In this document: piece after piece, positions 1 through 64,000 of the stretch
Layout of the letters: the number at the start of each line of letters is the position of its first letter
How positions within the stretch are numbered: position 1 is the first letter of the stretch
Assembly (NCBI GenBank): GCA_002104945.1
Contig: MCFH01000021.1
Span: 620,001-684,000 of the forward strand
DNA: 64,000 nucleotides
DNA from: Piromyces finnis finn
Taxonomy: Eukaryota; Fungi; Neocallimastigomycota
Direction: 5' to 3'
Translations under genes and position numbers: made by a program
The notes under the pieces: model-generated
The model's input: only the letters and a program-made list of their open reading frames with translations
The model's database searches: none
What the model was told of the DNA's origin: nothing

Positions 1-3000
1 AAGTTTAAAATATAATTTCTCTACCTTTTATGGTATTTAAAAAGTGTCACTTTCTATATAAAATCAATTTTTTACATACTATGAGAAATGACTGCTTTGG
101 TGCTTACGAATTAAAAAAAAAAAAAAAACTCTTTGGAAGTTTTTTTTTTCCCATCAAATTATTTAAAAATTTAAACAGAAAATAAATTTATTTTTTTTAT
201 AAAGTTTAATTAGAATTATACAGAAAATTTATGGTGATAAAACACTGTGAAGAAATAATTTTATCCCACCAAAAAAATTTAAAATAGTAAAAGCACATGT
301 TTTGTATTGTGATCAAGAAAGTGCTATGATTGGGAAAGTTTCTTTTTTTATGGTAGAAATAAGCTTTAACTTTTTCATAAAGTAAAGTATAGGAAAGAAA
401 TTTAATAGGAAAAAAAGGAAACATATCCAATGATATGGATAAAAAAAAAAACATTTTATTTATGAACTATATATACATATGAAATAAATAATAAATTTAT
501 ATTGCGTTTTCTAACATTACATTTTAATACATTTATACCTTTTTTTTAATATGAAATGTAACATTATATGGCATCCAATATTTAAATTTATAAAAGATGC
601 TTATTAGGATGAATTAATGAATTAATATCAAAAGTATGGAAATGCAATGATAATTACAAACATTTACTCGAATTTTTAAGGTGCATCGATAGGGAAGGAT
701 AAAATGACTCTATCTAAATTACCAGAATATTTTTTTAGTATTCCAATATATGGCAAAGCAAATATCAAAGAAGGTCTTTTAAAGCATTATCTTTTTTTTT
801 TTTTTTGCATTTTCAGCGAAAATAGTCATTGGAGGTTTCTCTATCATCTTATACCTTTATTTTTTCATACTTTAAAAATGTAACACAAAAATTTATATTT
901 TATTTGACTATATATTTCAATATATTTGAAAATAAAAAAAGTGGTAGACCTCACTCATATAATATATTATTATATATATTATAGAAATCTTAACCATTTT
1001 TTTTATAATTTCAAATTCTATATATAGAATAGAAACATCTGGATATAATTCATACCCAATCATATAAAAATATAAAACTGTTTTATTGGTATGCTATTTA
1101 ATATATTATAGAATTTAAAATGATTGAAATATATATTACATTTATATTACAGAATATAATTTTTTGAATTATTATCATATAGTAATATATTATTATTGAA
1201 ATGTCAAATTTTTCTGTTTAAAATTTCAAAAATTCCTATGAATAGATTAATACAAAAATGTAATATATAGTTAATATATAGTTAATATATTATTTAAATA
1301 ATAATTATTAGTATTTAAAATTTCAGGAACTATTAAATATTAATTATTAAAGTTCAATATCTTTCACAATAATATTTATATATTAGAGCCATATATTATA
1401 TTTATCATCTATTTTTTTTTATCTTTTAATTATAAATTATAATTTAGTACATACGCCACATTCCAAGGTATGTGTCTAAGTAAAATAAATTAAAATTTTT
1501 AATTATAATTAAAAAAATGTGCCAATTTTTTTTTATTTAAAAGAAAAAAAATTAATAAAGAATATTATCCCTACTTCTTTTTTTTTCTTTATTGTTAAAG
1601 TTTTTTTTGAAAATAAAATAGTATACCTATGAAGGGTAATGTGATGGTATAAATTATAATTTTTTTGAAATTTCATCCTATAATATAATATGGAAATATA
1701 ATGAAACCTTTATATTAAAGGTTTTTTTTCCCTAAATTTTATTTTTATTCTATTTGATCTTTTTTTTTTTTAAATTTAATACTAAATTCTGATTCGTGGA
1801 AATTATACATAAGTTTATAATATATTAATTTTTTTAAAAAATTATAAAATAAATTTAGTATAAACAAATAACAAAAAAAAAAAGTATGCATTATACTAAA
1901 TTAAGAATATAAAGATATTATGATTTTTTACACCCAATACTCTAGATACAACAATTATATAAACTATAATACATTTAGAGTTTATTCGTAGTAATTAATG
2001 TTAAGCTTTTATAAATTTTGTTATACTACCTAAATCACCACCACCATCACCACCAATATAAATTGATAATTATTTTTAGGAACACAATAATGTTGAAATG
2101 AGGTGATTATTTAGAAATCGTTGATTTAATAAAAATTTAAATTAAAAATAATTATTTACCAATATATTTAAATATAAATTAAATTTATTTATATTGATAA
2201 TATATATAATATATAAATAACCTAAAATCTTAGGTTATTATTGAATTAGTTCTAGGTTTTTTAGAAAAAGCAATTCTTTAAAAATTAATGATATGTTAAT
2301 GTATGGTAATTTCTAGGTAAAAAATAAAACTTTAAATTGACATACATTAACTTTTTTTCTCTCTCTCATTCACAGTATTATTGATTTTAATAATTCCTTT
2401 TCTTTTTAACTAATTTTTATTTCTATATATGATTGACTATCTTTTATATTATAATTTTATCATATATAAATTTTTAAAAAAGAAAAAAATGGAAATTTAA
2501 ATATAATAAATAGAAAAAGTTTTTTTAATATATAATAGATATATTATTTTAAAGTTTATTATAAATCAAGTAAACATAAAGAATCAATATATTATTAATA
2601 TATCAAACCAATGTAAATTAAATAAACAAATATATTAAATTATAATATATTATTAACTTATAGTTCAATATAAAACAATATACGAAAAATTAAATATTTT
2701 TATTTTAATTTAAATATATTATATATTACTGTTATATATTAACTACTAAATATATTAAATAAATGTTAACAATAAAAAAAAAAAAAACTAATTTTAATTT
2801 AAAAATTGTTATTATTAAATAATAGATTATTTGTATATATTTAAAAAAAAGGTATATAAATTGAGGTATTTTCTTTTTTTTTTTTTATTTTTTTTAACTT
2901 ATTATAATTTTACTTTATTTTTATTAAAAAGTTATTAGTAAAGTTGTTTAAATAGATCTTATTTTATTATTAAAATTTAAACAAACTTTACTATTAAAGA

Positions 3001-3088
3001 AAGAAGATTTTTAAAACTTTAAAAAAAAAAGGAAGTTAATACAGAGAATAAAGTAATTTAAATTTTTTTATATAGATTTTAATTAAAT

Positions 3089-4905
3089 ATGAATAATAAT
3101 ACTGTGGATCGTAAAGAATCCCAAGAAACTTTGGGAGAATCAGTAGTCGTCGATATTACTGACAAAACAATTAATGAATTAAAAACCAAGAATTAGCCCT
3201 TAATGAAAAGGATATTGAAGTAAAAGATTTAAAGGAAGTTGACCAAAAAAAAATAAAGGATGAAAACGATGAAAAATATGTTACCTTTGAAATCACTGGT
3301 GGAAAATTATATGCTATTACTTTTGCTTTATGTATTGTATGTCTTTTAGCTAGTTTGGATATGACTGTCGTAGCCACTGCTTTACCAACTATCGCTAGAG
3401 AATTTGGTGATATTAGTGGTTATACCTGGGTTATTACTTCATATATGCTTTCAAGTACAGCATTCCAACCAATGTACGGTAAATTTGCAGATATTTTTGG
3501 ACGTAGAGTTATGATGATATTTGCTTTAGTTATATTTATTGCAAGTTCCATATTTTGTGGTATCTCCAAAAATATGGATATGTTAATCATCTTCCGTGGT
3601 ATTCAAGGTATTGGTGGTGGTGGTTTAATGTCACTTTGTATGATTATTATTGCTGATATTATTCCAATTCGTAAACGTGGTCAATACATGGGTATTCTTG
3701 GTGCTGTATTCTCTTTCTCAACTGTCATTGGTCCACTTGTTGGTGGTTTATTTACTGATAATATTTCATGGCGTTGGGCTTTCTACATCAATGTTCCATT
3801 AGCTGTTATTGCTTTTATTATTATCTTCTTATATGTCAAAATTCCAACTCCTTCTGATAATCTTCGTAAAAAGTTATTACGTGTCGATTATGCTGGTACC
3901 ATTGTTTTAATTTTAGGTGTAGTTGCATTATTATTAGCTTTAGAATGGGGAGGTGTTGACTATGAATGGTCTTCATGGCAAATTATCCTCTTATTCTGTT
4001 TATTTGCTTTATTATTAGTTGCTTTCATTACTATCGAAATCAAGTTTGCAAAGGAACCAATTATTCCACCAGCTATCTTTAAGGTTAGAAACATTAATTG
4101 TATGATTGTTGCCTGTACTTTAATTGGTTTTGCTTTTATGGGTGCTTGTACATACCTTCCACTTTACTTCCAAATGGTACGTGGAATGAAGGCAACAACT
4201 TCTGGTTTTATGATGACTCCAATGTCTATTATTGTCACTGTATTAAATATTTCTAGTGGTATTTATATTGGAAAGCACGGACATGTTAATATTCTTTTTA
4301 TTATTGGTTTTATCTTTTCTGCTGCTTCTGGATATGTTTACAGTCTTTTAGGTCTTCATACTTCTACAGTTATTCAATTATTAATTATTGGTTTTGGTGC
4401 CTTAGGATCTGGTTTAACTCGTCAAAACATGATTCTTGTTGCTCAAGATTCAGCTCCAAAAGCTCTTTTAGCTTCTACTACTGCTGTTATCTCCTTCTTC
4501 CAAGTTATTGGTGGTATTGTTGGTATCGCAATTTTCAACACTATATTAAATAATCGTGTTCCAAAAAAATTACATGAACTTGATCCAAAGATTAGTGTAG
4601 AATCTGTCAATATGAAACTTATTAATTCTTATGGTGAAAATGGTTTAAAAGCTTATAATGATGGTTTACGTACAAACTTCTTAATCATTATCCCATGCTC
4701 ACTTTTAGCTTTAGTTTCTGTCATGTTAACAAAGAATGTTAGATTAAACAAGAAACCACAAGAATCAAAGGAATCAGATAATAGTACTGTAATTGATGAA
4801 ACTTCTAACCCAGATATGAAGGAAATTGATGATAATACAACTGTTGCTGATGGATCAACTGTAGTTGACATTGGCAATCAAGATGGTGAAGATACAAAAC
4901 AATGA
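3089..4905 (+). CDS. MFS drug:H+ antiporter, DHA2 (14-TMS, EmrB/QacA-like) family; intronless; apparent 1-nt frameshift near 3181-3185
   Basis: ORF 3355-4905 has DHA2 motifs (LDMTVVATALPTI, YGKFADIFGRR, FRGIQGIGGGG, GPLVGG, WRWAFYINVP). The same frame stays open upstream to 3178 and includes TM1 (GKLYAITFALCIVCLLASL). ATG 3089 is one frame off; adding one A to the A5 run at 3181-3185 joins the two frames. Confidence 0.85.
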
Positions 4906-5444
4906 AGAGGGATGAAGGGATGATCATTGAAAATAGGTTTAATTCATGGGATATCTGTAGATTTTTATTTAACATTTTAATATTAACATTAAAATACTTT
5001 TTTTAATTATTTTATTTATTTAATATATTTATATTTTAATTAATTATTTATTATCCATATATTTAAATATTTATTAATATTGAATTAACGATTCTAATCA
5101 ATTTTTATTTAATTAATCCGTAATATAATCAAATTTTTATTTTTTTAATAAAACATTTAAGAAAAAAATAAAGCGACAATAATAAAAATATCAAAAAATA
5201 AAATATAAAGTGTATAAATATTTTATTACTTGTTTTTTATAGATTCCTTTTAAAAAATTATCATTATTTTAATTTCATTCATTTATAATTTATTTTATTT
5301 AATATATAAAATAAAATTATTATTGTAAATATAAAAACATTTTTTTATTGTTTATTAAAAGTAATTGAGAATATAATATTGAATATCTTATTAGAATATT
5401 ATTTTTTTTTTTGTTATATCAGTAGAGATGATAGTAATAATATT

Positions 5445-5525
5445 TTAATGCCTTTTGCTATTGGCCAGCAATGGTCAATATTCAAAAGGTTTGAAGCAAC
5501 ATCCAAGAGCGTCATTATTGAAGAA
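5445..5525 (+). mobile_element. Left part of an older 5'-truncated LINE copy (T) interrupted by later insertions; continues at 11262-11284 and 14176-14447
   Basis: Matches the LINE ORF C-terminus (MPFAIGQQWSIFKRFEATSKSV). The whole of T is bounded by a 17-bp direct repeat ATGATAGTAATAATATT at 5428-5444 and 14447-14463. Confidence 0.8.
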
Positions 5526-5820
5526 CCCTCTTGGGAACGTGCCTTCATTTATTTAATAAATGTAGTTTCTAAAGGGGGTCTACTCATGCTCATGGTACTG
5601 AGAGAGTAGAAAGAATTAAATCCAAGTATTGCGCAATGGATGCTTGGTGCCCTCTTAGGAATGTGCCTTCATTTATTTAATAAATGGAGTTTATCAAGGG
5701 GGTCTACTCATGCTCATGGTACTGAGAGAGTAGAAAGAATTAAATCCAAGCATTGCGCAATGGATGCTTGGTTAGTCTTTAAGGGAAAATTATTAGGACT
5801 AAGCTCATGGTACTGAGCGA
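5526..5820 (+). repeat. Two tandem 124-bp 5' UTR monomers plus a partial third hairpin (LINE copy A)
   Basis: CCCTCTT(G/A)GGAA starts at 5526 and 5650. GCTCATGGTACTGAG occurs three times, the last at 5803-5817. The same arrangement occurs in copies B and C. Confidence 0.9.
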
Positions 5821-6542
5821 TTAAAAAACATTTTATTCATCGAATTTAAGTATTTGATGAATAAGTTGAATGTTTGATACTCAGGTAAGTTTGTATAGTA
5901 TTTAATTAGAAGAGTAATACATTTTGTTGCTGTATTTTTTTCTTTTATTCATGTATTCATGTAGTACTACTCTTCTCTTGTAAGAATCTAATGTAGTCAA
6001 CTTTAGCATTTGCATTGTATTTTTATATTCATGTAGCTATTGTTGTATTGTTTCTTGTAAGAGACTGATTCACTCTACATCATGTAAAAATACTATTCAC
6101 AAGCTTTCTGGTGTCGACATTCTTGATTCAAATTTTTACAAATTTAAATATTTAATGAAAAGTAAAGTCAAACAATTTTAGTGTCAAAAAGCGAATCGAA
6201 TTTACTAACAACAAACCAAAACTAGAATTTTTAAAGAAAATTTACAACTAGAATTCAAAAAAAAAAAAAAGAAACTTTAAACAAAGCATCGTAACAATTT
6301 TTGTACTATCCAGTACTTTTAAGAAGAGAGAGAGAGACAGATTTTTTTCCATATACGTTATATTTGTAATTTTTATTAGTATTTATTTTATATTCAATAT
6401 TTTTTAATTAGAATTAATTATCATGTCAGTCCTTTATATTAAAGATTAGAATTATATCAGACGTGGTACCCGGTCTTTTGGTATCCCCTTAGATGATATT
6501 CGCTCCTTCTTTATCCGTGGTATTCGATCATGGTCAGTAAAT

Positions 6543-9500
6543 ATGCTATGGGAAAAACTCGAGGTTATTCTAGAAGATAAATTTAATTCAGTTATTAGTG
6601 TTAAATATTTTCAGACTTTCAATGATCACTTTTTCTTAGTCAAGGTTCATGGTTCATCAAAAGATTGTATTAAAATCTTACACATGTTAAAGAAGAAACT
6701 TTCAGTTACCTCAATTTCCTTTTCAGCTCGTAGTAGAAGGAATCACAAATACACTTTTTCCACTCTCAAACGTAAAATTTTAGTTTCTAATAAACATCAA
6801 CATTCTATTCAACAATCATTTCAACAATCAGTTCAACAATCTCATCAACAATCCGATCTTCAACAAGATCTTCAACAAGATCTTCAACAAGTTTCCCATC
6901 ATGAAAATATTCCAGATCTACAGCAAACACAATTTCAATCTCAACATTCAACAATTAATTCTAATAGTTCTATCAACTCTGATAACAGTTCAATAGTTGA
7001 TAGTTCTTCAGTTTCACAGCCATCTAGTAATAGTTCTACTTATTCCTCTGATGCATCATCCATTAATAACGATGACTTTAATAATAATAATAATAGCAAC
7101 GATTCTTCCTCATCCAACAAGCCTGATAACTTTTCTTTTTGTCTTAGTTGGAACACCAATGGGTGGAATCACGAAAAGAGAGATAGTATTAGCTATTTCA
7201 CAGCTATTTTCAAACCATTATTTTTATGTTTCCAAGAAACTGGTAATGGTTCTGGATCGAATACAGATTATCCTTGTCGTGTTACTTTGCGAAACTATAG
7301 ACACTTTTTCAAGAAAGCTGACGAATCAGTTCCTGGAATGAGAGGTTTATATTTAGGTTTTCACAATTCGTGTCAAGCCTCACTTGAAAACTTCTCTGGA
7401 AAGTATATTATTTCTATTTATACTTTTAGTCTCTGGAATAGATTCAAATGCTCGATTGGAAATGTTTATATGCCTCATAGTCATCACAACATCTATGTTG
7501 ATCATGCAAAGTTAGAAGTTCGCTTGTGGTTACAAACTCATTCATCCCATCCATCGATTCTTGTTGGTGATTTTAATATGTCTAAAGTAAAATTATCCAA
7601 CTGGTTATCAACTAATGGATTAGGAGATTGGGAAATTCTTCCGCTTAGAGGGTCTACTATCTCTTGGACTCGAGGTGATCAATCTTCCGACATTGACCAT
7701 GCTCTTATCAATTCGAAGATGAAAGATCTTATTCACTCAGGATCATTTATAAATAATTTTTATCCTGTATCAGACCATAAGCCACTTCTTATTAATGGTA
7801 AAATTATTCCTATGGAAGATTTTTCTAATGACTTTAATGTTCCTAAGAAAATTCTGAAATGGAATAGATTAAAATGTATTGAGGAAAAGGAATCTATTCT
7901 CAGTCATAATAAATTCCAAATACTTTCAGCAAAATTCAACGATCCTAATGTTTCTACAGATGAACTTTCCAAAGAGTTTACTTCAACTGCTTTTTCAATT
8001 GCAGACGAGCTCAGTATTACCTCAGCAAATAATGTTATAAAGTCTTCATTTCATATTTCACAACAAATTTTTAATCTTCAAAAAATCAAAATGAAGTTGT
8101 ATAAGAGATTTAAAAAAGAAAGAATTTATGATATAGATGAATTTATTAAAAGAATTAAAATCTACCGTAAGCTCATTGATTACATCCACAAAAGATGTAA
8201 TGAATTTAGGAAACAAGAATATCTTCATTGGATTAAAACAGGATGTGAGTATATGAAGAGTCATAATCCTAAGAAGGCCTGGAAATGGATCAAGAAAACT
8301 GCAAAAATTGGAAAAGATTCTTTCTTTATTGCTCAACCAATTAAAAATAAAAATGGAGAATTAGTTGTTGCTACGGAAGAACAACTAGATGTGTGGCATG
8401 ATCATTTCGAAAATCTTGCATCAGATCCAAGTGGTGTAAGTCTTGATTTGGAGCATTGGTATGAAGAACCAACGAATAAACGTTTTTCACTTCCTATGCT
8501 TGATGAGTGGGATATCAACCAAGATATTAGTATTGATGAAGTCAAGTCAGCTATCCTCTCTACTCCAAATTATAAAGCATCAGGTCCGGATGGTATTCCA
8601 ATTGAATTTTACAAAGCATTAATTCCATCAAGTAATGATTCTAATAATGCTACAGGTAATAATTCTTCTGGTAATACTACTTCAGATAATGATGCTCATG
8701 GTTTAAATTTTATTCTTAAATTATTTAACCGTATTTGGGATGGAGATTTCCCCAACTCATGGAATGAATCCAGTATTGTTTCTATTCCTAAGAAGGGAGA
8801 TTTGACAGATTGTGATAACTATCGAGGTATATCACTTATCAATAATGGTATTAAGTTGATCTCCAAAATTGTCACCACTAGAATCTCAGAATATGGTCTA
8901 AAGAATAATTTCATTAGACCTGAACAATTTGGTTTTCGAAAAAAGGAAGAAAGTATCAGTCTTTTCATTTCAATCCAAGAAATATGCCGTAGACGTCAAT
9001 TAGATAATAAAGAGACATATTTGGCCTTTTTAGATCTCAGGAAAGCATACGATTCAGTCCCAATCGGTAATATTCTCCATAAATTAGATTGTTTAGGAAT
9101 CCGAGGTAAGAGTTTACAATTTATCAAAAATTTATATTTAACATCTAAGGCTAATGTCAAATTAGATGGACAATTCTCGAAATCTTTTGATGTGAAGAAA
9201 GGAGTCCGTCAAGGTTGCCCACTTTCGCCTATTCTTTTTAATCTCTTTATTAATGATATATTTAAAGAGTGTGAAGATCTCGGAGTTAGTTTAGGTGACA
9301 CTCGATGCTGTGGTGGACTTTTTGCAGATGATATAGTTATTTGTGCTCCAACAAGAGGATGCTTAAAAAAGATGCTTAGAAGAGTTAATGAATGGGCCTT
9401 GTATAATGAAATGGAATTTGGTATCCAGAAATGTTCAACGATGGTGATTCGTCCTGAATCAATAGAAAATCAGAACAAGAGAGATCCAACATTTTACTTA

Positions 9501-10976
9501 GCAGGACAACCCATTCCAACTACTGACTGCTACACTTATCTTGGTGTTCCATTTGATAAGAATTTGTCCCTTAAACCAGTAATTAAAGTTCTTAATAACA
9601 AGGTTTTGAAAGAACTTTTCTCAGTCAGTAAATTCTTAAGAAATCCTAATATTCCTATTCCTTTCAAAAAACTAGTACTTAACTCTCAAGTGATTAGCAG
9701 AGTTTCATACTTTGCACCATTACTTGGATCCAACAAAGCTAGGTCTAGGATTGCTCAGAAGCATGTTAACAAAGGAATACGATGGGTTGCCGGAGTTCAT
9801 AAAGCCGTATCGTTTATATCTTTATACTCTATCTCAAAAGATTTGAATATTCCTCCATTGTCAGCCAAATGTGCGTTAGCTCAGGTTAGATGTTTTAACA
9901 AATGGAAAAACTCAAATTGTATTATCTCACACCTTGTCAATTACATTCCTAAATTTAGAAAATACACGTGGTGCAAATCAAGTAGGACACTTGAAAAAAA
10001 ACTAAAGAAGCATGGAGATGTTAAAGCAGTTAAAAACTTTTATTGGAAAGATCTCAAAGGGAATTCAATCAAAGCGCAATATTATGATGATAATAAATTT
10101 ATTGAAACTAAAGATTTTATTAAATTATGTTATGAGTACCCAGAGTTTGCCTATGGCTTCTACTGGCTATTGAAAGCAAGAAGCGGATATAAGTTGGATG
10201 CTAGAGTTGCCAAAGCTGCTAAATTTGTTGATCCAGTTTGTCCTAACTACTGTCCATGTTGCAAGTGTGGAGATCAAAGTATTAAACATTGGTTATTAGA
10301 TTGTCCAACATTTAGAGATATCCGTATTAAACATTATGATTCCATAGTCCAGCTATTAAATTTTTTCAGTCAACGTAATTCCAATAGTCCTATCAATAAT
10401 AATGAAATTGATAATGTCAGTAGAGATAGCAATAACAGTAATAGTAATAGTAACAATAATAATAATAACAATAGTAATAATAACAATAGTAATAATAACA
10501 ATAGTAGTAATAGTAATAATAGAAATAGTAATAATAACAATAGTAGTAATAGAAATAATAATATTAATAATGATAGCAATAGTGAAGATAATAATTCTAA
10601 TTTAGATAGTAATTTAGTTAATGATAGTAATAGTTCTAATAATCCGGTGAATATTAATGTGTATGATTATTCTAGTGTGTGCAGTAAAATATTTAAATTC
10701 CTTCTTGGGGGAAGAAGTTTTAACAATATTAATTACAATTCAAGGGAATGGAAAGAACTTTGTAAGCGTCAGATTCAATCTGGTACTAATGAAGGAGCAC
10801 CATTCTTGACGGTAACCGCGGAACTTCTAACCAAAATCATGCCTTTTGCTATTGGCCAGCAATGGTCAATGTTCAAAAGGTTTGAAGCAACATCCAAGAG
10901 CGTCAATGCTGAAGAAACAGTAAGACAGGCCAGGAGGGCCAGCGCAACCAATGGAGATCATAATTTTGTTCCATGA
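6543..10976 (+). CDS. LINE polyprotein, copy A: APE endonuclease, reverse transcriptase, CCHC knuckle; true start ATG 6423 is followed by TAG at codon 9
   Basis: APE motifs SWNTNG, FQET, NVYMP, GDFN, IDH, SDH. RT motifs GPDGIP, YRGISL, QFGFR, FLDLRKAYDSV, GVRQGCPLSP, FADD, YTYLG. CCHC motif CPCCKCGDQSIKHWLLDC. GAT TAG at 6444-6449 versus GAT AAG in copy C. Confidence 0.93.
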   Translation: MLWEKLEVILEDKFNSVISVKYFQTFNDHFFLVKVHGSSKDCIKILHMLKKKLSVTSISFSARSRRNHKYTFSTLKRKILVSNKHQHSIQQSFQQSVQQSHQQSDLQQDLQQDLQQVSHHENIPDLQQTQFQSQHSTINSNSSINSDNSSIVDSSSVSQPSSNSSTYSSDASSINNDDFNNNNNSNDSSSSNKPDNFSFCLSWNTNGWNHEKRDSISYFTAIFKPLFLCFQETGNGSGSNTDYPCRVTLRNYRHFFKKADESVPGMRGLYLGFHNSCQASLENFSGKYIISIYTFSLWNRFKCSIGNVYMPHSHHNIYVDHAKLEVRLWLQTHSSHPSILVGDFNMSKVKLSNWLSTNGLGDWEILPLRGSTISWTRGDQSSDIDHALINSKMKDLIHSGSFINNFYPVSDHKPLLINGKIIPMEDFSNDFNVPKKILKWNRLKCIEEKESILSHNKFQILSAKFNDPNVSTDELSKEFTSTAFSIADELSITSANNVIKSSFHISQQIFNLQKIKMKLYKRFKKERIYDIDEFIKRIKIYRKLIDYIHKRCNEFRKQEYLHWIKTGCEYMKSHNPKKAWKWIKKTAKIGKDSFFIAQPIKNKNGELVVATEEQLDVWHDHFENLASDPSGVSLDLEHWYEEPTNKRFSLPMLDEWDINQDISIDEVKSAILSTPNYKASGPDGIPIEFYKALIPSSNDSNNATGNNSSGNTTSDNDAHGLNFILKLFNRIWDGDFPNSWNESSIVSIPKKGDLTDCDNYRGISLINNGIKLISKIVTTRISEYGLKNNFIRPEQFGFRKKEESISLFISIQEICRRRQLDNKETYLAFLDLRKAYDSVPIGNILHKLDCLGIRGKSLQFIKNLYLTSKANVKLDGQFSKSFDVKKGVRQGCPLSPILFNLFINDIFKECEDLGVSLGDTRCCGGLFADDIVICAPTRGCLKKMLRRVNEWALYNEMEFGIQKCSTMVIRPESIENQNKRDPTFYLAGQPIPTTDCYTYLGVPFDKNLSLKPVIKVLNNKVLKELFSVSKFLRNPNIPIPFKKLVLNSQVISRVSYFAPLLGSNKARSRIAQKHVNKGIRWVAGVHKAVSFISLYSISKDLNIPPLSAKCALAQVRCFNKWKNSNCIISHLVNYIPKFRKYTWCKSSRTLEKKLKKHGDVKAVKNFYWKDLKGNSIKAQYYDDNKFIETKDFIKLCYEYPEFAYGFYWLLKARSGYKLDARVAKAAKFVDPVCPNYCPCCKCGDQSIKHWLLDCPTFRDIRIKHYDSIVQLLNFFSQRNSNSPINNNEIDNVSRDSNNSNSNSNNNNNNNSNNNNSNNNNSSNSNNRNSNNNNSSNRNNNINNDSNSEDNNSNLDSNLVNDSNSSNNPVNINVYDYSSVCSKIFKFLLGGRSFNNINYNSREWKELCKRQIQSGTNEGAPFLTVTAELLTKIMPFAIGQQWSMFKRFEATSKSVNAEETVRQARRASATNGDHNFVP

Positions 10977-11210
10977 CAAAATTTTGATCTTTGGCTCGGT
11001 GTCCCATTGGAAGTCAAATACAATTATTATACTTTAGTATGATAGTGGCTTTCTTACTTTAATTAAAATTACTAGAATACATTATACCCAATTTTTATTC
11101 ATTTGTGTTTATTTAAACATATTTTTTTTATTTTTATTTATTTTTAATTTTTTATTACATGTATTATAATTTTAATTAAATTAATAATAAAGTTTAAAAT
11201 ATTTGATGCC

Positions 11211-11252
<42 letters not shown>

Positions 11253-11284
11253 ATTGAAGAAACAATAAGACAGGCCAGGAGGGT

Positions 11285-13807
11285 ATCCCTCTTGGGAACG
11301 TGCCTTCATTTATTTAATAAATGTAGTTTCTCAAGGGGGTCTACTCATGCTCATGGTACTGAGAGAGTAGAAAGAATTAAATCCAAGCATTGCGCAATGG
11401 ATGCTTGGTGCCCTCTTAGGAACGTGCCTTCATTTATTTATTAATGGAGTTTATCAAGGGGGTCTACTCATGCTCATGGTACTGAGAGTATCTGGGATGG
11501 AGACTTTCCCAACTCATGGAATGAATCCAGTATTGTTTCTATTCCTAAGAAGGGAGATTTGACAGATTGTGATAACTATCGAGGTATATCACTTATCAAT
11601 AATGGTATTAAGTTGATTTCCAAAATTGTCACCACTAGAATCTCAGAATATGGTTTAAAGAATAATTTCATTAGACCTGAACAATTTGGTTTTCGAAAAA
11701 AGGAAGAAAGTATCAGTCTTTTCATTTAAATCCAAGAAATATGCCGTAGACGTCAATTAGATAATAAAGAGACATATTTGGCCTTTTTAGATCTCAGGAA
11801 AGCATACGATTCAGTCCCAATCGGTAATATTATCCATAAATTAGATTGTTTAGGAATCCGAGGTAAGAGTTTACAATTCATCAAAAATTTATATTTAACA
11901 TCTAAGGCTAATGTCAAATTAGATGGACAATTCTCGAAATCTTTTGATGTGAAGAAAGGAGTCCGTCAAGGATGCCCTCTTTCTCCTATTCTCTTTAATC
12001 TCTTTATTAATGATATATTTAGAGAGTGCGAAGATCTTGGAGTCAGTTTAGGTGACACTCGATGCTGTGGTGGACTTTTTGCAGATGATATAGTTATTTG
12101 TGCTCCAACAAGAGGATGCTTAAAAAAGATGCTAAGAAGAGTTAATGAATGGGCCTTGTATAATGAAATGGAATTTGGTATCCAGAAATGTTCAACGATG
12201 GTGATTCGTCCTGAATCAATAGAAAATCAGATCAAGAGAGATCCAACATTTTACTTAGCAGGACAACCCATTCCAACTACTGATTGTTATACTTATCTTG
12301 GTGTTCCATTTGATAAGAATTTGTCCCTTAAACCAGTAATTAAAGTTCTTAATAACAAGGTTTTGAAAGGACTTTTTTCAGTCAGTAAATTCTTAAGAAA
12401 TCCTAATATTCCTATTCCCTTCAAAAAGCTAGTACTTAACTCACAAGTGATTAGCAGAGTTTCATACTTTGCACCATTACTTGGATCCAACAAAGCTAGG
12501 TCTAGGATTGCTCAGAAGCATGTTAACAAAGGAATACGATGGGTTGCCGGAGTTCATAAAGCTGTATCGTTTATATCTTTATACTCTATCTCAAAAGATT
12601 TGAATATTCCTCCATTGTCAGCCAAATGTGCATTAGCTCAGGTTAGATGTTTTAACAAATGGAAAAACTCAAATTGTATTATCTCACACCTTGTCAATTA
12701 CATTCCTAAATTTAGAAAATACACGTGGTGCAAATCAAGTAGGACACTTGATAAAAAATTAAAGAAACATGGAGATGTTAAAGCAGTTAAAAACTTTTAT
12801 TGGAAAGATCTCAAAGGGAATTCAATCAAAGCGCAATATTATGATGATAATAAGTTTATTGAAACTAAAGATTTTATTAAATTATGTTATGAGTACCCAG
12901 AGTTTGCCTATGGCTTCTACTGGCTATTGAAAGCAAGAAGCGGATACAAGTTGGATGCTAGAGTTGCCAAAGCTGCTAAATTTGTTGATCCAGTTTGTCC
13001 TAACTACTGTCCATGTTGCAAGTGTGGAGATCAAAGTATTAAACATTGGTTATTAGATTGTCCAACATTTAGAGATATCCGTATTAAACATTATATAGTA
13101 ATTGTAATAATATTAATAATATTAATAATAACAATAGTAATAATAACAATAGTAGTAATAGAAATAATAATATTAGTAATGATAGCAATAGTGAAGATAA
13201 TAATTCTAATTTAGTTAATAATAGTAATAGTTCTAATAATCCGGTGAATATTAATGTGTATGATTATTCTAGTGTGTGCAATAAGATATTTAAATTCCTT
13301 CTTGGGGGAAGAAGTTTTAACAACATCAATTACAATTCAAGGGAATGGAAAGAGCTTTGCAAGTGACAGATTCAATCGGGCACTAACGAAGGAACTCCAT
13401 TCTTGACGGTAACAACGGAACTTCTAACCAAAATCATGCCTTTTGCTATTGGCCAGCAATGGTCAATGTTCATAAGGTTTGAAACAACATCCAAGAGTGT
13501 CAATGCTGAAGAAACAGTAAGACAGGCCAGGAGGGCCAGCGCAACCAATGGAGATCATAATTTTGTCCCATGATAAAATTTTGATCTTTGGCTCGGTGTC
13601 CCATTGGAAGTCAAATACAATTATTATACTTTAGTATGATAGTGGCTTTCTTACTTTAATTAAAATTACTAGAATACATTATACCCAATTTTTATTCATT
13701 TGTGTTTATTTAAACATATTTTTTTTATTTTTATTTATTTTTAATTTTTTATTACATGTATTATAATTTTAATTAAATTAATAATAAAGTTTAAAATATT
13801 TGATGCC

Positions 13808-13857
<50 letters not shown>
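11285..13857 (+). mobile_element. LINE family 1 copy B: intact 5' end, about 3-kb internal deletion, nonsense and frameshift lesions
   Basis: Starts ATCCCTCTTGGG. 5' monomers join RT sequence at about 11488-11490. TCA>TAA near 11727. A47 tail at 13811-13857. TSD AGGCCAGGAGGGT at 11272-11284 and 13857-13869. Confidence 0.92.
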
Positions 13858-13860
<3 letters not shown>

Positions 13861-14140
13861 CAGGAGGGTCAGCGCAATCAATGGAGATCATAATTTTGTT
13901 CCATGACAAAATTTTGATCTTTGGCTCGGTGTCCCATTGGAAGTCAAATACAATTATTATACTTTAGTATGATAGTGGCTTTCTTACTTTAATTAAAATT
14001 ACTAGAATACATTATACCCAATTTTTATTCATTTGTGTTTATTTAAACATATTTTTTTTATTTTTATTTATTTTTAATTTTTTATTACATGTATTATAAT
14101 TATAATTAAATTAATAATAAAGTTTAAAATATTTGATGCC

Positions 14141-14175
<35 letters not shown>
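13858..14175 (+). mobile_element. Short 318-bp LINE 3'-end unit (B') with A32 tail, tandem with 14176-14447
   Basis: ORF end, 3' UTR and poly(A) 14144-14175, followed again by GGCCAGGAGGGT at 14176. Confidence 0.88.
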
Positions 14176-14177
<2 letters not shown>

Positions 14178-14447
14178 CAGGAGGGTCAGCGCAATCAATG
14201 GAGATCATAATTTTGTTCCATGACAAAATTTTGATCTTTGGCTCGGTGTCCCATTGGAAGTCAAATACAATTATTATACTTTAGTATAATAGTGGCTTTC
14301 TTACTTTAATTAAAATGACTCGAATACATTATACCCAATTTTTATTCATTTGTGTTTATTTTTGATTTTTGATTTTTGATTTTTTATATTACATGTATTA
14401 TAATTTTAATTAAATTAATAATAAAGTTTAATGCCGTTAAAAAAAAA
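14176..14447 (+). mobile_element. Right part (3' end) of the older LINE copy T
   Basis: Older 3' UTR variant (ATGACTCGAATAC, GATTTTT repeats), A9 tail, then the 17-bp TSD. Confidence 0.85.
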
Positions 14448-14553
14448 TGATAGTAATAATATTAATAGTGACAATAGTAATAATAATATTAATATTTAAT
14501 AATTTTAATAATAGTAGTAATATTTACAAGTGATCAGCAGAGTTTCATACTTT

Positions 14554-16391
14554 TTAATATCCTTACAAAGTTATATAAATTAGGTATACGTGGTAAGTGT
14601 TTTGATTTTCTCAATAATCTCTACTCTACCTCAAAAGCTCGTGAACGTTTCTTGGATATGCTTTCTAATGAATTCCCTATCAATCGTGGTGTAAGACAAG
14701 GATATCCTCTTTCTCCTATTCTATTTAATCTCTTCATCAATGATATTTAAATAAATGTGAAAGGCTTGGAGTTAGCTTAGGAAATAAACGTTGCTGTAGT
14801 GGCCTTTTCGCTGATGATATTGTTCTGATTGCTCCTAGCAAGAAGAACCTTCAAAATATGCTCAATCTAGTCCTTGATTGGGCTAATTTAAATGAAATGT
14901 CTTTTGGAATAAATGTGCAACTATTGTTATTAAACCTATCAACTTTAATAGATCCCCTAGTTATGTCGACCCAACATTTTACATCGGTATGTACTCGATT
15001 CCAAAGGTTTCTTGCTATACTTATCTTGGAATCTCATTCGACGAAGATCTCTCTCTGACACCTATTCTGTCTAATATGTACAAAAAAGTTCAGAAATCTT
15101 TATTCTCTTTTAAGAGCTTCCTCACTAACAATTGTGTTCCTATTGGCTTAAAAAATATAGTAATTAATTCCTATATTTTAAGCAAAGTCTCTTATTATGT
15201 TTCTTTACTTGGTTCCAACAAAAATAGAACTAGAAGAGTCCAATCTCTTATCAATATTGCTGTTTTATGGAGTGTCAATAGCTTTCACAATAAAAGTCTT
15301 AATAACAAGATTTTGTTTTTGAACGAAATTCATTTATTAGTCTGTATGATCTTACAAGAGATATGAAGATTCCTTTGCTAAATAATGGAAGTAAAGCCTT
15401 CAGATATACTAACAACAAATTCCTTAATTCAAATCGCCTAATGCCTATCGGTCTCAACAAACCTCACTTAAATTTAGGAATTACCTGGATTATTCGTATT
15501 CGATGCGGTTATGAATACACTACCCGAATTGCTATTGCCAGTAATAGAGTTACTCCTGACTGCCCTTGTGTCTGTTCATGTTACGGATATGACGAACAAT
15601 CTATTTACCATTGGATATTAGAATGTTCTGTATTCTCTGAATACAGAACTTCTTCACTTAGCTTTCTTGACGATCTTTTTACCCTTTTTTACAATAAATA
15701 TAAGAATCAATTCATCACATACTTAATCCCTAAAATGGAAGTAAGAAAAATAATTTATAACTATGTTTTTACGTTCCTTCTTGGTGGAACTTTAGCTTAT
15801 GATGAGCTACAAATCGATAAGGCGGAACAAAGATATTTGAATGAACAGCTTTACAGTTCATCGGGGTCTCATGTTCCATATGTAGAGGGTCTCGCGGCTT
15901 TTTTTACTAAAACAATCCCTATCATCAGTAGCTCTATGAGGCTACTTTTTGATAGGTTTAGTAAGACACCTAACGTAATCAAGAGCGCCGACGTCGTACC
16001 GAAATGGCAAAAGAACATTCTCAGTGTTCCGTACACAGGGTTCAATGTTAGTATTTCTTCGAGTGAAAACATTATGAACTCATGGGAGAGTTTAGTGGAC
16101 ACCACACTATCATACCTGATGTTACTTCTTTTTTTTTTTATTTCATTTAATTTATTAGGTAGGGACCAATCCCACACAGTACAAATTGCAGAGTTCATTG
16201 AATTTTAATGCAACTTAAATAATTATTTTATATTATTTTATATTTATATTTTTATTTATATATATTTTATTATTTTTATTTATTATTTATTATATCAATA
16301 TGTATTATCACCTAATATTATGTAATATCACAAATTAATTAAATAAATAAAAGATGTGTATTCTCTTCCTAGTCTAAAAAAAAAAAAAAAA
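14554..16391 (+). mobile_element. 5'-truncated, frameshifted LINE of a second, divergent family
   Basis: Degenerate RT (KLGIRGKCFDF, GVRQGYPLSPILFNLFINDI, FADDIV, YTYLGISF), CCHC-like CPCVCSCYGYDEQSIYHWILEC, a different 3' UTR and an A16 tail at 16376-16391. Confidence 0.85.
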
Positions 16392-17571
16392 TTTGCACCA
16401 TTACTTGGATTCAACAAATCTAGGCCTAGAATTGCTCAGAAGCATGTTAACAAAGGAATACGGTGGGTTGCCGGAGTTCGCAAAGCTGTATCGTTTATAT
16501 CTCTATACTCCATTTCAAAAGGAAATTCAATCAGCAATATTATGATGATAATAAATTTATTGAAACTAAAGATTTTATTAAATTATGTTATGAGTACCCA
16601 GAGTTTGCCTATGGCTTCTACTGGCTATTGAAAGCAAGAAGCGGATACAAGTTGGATGCTAGAGTTGCAAAAGCTGCTAAATTTGTTGATCCGGTTTGTC
16701 CTAACTACTATCTATGTTGCAAATGTGGTGTTCAAAGTATTAAGCATTGGTTATTAGATTGTCCAACATTTAGAGATATCCGTATTAAACATTACAATTC
16801 CATAGTCCGACTATTAAATTTTATCAGTCAACGTAATTCCAACAGTCCTATCAATAATAACGAAAATGTTAATATAAGGAGAGATAGCAACAATAATAAT
16901 AATAGTAACTATAGTAATGATAGCAATAGTGAAGATAATAATTCTAATTTAGATAGTAATTTAGTTAATAATAGTAATAGTTCTAATAATCCAGTGAATA
17001 TTAATGTGTATGATTATTCTAGTATGTGCAATAAGATATTTAAATTTCTTCTTGGGGGAAAAAGTTTCAACAATACCAATTACAATTCAAGGGAATATGG
17101 AAAGAACTTTGCAAGTGTCAGATTCAATCTGGTACTAATGAAGTAACACCATTCTTGACGGTAACCGCGGAACTTCTAACCAAAATCATGCCTTTTGCTA
17201 TTGGCCAGCAATGGTCAATGTTCAAAAGGTTTGAAGCAACATCCAAGAGCGTCATTGCTGAAGAAACAGTAAGACAGGCCAGGAGGGTCAGCGCAACCAA
17301 TGGTGATCATAATTTTGTTCCATGACAAAATTTTGATCTTTGGCTCGGTGTCCCATTGGAAGTCAAATACAATAATTATACTTTAGTATAATTGTGGCTT
17401 TCATACTTTAATTAAAATGACTCGAATACATTATACCCAATTTTCATTCATTTGTGCTTATTTGAACATATTTTTTTTATTTTTATTTTTAATTTTTTTA
17501 TATAATATGTATTATAGTCTTAATTAAATTAATAATATAGTTTAATAATATTTGATGCCGTTAAAAAAAAA
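16392..17571 (+). mobile_element. Degenerate family-1 LINE 3' portion (copy E); its first 27 bp lie at 14527-14553, split off by the family-2 insertion
   Basis: CAAGTGATCAGCAGAGTTTCATACTTT (14527-14553) continues as TTTGCACCATTAC (16392), as in copy A near 9684-9724. Internal deletion near 16520, CCHC region, 3' UTR and A9 tail. Confidence 0.85.
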
Positions 17572-17619
17572 TCACATTTTTTTTTACTTTTGCATAATAG
17601 TAGCTTTCTTACTTTAATT

Positions 17620-18220
17620 ATCCCCTTGAAAGTGTGTCTTCATTTATTTAATAAATGAAGTTTCTCAAGGGGCTCTGCTCATGCTCATGTTACTGAGCGA
17701 GTAGAAATAAATTCTAAACTTGTTAGTATTTATTTTATATTTAATTTATTTTTAATTAGAATTAATTATCATGTCAGTCCTGTCCTTTATATTAAAGACA
17801 AGAATTATATTAGACGTGGTACCCGCTCTTATAATATTCCCTTGGATAATATTAGCTCCTTCTTTATTCGTGGTATTCGATCATGGTCAGTTAGTAAGCT
17901 ATTCTGAAGGATATATTTATTTGGTTATTAGTGTTAAATATTTTATGAATTTCAATGATCACTTTTTCTTAATCATGATTCATGATTCAAAGAAAGACTG
18001 GAATAAAATCTTACATATCTTAAGTAAGAAATTTTCTATTACTTCAATTTTCTTTCTTTAGCTTGTAGTAAAAGGAATCATAAATACACTTTTTCCTCAT
18101 TCAAACGTAAATTTTTAGTTTCTAATAAACATCAACAATCAGTTAAACTACCTCATCAATATTCATATCACCAATCTAATCAAATTCAACTCCAACAAGA
18201 TCCTCAACAAGATTTGGAAA
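17620..18220 (+). mobile_element. Diverged family-1 LINE 5' fragment (copy D): one monomer, shortened UTR, frameshifted ORF start
   Basis: ATCCCCTTGAAAG...GCTCATGTTACTGAGCGAGTAGA monomer, then TTAATTAGAATTAATTATCATGTCAGTCC and degenerate N-terminal and Gln-rich coding sequence. Confidence 0.85.
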
Positions 18221-19080
18221 CAACAAATTTCTCTTTTATACTAATCATTTAGATAAATGCTTACAAAATGGAATATTTTAAGGTAATTTTTGTTTTACTT
18301 AAAAAACTATTACTATTATTAACATTACTTGTAATTGAAGATGGAGAGGTAGTATCTAAATTTCAAGAAATAGGGTTTTATTGTAGATTCAACATTTATT
18401 TGGTTCTCCCATTTATATTCTTCGTTTTTATAAACCCTTTATTTTTGGTTATTTTTATCCACACTTTAATAATAAATGAATAATTTTTATTAAATGGATC
18501 ATCGTCACTAACCATTTAATAGTATAATAATAATAATTATAAAATGAATAATTTCTAAAAAAATTGACAAACTAAAAAAAATACTTGTTTTTCCTATCTT
18601 TAGTTTTATTAATATTTTGTTGTTTATTATTTTTAAGATAGTAATTTTATCAGAATAGAATCCTATATAAATATTTAATGGAATGCCAATTTTATTACTA
18701 ATTCTTAGTTTAAGCATAGGTAACGAATAAATTATACTATTTTATTATATATTATTCTTATTATTATTATTAAATAACTACTTCGCTTTTTTTTTCTTTA
18801 TTATAGATTGATTTCTTAGAATTAACTGTAAATGATCCCTAACATAAAATATATATTAAAATTACATTCAATAAATAGGCTTAAATTAATAATTATATCT
18901 TTTTCTTATATTATCAAACGAATATATTCATTAAATTTGAAGATAAAATCAATTGAAAATAATTTATCCAATTCATCATCTAAAAACGTAAATCTGAATA
19001 ATTAGTGATGTAGAGTATCATACTACAGTCCGTTATTTGAATTAATTAAATTAAACCTAGAATTACTCAGTAGCAAAAAA

Positions 19081-19560
19081 TAATACAACTTGAATTTTTC
19101 CCATTTGTCGAAACATCTAACCCGAACTATTAATACATTTTGATAATAATAATGAAATATTCAAATACTTCGATATTGAGTGAAAAGACATGAATGAAAT
19201 GATTTTGTATATAACCTGCAATCTACCATACTCCATTACTGTGTATTGAAAATATATACATAATGTAAATTCAGTAAGAATTCTAAATTAATAAATTAAA
19301 GAAACTGGAAAATAATAACAAAACTCAAAAACTTTTATTGAATAGATATCAGAGTGTAATATTATAAAAACAATATAAAGATAATAAAAATCGAAGAAAT
19401 TAAAGATTTATTAAATTACGTTGTATGTCCCTAGGATTATTATACGGTAGGTATTGAAAGCAAAAAGTAGATAATTAGATTAGTGCTAGGATTGTATAAG
19501 CTGCTAAATTAGCTTAGTTTATCCGAATTACTGCCCATGATACAAGAATTCGATATTGAT
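19081..19560. pseudogene. Ancient LINE relic, with an inverted part (about 19081-19250, minus) and a direct part (about 19331-19560, plus)
   Basis: The minus strand resembles copy A 9775-9925 (GGTTAGATGTTTCGACAAATGGGAAAAATTCAAGTTGTATTA). The plus strand resembles copy A 10035-10260 (GAAATTAAAGATTTATTAAATT, GGTATTGAAAGCAAAAAG, AAGCTGCTAAATT). Confidence 0.6.
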
Positions 19561-21401
19561 TAACCAATTCATATTGTAAAATTTTATAAATGTTAAAAAC
19601 TTTGCAATAAATTTCTTTTGGCTAGATATTAAGAAAGACGCTACTATTATATCCAAGTATAAAAGTAGAGTTTTTCTTAATTTTTAATTAGAATATAAAT
19701 ATAAAAATCTTATGTTTATTAAATTTTAATTTATATAAATATTTACTGAAGTTAATATTTATATAAAAATATTTATGTTGCCAATAGAAATATCCCCTAG
19801 ATTTTTTTAAATATTAACTTACTCAATTTGATATATTACCAGTTAACAATAGGAAATATAGAAAACACTATTAAAATAATAATTATAATAATAACAATTA
19901 TTATTACAAACTTTTTGATTTTTAAATTATACCCACAAATATAATGCGGGAGACATTATATTAGGCTATGAAAAAAAGTAATGATATGTATGCATAATTA
20001 GAGACTTTTATTACATGAATAAATTTCTATACATCAAGAAAATGATGTCTATTTATAATCATATTAATTCATGAAAAAGTTATTTATCAAAATCATTTCT
20101 ATATATGTATTATACTTTTTATTATTTGAATAAAAAAATATTATAATTATTATAATTAGTGATAATTATTTATTCATGATTCAAATAGTAAAATTGTATC
20201 ATAAATAGGTTCTGAATATAGGATACTTTTTATTTTATTCATAGATTAAAATAATAAATATTAAAAAACAAACAAAAAAAAATTAAAATTTTCATTAATT
20301 TAATAATAAATAAACTGAATAAGATAATGGCTTAATGTTTGATTCTTAGAAAAGGAATATTAATAAAGAAATAAAAAATATACCATTATATAATGAACTT
20401 TTGATTCCTAATTATATTAATCTATTATCTTTTAAAATTATAGATTATCTGTTAATATTGTATTTTTTTTTTTTAATTTTATAAATTGTTTTAATTATAA
20501 ATTTATATTATTATTCCATTTCAATTACTAGTAGACTTATTATATATACTTTTTTTTTTATCATACGAATTTTTAATAGCAAAAACTTTTAATAATAATT
20601 AAAATTCAAGATTAATAACTAATAAAAATAATTTTATTTATATTATATATTTTTTTTAAAATAATTTATATTAAAATTCAAATACAATAATATACTTTAT
20701 TTTTCAAAAAAAAAAAAAAACCTTTATGTAAGTTACAAAATAATATTGAAACTAAAAATTGGTTATTAAATTTTTAAATATTCATCTTATATTTATACTT
20801 TAAATAAATCTCATACACTTTCATAATGGAATGTATTATCTATTTTTAAGGGTTTTTTTTATTAAATCATAAAATATTAATTAACTTTATTTATAAAGCT
20901 TTTTATTTTTTTACCAACTTTATATACTTGTTTTCTTTAATATTATATAAAACGATCAACATTCTTTAAAACAAATAATATTAGTTTAAATTTTATATAC
21001 AAATTTTAATATTTTAAAATGGAGTTTTTTTTTAATTTCATAAAAAAAATAATTTTTTTAATTTGTGTTACCTTTGTTATTTCAATATTATTGGTTATTA
21101 TTACATTTTTTTTATTAAAAAATTAATTAAAAATAAATTATTTGGAAAATAATTTTTTCCAAATAAAAATTCCACTTTTTTTATTATTATTAAATTTTAA
21201 ATTATATATAATTATACTTTAATTGTTTATACATTGTATTTTATACAATGTATAAAAAAAAACAGTAATGTCTACAACAAAATAGAAGTTTTTATTATAA
21301 TAATTAAATAATTATTATAATTAAAGTAAAATAATAATGTAATTAATAAATAATGATAGATAGTTTCATTTTATAAATAATTCAAGCATTCCTCTTATTG
21401 C

Positions 21402-21457
<56 letters not shown>
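21402..21457. repeat. (TTA)n microsatellite
   Basis: Pure TTA run read directly. Confidence 0.95.
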
Positions 21458-24233
21458 GTATTTATATTCATAAGAGTTAAATATAATTACATATGGTAAT
21501 GGCAGACATTAGTTATAATATAAAAATACCCGATTTAATATTGTTATTATGACAATATTAAAGTATATTTAATTAATAATGATGAATTGACTCAAATAAT
21601 TGCATAAAATTAGACTCATCATTATTCGATTTATCGAGATGATGTTTTTAAAAGAAATTCATATATACAAATTAAGAAACGTATATTAAAATTATTGTCT
21701 TTTATTATTAATATACTATTACTTTTGCATGAATATTAAATATTTTTAGTTGATTACATTTTTTTAATTACAATGTAGTTTTTATTAAATTATGATTTTT
21801 TTTAAATATTTTATTAATAAATATTATTCTATTTTAATACAAGTATATATAAAAGGTATTAAAATAAAATTTAAAAATATAACAACATTATTATATTTTA
21901 TAAATTAATTATATTTTAATTCAAAAGTATAGTTTTTTTTTATTCATATAATATCTATAAAGAATCAAATCAGATGTTAAATTATAAATTAATCATTAGA
22001 TTATTAATATTTTATACAAATTACTATTATAAATTTTATGTTATATATATTATATATATTAATTTTTTAAATAAAATATATAATAAACAATGAGATATTC
22101 ATTATTCCTATTTTTTCATAAAATAAATATAAATATGTTAATAATTGTTTTATTCAAAATTTGAAAAAATATTGAAATCTTAAATTTCCTTAAAAATTAA
22201 AGTTTAATTAATAATTTAATTTATAAAATATATAATAGAATTTTTAATATATTATTATTAAACATATATTTTTGCCAAAAATAGGTAAAAATGACAAACT
22301 TTTTATTTATATAATAAATAATAAAAATTAAAAAAAGATTTATTACATATTTTTTAGCAAATAATAATATATAATAAAATAATGAGGACTTAACTTATAT
22401 ATAAAATTTAAAGAAAAATAATGATTATATAAAATAAATATAATTATTAAAAATAATTTTAATAACATAATAATAATTTTATTAAATTCTAATTTTATAA
22501 CAGTACCAAATTAAAGTTTAGATACTTTACTTAACCATATTACTTAGTTAAGTAAAATATTTCTTTCTAATTTATCAAAATTTTTATTTTCTTTTTTCTT
22601 ATTTTTACAAAATATAAAGTATAAGAGTTTTAAAAAAATTATATCAATAAATATATAAACATATATAAATAAATATATCCAATAAAAGTATTAATGGATA
22701 AAATTTTAATGTAGTATGTAATATTTTTTAATTAAAATTTAATATATAAATTTACTATAAATTAATTAATTAATTATAAATAATATATTAACTATTTTTT
22801 AAAGTTATATATAAAAGATGACTTAAAATTAATTCCCTTTTGAATATTTTGAATATAGAGATTTTTATTAAGAGTTGTTTAATTTAGGTTTATAATTATG
22901 TCAACTTTATTAATATATTTTATGATAAAGAACTACTTGCGTTACATTCTTCTCAAACTACATGTATTTATACATTTACATTGTGGCTTAAACATATAAT
23001 TAAATACAATATATACAAATACGTTTTAATACATTTCAATACATTTGAATACATGTGACATAACGTTTCACATATTCTAACAATTTTTAATATATTCCAT
23101 TTAAAGTATATCCTTTTTAATAAATAATATTATTTGGGATACTTTTACAAATGAAAAATAAATAAAAAAATGAATTATTATTGTTGTTAAATAAAACTTA
23201 AATCTTATTTTTTTTTTAATTATTAAAAACTATTACTTACTGCTTATTCTAATATTAGTCAGAAATTATATTAAAGATTAATCATATAACTTTATATAAT
23301 TTTTGTACAAAAATCAAAGTTCTATATTATATATATATTATATGTTAATATTTCGAAATTAAAGATATATTACTTTCAATTTTGAATAGGTAAAAAAATA
23401 CAATATATAAATAAATATTTTTTAAACTTTTATCATTAAAATATATTATTTCTTTGAATAAAAATACAAAATTGTAAATACATATAATTTTATTAAAATA
23501 ATGAATTAATAATAAAATTTCGAATTTTTATACTTAGCCTTTTTATTTATATAATATATACCTATTATAATGATCCAAATAAGAAGTATAAAAATAATAA
23601 CTATTTTCTCAAAATTGATGTTTTTTGTTCTTTTATTCCTAATAAAAAATTTAATTCATAAGTTACACATAAATATTAAAATATAATAAAGTTGGATTAA
23701 TTTATTAATATAAAGGGAAAAATTTTAATAAATTAGGTGGTGTATTTTCTTTTTTTAATTAAATTCTAATATATTACTTAATATAATGTATACAGTTTTT
23801 TTTACCAATAATTAGATTTTTCTTTCAAAATGTTGACTTTGTTTTTTCAAAAGAAGGAATTATAATAATTATAGTTTTAATATTTAATTTAATTTTTTTT
23901 TTTTTATGATTAAATGTTAGTAATACACGTACTACTCATTATTTTATAATTTTTAAAGTTAATACTTAATTAACAATATTATATGTATTTTATATTGAAA
24001 TATAAAGTATAATGGTAATATTTATATTATATATTATTTATTAATCACTAATATATCATTATATTAATCATTAATATATAAATTCTCTATTTATAATAAT
24101 ATAAAAAAACTATAAAAAGCTATTTTTTCCCCTTTTTAAGCAATTTAAAATCATCATTTTATTATTATTAAGTAATAAAATTGAGTTTCATTTATTCACT
24201 GGTGAATAAAAAATAATAAATATATAAATTAAA

Positions 24234-26195
24234 ATGAAATTTAGAACTCTTTCAATATTATCTTTAGCTGCTTCATTAGTTGCTGGTCAAAACTTTTGTT
24301 CAAGTGCTAATCACTCTGGACAAAGTGTTAAAGTTACCTCAAATAAGGTAGGTTCAATTGGAGGAATTGGTTATGAATTATGGGCTGATAGTGGTAACAA
24401 CAGTGCTACTTTCTATTCTGATGGTTCATTCTCTTGTTCCTTCCAAAATGCTAAGGATTATTTATGTCGTTCTGGTCTTTCCTTCGATAGTACTAAAACT
24501 CATGATCAAATTGGTCACATGTATGCTGATTTCAAACTTGTTAAGCAAAACATTAGAAATGTTGACTATTCCTATGTTGGTATTTACGGTTGGAGTAGAA
24601 ACCCACTTGTAGAATTCTACGTCGTTGATAACTGGCTCAGTCAATACCGTCCAGGTGATTGGGTTGGTAACAAGAAGCATGGTGATTTCACCATTGATGG
24701 TGCTAAATATACTGTTTATGAAAACACTCGTTACGGTCCATCTATTGATGGTAACACTCAATTCAAGCAATTCTTCAGTATTCGTCAACAACCACGTGAA
24801 TGTGGTACTATTGATATTACTGCTCACTTCCAACAATGGGAAAAGCTTGGAATGAAATTAGGTAAGATGCACGAAGCCAAGGTTTTAGGTGAAGCTGGTA
24901 GTAACGGTTCTGGTACTAGTGGTACTGCTGATTTCACTTACGCTAAGGTTTACATTGGTAGTGGCAACGGTAACCAACAAAACGCTTCAACTAAGACTGT
25001 TGCCCGTACTACTACTAAGACTATTAAGACTACTGTTGCCAGCAAGACTCTTCCATCCACTGGCAAGACTCTTCCATCCACTGGTAAGACTCTTCCATCC
25101 ACTGGTAAGACTCTTCCATCCACTGGTAAGACTCTTCCATCCACTGGCAAGACTCTTCCATCCACTGGCAAGACTCTTCCATCCACTGGTAAGACTCTTC
25201 CATCCACTGGCAAGACTCTTCCATCCACTGGTAAGACTCTCCCATCCACTGGTAAGACTCTTCCATCCACTGGTAAGACTCTTCCATCCACTGGTAAGAC
25301 TCTTCCATCCACTGGTAAGACTCTTCCATCCACTGGTAAGACTCTTCCATCCACTGGTAAGACTCTCCCATCCACTGGTAAGACTCTTCCATCCACTGGC
25401 AAGACTCTTCCATCCACTGGCAAGACTCTTCCATCCACTGGCAAGACTCTTCCATCCACTGGCAAGACTCTCCCATCCACTGGCAAGACTCTCCCATCCA
25501 CTGGCAAGACTCTTCCATCCACTGGCAAGACTCTTCCATCCACTGGTAAGACTCTTCCATCCACTGGTAAGACTCTTCCATCCACTGGTAAGACTCTTCC
25601 ATCCACTGGCAAGACTCTTCCATCCACTGGCAAGACTCTTCCATCCACTGGTAAGACTCTTCCATCCACTGGTAAGACTCTTCCATCCACTGGTAAGACT
25701 ATCCCATCCACTGGTAAGACTATCCCATCCACTGGTAAGACTATCCCATCCACTGGTAAGACTATCCCATCCACTGGTAAGACTATCCCATCCACTGGTA
25801 AGACTATCCCATCCACTGGTAAGACTATCCCATCCACTGGTAAGACTATCCCATCCACTGGTAAGACTCTCCCATCCACTGGTAAGACTATCCCATCCAC
25901 TGGTAAGACTATCCCATCCACTACTAAAACTATCCCATCCACTACTAAAACTATTCAATCTTCTTGTAAACCAGTTACCGTTACTGTGGTCCAAACTGTT
26001 ACTGTTACTGTTAACTCTCAACCAAGTAACAACAACTGGAACAATGGCGGTAACAATTGGAACAATGGTGGTAACAATGGTAACTGTGCTGCTAAATGGG
26101 GACAATGTGGTGGTAACGGTTACAATGGACCAACTTGTTGTCAACAAGGATCATCTTGCCAATTCGTTAATGAATGGTACTCACAATGTCTTTAA
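24234..26195 (+). CDS. Secreted GH11 endo-1,4-beta-xylanase with long Ser/Thr/Pro repeat linker and C-terminal CBM1; intronless
   Basis: Signal peptide; GH11 catalytic motifs [11 protein letters not shown] and AKVLGEAG; closely resembles the Neocallimastix XynA-type catalytic domain (recalled); CBM1 [36 protein letters not shown]. Confidence 0.96.
25056..25958 (+). repeat. Coding 21-bp minisatellite: 41 x STGKT(L/I)P plus 2 x STTKTI(P/Q)
   Basis: 25056-25916 is 861 nt, or 41 units of TCCACTGG(T/C)AAGACT(C/A)T(T/C)CCA. The count agrees with the 653-aa ORF length. Confidence 0.95.
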
Positions 26196-26699
26196 ATGAA
26201 ATAATCATTTAAAGGATAATACAAAAAGGATTCCGAATACGTTTCATAAAAGAATGAAATAAGATGGTATTCATTTTTTTATAGAAGGTTAGACAAGAAA
26301 ATATGAGTTGAAAAAAAAAATTATATAATATAGTAAATAGCTAAAAATAATCAAATAAAATATGAAAAACTTGCATTACGATATTCATAAAAATTACTAA
26401 TTAAATAAATTATAAAATATTTAATAAAATTAAAAAATAATAAAATAAATTATTGATATTAATTTTTATTTATTTGAAGTGAGCTATATAGTTATAATGT
26501 TAGTGTAAGTAATTTGGATAAGAATTATGAAGTTATGACATAATAGAAAGAGCTGATTGAAGTTATTAAAGTATATTAAAAAAAAGGTTTTATTAAATTA
26601 CTGGTAAAGTGGAAAATTGTTGTGAGGATAAATTATAATACTGAATTAAATAATAATAATTATTATATTCGTGAATTTTCGTAAAATAAGGAAATTAAG

Positions 26700-27053
26700 A
26701 AGGTTTTGAAAGGACTTTTTTCAATCAGCAAATTCTTAAGAAATTCTAATATTCTTATTCCTTTCAAAAAACTTAATAATTTTAATAATATTGTTAATAA
26801 TGGTAATAATAGCAATAGTGAAGATAATAATTCTAATTTAGTTAATAATAGTAATAGTTCTAATAATCCGGTGAATATTAATGTGTATGATTATTCTAGT
26901 GTGTGCAATAAGATATTTAAATTCCTTCTTGGGGGAAGAAGTTTTAACAACATCAATTACAATTCAAGGGAATGGAAAGAGCTTTGCAAGTGACAGATTC
27001 AATCGGGCACTAACGAAGGAACTCCATTCTTGACGGTAACAACGGAACTTCTA
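26700..27053 (+). mobile_element. Left part of an older defective family-1 LINE (T2), interrupted by copy C
   Basis: Internally deleted ORF remnant (KGLFSISKFLRN...REWKELCK then TGA). It continues at 32760. Confidence 0.85.
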
Positions 27054-30000
27054 TCCCTCTTGGGAACGTGCCTTCATTTATTTAATAAATGTAGTTTCTC
27101 AAGGGGGTCTACTCATGCTCATGGTACTGAGAGAGTAGAAAGAATTAAATCCAAGTATTGCGCAATGGATGCTTGGTGCCCTCTTAGGAATGTGCCTTCA
27201 TTTATTTAATAAATGTAATTTCTCAAGGGGGTCTACTCATGCTCATGGTACTGAGAGAGTAGAAAGAATTAAATCCAAGCATTGCGCAATGGATGCTTGG
27301 TTAGTCTTCAAGGGAAAATTATTAGGACTAAGCTCATGGTACTGAGCGATTAAAAAACATTTTATTCATCAAATTTAAGTATTTGATGAATAAGTGAATG
27401 TTTGATTTTTCAGGTAAGTTTGTATAGTATTTAATTAGAAGAGTAATACATTTTGTTGCTGTATTTTTTCTTTTATTCATGTATTCATGTAGTACTACTC
27501 TTCTCTTGTAAGAATCCAATGTAGTCAACTTTAGCATTTGCATTGTACTTTTATATTCATGTAGCTATTGTTGTATTGTTTCTTGTAAGAGACTGATTCA
27601 CTCTACATCATGTAAAAATACTATTCACAAGCTTTCTGGTGTCGACATTCTTGATTCAAATTTTTTACCAATTTAAATATTTAATGAAAAGTAAAGTCAA
27701 ACAAGTTTAGTGTCAAAAAGCGAATCGAATTTACTAACAACAAACCAAAACTAGAATTTTTAAAGAAAATTTACAACTAGAATTCAAAAAAAAAAAAAAG
27801 AAACTTTAAACAAAGCATCGTAACAATTTTTGTACTATCCAGTACTTTTAAGAAGAGAGAGAGAGACAGATTTTTTTCCATATACGTTATATTTGTAATT
27901 TTTATTAGTATTTATTTTATATTCAATATTTTTTAATTAGAATTTATTATCATGTCAGTCCTTTATATTAAAGATAAGAATTATATCAGACGTGGTACCC
28001 GGTCTTATGGTATCCCCTTAGATGATATTCGCTCCTTCTTTATCCGTGGTATTCGATCATGGTCAGTAAATATGCTATGGGAAAAACTCGAGGTTATTCT
28101 AGAAGATAAACTTAATTCAGTTATTAGTGTTAAATATTTTCAAACTTTCAATGATCACTTTTTCTTAGTCAAGGTTCATGGTTCATCAAAAGATTGTATT
28201 AAAATCTTACACATGTTAAAGAAGAAACTTTCAGTTACCTCAATTTCCTTTTCAGCTCGTAGTAGAAGGAATCACAAATACACTTTTTCCACTCTCAAAC
28301 GTAAAATTTTAGTTTCTAATAAACATCAACATTCTATTCAACAATCATTTCAACAATCAGTTCAACAATCAGTTCAACAATCTCATCAACAATCCGATCT
28401 TCAACAAGATCTTCAACAGGATCTTCAACAAGTTTCCCATCATGAAAATATTCCAGATCTACAGCAAACACAATTTCAATCTCAACATTCAACAATTAAT
28501 TCTAATAGTTCTATCAACTCTGATAACAGTTCAATAGTTGATAGTTCTTCAGTTTCACAGCCATCTAGTAATAGTTCTACTTATTCCTCTGATGCATCAT
28601 CCATTAATAACGATGACTTTAATAATAATAATAATAGCAACGATTCTTCCTCATCCAACAAGCCTGATAACTTTTCTTTTTGTCTTAGTTGGAACACCAA
28701 TGGGTGGAATCATGAAAAGAGAGATAGTATTAGCTATTTCACAGCTATTTTCAAACCATTATTCTTATGTTTCCAAGAAACTGGTAATGGTTCTGGATCG
28801 AATACAGATTATCCTTGTCGTGTTACTTTGCGAAACTATAGACACTTTTTCAAGAAAGCTGACGAATCAGTTCCGGGAATGAGAGGTTTATATTTAGGTT
28901 TTCACAATTCGTGTCAAGCCTCACTTGAAAACTTCTCTGGAAAGTATATTATTTCTATTTATACTTTTAGTCTCTGGAATAGATTCAAATGCTCGATTGG
29001 AAATGTTCATATGCCTCATAGTCATCACAACATCTATGTTGATCATGCAAAGTTAGAAGTTCGCTTGTGGTTACAAACTCATTCATCCCATCCATCGATT
29101 CTTGTTGGTGATTTTAATATGTCTAAAGTAAAATTATCCAACTGGTTATCAACTAATGGATTAGGAGATTGGGAAATTCTTCCGCTTAGAGGGTCTACTA
29201 TCTCTTGGACTCGAGGTGATCAATCTTCCGACATTGACCATGCTCTTATCAATTCGAAGATGAAAGATCTTATTCACTCAGGATCATTTATAAATAATTT
29301 TTATCCTGTATCAGACCATAAGCCACTTCTTATTAATGGTAAAATTATTCCTATGGAAGATTTTTCTAATGACTTTAATGTTCCTAAGAAAATTCTGAAA
29401 TGGAATAGATTAAAATGTATTGAGGAAAAGGAATCTATTCTCAGTCATAATAAATTCCAAATACTTTCAGCAAAATTCAACGATCCTAATGTTTCTACAG
29501 ATGAACTTTCCAAAGAGTTTACTTCAACTGCTTTTTCAATTGCAGACGAGCTCAGTATTACCTCAGCAAATAATGTTATAAAGTCTTCATTTCATATTTC
29601 ACAACAAATTTTTAATCTCCAAAAAATCAAAATGAAGTTGTATAAGAGATTTAAAAAAGAAAGAATTTATGATATAGATGAATTTATTAAAAGAATTAAA
29701 ATCTACCGTAAGCTCATTGATTACATCCACAAAAGATGTAATGAATTTAGGAAACAAGAATATCTTCATTGGATTAAAACAGGATGTGAGTATATGAAGA
29801 GTCATAATCCTAAGAAGGCCTGGAAATGGATCAAGAAAACTGCAAAAATTGGAAAAGATTCTTTCTTTATTGCTCAACCAATTAAAAACAAAAATGGAGA
29901 ATTAGTTGTTGCTACGGAAGAACAACTAGATGTGTGGCATGATCATTTCGAAAAGCTTGCATCAGATCCAAGTGGTGTAAGTCTTGATTTGGAGCATTGG

Positions 30001-32712
30001 TATGAAGAACCAACGAATAAACGTTTTTCACTCCCTATGCTTGATGAATGGGATATCAACCAAGATATTAGTATTGATGAAGTCAAGTCAGCTATCCTCT
30101 CTACTCCGAATTATAAAGCATCAGGTCCGGATGGTATTCCAATTGAATTTTACAAAGCATTAATTTCATCAAGTAATGATTCTAATAATGCTACAGATAA
30201 TAATTCTTCCGGTAATACCACTTCAGATAATGATGCTTATGGTTTAAATTTTATTCTTAAATTATTCAACCGTATTTGGGATGGAGACTTCCCCAACTCA
30301 TGGAATGAATCCAGTATTGTTTCTATTCCTAAGAAGGGAGATTTGACAGATTGTGATAACTATCGAGGTATATCACTTATCAATAATGGTATTAAGTTGA
30401 TTTCCAAAATTGTCACCACTAGAATCTCAGAATATGGTCTAAAGAATAATTTCATTAGACCTGAACAATTTGGTTTTCGAAAAAAGGAAGAAAGTATCAG
30501 TCTTTTCATTTCAATCCAAGAAATATGCCGTAGACGTCAATTAGATAATAAAGAGACATATTTGGCCTTTTTAGATCTCAGGAAAGCATACGATTCAGTC
30601 CCAATCGGTAATATTCTCCATAAATTAGATTGTTTAGGAATCCGAGGTAAGAGTTTACAATTCATCAAAAATTTATATTTAACATCTAAGGCTAATGTCA
30701 AATTAGATGGACAATTCTCGAAATCTTTTGATGTGAAGAAAGGAGTCCGTCAAGGTTGCCCTCTTTCTCCTATTCTCTTTAATCTCTTTATTAATGATAT
30801 ATTTAAAGAGTGTGAAGATCTCGGAGTCAGTTTAGGTGACACTCGATGCTGTGGTGGACTTTTTGCAGATGATATAGTTATTTGTGCTCCAACAAGAGGA
30901 TGCTTAAAAAAGATGCTTAGAAGAGTTAATGAATGGGCCTTGTATAATGAAATGGAATTTGGTATCCAGAAGTGTTCAACGATGGTGATTCGTCCTGAAT
31001 CAATAGAAAATCAGAACAAGAGAGATCCAACATTTTACTTAGCAGGACAACCCATTCCAACTACTGATTGTTATACTTATCTTGGTGTTCCATTTGATAA
31101 GAATCTGTCCCTTAAACCAGTTATTAAAGCTCTTAATAACAAGGTTTTGAAAGGGCTTTTTTCAGTCAGTAAATTCTTAAGAAATCCTAATATTCCTATT
31201 CCCTTCAAAAAGCTAGTACTTAACTCACAAGTGATTAGCAGAGTTTCATACTTTGCACCATTACTTGGATCCAACAAAGCCAGGTCTAGAATTGCACAGA
31301 AGCATGTTAACAAAGGAATACGATGGGTTGCCGGAGTTCATAAAGCTGTATCGTTTATATCTTTATACTCTATTTCAAAAGATTTGAATATTCCTCCATT
31401 GTCAGCCAAATGTGCATTAGCTCAGGTTAGATGTTTTAACAAATGGAAAAACTCAAATTGTATTATCTCATACCTTGTCAATTACATTCCTAAATTTAGA
31501 AAATACACGTGGTGCAAATCAAGTAGGACACTTGATAAAAAACTAAAGAAACATGGAGATGTTAAAGCAGTTAAAAACTTTTATTGGAAAGATCTCAAAG
31601 GGAATTCAATCAAAGCGCAATATTATGATGATAATAAGTTTATTGATACTAAAGATTTTATTAAATTATGTTATGAGTACCCAGAGTTTGCCTATGGCTT
31701 CTACTGGCTATTGAAAGCAAGAAGCGGATACAAGTTGGATGCTAGAGTTGCCAAAGCTGCCAAATTTGTTGATCCAGTTTGTCCTAACTACTGTCCATGT
31801 TGCAAGTGTGGAGATCAAAGTATTAAACATTGGTTATTAGATTGTCCAACATTTAGAGATATCCGTATTAAACATTATGATTCCATAGTCCAGCTATTAA
31901 ATTTTTTCAGTCAACGTAATTCCAATAGTCCTATCAATAATAATGAAATTGATAATATCAGTAGAGATAGTAATAATATTAATAGTAATAGTAACAATAG
32001 TAATAATAACAATAGTAATAGTAACAATAGTAATAATAACAATAGTAGTAATAGAAATAATAATATTAGTAATGATAGCAATAGTGAAGATAATAATTCT
32101 AATTTAGATAGTAATTTAGTTAATGATAGTAATAGTTCTAATAATCCGGTGAATATTAATGTGTATGATTATTCTAGTGTGTGCAGTAAAATATTTAAAT
32201 TCCTTCTTGGGGGAAGAAGTTTTAACAATATCAATTACAATTCAAGGGAATGGAAAGAACTTTGTAAGCGTCAGATTCAATCTGGTACTAATGAAGGAAC
32301 ACCATTCTTGATGGTAACCGCGGAACTTCTAACCAAAATCATGCCTTTTGCTATTGGCCAGCAATGGTCAATGTTCAAAAGGTTTGAAGCAACATCCAAG
32401 AGCGTCAATGCTGAAGAAACAGTAAGACAGGCCAGGAGGGCCAGCGCAACCAATGGAGATCATAATTTTGTCCCATGATAAAATTTTGATCTTTGGCTCG
32501 GTGTCCCATTGGAAGTCAAATACAATTATTATACTTTAGTATGATAGTGGCTTTCTTACTTTAATTAAAATTACTAGAATACATTATACCCAATTTTTAT
32601 TCATTTGTGTTTATTTAAACATATTTTTTTTATTTTTATTTATTTTTAATTTTTTATTACATGTATTATAATTTTAATTAAATTAATAATAAAGTTTAAA
32701 ATATTTGATGCC

Positions 32713-32759
<47 letters not shown>
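27054..32759 (+). mobile_element. Full-length, apparently intact LINE family 1, copy C
   Basis: Two 124-bp monomers (27055, 27179), intact ORF and A44 tail (32716-32759). TSD CGGAACTTCTA at 27043-27053 and 32760-32770, extendable by A residues. Confidence 0.96.
27952..32478 (+). CDS. LINE polyprotein, 1508 aa: putative N-terminal RRM, Gln/Ser/Asn linker, APE, RT, CCHC, Asn-rich tract
   Basis: Uninterrupted ORF with the same APE, RT and CCHC motifs as copy A. No RNase H recognised. Confidence 0.95.
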   Translation: MSVLYIKDKNYIRRGTRSYGIPLDDIRSFFIRGIRSWSVNMLWEKLEVILEDKLNSVISVKYFQTFNDHFFLVKVHGSSKDCIKILHMLKKKLSVTSISFSARSRRNHKYTFSTLKRKILVSNKHQHSIQQSFQQSVQQSVQQSHQQSDLQQDLQQDLQQVSHHENIPDLQQTQFQSQHSTINSNSSINSDNSSIVDSSSVSQPSSNSSTYSSDASSINNDDFNNNNNSNDSSSSNKPDNFSFCLSWNTNGWNHEKRDSISYFTAIFKPLFLCFQETGNGSGSNTDYPCRVTLRNYRHFFKKADESVPGMRGLYLGFHNSCQASLENFSGKYIISIYTFSLWNRFKCSIGNVHMPHSHHNIYVDHAKLEVRLWLQTHSSHPSILVGDFNMSKVKLSNWLSTNGLGDWEILPLRGSTISWTRGDQSSDIDHALINSKMKDLIHSGSFINNFYPVSDHKPLLINGKIIPMEDFSNDFNVPKKILKWNRLKCIEEKESILSHNKFQILSAKFNDPNVSTDELSKEFTSTAFSIADELSITSANNVIKSSFHISQQIFNLQKIKMKLYKRFKKERIYDIDEFIKRIKIYRKLIDYIHKRCNEFRKQEYLHWIKTGCEYMKSHNPKKAWKWIKKTAKIGKDSFFIAQPIKNKNGELVVATEEQLDVWHDHFEKLASDPSGVSLDLEHWYEEPTNKRFSLPMLDEWDINQDISIDEVKSAILSTPNYKASGPDGIPIEFYKALISSSNDSNNATDNNSSGNTTSDNDAYGLNFILKLFNRIWDGDFPNSWNESSIVSIPKKGDLTDCDNYRGISLINNGIKLISKIVTTRISEYGLKNNFIRPEQFGFRKKEESISLFISIQEICRRRQLDNKETYLAFLDLRKAYDSVPIGNILHKLDCLGIRGKSLQFIKNLYLTSKANVKLDGQFSKSFDVKKGVRQGCPLSPILFNLFINDIFKECEDLGVSLGDTRCCGGLFADDIVICAPTRGCLKKMLRRVNEWALYNEMEFGIQKCSTMVIRPESIENQNKRDPTFYLAGQPIPTTDCYTYLGVPFDKNLSLKPVIKALNNKVLKGLFSVSKFLRNPNIPIPFKKLVLNSQVISRVSYFAPLLGSNKARSRIAQKHVNKGIRWVAGVHKAVSFISLYSISKDLNIPPLSAKCALAQVRCFNKWKNSNCIISYLVNYIPKFRKYTWCKSSRTLDKKLKKHGDVKAVKNFYWKDLKGNSIKAQYYDDNKFIDTKDFIKLCYEYPEFAYGFYWLLKARSGYKLDARVAKAAKFVDPVCPNYCPCCKCGDQSIKHWLLDCPTFRDIRIKHYDSIVQLLNFFSQRNSNSPINNNEIDNISRDSNNINSNSNNSNNNNSNSNNSNNNNSSNRNNNISNDSNSEDNNSNLDSNLVNDSNSSNNPVNINVYDYSSVCSKIFKFLLGGRSFNNINYNSREWKELCKRQIQSGTNEGTPFLMVTAELLTKIMPFAIGQQWSMFKRFEATSKSVNAEETVRQARRASATNGDHNFVP

Positions 32760-32760
<1 letters not shown>

Positions 32761-33133
32761 GGAACTTCTAACCAAAATCATGCCTTTTGCTATTGGCCAG
32801 CAATGGTCAATGTTCAAAAGGTTTGAAACAACATCCAAGAGTGTCAATGCTGAAGAAACAGTAAGACAAGCCAGGAGGGTCAGCGCAATCAATGGAGATC
32901 ATAATTTTGTTCCATGACAAAATTTTGATCTTTGGCTCGGTGTCCCATTGGAAGTCAAATACAATCATTATACTTTAGTATAATAGTGGCTTTCTTACTT
33001 TAATTAAAATGACTCGAATACATTATACCCAATTTTTATTCATTTGTGTTTATTTTTGATTTTTGATTTTTTATATTACATAATTTTAATTAAATTAATA
33101 ATGAAGTTTAAAATATTTGATTAAAAAAAAAAA
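32760..33133 (+). mobile_element. Right part (3' end) of the older copy T2
   Basis: Resumes exactly at the TSD; older 3' UTR variant; A11 at 33123-33133. Confidence 0.88.
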
Positions 33134-33299
33134 CTTTAATATTATACTATTGGAACTTTTTTCATTTAATAAATTACTAAGAAATTCTGGTATTACTATT
33201 CTACTTTTAAAATTAATTATTAATTCATATATGATTAGTAAGATAATATACTTTAATTTTGATAAAATTAAATATATTACTAAAATATTTTAGTAAATG

Positions 33300-34100
33300 A
33301 ATATGATGGATTACAAGTTTTTACAAATGTATTTCATTCATATTTCTATTCTTAATTTTGAAGTGTTTAAAAATTCATCTTCAAATTGTATTATTTCTTA
33401 TCTAGTCAATTATATTCTTTAATTTAAAAAGTATACATAATACAAATTGTGATCTAAATATTAAGTTAAAGAAAAACCGATAAAAGCATCTATTGGATAG
33501 ATCTCAAAGAAAAATCAATCAAAGAATAGTTTTATGATGGTAGTATATTTGAAGAAACTAAAAAATTTTATATATGGCATATACTGTTTATTGAAAGAGA
33601 AAAACCAATATATGTTGTTAAAGTTTTTAAATCCGCTAAATTAGTTGATCCAAATTGTCTAAATTACTTCCTATAATAATTATCAATGTATTAAATAGTA
33701 ATTAATTGGATGTCCCATTTTATTAATATTTGTAATAATAATCATTTTTAAATAGTACTATTAATAATGGTAATGTTAATGATAGTAACAATAACACTAT
33801 TGACAACGACTATAATATTATTTTAATATATTAGTAGAATTTAATTATTAACTAATAAAAATTAACCAGAATATGTGATTTCAATTAAGTATTATGTGAG
33901 AAAACTTACGGCCACATAATATAACCAATGCTTCCCTAAGAAGAAACCTACGCAAAGTTTTTGATACTAATTATAAATTCTTGGAAACATTTATCTTGAA
34001 ATTTTTCAATAACTTGTCATGATGGGCATTCTTATTGATGGTATCATCATCAACCCACTTTTGCCTTAATCCAGAATCCAGGAATGTTATTAGATATAGC
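33300..34100 (+). pseudogene. Highly decayed LINE relic (post-RT region)
   Basis: Patches match family 1: TCAAATTGTATTATTTCTTATCTAGTCAATTA, ATTGGATAGATCTCAAAG, GCTAAATTAGTTGATCCA. The boundaries are approximate. Confidence 0.55.
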
Positions 34101-34475
34101 AGTCCTTTTAATCTTTTTTTTCTTCTGGTATTCAGTACAAGTTATAATAATGATAGTATAATTTATTGTTCTATTAAAATTAATAATTATAATATATATA
34201 TTCATGATAAATACATAAAAAGATTTTCTTTCAAACACAAAAATGATATTCAATATAATAAATATAAGAAAGTATTATTGTTATAATAATATAAAATAAA
34301 AAATAAAATTAAATATCTTTATTATTATTATTCTATTAATAAAATATTATATATATTATAAATAATTGTTATTTTGAATATATAATAAATATTTTATTCT
34401 TTTATCTATATATGTATTCATACAACATAAATATATAATAAATATTATATTGCAATATTTATTATTTATTCAAGT

Positions 34476-34480
<5 letters not shown>

Positions 34481-34533
<53 letters not shown>
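34481..34533. repeat. (TTA)n microsatellite
   Basis: Pure TTA run read directly. Confidence 0.95.
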
Positions 34534-35166
34534 GAAAAATAATATTTATAATTAAATATTGTATAAGCCAATCAAAATTAAATATTAATTTTATGTTTAA
34601 AATACTTATATAAAATTATTAAATTAAATAGCAATTTTATATTTTATTAATTATACCAAAATATATAGTTTTAAACATAGCTAAAATGGATAAGGTTAAT
34701 TGAAATAAAAAGTGAAATACAAATGATATAATTTGAAATATAGCAATAATTATTTGAAATTCCAATAATTACAATTATAATTAAGTTGCTTTAATTTTAT
34801 TATATAATAAATAGATTAATTATTATAATTACATAATTAATAATGTTCAATCCATCTTATTATTATTATTATTTTATTGTGAAGAAAAATACATGAAAAA
34901 TTAAATTAATAAATTTTCTTTCCAATTATATTTCTATTAAAATAGAAATATGTAATATGATAATTGAATCACTATTATTTTAAAGAAATATATATATAAG
35001 ATAGTTTAAATTAATAATATTTAATAAAATAATAATAATGAATATTAAAAAAAATAATAATAATATAATTATAAGAATTATACTTATTAATGTGCTAATT
35101 TTTAAATTTTTATAATATAATTTTAAATCACCTTTATATTACTTTGTCTTAAATATTTATTGAAAG

Positions 35167-35975
35167 AACGGAAGAGGTGGAAACAACAATAACAAAAATA
35201 GAGGAAAAATGCAAAATCAAGATCGTCCAAAGGTATATCATAAAGATAAAATTCTTCTTTACTACAAAGTTATAAAATTAAACCAAAATATAAATTTTAA
35301 TTTAGACGAAAGAAAATATTTTAGATTTATCAAGATATATGGATAAAAGAGTTAGAGTTAAATTTAATGGTAAACGTGAAGGTAATATTATAAGAAAAAA
35401 AGAAAGAAAGAAAAAGAGAAAAAAAAATAAAAATAGATAATATATATAATTTTTACTAATATATGAAAAATGAAGTTTTATTTTGCATAAATATTTTTTA
35501 ATACTCATATTCTTTTATCATTGAATATCTTTATATATAAACTATGATAATAATCTATTTAATTTTATACAGTAACTGGAATTTTAAAAGGATTTGATCA
35601 ATTATTAAATATTGTTTTGGATGATACAAAAGAATTTCTTAGAGGTAATTCAAACAAATATATATTATATTAATGATAAAAGTTAATTACTTTTTTTTAA
35701 AAAAAAAAATAAAAATAATTTTAAATTTTATATAAATTTATATATTCAATAAAATGCTTTTTTTTATTATTATTATTATTATAATTATTATTATTATTAC
35801 TATTATTATTAAATGACCTCAATTTTAAAATATATTTTCATATAAAAAAGATGAAGAATTAAACATTACTGACGAAACAAGAGATCTTGGTTTAGTTGTT
35901 TTAAGAGGAACAGCTATTATGACTGTTTCACCTGATGAATTAGTAGAAATTAGTAATCCATTTATTAAGGCTTAA
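35167..35975 (+). CDS. LSM7: U6 snRNA-associated Sm-like protein LSm7 (multi-exon; start codon unresolved, possibly ATG 35209)
   Basis: Exons 35167-35232, 35306-35381, 35573-35644 and 35851-35975 splice in frame to KENILDLSRYMDKRVRVKFNGKREVTGILKGFDQLLNIVLDDTKEFLRDEELNITDETRDLGLVVLRGTAIMTVSP, the LSm7 Sm1/Sm2 pattern. Confidence 0.9.
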
Positions 35976-36577
35976 TTTTATATATAACAAATTATTAAAG
36001 TTCAGAATCAATATTTATATATATAATTTAAAGTTGAAAAAAAAAATGTAAATCAATTATGAAAAAATATAATTTCATTAAATTCATTAAGCTATATTCA
36101 AAAACGAAATGCATAATATATAATTGTATAATTATCTGTTTCTATAAATTAAATAAGAAACAATATAAATTAATCATTTTCCATTATTTATAATCATAAC
36201 ATATTTCAATAAAATCTATGCAAATGCAAATAATTATTTATTAATAATATACATATCTATTGAGTGATATTATGAGTTTAATTTTATTATTTTATTTATT
36301 TATTTATTTTATTTAAAAATATGATTATTAAATAATAATTATAAAATAAATATATATTCATATATTGATAATTTTTAATAGAATAAACTACATATAAAAA
36401 ATAAAATAATAATAATAAATATAGAATAATAATAATAATAACAATAATATAGAAAAAAAAAAAAAATTAAAAAATAAACCATAATATAAATAACGTTAAT
36501 GTAAAATCTATCTTTTAATTGAAATTGCTATATAAATTATTTATATACTATTGATAATGATTAGTGATATATACTTT

Positions 36578-39500
36578 TTAAAAATCAAGTAATGTATTAA
36601 ACCATTTATCCGTTAATTGATCAATCATTAATTCACATTTAGTTTCAGGAAGTGAAGTATCAGATAAATCTTGATAATTTTGTTCTTGATTATTAAATTC
36701 TGGAATATCTTCTTTAAGAACTTTATACTTTCTTTTTTCAACTAAAAGTTCATTATAAATATAATATGCGGTCATTAAATTTTCCTTCATAATTTCTAAT
36801 CCTTGTATTATCTTCTCATTATTACATGTTTTAGTTGCATTTACTTCCTTCTTTTTGTCGAATATTCTATTCATTAATTCACCAATTTTATTTAAATTTT
36901 TATTAATTTCAGGTATATCAAGACTAGATTCATTACTTTGAGTAAATGAAGAATTCATAATATCAGAAGAATTATTATCAAAATCTATTTGTTCTGATGA
37001 ATTAAACAACTTATTTTGATAATATTTTAATTGTTTATTTGATGATTTTTGAATTAAAAAGTTATCATTAAATCCAATAAAATCTAAATAAAGGCCCCCA
37101 TTAAGTTTCCAATTTTTCATTTTATTGTTTGGATTTTCTTTAATTGATTCCTTTTGATTGAGAATATCTAATATATTATAGAGTAATTCATGTTTATTAT
37201 TAATAATTAAATCAGCCGCTAACTTTTCTGAAATTAAACGATGAGCTTCTTCATACTTTTCACAATCAATAGTATAACATATTTCTCTTATAATATCATT
37301 ATTATATTTTGCTCTAATACGTTTAGCATCATAAATCCAAATTTTTGGTATTTGTAAATTATCAACTAAGAAATGCCAATAATCAATATTGTTTTTATTT
37401 TTATTTTGGCTATTCTTTACACCACTTCTATTTATGTATTTCACTTCAGGATAATGGTTTATAATATAATTTATTGTAGAAACACCATCATCATTTGAAT
37501 CTAATGGGAAATATTTTACAAGTATTCTTCTAATCATTATTTCTCTTTCTGAGGAATTTTTAATATGCATAGCAACAAAGCAAGCCCATTCCCATATTCC
37601 AATACTTTCTAATTGGAATATATATGAATATATTAATTTATTGTCATATCTTTCTTTCTCTCCTTTTTCAATATTATTTTGAGGTAATAATTGATTCAAT
37701 ACCCAACTTATTCTATAATCTAATTTGGAATTAGAATTGTTCTTTGGAAGTAATATCTTAGATCTCGAACAACCTTTATGAACGTAATATTTGAAAAGAT
37801 AATATACTATATCTTCTTTGTAATTAAGTAAAATTGGATTAATTGATCTGTCAAGTTCTAGTTTTCCCATTAATTCATCAAATTCATCTAAAGCTTCAGA
37901 GAATGAAAGTGAACCACCATTTTTAAACCAGAAAATTAAACCTATAACTTGCTTCCAATCTACAAGATCCTTTAATAATGATGTTTTAATTTGACCGCTT
38001 ATAACATTTAATATGTTATTTAAATCATTATCATTTTCATCAAAACCTTCTTCTTTACGCCATATATCAACTTGATGCTTAATCATATTCATAAAATCAT
38101 TATCTGTTTTTCCTGAACCAGGAACACCACGACCTATTATCTTCCTTTCATTGATATCTTCATTACAACTTGCTTGTTGAGATATTAAAAGAGCTAATCT
38201 ATTTTCTTTGTATTTAAGAGCCTCTTTGCATGCAATATTTTTCATATTTCCTGTCAGATATGTAAATATTAACTTATTAACTAATTCTTTGAATTTATTT
38301 GGATTTTCTTTATCTTCTCCTGAATTTTTTATTTCTTCCAATTTAATCTTTATTTCCTCTAATAATAGGTTTACTAAATCATTTAACGAATCTTTTAACC
38401 ATTTACCTATACTTTGCTTTTGTTTCATTTCAATAATATATTGTTTTTGATTACTACTAAGAATATCTTCACATTCTTCTAATTCTTCTATTTCATTTTT
38501 ATCGTAAAGTATTTGGCATAATTTCCACATTAAAATTTCATTTTTATTATAAGAATTATTATTAATTACATTTATTATATTAGCAAAAGGTTTATTTGAT
38601 TTTTCTTTAATTGCATATGGATTAGTTATTATAAGTTCTGAGTTTTCATTCAAATTATTCTTGTCATGGCCTATCTTTGTAAATTTTAATAGAGTATTTA
38701 ATAATATAACATGATTTACTCTATCTGGTTCAAAACTAATTTTACTTATATTAATAGCACCTAGTTGAATCTTATCATTACTTGTAATTGTATTATTTGT
38801 ATTAATAGATGGAATTGTAATCAAATTGTTTTGACCCCATCCAACTCTAAAACTTCTACTCATAAATATTAATTCTTTTGTAATTCTATAATTTTCATTA
38901 TTTTTATTAATTTCGGAATTTTCAGTAAAAATACTATTTTTATACAATGGTATATTTTCTAAATTATATTGAATTATTTCTAATTTATTTAAATATTCAG
39001 GTGAAACGTCCTAATTTATTAAAATAAACAAAAAATTATATAATACATATACAAAATTATTATGAAAAATTATTATTTTACTTTATAGTTTTGAACTTAA
39101 ATATTATAATATTATACTTACATTTACATCTAATGATTCACTTTCTTCATTTCTTGAATTAATTTTCTTTGTTTTTAAAGAAAATACTGGTGCGTCATTA
39201 TCGATACGGTTTTTAACCAATTTCTTATCTTCTTCAAAATTTTTTTTAAATCTATTTAAAACTTTTATGTCTACTTTAGATTTATTTTTAATCTTATTAG
39301 TATCTTCTCTATTATTTGAACTTAATTTTTTTAGTTTTTCAATTCTTTTATTCATCCTGGTTTTGTTTATTGGAATAATTTCTTCTGAATAATTAATTGG
39401 TTTCAAAGAATAATATTTTCCTCCATTGTTATTGAATCCAAATATACTAACATTCATAACTTGTAGTTTTTTTGCATTTTCCATTGTATCAAAACAATAT

Positions 39501-40298
39501 TTCATAGAATCTAATTTATTTTTCTGTTTTATATCATCTTCGCTTAAATCCTCAGTTATAACTAATGGTTTATTGTTTTGTTGGTTTATTACTGTATTTT
39601 TATTATTTACATCATTTTCACTTGAATAATCATCATCCGTACTTATTAAACCATAACCTCTATTAAGATTACCACTAATTGCCTTTTTTATTACTATATC
39701 TTTTTTATTATTAACCATTATTTTTTCAAATTCATCATCATCATCATCATCATCAGTAAATAATCCATATTTAGTAAAATGTTCAACTCTAAAAGTCCAC
39801 TTTCCTTGTATAGCTTCATAATCAATAAACTCGGTGTCTTTAATATTTTTTAAATGTAATAAATGTTTCTTATATAATGGAAGTGATGAATCAAGTATTG
39901 GTTTTCCTGTGCTTTTGTCTTTTGCCCAACAACCATACAATTCAATTATGGCTGGTTGATTTAGTCCATGTCCTACTTCAGGCTTAATCCTATCATCTGG
40001 ATAAACTGTACATGATTTTGATTGAATAATAATAATATTACCAAAAATATATGGAATGTTTTCTCTTTTTTTATTATTACATGCACTTAACAAATCAACC
40101 GGTTTTAAGAACTTTAGACTACCAACATTCTTTACATAAACTTCAAGATTTTTAATATTACTTAATTCTTCATCTGTCATATTTAATAATTGTGAAATTG
40201 GAGGGTTGACTTCATATTCAGTATTAATAGAAACTCTTTTATTAGATAATTTTTTGCTAGTTGTTTCAATTAATCTAACTGGCTTTTCATTTTCATTT

Positions 40299-40380
<82 letters not shown>

Positions 40381-43260
40381 AAGTGTCTGAATCTTGGAAT
40401 AATTTCATACTATTCTTAAATTTAGTTTCTTTATTTTTTGTTTTATTCAAATATTCTTTTTCTTCAATTCTCAATTTTTCTGTCTGTTCTTTAATTTCTT
40501 TTAAAGAAATTTCATCTTTAAATTTACTTTCTTTTAATTCCTTTTCATAGTCATCAAGTAATTTTTGTATATCTTTACTAATTCTATTATTTTTCTTTTT
40601 ACTTGTAAAATTATTATTGTTATTTTCATCTTCACTAAAACTACTTTCTGTATCTTGAACATCACTATTATATTGACGTATTTTTATCTTTGAATTAGTT
40701 TTTTTAATAACAATTACTGAATTTGTTTTCTTGTTTAATGGTTTATCTTTTTCAATTATTGGAGTAATTTGAGGCTCTTTTTTATTACCATTACCATTAA
40801 TTTGGTTTTGTTCCGTTTTCTTTCCAAGTATATTATTTGAAGCTATTGTTGAATTATTAGAATTTGAAACAGTAGCTGTGTTACTTTGGGCAGAAGGGTT
40901 TGAAGTAGGATTATAATTTATACAGCTGTATTGAGGTAATTGTTTTGAAGTACTAGTATTATTAATGTTTGTTTGAGCTGTTGTCGTAGTTAATGGTGTT
41001 GCTAGTGTAAAAGAAGAAGTATTTGGTTTACCAAATAACGAATTAGTTGTACTAAGTGAACTTGTTGTTGTTGTTGCTTGTGTGAAAGTAGAAGCATTTG
41101 GTTTACCAAATAGTGTATTATTTGTACCAAATGAGCTTGTTGTTGTTGCACTTGATGTGTTAGTTGCTCCGAAACCAGTAGATGATTTGAGTCCAAATCC
41201 AGTATTATTTACACTTGTTGGATTACTAGCATTATTGCCAAAAAGCGAATTTGACTGAGTGCTAGTTGAATTTGTTTGTCCAAAGATGCTTGTGCTATTA
41301 TTATTTGTAGTACTTCCAAACAAAGAAGACTGATTATTATTTACAGAAGTATTATTTTGTCCAAATAATCCATTTGTTTGTGTATTAGTATTATTGTTAC
41401 CGCTAAGCTTAAAACCACTCGAAAATGATGATGTATTATTTGATGATTGACCAAATGCATTATTTGTAGAATTATTTGATCCAAAAGCAAATCCAGAAGA
41501 TTGATTCGATCCAAATGTATTATTTGAATTATTTAATCCAAATGCATTATTGTTTGTATTATTATTTGATCCAAATGCATTATTCGAGTTATTATTTAAT
41601 CCAAATGCATTATTTGAGTTGTTATTTGATCCAAATGCATTATTCGAGTTGTTGTTTAATCCAAATGTATTATTCGAGTTATTATTTGATCCAAATGTAT
41701 TGTTTTGATTATTATTTGATCCAAATCCTGTACTTCCAAACATATTTGAATTTGAACCAAAAGAATTTGTAGATGGTTTGTTAAATGCACTGTTTCCAAA
41801 AGAAGATTGACCAAATAATGAACTATTATTATTATTGCTATTATTTGTTCCAAAACTAGTACTTCCAAAGCCAGAACTTCCAAAACCATTATTTCCAAAA
41901 CCATTATTTCCAAAGGAACTTGAATTATTTGTAGAAAAAGCATTATTATTACTATTATTACCAAAACCTCCAAAGCTTGAAGTGTTTTGATTACTATTTC
42001 CGAATGAACTTGAACCAAATCCTGAATTTGAATTATTCATGGATGAACCAAATGTATTATTTTGATTATTCATACCACTAAATGAAGTTGACGATCCAAA
42101 TGCAGAAGTATTACCTTTAAATAACAGATTTTATAAATTAAAAATATACATTTAAAAGAGAATTAATTACAAATAATAATAAAAACTATTCATTTATTAT
42201 ATCAAAAAATATAAACATGATTTTCTTATTTACTCATTCCCATTGATGGTCCTTTTTTTCCTAACATATAATCTTTTACACGTAATTCCTACATTGTTTT
42301 AAAATTAAATTAATTATAATTATATATATTAATTTATTTAAGCATTAAATTATTTTCATTAAAAATTTTATAAAAATAATTCACCTCAAAAGAGTAATTT
42401 CTATATGCCGGCATTGCTGATATACTATTAAAGTTTACACTAGCAAATGAGGTTCCATCTTTTTCTACTTGTTGCTGATATTTTGGATTTCCTGTTCCAT
42501 TATTACCATTCATATTATTATTATTATTACCAAAGCCTATAAATACAATTCAAAATAAATTCATATATTTTTAATTTGATTTTAAAAATTAATAATAAAT
42601 CTTAATTTATTAATTATTTGATTGATTTGATTAAAAACATATTCATGTATTTATAAAAAATTTGTAAAATCTGATTAATTTACCACCAAATGAAGAATTG
42701 TTTGAACCAAATGAATTTCCAAATGTTGAATTATTATTCATTGAACCAAAAGAATTCATATTATTGCTACCAAATGCTGATGAATTATTTCCAAAACCCG
42801 TTTTATTAAAAGCTGATGTATTAGAATTACCAAAACTGCTACTTCCAAAACCAGATGAATTAGTATTTCCAAATGAAGAATTACCAAAGGCAGAAGAATT
42901 ATTGATTGAATTTCCAAATGATCCAAAAGATGATGTATTATTATTTTTTCCGAAAGCTGAATTACTTCCAAAACCTGTATTTCCAAATGCTGATGTACTA
43001 TTACTGCTTCCAAAACCTGAACTACTTCCAAATGTAGAACTTCCAAAACCAGTACTTCCAAAGCTTGAAGAATTGTTACTGCCAAAGCCTGAATTTCCAA
43101 AAGCAGTTTTTGAGGAATTACCAAATCCAGTACTTCCAAATGCTGAGGAGTTATTATTATTGTTGTTGTTGCTACCAAACATTGAATTGTTATTGTTGTT
43201 ATTGTTACTTCCAAATGCATTGGAATTATTTCCAAATGAGAAAGATGTATTACCAAACAT
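36578..43260 (-). CDS. NUP98: Nucleoporin Nup98-Nup96 precursor (Nup145/Nup189 orthologue)
   Basis: Exons 43260-42684, 42536-42385, 42288-42234, 42114-39122 and 39010-36578 splice in frame. FG repeats; GLEBS motif (FNSISAMPAYRNYSFEELRVKDY); autoprotease domain ending WTFRVEHFTKYGL; Nup96 region (IGIWEWACFVAMHI). Confidence 0.93.
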
Positions 43261-43712
43261 GGCAATATGTATTTATGAGATTTATTATTACTTCAATTCT
43301 TTAATCAAACAAATAATCTTTTAAAATATTAATATTCAATAATTTAAATTTAACTGATTGAAAATAAAATATTAAACATAAAATTTATAATAAAAATAAT
43401 ACCAATAAATTCAATAATTTAATGGATTATCAATACTATATTTTTTATTATTATTTTATACTTATTTTGTTAAAAAAATAATATATTTTTATTTTTTTTT
43501 TTTTATTTTTTTTTTTTTTTTATTCTTTAATTTTTTTTAATTGTTACATTAATATATAAATTAATACATTAAATTACATTACATTGAATGAACATTGAAA
43601 GATTATAATTAATTATAATTCAACATATTAAAATAAATAAATAAATTTTTTGTAAATAAATAAAATCTACAGTAGTAATAAGAATTTGAAATTAAAATAA
43701 AAAATGTATTTA

Positions 43713-46700
43713 TTAAATAGTAACTTTTTCTTGAATAAATAATGAATTTAAATACTGAACCAGTTGTAGTATGAAGTTTTTTGAGAAAGTTCTATCAATA
43801 TGTGTTGCTAACATATCAGGAATCCTATTATGTAAAACCCATAATTTTTTAGTTGTTTTCTGTATTAACTCCTATTATTAAATTAAAATTTGTTAATATT
43901 ATTTTAAACATTAGATATTTAAATATCATATATGTATATATATATATATATATATTTATTTAATATATATAATACCTTATTTTCAGATTTCGAAACTTCA
44001 TCAATGAAACCAAAGCAATGAAAATAAATAGATATACGATAATAAATTTCTTGAAAATCAGTACTATCATTAAGATTATATATTTTTTCGTCATAAAGTA
44101 ATGTATCCTCAACAAATTTTGATATCGGGTATAATTTATTATTATCAAACAACTATATAATGATGATATTTACAAAAGTAATATATTTATTAAAATTAAT
44201 AAAAAATATGTATTGCGTATCTTTATGTATTTAGAATATATTACATCATTAAATAAACTTGGCTTAATAAATAATTTTGCAATGGAGGACTTAAATTTTG
44301 TTATTCTTGGATGACAATCTGAAAACGTAAATATTGTTAGTATATGATGTTGGTATATTATAGATTGATTATAGAAATAGAGAAATAGTTTTGCTAAATT
44401 TGATGACTATTATTATATTATATTATATTATATTATATCATATATATATTATTAATTATATTAATCATAAAATATGAATTATATATTTATTGGCTACTAT
44501 ATTTTACTTCTTTTTCCCAGGTTTTAACATCTAGACTTTGAACAATATGTTTTATGGTATATTGAAGCACATCTTTTATGTTTTTAACATTATTATCCAT
44601 GTATAAAATAGAAATTAAAAAAATAATTTCACTTGGATAAAATTCTATTTTATTATTTATACTATATATAATATATTGTTATTATATTATTAAAAATAAG
44701 ATTATACACTTCTTATTTTAAATATTAACATACCAAAATATTGAAAGTAATTCTATTAATTCGATAACTATTCTAATATTTTTAATAGGAAGAAATGAAT
44801 ACTCGTTATTTATATTTTTTTTAATTTGATCTTGAAACTCTTCATTATCTAAAACATTATATTGGATAGTATTACAAAGTGCAAACTCTTTAATTGAATC
44901 TGCATAATTATCAATTTCTTCGTATATTTTTTTGTTATCAGATTCTAAATTATCAATGCTATTTTTAATTTTATTAATTTGTTGATCATATTCCTTCACT
45001 CTAAAACCATAATATGATAATATTCTCTTAAAGAAATCCACGGGAGAATATAATAATTTAATTAATTTTTGATCAGTTATTGCTTCTACTGCATTATCAT
45101 AATCTCCATATATTTTATTATATATTTCCTATTATTATATTAGAAAATACAATAAATATTAATGTACTATTAATAATGTTATTTAATAAGATTTTAATAA
45201 TATTTTCTTTTTTTTTTTTAACCTTTCTCAAAAAAAGTTCTTTAATTGATATCATTGCACTTCTTGAATAGGCAATATTACGCTCAAAGCAAACAATTTT
45301 CAACAATAATTCAAGGTAATTATCTTTGAATGTTTTTATTTTATCTTTAAAATAAATATAAAACAATTTCTGAGAAATGATTAATTTACACATCGAAATA
45401 TCTTGAGATTGAATATTATAAATATATATACTATTAATATACAAAATAATAATTTTTTAAATTATAAATATAAAATATACAGTTAATATCTACCAGTTAA
45501 ACACATTTCATATAAATTTTTGTTTTTTTTTTCTTTATTATTTCTTAAATATTTTGTATTTGAACTATCAGAATTTTTTACTGTAAGTTCATTATACCAA
45601 TCATTAAACTGATTCCTGAAATCTGGAAATATATTAATAATAATCATTGAAAACTTTTTTTGTTCTATATTCATAAACTCTTTCAATTCTTTTGTTTCTT
45701 TTTTCGTTAATGGTATATCGTCGTCATATATATTAGAAAATAAATTTGACGATGATTGTTCATTATTTTGAATTTCTCTGCTTTTATCTGGATTTTCAAT
45801 ATTTGACTCCTAGTTAATTTTTTATAAAAATTAGCTAATTAAGTTTATGTTTTATTTATAAAAATATGTTTAGAATGTACTTACATATTCTTTTTCAAAT
45901 TTATCAAAATCAAAATTAATAAATTTATCAATATCATCTTTATGTTTTATTTCATCTTTTAAATTAAATATTGGTTTCAATTTTTTATTCGAATTCTCAT
46001 TATTTCTTTATATATAATAAGATAATAAGGAAAATAAAAATTGATATTAATAAAGTTAAAAAATATTGATATTATTTATATATTCGTACATTGATGTCTC
46101 AGCCTTCCTCTTTTCAACTCCTTTGTTAGTATTTCTTAACTTTTTATATTTACTACTATCATCTATTATCTTGTTATCCATAGGATTTCTTTTATTTTCT
46201 TCATCTTCTTTGTTATTCTCCTCTATTAAATCTATTTTCTCATTCTCAATTCCAAATAAACTTTTTATAAAAAATATTAACATTATATTTATATAAATAT
46301 AATACATATAATACATATATAATATATAATATAAAATTCCATTACTTATTCACAGTTTTATCCATAGATAATAAATCTAATTCATCAGATGAATTATCAC
46401 TTTCAATTTCTGAAAATGTTCCTTCTAAGCTATTTTTAACGATAGTACAATTATCTTCATTTCTATTAAATAAACAATTTTCTTCTAAATTTTCTTCAAT
46501 CATCATTTTACTATTGTTGACATCTTTATTTGAAATTTTGTTATCTAAATCACCATCCTTTATTATAATTTCATTATCTTTGATAACTTTCATTGACATT
46601 TTATTATCTATTTCATCCTCAATTGTTTCGTCATTACTATTCATATCTATTCCAATTTTTTTTAATGCTTGTTGTAATTTTAATTCTATTTGAGAAATGT

Positions 46701-47751
46701 TTTTTTTAATATTGGTATATGAATCAATTGAATTATCTTTTAAACTATCTTTAGTAAAATAGTTTACAATTAAATTATTTTGAAGTGGTTGTTCTTCATT
46801 ACTTTTATTATTAGTTTTATTTTTTTTTTCTTTAGTTATATTATTTAAATTAGTACTTTCAAATGGCTTTTTAATCTTATTGGAGTTAACAGGAATATTA
46901 TCATTTTTTTTAATAAAATAACATTCAATTGAATTCTGAATTGTTTTATTTTTTTCTGGAGTTCTATTATTCTTTTCTGGGGTTTTGCTATTCCGCAAAC
47001 CATTATTATTTGAAAAAGTATTAAAATGAGCATTAAATGATTTATTTCCTTTTATTTTTGTCTTTATTTTATTAGATCTTAAATCATCTTCTATTATTTC
47101 TTTACTAAAATATTCCTCAAATAAATTTCTTTTTACCAATTTTTCATTCTTATTATTAGTATTATTATTTAAATCATCATCTGAATCTATATATATAACG
47201 GGAGTTGAAGTATATCCAATATTAGAAGGAGTGTATTCATCTAAATCAATAACCTCACTTTAATATAAATGAAAATTAAAATAATTGATTTTTTGTATTA
47301 CTTATTTACTACTTATTAATGTATATACTACACAAACCTTTTCCTTTTTGTTTCTTTTTTTTTTTCTGGTGTATTAAATCTTTTATAAAATAACATATAC
47401 AAAAAGAAGTTACAATTTAAAAAACATTATATTCAATATAATTCTATTCTTTTTTTAATTTAATTATATTTCAAAATTTACATATAGAATTTTATATTAT
47501 ATAATTATTGAATATTAATTATACCTAATATCATTATTACTGTTATTGTCATCATCAATAACTATTACATTTTCCGTTTTTTTTTTTTGTAAATCCATAG
47601 CATTTATTTTTTCTTTATTTAATTCATCAATTTGACAATATATATTTGATTCCGATATTTCTTTTTCAAAAATAAATAAATGTCTTCTTTTTAATTTTGG
47701 TGTATTATGTATTTTTTTTATTATATCTTTATCTTTTTTATTATCTTTCAT
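43713..47751 (-). CDS. Multi-exon protein with disordered N-terminal half and helical C-terminal domain; tentatively SLF2/Nse6-like (Smc5/6 loader)
   Basis: Many GT-AG bounded exons, including ORFs 46342-47139, 45483-45686, 45118-45444, 44718-45041 and 43919-44152. Segments EIIFLISILYMDNNV...KTWEKE and LHNRIPDMLATHIDRTFSKNFILQL resemble the SLF2/FAM178 C-terminal pattern as recalled. The gene is well supported; the identity is tentative and the exon model partial. Confidence 0.45.
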
Positions 47752-48882
47752 TGTTCTTTTTAATTGATTTATCAATGAAAACTATATTTAATAATATTGA
47801 TATTCATGTTACTTTCTTCTAAAAATACATATGAATATTTTAATTACTTTAACATGAAAACAATACTTTAAAAAAATAATAATTTCAATCCTGTGTTAGT
47901 AATTTAATTAATTATAAACCATTTTAATGTTAATGCTAACTTTAATAGTTTATGAAATAAAACAAATTATCAAAATCTTAATCTCAAAATCCAATTTTAT
48001 TGATTCATTGATAAAAATTCAAAATTTATATTTTACAAGCTTTTAAAAAATATAATATTAATAATATTAATAGGTTGAGTTGAGAAATATAAAAGTAAAA
48101 TATAAAATTTAAAATGGTAAATTTTTTACAAATTACCAATTTTTCATATGTAAAAATAACTATCTAAAAAATTTCATAAAAATATAATATTTTTTTTAAT
48201 TCTTTTAAAAATTAGCCTTTACAAATTCATTTTATATATTAGTTAAGAAATATATAAGTTATATAATTTATTTTAATTAATATGAAAAGTCAATTAATAG
48301 ATATAAAATAAAAAATATAAAAAAAAAAAAATAGTAGTATATATTTTTTAGTATATGCTTCAGATCTATTTTTTAAGTTTTTTTTTATAAAGTTTTAAAT
48401 AATAATTAACAGTAAACAACATTATCAATTTTATTTATTTCTTTTATTCATTTTTGACCAAAATTTTATTAATTAAAGTGTATTTGGATTTTATTAATTT
48501 GATAATTTCTAGTTTATTAATAATTTTAGTATATATACTTTCTTATCTGTCTATCACTTGCAACTTATATCAAACAACATAAAAAAAAAAATACACCAAT
48601 ACTAAAATTATATCTAAAGATAAAATAGAGTATCATACTAATTAATAAAAAAATATTGTAAAGTATAACCAGCTTTATTAATTATATATCTAAAAAATAG
48701 TACAGCAAAATTATAAAAAATTGTTATTCATCTTAATTTTTAAAATATAACTATTAAAAACCATCATTATCAATTGAAATAAATCACCCTTTTTATTTTA
48801 ATAATTTCATACTAGTTTATATATATTTAGATAAAGGTATATAAATTGAATAATTCAAAATTATAAAGCAATTATATATCCT

Positions 48883-48921
<39 letters not shown>

Positions 48922-50612
48922 TAAAATACTTTTATGAATGGTACATCTATATTGTTAAGTATATATTATTAAAATTAAATTTATATATTAAAAATTTATA
49001 AATTTTATTTAATGTTTTTTATTTAAATATCAATCAACATTATTTAAGGAGGACATTGTTAATATTAAATTCTTAATGATATAGAACTATACTAATAAAT
49101 CAAATAAAAGCATTAATAATTTAGTTTTTGTGTTTTACTCATTAAATTTCATTAGGATTACATATTTTCATGCTTATAATAATATTATATATTATATTTC
49201 TTTTATTTAAACATAAACAATCATAAAGAATTTTTAACCTTTTTACTAAATTCTCATTATTATTAATTACCTTTTTATTGGAAATTCAATATATAACTTG
49301 ATTAATTTTAATAAAAAAAAAAGTTTTAAATATATTTTTAATCCAAAATGTCACTTTTTCTCATTAAAATGGTATCTATAAATATTAATAGTAGAATTAA
49401 GGATAAATAATATTATTGAGTAAAATTAATACTCTGATAAAGAATAAAATTAATATTATTAATATAATAATAAGGGTTTATATAATATATTAATTTATGT
49501 TTTTCTCCAAATATACAAAATAATTATATTTATATAATACTAATTTTTAATTTTAAGTCATTGTGACATTTTCACATTTGTACCATAAACACATAGGATA
49601 AAGTTAGTTTAATGATCATTTATATTTTATTTTAATTTTATTTTAATTTTCTCACAATATCACAATATCATATTTATTAATTTTACAACCTTTTTTTATT
49701 AAATATTTTATGAAGTTTATTGATTAATGATAAAATGATAATGATTCATTTGATATATACTAAAGCCACCCAATAGGATTATTTACAAATACTTTTTAAT
49801 TTTAAATAAAAAATGCCATAAACCTTAAATATCAATATTAGTATATTAAAAAAAAAGTATACCACCAACCGCTTTTAAATATATTAAAAATTTTATTTTA
49901 TTTCTTTTTACTAACTTCTTTTCATATTATTATCATTATTAATACTATGATACAATGATACAATGATACAAAATATATTCATTATATTGAAAAATATAAA
50001 TATTTATTATATAATTTATATTTGTGGAAAATATATATTTATTTTAATTATGTTCATAATATAAATTTTATTATAATTAAGATTAATATTACTTTTCTTT
50101 TAATATGAGAATAGGTGATGTTTATTTTGTATTTTGAAATATTAAACATAATTGTTCCTGTTATACTTATAAATCCTTATTGTGAATAAATTATGTAATT
50201 AAAATGTGTAGTTTTTATTAAATATTTAAATAAGATTATAAGATGGGAAATAATCAAAAAAAATTTCCATTTAAAATTTATTAAAAAAAAAAAAAGTTAA
50301 TTAATATAGTTGAAAAAAGGATCATTATTATTAATAATAAAAGCTAATTAATAATTAAATAAATTATTTCCCTTAATAATATATTTAGCTATATCAATTT
50401 AATTAACTTTCATTTATATCAATTTCCTTTTTAAAAATTATAATTTATAATAATATTTTATTTTTTTATATAAATACATTAATTTTCTTTTCTTTTCTTT
50501 TTATATGTATATTCTTTTAGAATAAAATATATTTTCACTGGTTGAAAATATTAATAAAACTAAATAAAAATAAAAAAATAAATATATTTTTGTAATTCTA
50601 TTATTTCCTAAA

Positions 50613-51809
50613 ATGAAATTTTCTTTTGCTTTATTAATTGCTTCCTTGGCTTATTCTGCTGATGCATATGAACTCTTAAAAGATTACGCAAAAAATATAA
50701 AAATTGGCGTGGCTGCTAACACTATAAAATTTAATAATCCGAGCTATGTAAATGCTTTAAAAGCTTTTAATTACATGGTTGCCGAAAATGGTTGTAAGCT
50801 CTCTGGAATTCAACAACAAAAAGGCGTTTATAATTTTAGTGACTGCGATTCTCACTATAATAAAGCTAAAGAATTAGGTATGGCGTTTAGAGGACATTGT
50901 TTAATTTGGCACTCTTATCAACCCTCTTGGTTTGAAAATGCCGATGCTAATACCTTAAAAAATGCGATAGTAGATCATATTACAAAAACATTACAACATT
51001 ATTCTGGTAAAATTGACGCTTGGGATGTCGTTAATGAAGCTATTGATGATGGTTCAAACGGAAATGGTTGGAAGATGCGTAATTCTTTCCTTTATCAAAA
51101 GGTTCCAAATTTTGTTGATTTAGCTTTCCAAACTGCAAGAAAAGTTTCACCAAATACTAAACTTTTCTATAATGATTATAATGCAGAAGGACAGTTTCCA
51201 AAGTCTGAATCAATTTACAACTTTGTTGCAGATTTAAAGAAGCGTGGTATTCCAATTGATGGTGTTGGTTTACAATATCATGTTAGTTCACAATCTCAAC
51301 CAACTTATGACAAAATCAATAATTTGATCTCACGTTATTGTAAGTTAGGACTTGAAGTTCATATCACTGAACTTGATGTAAAGCTACAAGGTAATCAAAA
51401 TGGACAAACTCAAGCATATACTAATGCTTTAAAAGCCTGTCTTGCTAATTCATGTTGCAAAGCATTCCTTGTATGGGGAGTTGGTGATAATGATAGTTGG
51501 TTAGGATCAAGTGAAAAAGCGTTATTATTTGACGGAAATTACCAACCTAAAGATATTTATACAACTCTTTTAAATATTTTAAAGGGAGGAAATGGATCTA
51601 ATGCTACAGCAAATAACAATAACAATAACAACAATAACAATAATAATAATAATAACAACAATAACAATAATAATAACAACAACAATAATAATAATGGATC
51701 CTGTGCTGCTAAATGGGCTCAATGTGGTGGCCAAAACTTTAATGGACCAAAATGTTGTAAAGAAGGTACATGTAAAGCCTTAAACCAATGGTATTCTCAA
51801 TGCCAGTAA
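50613..51809 (+). CDS. Secreted GH10 endo-1,4-beta-xylanase with poly-Asn linker and CBM1; intronless
   Basis: Signal peptide; GH10 motifs [34 protein letters not shown]; 28 consecutive Asn (51612-51695); CBM1 [19 protein letters not shown]...WYSQC. Confidence 0.96.
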
Positions 51810-52099
51810 ATATGTATATTTATGTATAAAACAGCTTTAATTAATAATTATTATTATAAGTATACAAATTTTAATAATAAATAAACTTAAATAAACTATG
51901 GATATGTAAATAAAAAGAAAAAAAAAAGATAACAAAAAAAGAATAATATCTATATTATATTATTATAACAAAAATAATTGTAATTACTATAAATAATAAA
52001 TAATATAAATGAAATAATTATATTTAGTATGTATTATAATAAAGTGTTTTTGTTTTTGTTTTTTTTTTTTGTTACCTCTGCTTTAAATTTTATTAAAAA

Positions 52100-52208
<109 letters not shown>

Positions 52209-52540
52209 ATCATATAAAGGAATTAAAATAAAAATGGTGTAATTATTTTAAAAAAAACATTTAAATTATTTAATTAAAATAAAGGTATTCATTGGGTAAT
52301 AAATAATAAAGATTTTGGTGTAACAATTATTTTTATTCCTTTTAAAAATATAAAAATTATTATGTAATTTTTTTATAAAAAAAAAATATAATGATTAAAC
52401 ATCGTATCATTAGTAATTATCCTATTTAAATTATTTTTTGTATAAAAACTAAAATATTTTCTTAATTTTAACTACATAAATATATAATATTTTATATTTT
52501 ATAATCTATACTAAAAATTAATTAGATTTTTTGTTTTGAA

Positions 52541-53319
52541 ATGAACCAAACCATTTTTTATCTTTATTTCTTTTATTATTTAGTAATACCCTCCAATGGA
52601 TTTTTGTTTTTCAATAAAAGAATACCAAATAATGAAAATAAGTTTGAAAAAAAACAATTAGTATCAGAAGAATCAAACAAAGAAATAAAATATAATAATT
52701 TATATTTAATGTCGAAAAGATATGAAGACTTTTTAAGTGACAACTATGGAATTCAACATGAAAACATAAACCATGATGTTATGACTGGTATATTTATATA
52801 TATAATTAGAATAATTAGAATATATTATTATTATAATTGATATAATTAAATTATTAATAAATAAAAAATATGTAATATATTGATATTAACTATGATATAT
52901 GATATATATAACATATATAACATAATATTAACTAGATTTTGATATAGCCATTAATCCAAGTAATATTGATGCTGAATACGTTAATATTTATAATCGAGCA
53001 ATTAACTCCTTTAATAAATATACATCTAAAGAAGATTGTTTTCAGAATTCAATTAAAACACTCAAATATGGATGTCTTGAGATGGAACTAGATGATAACA
53101 AAAAAATGGAATGTAAATATTTTTATAATTAATTATCGAAATAATGTATTAAATGAATTAATGAATAAAATTAAATGTATCTTTTCAATAATAAACCTTA
53201 ATAATATCAGATGCTGTTGAATTAACTTTATGTGAATTAACATCAGCAAATATTTCAATACCAACTGAGTGTCAAAATAATTATAAAACAAGAAATATGG
53301 CTAAATGTGTTGAGTAAAT

Positions 53320-53356
<37 letters not shown>

Positions 53357-55414
53357 TAAGAAAGTATATTTATAGTATATTTATTAACTATATACTTATT
53401 TATTATTTATTATATAAAATAGAACAATATCTAGATATAATCAACTATGGACTTCATATAGTGGTTACTTTAAAGATGTTGGTATGTTTTGAATAAAATA
53501 ATTAGTATGTATTTATTGTCATATTTTTCTCATAACATATAATATCAATTTTCTGTTATTATATAGTAAATATGTGTTATGCAATTAGATATCCATTAGA
53601 AAGAAATTTATTACAAAATATTCATAGGAATATTACAAAGTACCAATTTAATAATATGCATGTAATTGCTTCACTTTATAAGAGAGAATTTCTAAAAATT
53701 ATTGAAATATCAGAAGATTATGAAGTAATTAAAACTAGTATCATAAATAATTACAATTGAATTAAATATAAATATTTAAAAGTTGTGTACTAATATATTA
53801 TATAATATAAAATATTAAATACATTTTAAATAATAAAAGAAAAAAAGTCATTTGAATACATTAAATGCAATTAATTTTATGAAAAAAATGAATTCTAATA
53901 TGGAATCCTTAAATATTTCATATGATAATTTAATAAATAAACATAATAATATGGAAGAAAAAACTCAAAAATTGTTTCAAACTATTAATAATTCGCAGCA
54001 GGTAAAAAATATGCAAAACATTTTAAATAAATATTTATTTCTAATTATAATATTTTTATATTTTCATATATATATATGTATACCTATAGGAATGGAATGA
54101 CTTTTCTGGAAAGTTTACCTTTAAATTGGAAAATATAATTCAATTAGTAAAAGTAAATATTTATAATTTTAAATAATATAATATATAAAGATTACATTTT
54201 TTAATTGATTTTTTATATAAAAAAGGACTATGAAACTATTTGGAACAATAATATAACTATTATTTCTAAAGTAAGATATATTATTGTAAAAAAAAAAATA
54301 ATCTAAATTACTAATATATTATAATCTGAAATAAAAGAATTTAGATGGAATCAAACTATCGTTAAATGAAATTGAAATGAAAAAAGATAGTATAGTTCTT
54401 ATTGTCAACATGATTCAAAATTTATTTTATAAGATTATAGGTATTTAAAATGGTTTTAATTTTTATATGAGAAATATATATATACATCTAATACTTCAAA
54501 ATGATCATTAATAAAAATGTTATACTTTCAAAATACATTATAGTTTTAATGAAAAATAAAGGTGTATTTCTTTTTACAAATATATCTTTATTAACTTTTT
54601 CATTAATTTTTAGTTCTATTTCAGTTTTAAGATATATAAGAAATGTATTACTAATAGGTATTAATTTATAATGTTTTATTTATAATCATTGTTTTATATG
54701 TTTATTTTATCTAATACTATTATTTCAATTAAACTAAACTATTATAGGAAACATTGTTAATATTGGGATTATTTATTTATTATCAAGTAAAAAAAATTTA
54801 GATGAAATTATTGATGTTTGTAAAAAAGTAAGTATTATATTTAGTAAGAATCATATTTAGGTTTCATAATATTGTATTAACAATATATTAACAATATATT
54901 GTATTAACATAATATAAATGTATATTATATATTTTAAATAAAAAGAATATTCTAATTCATATGGGTGTTGCAATTATTATTAAAATATTTATATTAATTA
55001 TAAATATAATAAAAGACGAAATGTATAAAAACTTTTTTAATAAGACTAAAAAATATAATGAAGCTCTTACTTTATTGGAAGAGCAAAGTATTTGTATTAA
55101 AAATTTATCTACTACTAATTCAGCTAAAAGAATTGATTATCCAGACTATTATAATGAAAAAAAATTAAAATCTGATATAAGCAATAAAAGTTCTAATTTT
55201 TCAAAACTAACAAGGTAGTATAATATGTAATTCTCATTTATTTATTATAATTCAACTAATTTATTAATGCTTTATTATATTAAATAGTGTTTATCATCAA
55301 AAAATATATTATCCAAAGAAATATTACAAGATTCCTACCAATATATTAAATAATAATTCAATTTCCATTTCCTCTTATTCTATTTCTCAATCCAATTTTA
55401 AAAAGAATTATTGA
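52541..55414 (+). CDS. KAR5: Kar5/Tht1/GEX1/Brambleberry-family nuclear membrane fusion protein (multi-exon)
   Basis: Signal-peptide-like N-terminus. Exons 52936-53112, 53211-53313, 53423-53481 and from 53567 splice to the Cys-rich domain CFQNSIKTLKYGC...YAVELTLCELTSANISIPTEC...KCVETISRYNQLWTSYSGYFKDVVNMCY. Then coiled-coil exons and hydrophobic segments (GVFLFTNISLLTFSLIFSSISVL, VLLIGNIVNIGIIYLL). The middle exon boundaries are partly uncertain. Confidence 0.78.
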
Positions 55415-56292
55415 ATGATACTAATGTAAAATGAAAAAAAAAAAGCAAAATTTATAATTCCTAACCCTTTCATTTTATTTTTAAATAATTTAAATAGACA
55501 TATATTATTTTAATTAAAAATGTTCCTGTAAAATTAAAAATTTAATCTAATTTATTAATATAATACAATGATAGGATTTAAAGTTTATAATAAAAATTAT
55601 TATTATATTTTAAAGTTTAATAAAAAAAAAGGACAAAATATAAAATTTTAAAAATAAATATATATTTAATTATTAATTATTGATAAGAAACATTTTTTTA
55701 TTTAGTGTTTAATCTAATGAAATAATTAATATGCAAAAAAAAAAAAAAAAAAGTTTTGAATTAAATAGAATATATACATTATGTATAATATTAAAAAACT
55801 TGATTTTATTTTTTATTATTTTTTAATTGTATTATTTTATAAGTTTAAACATAAAAAAATTAAATAAATAGTTGAAGAATAAGAAACTATTTCATAATCT
55901 AATCCTTAACAACAAATTATAATCATATGCTTAAATATATAAATGATAATATAACATATATATATGTATAAATTTTTTTGTCTTTTAAAAATTGGAAATT
56001 GTTATCTTTAATATAATATTTTATTTAAATATTGTTGTTGGTAACCCAATAAATTAATTATTTGAGTGGATAGGAATAAATGGAAATATCAATTTTTAAT
56101 ATATAAAAAAAAGAAAAGAGAACTTATTTTTTTTAACTATTATATTGAAAAATAAAATATCAAAAAAAAAAAAAAAATACAATAAAAAAAAAATAATAAT
56201 AATATCAACAACAACAACAATAATAATAACAATAACAATAACAATAATATCAATAAATAGCTTAAAAGAATATATATTAATCTCATATTTAC

Positions 56293-56323
<31 letters not shown>

Positions 56324-56602
56324 ACTACATATGTTTATTTTTATCTGTATTTATTAAAAAAGAAATATATGTTTTTTTTTTGTATATATAATCTATAATT
56401 CTATATATACATTTTTAGAATAAAATAATATCATCTTTTTTGTCTCATATTATAAATTATTATACTAAGAAATATCAAAGTATAATTTTTATAATAAAAA
56501 CAATCATTTTAATGAAGAATGGAATATAAATCCAAATTGTAAAATAATTAAAACATAAATATTATTCAAAATTATTTTAAACTTATTTTCTATTTGAAAT
56601 TA

Positions 56603-56708
56603 CTGTTTATTTATTTAAGCATACATTATTATAAACAAACAATAATTCTGTTTACCTGTTTATTTATTTAAACATATATTATTGTAAACAAACAATAATT
56701 CTGTTTAC
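56603..56708. repeat. Tandem duplication of a 53-bp unit upstream of the WD40 gene
   Basis: CTGTTTATTTATTTAA...AAACAAACAATAATTCTGTTTAC starts at 56603 and 56656. Confidence 0.85.
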
Positions 56709-57209
56709 TCTTTTTTGACTAGCTGACTAAATTATATATAAATAATAATTAAATTAGAAATAAGAATTATTATATACCAAACTAATTATAATAGTAATAA
56801 AAGAAAATGAAAATTAAATTATAAATATATATATATATATTAAATAATAAAAATAAAAATAAAAATACATTAAAAAATAGATATTATTAAAATAATAAAT
56901 GTATAACAGTATAATACACTTTTTATATTCAAGAATTTGATTTACCTCAATTATAAATAATTCATCAATAAAAAAAAATAATCAATATTAAAAATTAATT
57001 CCTTTATTTTTTTTTATAAATGTTAAAAAACATATAAAATTAAAGTAAAGAAAAAAAAAATAAAACAAAACAAAAAAGAAAAAAAAAATAAAAAACAAAA
57101 AAACAAAACAAAACCAAAACCAAAAATAAACCGAAACAATAATAGTAACATATTTTTTTTTTACATTATTATAAGCAAAATCTATTAAATAATAAAATAT
57201 TCAATAATA

Positions 57210-60200
57210 ATGGATTCCGATAGTTCAGAAGCCTATTATGATGTTATAACAAACGAAGATTTTACGGTGGAAACAAAAATACATAATATAAGAGATTCTA
57301 TAAAGCGTTATTCAACAAATCCTTTAAATCTTTTAATAGAAAATAAAATAAAAAAACAGGTAAATATAAATATTAGTAAATATAAACACAATTAATATAT
57401 ATTATAAAATAAATTAAGTTTATTATTTTATTACAATATTCACTTATTTATTATTTTTGTTATTTATTGTTTAATTTAATTTTAATAATTGTATTTAAAA
57501 AATATATAATATAATAAAATATATAATGAATGAATAATATTAAATATAAAATTTAGATTGAAGATATAAGTGAAGAGAATAGCGGTGATGATAATGAAAA
57601 TTATGAAGATGAAATATTAAATCAAAAGGAAATTGAAGAGATAAAAAAATCATTATCTTCAATTAATATAGAAGAAGAGGAAGAAGAAGAGGAAGAAGAT
57701 AATGAAGAATCTATAATAAGTAATATAAAAGAATATCAAAATGATACAAATGATAATAATGAATTTTTGAATCCAGATTCCTCAATTATTAATAAAGATA
57801 ACTATGAATTAAATTGCAATGGAAGTGTACATAATACTATTAATTCGACTGAAAGTATAGAAGTATCTTTAGAAAAACTAGAGACCGAAATTGATAAGAA
57901 ATCAGTAAGTAAAAAAGGATGGTTCTTTAAAAAACCAAGGAGAAGATCGAAATCAAGTTTAAAACCAAAATACAATAGTGATGAAGCATTATATAAAAAT
58001 GAAGATGCTGATTTAGATATATTTGACAAATATTATTCTGTTGGACCAAAAAATACTATGAGAATTTCAATGTCATCGGATAATGTTAAAAGTATTAATT
58101 CACAAATGTTTGATAGTGTTAGTAGTATTAACTCTAGTGATTCTGATAAACATAATAATAAAAATTTGAAAGTTTCGAGTAGCAATAAAGATTCAGGAAG
58201 AAAACTATCTTCTGTATCAAAAAAAATCCTCTCCAATAAGAAAAAACATTCTAAATATGTAAACGTTAGAACGAAACATAAAACAGTAAAAGAGTTCAAT
58301 AGCTTAAGATTTATTCAGGAATTAGGAAAACTACCAACTAACATGTATCCAAATTCTAATGCTCAAGACCTAAATGTTAATTTAAATATGAATGCTGACG
58401 ATACATCATTAAATGAAAAAATAGGCGAAGGTTTAAAACTTGACAATGGTAGCTTTTCAAGTCAATCAAATTTTACTCCAATTAGTGAAATGAAAGATAT
58501 CGAAGGTCCTATTTGGGCATTAAGTTTTAGTAAAAATGGAAAATATTTAGCAAGTGGTGGACAGGATATGATTATTCGTGTTTGGATCCTATATTCTGAA
58601 GTTCAAGATTATTTATCATCACCAGATATAAATGATACCAAACAAAATCTCATGAAAAAAAAGAAGATTTCTCCAGTTTTCAGAAGCTATCCATATCGTT
58701 ACTATCGTGGTCATACATCAGATATTTTGGATTTATCTTGGTCAAAGACAGATTTTTTAATTTCATCATCAATGGACAAAACAGTACGTTTATGGCATGT
58801 AATGCATAATGAATGTTTAAGAATTTTTCAACATGAAGATTTTGTAACCTCAATTCGATTCCATCCAAAGGATGATCGCTATTTCTTAAGTGGATCTCTT
58901 GATTCAAAAATTCGTTTATGGTCAATTCAAGAAGAAAAAGTAGTATACTGGAACGATCTATCAAATGACCAATTAATTACTTCTGTAGGTTTTTCCCAAG
59001 ATGGTTCATTTGCTATTGCTGGAACTTTCCAAGGGGATGCTATATTTTATGAATTTGAAAAACTTAAATATAATACCCAAATTAAGGTTTGTAATCCTAA
59101 AGTTCAAAAGAAAATTACTGGTATAGAACCTTATCCACGTATGACGTCTGGTCCAGATAGTGTTCTATTCACTACTACAGATTCACGTATAAGACTTTTC
59201 CAGCTTGATGATAAGAGTTGTTCAAAGGAATATAAGGGTTTGACAAATAAAAGTGGACAAATTAAAGCTAGTTTTAGTGATGATGGTAAATATATTATAT
59301 GTGGAAGTGAAGATCGACAAGTGTATATTTGGAATGTTGAACCACCACAAACATCTCGTCGTGAAATGGTTGAAAAATTACAAAATATTATAAGAGGGAG
59401 AGATGCAATGACTATTAATACGTATGAAACATTTGTTGCTAGTAATAGTGCGGTGACCGCAACAGTTTTTGCGCCTCAAAGAACGAGAATTATTTTAGAA
59501 ACAGCAAATCTTCGTGAAAGTAAAATTGCACATATGAGTGTTCATACTGTAATGAAGAATAGAAGTACAAAACTTAAGATAGCTAATCCTGCGGATATTG
59601 TTAAAAATGTTGCAAAACCAGAAAAGAAAAGAAATAATGCTGTTGGAATGATTATTGTATCAGCAGATTTTAATGGACGTATAAGAGTATTTGAAAATGT
59701 TATTAAACCACCAAAACGAGATGATAAAAAAGGATTCCCATCTTTTCATAGTGAAGGTAATTTAGCTGCTTTAACTAATAGAAAAGCGTCTGTAGATGAA
59801 ACTCAAAGTTATAATAGAATATTCTCAAAAAAGAATAAAACAAATGTATTGAATAATTTGCCTTATAGTAGATCTCAAGAGTTTGGAAATTATAATAGTG
59901 GTAATAGTAGTGTATGTAGTTCACCTTATCATAGAAGACCTGCTAGAGCATATTCTCAAAGTAGTATGACAAATAGTTTAATGGACGAACAATATAATGA
60001 TATCAACAGAAGTCCATATATTATGAAATCATCGATGTCAGTTAATATGGTAAATTTACCACGAGGAAATAGTAGTGCTTCAATTAATTTTGAGAATCAA
60101 GATTCACTTTCTTATTCAAATGATCAAAATAGTTCGTTTAGTGTTTGTCAACATTGTAACTGTGCTCACTCTCACAAATACAGTTGTCCATATAATGGAA

Positions 60201-60541
60201 ATACAACTCCATCCATAAACGAAAATATGACATTAACTGCAGGCAATGCAAATAATGTGAATAATATTGTAATGCTACCACCTTCTTCTATTTCAGCGAT
60301 GGATAATTCCTATGATGATTCATCTCGACAAAATTCGCAACCTACATCACCAACACCGACAGATAATAATAATAATAATAATAATAATGAGAACAACAAT
60401 AATACGGCGGAAATAACTGATGACGAATTAAAGTGTAGTGAATGTGGTATGAATAAATTTAAATTATTTAAAGATGGTAAAGTTAAATGTGTTAATTGTA
60501 TGAATGAATATGCAATGAAATATTCAATGCCTGTTAATTGA
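57210..60541 (+). CDS. WDR44: WD40-repeat protein, WDR44/Rab11BP (yeast Dgr2/Ymr102c) family
   Basis: Exon 57210-57359, GT-AG intron, exon 57557-60541 in frame. Motifs GPIWALSFSKNGKYLASGGQD, YRGHTSDILDLSWSK, SSSMDKTVRLWH, FQHEDFVTSIRFHPKDDRYFLSGSLD. Confidence 0.85.
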
Positions 60542-60934
60542 TAACATTTCTAAATATTATTAATTAGAATACCTATTTTTTATTTAATTTTATTTAAATT
60601 GAATAAAAATATTATTTAAAAGAATTTTTTTTTTCTTTTGAATTATAATAAAGTAAAAATTTAATTTAATAAATGTATTAATGTTTTAAATAAAAAATAT
60701 TTAAATTAAAAATTCAAGATCCTATTTAAAAAAAATTGCTATTTCGTTGTTAAAAATAGTATTAAATATATAATATTTATTTATATTATACATAGAATAA
60801 TTAACTTTAAATATAATTGATTGGATAAAATTAAATAAGAAAAACTTTAACCATATTATAAAAAAATCAAAAAAAAAAAAAAAAAAAAAAAAATATTAAA
60901 AAAAATAGTTGGTTAAAAAGTTTAAATAAATAAA

Positions 60935-62160
60935 ATGGATAGAGGAAAAAGACTTAAAATGAAGTTAAATAAAGATAAATTAAAGAAACAATTACAAAAG
61001 AGTCAGGAATTAAAAACAACCATTCAACAAAATTCTTCCAATAATAAAAAAGAAAAGTCAAAAATTAACAAAGCATTAGTAAAGAAAATTGTTGAACAAG
61101 AAAATAAAAAGAAAGAAATTTCTAATAGTGATAATTTGACACCCTTACAACAAAAATTTAAAAAGAAGTTAGCAGGAGCACAATTTCGTTGGATTAATGA
61201 ACAATTATATACACTTGATTCTAAACATGCTTATAAATTAATAAATGATAAGCCTGAATTATTTACAATTGTAAGTTAAAATTTTAATTTTTCCTGTTTA
61301 AATATAAATATATATTTTCCATGTTATTATTAATGATTAATTTTAAAATATATATATTTTTTATATATTTATACCATTATGTTATTTATATTTAATACGG
61401 CGGATAAATAATTATTTAATATATTATATAATATAAATATATACAATTTTAAATGGCAAAAATAATGAATATTAGTATCATGAAGGTTTTCGTTCTCAAG
61501 TAGAATCATGGCCTTCAAACCCAGTTGATATTTTTATACAAAAAATAAAACAAAAGAAAGGACCTATTGTTGTAGCTGATATGGGTTGTGGCGATGCTAA
61601 AATTGCTCAAACTTTTGAAAATGACGAGCAAAAAACTATTCATTCTTTTGATTTAATTTCTGAAAACAAATATGTAACTGCTTGTGATATATCAAAGACA
61701 CCTTTAAAAAAAAATTCAGTAGACATTGTTATATTTTGTTTATCACTTATGGGAATTAACTTTATACAATTTTTAAATGAAGCATATCGTATATTAAAGC
61801 CAGGGTAAATAGTCTTATTATTTTACTTTATTAAATATTTTATAGTAATACTTTAATAATAAACAAAATACTTATTTGTTAAAATATATTTTATTTATTT
61901 AATAAATAAAAAAAAAAAAAAAAATTAGAGGTGAATTAAAAATAGCTGAAGTTGTAAGTCGATTTACAGATATGAAAGAATTTATTGCAACATTAAATGA
62001 TATGGGATTTAAATTAATGAAGAAAAATGATAAGAATAAAATGTTTGTTTTATTTGAATTTAAAAAGTTAGAAAAGAAAGAAGTTCAATCAAAAAAGAAT
62101 ATAAACAAAGATGAAAGTGAAAAAGTTTTATTAAAACCATGTTTATATAAAAAGCGTTAA
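60935..62160 (+). CDS. RRP8: 25S rRNA adenine-N1 methyltransferase Rrp8 (nucleomethylin)
   Basis: Exons 60935-61270, 61476-61804 and 61929-62160 splice in frame. Motifs LAGAQFRWINEQLYT, YHEGFRSQVESWPSNPVD, VADMGCGDAKIA, IFCLSLMG, IAEVVSRF. Confidence 0.93.
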
Positions 62161-63393
62161 TTAAAATGATACCTTTTTAGAATAATTGTATTGTTATAAG
62201 ATATAGAATTAATAATATAAATGTAGTTAATTTTAATTACTAATTATCCTTATTTTTTAAAAATATTAATATACTATTAATTTAATAAATTTCTTTGATG
62301 TAATAATATAAATGTAATGATTATTCAATAAAACCATTAATATTTAAACTTTTTTTTTTGGCTAATAACAATGTTTTTTTTTTTTTTTTTTGAACTTTTA
62401 ATGAAATTTGATGAATGTATTATAAAAAAATTTTTTAAAATTAAAAATTTAAAAAAAAAAAAAAAAAAAGAATAATGTATATAACGTATTTTAGTAATTT
62501 TAATTAAAAGAATGAAAAAGTAACAAGATCAAAATCCAATTTATCGGGAGACAAATTATAACAGATTATGGTTGCCCTAACCAAAATATATTAAAAAGTT
62601 TACGTTAACTGTCAAAAATATATATATATATTTAGCTAAAGTTTCTGGTTTAGTTTTATTAAAACATTTTGATTCATAAGGAAATTTAAGTTTTTTTTTT
62701 TTTTTTTTTTTTTGAGTAAATTAAAATGCTTATTCATATTTAGAATTATAATTATCATCTTCATATTTAATACCAATATTACCATTATTGTTATTTTTTC
62801 TATTTCTAAAATTAATAAATCTTAAATATTAATAATACATAATAATTTAAAAAAAAAATATTTTATTTTAGACTTAAATTATAATTTTAATTTTTTTTTT
62901 TTATTTAATTTTATTTTATTTTATTTTATATAAATAACATTTTTAATTATTATTTCTTTAAAACTTTTTTTTTTTAAAAAAATTAACATCTATTTAATAA
63001 AATCATCATTTAGATTTTTAATAATTTAAATATATATTGGAGTTTTTTTTTTTTTTTTTTTTTTTTTTGATTTTGTAGGTTTAAATTAAAAGATAAATTA
63101 AAAAATTTTTATAATTTTATTTTATATATATTCTTTATAAATTTGATTAGTATTCATATATTTTACTGAAATATTTAATTTTTCTATGAATTATTTAATT
63201 ATTAATTTTTGTTTGTTAATTATATTAAAATACTGATTTCTTTATTGAAGCTCAATTATTTTCTTCTTTTTCTTTTTTTATAAAGTTCATCTTGTAGTCT
63301 TATAATTTCTAAATTTTCTTTTAAATTATAACTAAATTTGTTCTTCATTCATGGTAATTTGTTTTTATTTTATGGAATAATAAATTAATTAAA

Positions 63394-64000
63394 TTAGTAT
63401 TCCCAGTTGTGTGAATCACCGTAGAGGAAGGAAACACTTTCACCATTATGAATTCTTCTTATTACTTCAGCGAACATAGAAGCGAAATCAAGAACCTTAA
63501 TTTTTGGACATTTTTCAACATGTTCTTCTTGTGGAATAGTGTTACCAACGATAACTTCATCAATGAAACTTTCATTAAGAAGGGTAAGAGCATCACCAGA
63601 TAAAATGGCGTGTGGAGCTACAGCGTAAATTCTCTTAGCACCTTGTTCATGTAAAAGCTTAGCAGCCTTAGTAATAGTATTAGCAGTATCAACAATATCA
63701 TCAAATAAAATACAAGTTTTGTCCTTAACATTACCAACAAGTTGCATATTATCCTTGTTCTTACGATCTTTGTGAATTAAACCAATAGAGGTGTTAAGAA
63801 TTTCACTAAGAGCAGTAGCTCTCTTGGCACCTCCAGCATCTGGAGAAACAATGATAGCATCCTTGTAATCTGGAATGTTATCTCTGATATATTTAGCAAT
63901 TAAAGGTTGACTAGTTAAATTATCAACTGGAATATCAAAGAAACCTTGGAATTGTGGATCATGAAGATCAAGAGTAATGATTTGATCAGCACCTATCATT
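63394..64000 (-). CDS. Ribose-phosphate pyrophosphokinase (PRPP synthetase), C-terminal part; 5' portion lies outside the window
   Basis: Motifs ITLDLHDPQFQGFFDIPVDNL, IVSPDAGGAKRA, ILFDDIVDTANT, RRIHNGESVSFL. Confidence 0.95.
   Translation of the reverse strand, partial: MIGADQIITLDLHDPQFQGFFDIPVDNLTSQPLIAKYIRDNIPDYKDAIIVSPDAGGAKRATALSEILNTSIGLIHKDRKNKDNMQLVGNVKDKTCILFDDIVDTANTITKAAKLLHEQGAKRIYAVAPHAILSGDALTLLNESFIDEVIVGNTIPQEEHVEKCPKIKVLDFASMFAEVIRRIHNGESVSFLYGDSHNWEY

Follow-up and report, generated by a model that had tools for sequence, protein, structure and literature searches.

The locus analysed here, a window of 64,000 nt from a contig of the anaerobic gut fungus Piromyces finnis, contains copies of a LINE family that are lodged inside older copies of the same family. 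This arrangement raises the question of how such a nest is built, and whether the element seeks out its own sequence or a particular site within it.

Architecture of the LINE nest

The preliminary description of this DNA had proposed that the element inserted three times, always in the same orientation, into older copies of itself. The features of this nest, of its continuation downstream, and of a second cluster are as follows.

5415–5444, + strand: left part of relic Z, where the family's Asn-rich segment begins; contains the left TSD of T (5428–5444)
5445–5525, + strand: T-left, an old 5'-truncated copy (element ~5314–5403); its final 12 bp (5514–5525) are the left TSD of A
5526–11250, + strand: copy A, full length, with two 124-bp 5' monomers and a 37-A tail
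6543–10976, + strand: ORF of copy A, 1477 aa
11250–11284, + strand: junction block of the right TSD of A (11250–11261), 10 bp of T, and the left TSD of B (11272–11284)
11285–13857, + strand: copy B, 5' end intact, 47-A tail
13857–14174, + strand: right TSD of B (13857–13869) and unit C (13870–14174)
14174–14463, + strand: third copy of AGGCCAGGAGGGT, then T-right with an old-subfamily 3'UTR and an 8-A tail, and the right TSD of T (14447–14463)
14464–14526, + strand: continuation of relic Z, where the Asn-rich segment resumes
14527–14553, + strand: E-left (element 4162–4188), which resumes at 16392
14554–16391, + strand: D, from a second LINE family, 5'-truncated and with a 16-A tail, guest in E
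16392–17571, + strand: E-right, an older family copy (element 4186–5697) with a 9-A tail
17579–18213, + strand: 42-bp 3'UTR scrap (element 5499–5540), followed from 17620 by old copy F with its 5' end complete
26688–27053, + strand: G-left, part of an internally deleted copy of the old subfamily; its final 13 bp (27041–27053) are the left TSD of H
27054–32759, + strand: copy H, full length, with an intact 1508-aa ORF (27952–32478) and a 44-A tail
32758–33133, + strand: right TSD of H, then G-right with an old-subfamily 3'UTR and an 11-A tail
33134–33667, + strand: R, a strongly diverged LINE relic adjoining the end of G's tail

An exact-match search recovered the three proposed TSD pairs, on the + strand only. 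The three insertions share one orientation. The TSD of T (ATGATAGTAATAATATT, 17 bp) lies at 5428 and 14447, that of A (ATTATTGAAGAA, 12 bp) at 5514 and 11250, and that of B (AGGCCAGGAGGGT, 13 bp) at 11272 and 13857, with an extra match at 14174 and a fourth at 17276 that is E's own internal site. Each pair adjoins an element 5' end and a pure poly(A) tail (37, 47 or 8 A), and the 5' end of the element, CCCTCTTGGGAACG, was found at 5526 and 11287. When A, B, and C were excised, a single continuous 5'-truncated copy, T, was restored.

Both copies of the A TSD carry the variant of T (ATTATT) and not that of the young copies (AATGCT), so the duplicated bases derive from T; TSDs with such host-specific variants are genuine insertion scars. 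A is nested in T, as had been proposed. B also lies in T, slightly past A, with the two insertion points 22 bp apart and an exact 13-bp TSD. The claim that T itself sits in an Asn-rich relic of the same family held as well: its flank matches the beginning of the Asn-rich segment (local alignment score 92, compared to a maximum of 63 in 200 shuffles) and shares a 14-base exact match with the start of that segment in copy H. All three targets lie in the C-terminal part of the ORF, 26 codons before the stop for A, 13–19 codons before it for B, and in the Asn-rich linker for T. A 3' transduction of a composite element as the origin of A was ruled out by the presence of T-left upstream of A and by the perfect TSD.

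T went into Z before A and B went into T. The poly(A) tails are pure and 31–47 A long in the young copies, compared to 8–16 A in the old ones. Relic Z first took the 5'-truncated T, and T next took two young copies, the full-length A and the internally deleted B. In B, element position 203 is fused to position 3206 (at 11488), and its terminal 275 bp are identical to those of H.

The remaining piece, unit C, is a 317-bp unit ahead of the third AGGCCAGGAGGGT; of the element it contains no more than the terminal ~305 bp, followed by a 31-A tail. At alignment columns 160–170 its sequence resembles T, and from column 263 on it resembles the young copies; the two private bases of B are absent, and a single base separates it from a predicted T/B recombinant. 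The T-like start and young-like end favour a crossover over an independent third insertion at B's site. Unit C is likely the product of a later unequal crossover in which the 3' ends of B and T, lying in tandem, recombined.

Nesting continues to about 18.2 kb, where D splits E and F sits in a 3'UTR scrap. It recurs 16 kb from the T/A/B nest, at 27–33 kb, where H was inserted into G independently. Self-nesting with scars was observed for A and B in T, T in Z, and H in G, and the TSDs were exact in all of them. The two LINE clusters are 12 kb apart, with genes for an MFS transporter and a GH11 xylanase as their neighbours. Both are interstitial, and neither a confinement to subtelomeres nor a limit of one cluster per chromosome was found.

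Coding capacity and probable activity of the element

The family element is a 5.7-kb LINE with a single ORF that encodes an apurinic-type endonuclease (APE) and a reverse transcriptase (RT). The RT domain scored 123.6 bits against RVT_1 (cut-off 29.6), and the endonuclease domain N-terminal to it (residues ~201–412) scored 31.5 bits against Exo_endo_phos (cut-off 24.5); the proteins of relatives carry PF03372. The other hallmarks of APE-type LINEs were present too, namely tails of 8–47 A, TSDs of 12, 13, 13, and 17 bp, and 5'-truncated copies (T, E, G, and D). By its RT, its endonuclease, and these tails, TSDs, and truncations, the family is an APE-type non-LTR retrotransposon. Matches among solved structures were to L1 ORF2p (E = 4e-33) and R2 (E = 3e-18), with other LINE clades absent among the matches. 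After the RT, zf-RVT scored 16.1 bits, under its cut-off of 27.5, and the translation shows a Cys/His motif.

No ORF of at least 100 aa that could represent a separate ORF1 was found in the ~900-bp leader; the single ORF has an N-terminal extension instead. Copy A has a stop at 6447–6449, codon 9 of the longer ORF, which is open in H (98.6% identical to A). D belongs to a different family, and its RT segments have aa identities of 60–82% to P0015 and 45–62% to A.

The family is very abundant and probably still active, as suggested by the intact ORF of H, the RNA-library contigs that cover the element, and the long pure tails of the young copies. For this genome's own LINE ORFs, the best match in the protein collection was only 63% identical, and an exact look-up of the H ORF there was empty. 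Likewise, the 30-base 5' end of the element had no match in a scan of metagenome contigs.

Orientation and related LINEs in gut metagenomes

The seven nested or abutting LINE events in the window are on the + strand throughout, as are, without exception, all clearly recognisable LINE pieces. Gut-metagenome contigs carrying related LINEs showed the same orientation: a second, non-collinear LINE piece was present in 8 of 48, on the same strand in all eight. Two of these eight (L005 and L017) have their junction in the last ~50 codons, as here; the tail in L005 runs into the element's own C-terminal codons, and that in L017 joins 7 nt from the position homologous to A's nick. Two other contigs (L010 and L014) hold nests across families. 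Downstream of related elements, five of nine tails run into unrelated or AT-rich DNA. Base asymmetry was rejected as the cause of co-orientation, given that the sense-strand A/T values in the zone (0.335 vs 0.205) would yield only ~60:40.

Probable target preference

The preliminary description had interpreted the nest as self-targeting of a GC-richer patch near the element's 3' end. A preference for relic DNA stood: all four clean insertions in the window fell into LINE relics, which make up ~7–12% of it (P ~2e-5 to 2e-4, values inflated by the choice of this window for its nesting). About 25 kb of non-coding DNA (13–19% GC) is without a young copy, whereas ~3 kb of relics received four. H in G and the junctions in L005 and L017 point the same way. 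However, the preference is not for self alone and not exclusive, since D in E, L010, and L014 are nests across families. The GC-richer patch applied in part, as local GC at the nick was 0.38–0.42 at four of five sites, values that only the top 7% or less of non-LINE DNA reaches (93rd percentile or higher), but the sequence into which T itself went is AT-rich (local GC 0.18). The 3'-end bias was likewise retained in part. A and B lie close to the stop, but nest sites range from codon ~830 into the 3'UTR; as T is only 358 bp long, every insertion in it is necessarily 3', and the 5' truncation of the hosts accounts for part of the bias.

The nest was most probably made by ordinary target-primed reverse transcription of an abundant LINE with a strong but non-exclusive, same-strand preference for LINE DNA, here and in related families of other gut fungi. 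The evidence on targeting comes from this window and from the 48 related metagenome contigs as proxies, on which targeting and survival are inseparable. The preference may lie with an endonuclease or ribonucleoprotein that has an asymmetric liking for relatively GC-rich LINE DNA in a 21%-GC genome, and it would be reinforced by the harmlessness of insertions into such DNA. Every new full-length copy would supply a fresh target, and clusters would grow like Russian dolls.

A narrower version of this preference is a specific target in the element's last ~50 codons, recognised by the endonuclease or the C-terminal domain. These codons appear to be a favoured zone: 5 of 13 mapped junctions (A, B, and H in the window, L005 and L017 among the relatives) fall within ~120–130 nt (P = 3e-4 to 6e-3). 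The nicks of A and L017 are 7 nt apart in homologous KSV codons, the bases of these codons (AAGAGCGTC) are common to families with 45% aa identity, and the C-terminal peptide is conserved between families. Against such a dedicated site, T, A, B, H, and D each went into a different sequence, and a search for a nick motif at 4–5 sites found nothing common beyond T at the primer end. Further nests lie at codons ~830, ~950, 1057, ~1205, and ~1300 and in the 3'UTR, contig joints connect the element 5' end with RT and 3'UTR positions, and T had little other sequence to offer as a target. We therefore regard a dedicated target as doubtful. There is no single landing pad, and the habit is one of orientation-locked landing in LINE DNA, across families too. 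A tentative idea is that LINE families from different anaerobic gut fungi, although diverged, have a conserved landing zone in common, located in the final ~50 codons of each; we would not expect it to hold. If it did, the element would carry and renew its own target, the orientation lock would be a recognition mechanism new for an endonuclease-type LINE and possibly tied to the local direction of transcription, and site choice by such a LINE could be studied simply, with the 150-bp target as substrate.

Co-orientation could also be regional, with integration following the local direction of transcription or replication and nesting a by-product of clustering. The LINE pieces of two families are all on the + strand over 28 kb, and both clusters begin ~0.5 kb downstream of + strand genes. 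This explanation is unlikely, as it draws on two clusters only and leaves the repeated insertion into a 358-bp target unexplained. tRNA targeting was ruled out, as no tRNA gene lies within the window.

Alternatively, insertion could be near-random, and only events in dead LINE DNA would pass selection. The host copies are indeed inert relics, and the clusters are surrounded by ordinary genes. However, survival predicts neither strict co-orientation nor two insertions 22 bp apart in 358 bp, and it does not account for the AT-rich non-coding DNA that is empty of young copies while the relics hold four; an absence of targeting is quite improbable.

An assembly collapse or pure tandem duplication is very hard to credit. 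In its favour are the extreme abundance of the family, the origin of unit C by duplication, and the lack of a bridged junction among the read-assembled contigs listed. However, the copies are distinct (A and H differ by 1.4%, a 3-kb deletion is private to B, T and G have the old-subfamily 3'UTR), and exact TSDs that carry host-specific variants and abut element ends cannot be generated by an assembler. The read-assembled contigs over 10700–14600 are short, as poly(A) longer than the 31-base word breaks contigs, and they neither support nor contradict the assembly.

Comparison with known nesting LINEs

As the preliminary description had noted, nested arrays are known from Zepp and Cnl1 (PMC8226300, PMC3446292, 10.1101/2021.08.11.455996); self-nesting is hence an already known kind of habit. 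A literature search found no description of LINE nesting in gut fungi. With the present locus, anaerobic gut fungi join the few lineages (green algae and Cryptococcus) whose LINEs nest co-oriented in their own copies, and the habit is seen in several related families, away from telomeres and centromeres. For annotation, 'tandem' LINE arrays in such genomes are best interpreted as nests, and small 3'-end repeats like unit C as recombination products.

Zepp and Zepp-like L1 LINEs of Chlorella, Coccomyxa, and Chlamydomonas are described as inserting into existing copies and forming co-oriented clusters rich in 3' ends (PMC8226300, which cites Higashiyama 1997; PMC3446292). The nests of P. finnis resemble them in both nested insertion and co-orientation. 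However, each chromosome has a single Zepp cluster, for which a centromeric or near-telomeric position is assumed, whereas here two clusters lie 12 kb apart among ordinary genes, and two of the three young copies have complete 5' ends. Cnl1 of Cryptococcus reportedly prefers G+C-rich target sites (10.1101/2021.08.11.455996); its arrays are subtelomeric, in contrast to the interstitial ones here, and its TSDs are often absent or 1–12 bp, compared to clean TSDs of 12–17 bp. The likeness to both Zepp and Cnl1 is one of behaviour.

Human L1 is the nearest solved RT relative through ORF2p, and shares with our element the layout of endonuclease and RT, the poly(A) tail, variable TSDs, 5' truncation, and internal deletions. 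It differs in that the P. finnis element has an N-terminal extension fused to its ORF in place of a separate ORF1, a 5' end of 124-bp monomers, and a much stronger bias towards self-nesting. Site-specific LINEs of the R2, Tx1, and TRAS type likewise insert repeatedly, with a constant orientation, into a particular kind of DNA, but they use one fixed target sequence, whereas the insertions in this window alone took place at five or more different sites.

Structure and coding capacity of the element

The window, with a GC content of 23%, contains a 5.7-kb non-LTR retrotransposon (LINE), for which two long copies were compared.

5526-11250, + strand: copy A, starting 5' with two 124-bp monomers and ending 3' in a pure 37-A tail
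6543-10976, + strand: single ORF of copy A (1477 aa)
27054-32759, + strand: copy H, 98.6% identity with A, with an intact 1508-aa ORF at 27952-32478

The ORF encodes an endonuclease domain (Exo_endo_phos, 31.5 bits) and a reverse transcriptase (RT) domain (RVT_1, 123.6 bits), and no separate ORF1 was found in the element. The closest solved protein was human L1 ORF2p (E = 4e-33), with R2 at 3e-18. Copy A, previously described as full-length, has a stop at 6447-6449, which corresponds to codon 9 in the intact ORF of H, and Met41 is its only possible restart; of the two copies, H is therefore more likely to be active. The element was covered by RNA-library contigs and was extremely abundant in DNA contigs. 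Single-monomer copies also exist, as contigs joined the first 124-bp monomer directly to the post-monomer leader (window 11409; runs X1, X5, and X10).

Nested insertions in the window

The nest is real as read from the assembled sequence. All three target-site duplication (TSD) pairs claimed in the preliminary description (span 5428-14463) proved exact in sequence and position, on the + strand only, and each borders directly on the 5' end of an element and on a poly(A) tract. When A, B, and C were excised, one unbroken 5'-truncated host copy, T, was rebuilt (element coordinates ~5314-5672). The placement of A inside T was borne out by a private variant of T in both copies of A's TSD, showing that the duplicated bases derive from T. 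T itself was said to lie in an Asn-rich relic of the same family, and its rebuilt target indeed had a 14-base exact match with H and an alignment score of 92 against the start of H's Asn-rich segment (200 shuffles against A's equivalent segment: mean 31, maximum 63). T and G shared an old-subfamily 3'UTR, while A, B, C, and H shared a young one, and tails were 8-16 A in old copies versus 31-47 A in young copies. The 3'UTR subfamilies and tail lengths together place the relics first in the insertion order, T next, and A and B last. T, only 358 bp long, took two insertions, 22 bp apart.

11488, + strand: deletion joint of copy B, element position 203 (second 5' monomer) joined to 3206, private to B
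13870-14174, + strand: unit C (tandem region 13857-14186), period 317

The joint in B marks a 3-kb internal deletion with 1 nt of microhomology, which looks typical of template switching. A third occurrence of B's 13-bp site, overlooked previously, lies at 14174, 3' of unit C. Unit C was T-like at the first diagnostic positions, lacked B's two private bases, and was young-like from alignment column 263 onward; a single base separated it from the predicted T/B recombinant. Because the 3' end of B and the right part of T are tandem direct repeats, the economical reading is that unequal crossing-over between these two 3' ends would have produced C. This T/young hybrid was accordingly left out of the insertion count.

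The nest extends past the span originally described.

14527-14553 and 16392-17571, + strand: an older copy, E, in two halves separated by D
14554-16391, + strand: D, from a second LINE family, truncated at its 5' end and with a 16-A tail of its own, inside E

Over RT segments, D had 60-82% identity to the related LINE protein P0015 and 45-62% to A, and its 3' end was similar to gut-metagenome contig L011. D in E, on the same strand, is a cross-family nest. Downstream of E's tail came a 42-bp scrap of a family 3'UTR, and after it the complete 5' end of an old copy, F. Another old copy, G, hosts H (TSD 12-13 bp) at a site ~95 nt upstream of A's in element coordinates, and is directly followed by a diverged LINE relic.

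Insertion into LINE DNA in related contigs

Before the young copies arrived, relics of LINEs accounted for roughly 7% of the window and ~12% of its non-genic DNA. The four clean insertions (T, A, B, and H) all lay in relics (P ~2e-5 to 2e-4, an inflated significance since nesting was the reason for choosing this window). As an independent sample, we analyzed 48 gut-metagenome contigs encoding relatives (31-73% amino acid identity). A second, non-collinear LINE piece was found in eight contigs, on the same strand in all eight and on the opposite strand in none. In L005 (4755-4884), the tail ran into C-terminal codons of its own family, at about element coordinate 5330. In L017 (4766-6584; 45% identity to A), the tail joined at AA|GAGCGTC in the homologous KSV codons; the position homologous to the nick of A, GAGCGTC|ATT, is 7 nt away. 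Cross-family nests were found in L010 (codon ~1205) and L014 (codon ~950).

A ~120-nt zone held 5 of 13 mapped junctions (P = 3e-4 if uniform over the 3' 2.3 kb; 6e-3 if the zone was twice as available), and metagenome events alone placed two of six there (P = 0.04-0.11). The RT and the C-terminal end had similar summed contig depth; crude as this measure is, it argues against 3' fragments being in large excess. Of nine tails located downstream of matched elements, five led into AT-rich or unrelated sequence, which makes the preference for LINE DNA non-exclusive. Of the self-targeting proposed earlier, what holds is that T, A, B, and H all lay in LINE relics, a pattern that targeting or survivorship may explain; the cross-family nests do not fit a rule restricted to the family's own DNA. 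Across one window and 48 related contigs, the habit of landing in LINE DNA is real, non-exclusive, and orientation-locked.

In several related contigs, poly(A) was also observed at the element's 5' leader or within ~0.1-0.25 kb upstream of it (L005:48-119, L007:681-723, L008:1-20, L024:1361-1394, L025:1761-1781), forming head-to-tail chains, some of which may be assembly joins through poly(A).

Integration mechanism and target choice

Integration is shown to have proceeded by classical target-primed reverse transcription: poly(A) is joined to staggered-cut TSDs, the 5' junction carries 0-2 extra bases, and copies occur that are 5'-truncated or internally deleted. Apart from a T at the primer end, the five nick contexts (T, A, B, H, and D) had no motif in common. 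The GC-richer target patch of the preliminary description fitted four of the five nicks, with local GC of 0.38-0.42 (at least the 93rd percentile of the window's non-LINE DNA), but not T's own target (0.18). The GC-richest element parts were the C-terminal zone (0.43) and the 5' monomers (0.41), and Cnl1 is likewise reported to prefer G+C-rich targets (10.1101/2021.08.11.455996). We infer that the preference could arise from the relative GC-richness of LINE DNA. Cross-family nests count against both guidance by RNA-DNA homology and a single landing pad.

This type of behaviour is already known from Zepp and Cnl1, to which these LINEs add another case, the likeness drawn here being one of nesting behaviour. 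Unlike Zepp and Cnl1, the clusters here are interstitial, with several per region, rather than subtelomeric or one per chromosome, and they further differ in their clean TSDs (12-17 bp), many full-length guests, and cross-family nesting. Our literature search found no paper on LINE nesting in Neocallimastigomycota.

Orientation and gene neighbourhood

Every clearly recognisable LINE piece of the window was on the + strand. Two weak, diverged LINE matches lay at 19080-19546, one of which (19080-19197, 118 bp) was the sole opposite-strand match. Strict co-orientation would need an asymmetric cue beyond base composition, which alone predicts only about 60:40 orientation. Both LINE clusters start ~0.5 kb 3' of a + strand gene, measured from its stop codon, and point in the same direction (n = 2).

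3355-4905, + strand: MFS transporter gene, upstream of a LINE cluster
24234-26195, + strand: GH11 xylanase gene with CBM1, upstream of a LINE cluster

This may hint at a regional cue that links insertion to the direction of transcription or to the 3' flanks of genes. Within the GH11/CBM1 ORF, a 21-bp unit is repeated 43 times at 25044-25943 (97% identity, 48% GC), probably as a repetitive linker.

Follow-up and report, generated by a model that had tools for sequence, protein, structure and literature searches.

The window analysed here, a 64-kb stretch of DNA, holds a full-length LINE (copy C) lodged within an older copy of its own family (T2), and two further copies (A and B) lodged within another (T1). 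The question raised by this locus is whether the element recognises its own sequence when it integrates, as the original prediction held, or whether the nesting has another origin.

Copy C and the older copy T2

Pile 2, formed by T2 and copy C, lies behind a xylanase gene and comprises the following features.

24234..26195, + strand: GH11 xylanase gene with C-terminal CBM1 (ORF list; Pfam Glyco_hydro_11, 1.6e-40)
26696–26773 plus 26795–27053, + strand: host T2, left part (BLAST against copy C, 88.7–89.7 % identity)
27041–27053, + strand: target-site duplication of copy C, left copy, AACGGAACTTCTA (sequence)
27054–32759, + strand: copy C, full-length LINE (BLAST against the window, sequence, ORF list, Pfam)
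27055–27301, + strand: 5′ monomers of copy C, 2×124 bp
27952–32478, + strand: sole ORF of copy C, 1508 aa (ORF list)
32760–32770, + strand: target-site duplication of copy C, right copy, CGGAACTTCTA, starting directly after the tail
32760–33134, + strand: host T2, right part, C coordinates 5268–5662, with its own A11 tail (BLAST, 88.4 % identity)
33381..33667, + strand: much older diverged LINE relic, farther from the GH11 gene (69 % DNA and 38 % protein identity)

The stop codon of the GH11 gene ends at 26195, and the C-terminus of the gene product is complete, as CBM_1 occupies residues 621–649 of 653 (Pfam). T2 starts 501 bp past this stop codon and is a 3′ fragment that keeps only the last ~730 bp of the element, its left part corresponding to C coordinates 4084–4161 and then 5008–5278, with an internal deletion in between. 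It lies on the same strand as copy C, is about 88–89 % identical to it and is the older of the two. The insertion point of copy C is 858 bp past the GH11 stop codon. Copy C consists of a 5662-bp body followed by a tail of exactly 44 A (32716–32759; sequence), and its target-site duplication measures 11 bp (13 bp with two tail A's included). The junction of the tail with CGGAACTTCTA occurs only once genome-wide. The flanks, the A44 tail, the duplication and a same-strand host ~88 % identical to the newcomer bear out the self-insertion of an intact C into an older copy that had been proposed, and copy C is a genuine, independent insertion into an older LINE copy.

The single long ORF of copy C (ORF list) encodes, in order, an N-terminal ferredoxin/RRM-like domain, a low-complexity linker, an APE endonuclease, a reverse transcriptase (RT) and a Cys/His motif, and is followed by a 237-bp 3′ UTR. 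The APE-like domain (Pfam Exo_endo_phos, residues 245–456, profile 1–225 of 225) is thus N-terminal to the RT (Pfam RVT_1, residues 792–1047, profile 1–204 of 205) within one polypeptide, and the nearest solved relative is human L1 ORF2p (RT region, E=5e-33). The N-terminal 110 residues are predicted to adopt the ferredoxin/RRM-like fold with modest confidence (pLDDT 66, single-sequence model). We considered this domain as a clue to targeting and set it aside, as the fold is generic, matches in the PDB were weak (TM ≤0.57), Atlas returned noise-level matches only (maximum 0.81) and nothing pointed to a partner.

Genome-wide, 646 3′ ends of the family were counted, with 618, 512 and 331 copies at positions 5447, 4709 and 991, respectively, and the family totals about 2.4 Mb (4.3 % of the genome). 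The first 447 bp of copy C recur with 100 % identity in 40 scored places, giving 40 scored copies with an identical 5′ end. Tails of 9–81 A, variable duplications of 10–17 bp, many 5′-truncated copies and no terminal repeats were found, and 11 of 14 near-full-length copies sampled have an uninterrupted ORF of 1504 aa or more. Copy C shares this intact ORF and, judged from it, looks competent to transpose, in agreement with the original prediction. The family is an APE-type, L1-like non-LTR retrotransposon, very active, large and young, and copy C is an ordinary recent insertion of it by target-primed reverse transcription.

The ~120-bp stretch shared by the three target sites

Copies A and B belong to pile 1, which lies behind a transporter gene.

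3355..4905, + strand: MFS transporter gene, with pile 1 downstream (Pfam MFS_1, 1.9e-59)
5431..14463, + strand: pile 1 (T1, A and B) (BLAST against C, sequence)
5526–11250, + strand: copy A, within T1, its site 620 bp past the MFS stop codon
11286–13857, + strand: copy B, internally deleted, within T1, its site ~640 bp past the MFS stop codon
13858–14174, + strand: 318-bp 3′ piece at the site of copy B, within T1
14541..19546, + strand: remains of older LINEs, more distant from the MFS gene, all on one strand (31–79 % protein identity to C)

T1 is a 3′ fragment (the last ~380 bp of the element) that landed 541 bp past the MFS stop codon, with its target-site duplication TGATAGTAATAATATT at 5431–5446 and 14448–14463. 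The ORF of copy A is N-terminally shorter (1477 aa), and copy B is without positions 205–3218. All three insertions had been called young; this holds for C, which is very young, but less so for A and B, which are 97.6 % and about 93 % identical to C, respectively.

In C coordinates, the target sites are 5266–5278 for copy C, 5354–5365 for copy A (duplication ATTATTGAAGAA) and 5376–5388 for copy B (duplication AGGCCAGGAGGGT). The site coordinates originally given in copy A numbering convert correctly, and the three sites do cluster within about 120 bp of the element (5266–5388). Regional rather than strict recognition had been read from this clustering. Its negative half stands, in that no strict target sequence was found; its positive half, by which the integration machinery would recognise a ~120-bp region of its own C-terminal coding sequence, is very improbable and already largely refuted. 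Beyond the three sites in the window, three further events elsewhere fall in the region (5300–5311, 5319 and 5354–5365), and the exact junction of copy A (tail then TGCTGAAGAAAC) recurs in at least five other contigs. However, when about 41 independent nested or stacked junctions outside the window were compared with a copy-number model, only 3/41 fell in 5269–5388 against 1.2 (2.9 %) expected (p=0.12), and we therefore rejected a regional hot spot as not significant. The histogram of insertion positions along the element, suggested as a check on self-targeting, also spoke against it: junctions spread from ~5 to ~5640, reaching into both the 5′ monomers and the 3′ UTR, and their distribution fits that of copy number (chi-square p=0.6; beyond contig C1, positions are exact 24-mer anchor coordinates accurate to about ±20 bp). 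The three sites would share the same ~120 bp of the consensus because T1 and T2 are both short 3′ fragments, and three sites placed uniformly in such hosts fall within 120 bp of each other in 13 % of cases.

Nor does the family show the one-target, fixed-bond specificity of R2- or Tx1-type elements, as the duplications are unrelated in sequence, the exact site of copy C was used once genome-wide and that of copy B in this window only. The recurrence of copy A's junction could reflect independent hits, or a composite copy may have spread by read-through. Two different hosts likewise share insertion points after position 5036, and given both recurrences, a local sequence or structural preference, or composite-copy spread, may play a part. 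The C followed by A said to be shared at the tail junctions did not hold up: it is largely a matter of A's assigned between tail and duplication, and other events read T^A, T^T and G^T. GC-rich patches were rejected as targets, since their effect is only weak (36 % versus 31 % GC, p=0.03) and the non-self duplications are AT-rich.

Position and orientation behind genes

We sampled about 290 kb of the 56-Mb genome (28+6 loci). Of 28 independent young copies, 22 have a host ORF of the same sense that ends 385–1162 bp upstream (median 762; p=2e-14 against a null rate of 14 % taken from this 64-kb window alone); the loci extend 1.5 kb upstream only, which cuts the upper bound of the zone. No opposite-sense host ORF occupies that upstream position in any of the 28. 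Distance to the gene is thus restricted and orientation fixed irrespective of local sequence. The upstream ORFs are complete C-termini of unrelated genes, among them PGK, aldolase, eIF5A, DEAD-box helicase, aconitase, adenylosuccinate lyase, acetyl-CoA transferase, GH1, GH3, GH6 and dockerin proteins; going by their names, these would often be of kinds that are usually highly expressed. In a separate sample chosen by 3′ ends, piles lie behind RPL15 (403 bp), PEPCK (782 bp), a formin (1059 bp), a CBM10 protein (642 bp) and a 1381-aa ORF.

Two of the 28 loci lie behind tRNA genes (tRNA-Ser and tRNA-Leu, 35–76 bp upstream, same strand). With only these two loci, and no tRNA genes found within the 64-kb window, tRNA targeting was rejected as the main rule. 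There are exceptions to a position behind genes: no ORF lies within 1.5 kb of two young copies, and for one older copy the same-sense ORFs are all short and low in GC, with ~2 kb between the copy and the end of the nearest. The landing zone is mildly A-rich (A 0.44 versus T 0.39; TAAAA to TTTTA, 285 : 204), a base composition that cannot produce the polarity, and a strand-asymmetric nick motif was rejected as a sufficient cause of it.

Among the nested events, 10 are verified by duplications, all in the same orientation as the host, and their sites lie 31–357 bp from the 5′ edge of the host copy (mean relative position 0.15, p=3e-5). In the pile at C1:1520843, identity to C runs 99.4, 99.3, 97.9, 96.6, 96.3 and 95.5 % outward from the front edge.

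Taken together, these data suggest that the sites of the family probably depend on location rather than on sequence, the location being a landing zone downstream of genes, used in the orientation of the gene. This zone would extend ~0.4–1.2 kb past the stop codon of a protein-coding gene, in gene sense, or occasionally lie just behind a tRNA gene, and would be either chosen at integration or survived in. Repeated hits on one zone of a few hundred base pairs would then strike the front few hundred base pairs of an earlier copy, yielding same-orientation 'Russian dolls' and head-to-tail stacks in which older copies are displaced away from the gene. On this account, T2 would have landed first, 501 bp behind the GH11 gene, and C later, 858 bp behind it and by then inside T2; A and B would have followed the same course behind the MFS gene. 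Copies would nest as a side effect of landing in a narrow zone downstream of genes, without recognition of their own sequence.

A different reading, of the kind suggested by Cnl1 and Zepp, is that resident copies draw in new ones by way of their front edge, their chromatin or their transcripts, with gene nearness being secondary. At least 60 % of the young copies of full length have LINE material immediately upstream; on contig C1, LINE DNA borders two thirds of the 3′ junctions, against a share of only ~4 % of the genome for the family; and neighbouring copies share a strand in 43 cases versus 3 on opposite strands, all of which such homing would predict. We nevertheless consider it unlikely. 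At least nine young copies without an upstream LINE remnant show the same spacing from the gene ahead of them and the same orientation, so that the place is defined without a resident LINE; hosts consisting of any segment of the consensus are struck near their 5′ edge, whatever the sequence there; and copies lie behind genes scattered over more than 100 contigs, with no telomeric or centromeric arrays.

Near-random integration followed by selection, in which an insertion would be tolerated in the long run only if it lay past the 3′ UTR and in sense orientation, is consistent with the lack of any copy closer than 385 bp to a stop codon, as expected for protected 3′ UTRs, with the compact gene neighbourhoods of this genome and with the varied, AT-rich non-self duplications. 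As the whole explanation it is distinctly improbable, as the pattern is present in the youngest copies (99.4–100 % identical), same-sense cases outnumber opposite ones 22 to 0, single loci have taken several independent hits within 100–360 bp, the genes involved are biased towards glycolysis, translation, ribosomal and cellulosome functions, and large AT-rich intergenic tracts are empty of copies. Purifying selection could, in part, lie behind position and orientation.

Returning to a landing zone set by place, we infer that the bias arises at integration and not through survival alone, and that the cue is transcription termination, which would account for the polarity and for the fact that insertions behind Pol II and tRNA genes lie at different distances. 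In a tentative form of this idea, with somewhat less than an even chance of being right, the LINE particle may be directed to the termination zones of active genes (0.4–1.2 kb for Pol II, tens of base pairs for tRNA genes) and may prime on the template strand, so that every copy would point the same way as the gene.

Comparison with known nested and targeted LINEs

By itself, the insertion of C into T2 only adds another case to the nesting already known from Cnl1 and Zepp. Nesting, however, may not need self-recognition, as a positional, transcription-polar choice of site gives the same pattern in our sample, and apparent self-targeting in other LINEs may be a by-product of place-based targeting and would merit re-examination. 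Should the choice already be made at integration, the element would be a LINE led to safe sites by the ends of Pol II genes, a complement to the Pol III-directed Dictyostelium TRE and yeast Ty elements, and it would offer a way to study how LINE particles sense chromatin or the state of transcription. A safe-haven strategy of a LINE at transcription-termination zones was not found described in the literature searched.

Cnl1 of Cryptococcus neoformans/deneoformans forms nested tandem-orientation arrays, with copies inside copies (PMC9942834; bioRxiv 10.1101/2021.08.11.455996). As a fungal APE-type LINE with poly(A) tails, frequent 5′ truncation and tandem-orientation nesting, it resembles the present family. 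It differs in size (3.4–3.5 kb, against 5.7 kb with one ORF and 124-bp 5′ monomers) and in that its arrays are subtelomeric, whereas the piles described here are dispersed behind ordinary genes on many contigs; the relation to distance and orientation of an upstream gene is not described for Cnl1 arrays in the same two sources. The Zepp and Zepp-like L1 LINEs of Chlorella, Coccomyxa and Chlamydomonas form nested-insertion clusters with arrays rich in 3′ ends (PMC8226300; PMC3446292). These are L1-clade clusters that arise from nesting into existing copies, and nesting is common to both families, but Zepp has a single cluster on each chromosome, located at a putative centromere or telomere, against hundreds of small piles, each behind a gene. 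Our copies are neither restricted to subtelomeres nor gathered in a single centromere-like cluster on each chromosome, but adjoin ordinary genes on well over 100 contigs, and their arrays, unlike those of Zepp, are not dominated by 3′ ends, as about half of the copies reach position 991.

The Dictyostelium genome is gene-dense and AT-rich, TRE elements integrate at a set distance from transcription units, and they target Pol III genes through TFIIIB/TFIIIC. For the TRE5/TRE3 LINEs of Dictyostelium discoideum, position- and orientation-specific integration near transcription units has been described as a 'safe haven' (PMC3159450). A gene-dense, AT-rich genome, set distance and orientation are shared with our family, as is the position of 2/28 loci 35–76 bp behind tRNA genes; TRE elements use Pol III genes, while the great majority of our copies lie 0.4–1.2 kb behind Pol II genes. 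With human LINE-1, the family shares the APE+RT architecture, the poly(A) tail, variable duplications (11–17 bp) and 5′ truncation that are hallmarks of target-primed reverse transcription. It differs in having a ~240-aa N-terminal extension apparently in place of a separate ORF1, and in its choice of site, which is strongly positional and polar, with no TTTT/A-type target evident.

Copy C and its family

The L1-like LINE of ~5.7 kb that we call copy C is a genuine insertion inside an older copy (T2), as the original prediction held: it carries a poly(A) tail and a target-site duplication of 11–13 bp (the left flank ends in AACGGAACTTCTA and CGGAACTTCTA directly follows the tail), and both flanks are T2 in the same orientation. 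The features of this nest, and of copies A and B in a second pile, are as follows (C coordinates are positions along copy C).

26696-26773, extra fragment of T2, C coordinates 4084-4161
26795-27053, left part of T2, C coordinates 5008-5278, 88.7% identity
27054-32759, copy C, two 124-bp monomers at its start and exactly 44 A at its end
27952-32478, single ORF of copy C, 1508 aa, from the ORF list
32760-33134, right part of T2, C coordinates 5268-5662, 88.4% identity
5526-11250, copy A, duplication ATTATTGAAGAA at C coordinates 5354-5365
11286-13857, copy B, duplication AGGCCAGGAGGGT at C coordinates 5376-5388

Pfam returned full-length matches to an Exo_endo_phos endonuclease and an RVT_1 reverse transcriptase in the copy C ORF; of the solved proteins, human L1 ORF2p is its nearest relative (E=5e-33). 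Residues 1-110 (window 27952-28281) are predicted to adopt a beta-alpha-beta-beta-alpha-beta (ferredoxin/RRM-like) fold (pLDDT 66); then come ~130 low-complexity residues rich in Q/S/N, ahead of the endonuclease. A structural probe of this N-terminal domain returned nothing beyond the generic ferredoxin/RRM-like fold; this N-terminal extension may stand in for a separate ORF1.

The assembly (56.46 Mb, 232 contigs) is very AT-rich and has the gene content of an anaerobic gut fungus (GH10, GH11, CBM10 dockerins). The LINE family has 646 exact 3′ ends, with 618 copies at position 5447, 512 at 4709 and 331 at 991, and totals ~2.4 Mb (4.3% of the genome); it is large and young. Since the ORF reaches at least 1504 aa in 11 of the 14 sampled near-full-length copies and the 5′ end is identical to the first 447 bp of copy C in all 40 scored places, copy C, previously proposed to be competent to transpose, is one of many apparently competent copies. 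The insertion hallmarks (tail, staggered-cut duplications and 5′ truncation) are those of classical target-primed reverse transcription. The 124-bp 5′ monomers vary in number from copy to copy (window 27055-27301, 5526-5772 and 11287-11488; sampled loci L017, L020, L024, L025, L027 and L029), full-length copies are often preceded by partial monomers, and the first base before CCCTCTTGGG differs among copies (T, A, G, C), which fits untemplated addition.

Insertion points along the element

Copies A and B both lie inside T1, a ~380-bp 3′ fragment with its own 16-bp duplication, and mapping in C coordinates agrees that the target sites of A, B and C fall within ~120 bp of the element. All three had been described as young, which does not apply to B (old, ~93% identical, internally deleted); A is 97.6% identical with a shortened ORF. 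T1 keeps only the last ~380 bp of the element and T2 the last ~730 bp, and three sites placed uniformly in them fall within 120 bp of each other in 13% of trials.

We sampled ~290 kb of sequence (the window, 30 loci at young 5′ ends and 20 stretches at 3′ ends on contig C1); for contigs C2-C68, a tail followed by more LINE was read from the coordinates of exact 24-mer anchors only. The 41 independent junctions span position ~5 to ~5640 of the element and, in four coarse bins, agree with the copy-number profile (chi-square p=0.6, n=41), and the histogram of nested positions is spread in line with copy number. Positions 5269-5388 hold 3 of the 41 junctions (1.2 expected, p=0.12). The copy C junction occurs once genome-wide and the copy B junction in this window only, while that of copy A (tail then TGCTGAAGAAAC, C coordinates 5354-5365) was found again in at least five other contigs. 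As junctions track copy number, the local excess is not significant, the clustering arises by chance in 13% of trials and the C and B junctions are not reused, the proposed recognition of the element's own C-terminal ~120 bp is not borne out. We conclude from these sequences that a 120-bp region is probably not what is recognised; certain exact sites are reused.

Repeats of the copy A junction lie at C113:243073, C160:200375, C232:22833 and C152:290578 (at least four contigs besides C1), and C1:1538283-1541475 (L047-L049) holds a 948-bp 3′ piece (4744-5691) as three tandem units, each flanked by AATGCTGAAGAA. A hot spot, tandem duplication or read-through that spread a composite copy could account for the repeated junction. 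Two young full-length copies, at L005 (C163) and L023 (C209), share one insertion point, immediately before the LINE 5′ end (…AGTGAA, C coordinate 5036), in two different older hosts, and coordinates place a third junction near 5019 on C57.

Orientation and position behind genes

All duplication-verified nested events are in the same orientation as the host copy, and neighbouring copies within 6.5 kb are on the same strand in 43 cases versus 3 on opposite strands. Insertion points always lie 31-357 bp from the 5′ edge of the host copy itself, regardless of which consensus segment that edge falls in (mean relative position 0.15, p=3e-5), and where a self piece immediately precedes a young copy, it is 56-216 bp long. 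Two of the three opposite-strand pairs (G000:C20:9519-10042 and C65:1365-1542) are tail to tail, 150-500 bp apart on short contigs, and may be palindromic assembly artefacts. At C1:276989-284212 (L034), a full-length copy has LINE pieces 4682-4745 and 5385-5513 before it and non-LINE DNA after it; this is more in keeping with a composite made by template switching or from a transcript that began upstream (5′ transduction) than with a simple nest. At L010:1460-1500, 33 bp with TTAGGG-like motifs (GTTAGGGT…GGTTAGGTTAG) separate a 71-bp LINE fragment from a full-length copy.

For 28 independent young copies, we looked for host ORFs over 1.5 kb upstream of the 5′ end of the LINE. A same-orientation ORF was present in 22, its stop 385-1162 bp from the LINE (median 762), and an opposite-sense ORF alone in none of the 28; the remainder had another LINE (4/28) or nothing (2/28) upstream. 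Applied to non-LINE positions of this one window, the same criteria gave a same-sense ORF at 14% and an opposite one at 12% (p=2e-14). Each upstream ORF includes a complete C-terminus, and the genes are unrelated: phosphoglycerate kinase, class-II aldolase, eIF5A, DEAD-box helicase, aconitase, adenylosuccinate lyase, acetyl-CoA transferase, GH1, GH3 and two GH6 enzymes, dockerin and chitin-binding proteins, a P-type ATPase and others. In a second, separate sample, picked by LINE 3′ ends, piles lie 403 bp behind RPL15, 782 bp behind PEPCK, 1059 bp behind a formin, 642 bp behind a CBM10 protein and 451-688 bp behind a 1381-aa ORF. Two tRNA genes lie 35-76 bp before a LINE 5′ end, each with a protein-coding gene farther upstream.

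L021:1342-1423, LINE's strand, tRNA-Ser(CGA)
L025:1195-1277, LINE's strand, tRNA-Leu(CAA)

In the window, T2 starts 501 bp beyond the end of the GH11 xylanase gene (26195), and the copy C site is 858 bp past the same stop codon; in the other pile, T1, A and B landed 541, 620 and ~640 bp behind the stop of the MFS gene (end at 4905). Farther out, both piles are followed by same-strand relics that are older and more diverged, and in the C1:1520843 pile identity to copy C declines stepwise from the front edge (99.4% to 95.5%), as a fixed landing zone would produce. The 30-kb array there (C1:1520843-1551576, L045-L050) holds a ~9.2-kb segmental duplication, with the same non-self flank and pieces 1160-1303 and 3929-5706 each present twice.

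Origin of the bias

As a single nest, copy C in T2 is ordinary; the noteworthy part is the family-wide habit of landing behind genes. The LINE distribution is positional and polar, and we infer that the bias arises at integration with the transcription-unit end as its cue. This is favoured by the 22:0 polarity, which base composition cannot explain (A 0.44 versus T 0.39; TAAAA to TTTTA 285:204), by the genes, which from their names seem skewed to usually highly expressed kinds, and by the LINE offset behind Pol II genes, which differs from that behind tRNA genes. A newcomer would insert in the front part of the last arrival, so that earlier copies end up farther from the gene. Part of the bias is certainly due to selection against insertions in 3′ UTRs and promoters, and resident copies may attract newcomers. 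Self-nesting is real, and the explanation we favour is that it arises as a side effect of a choice of site by place and gene polarity.

Our literature searches turned up no LINE described as targeting Pol II gene 3′ flanks, an absence that is weakly supported. Dictyostelium TRE elements show position-specific LINE integration beside Pol III genes (PMC3159450). Cnl1 arrays are subtelomeric and Zepp arrays occur one per chromosome, whereas the LINE piles in this genome are dispersed behind genes.
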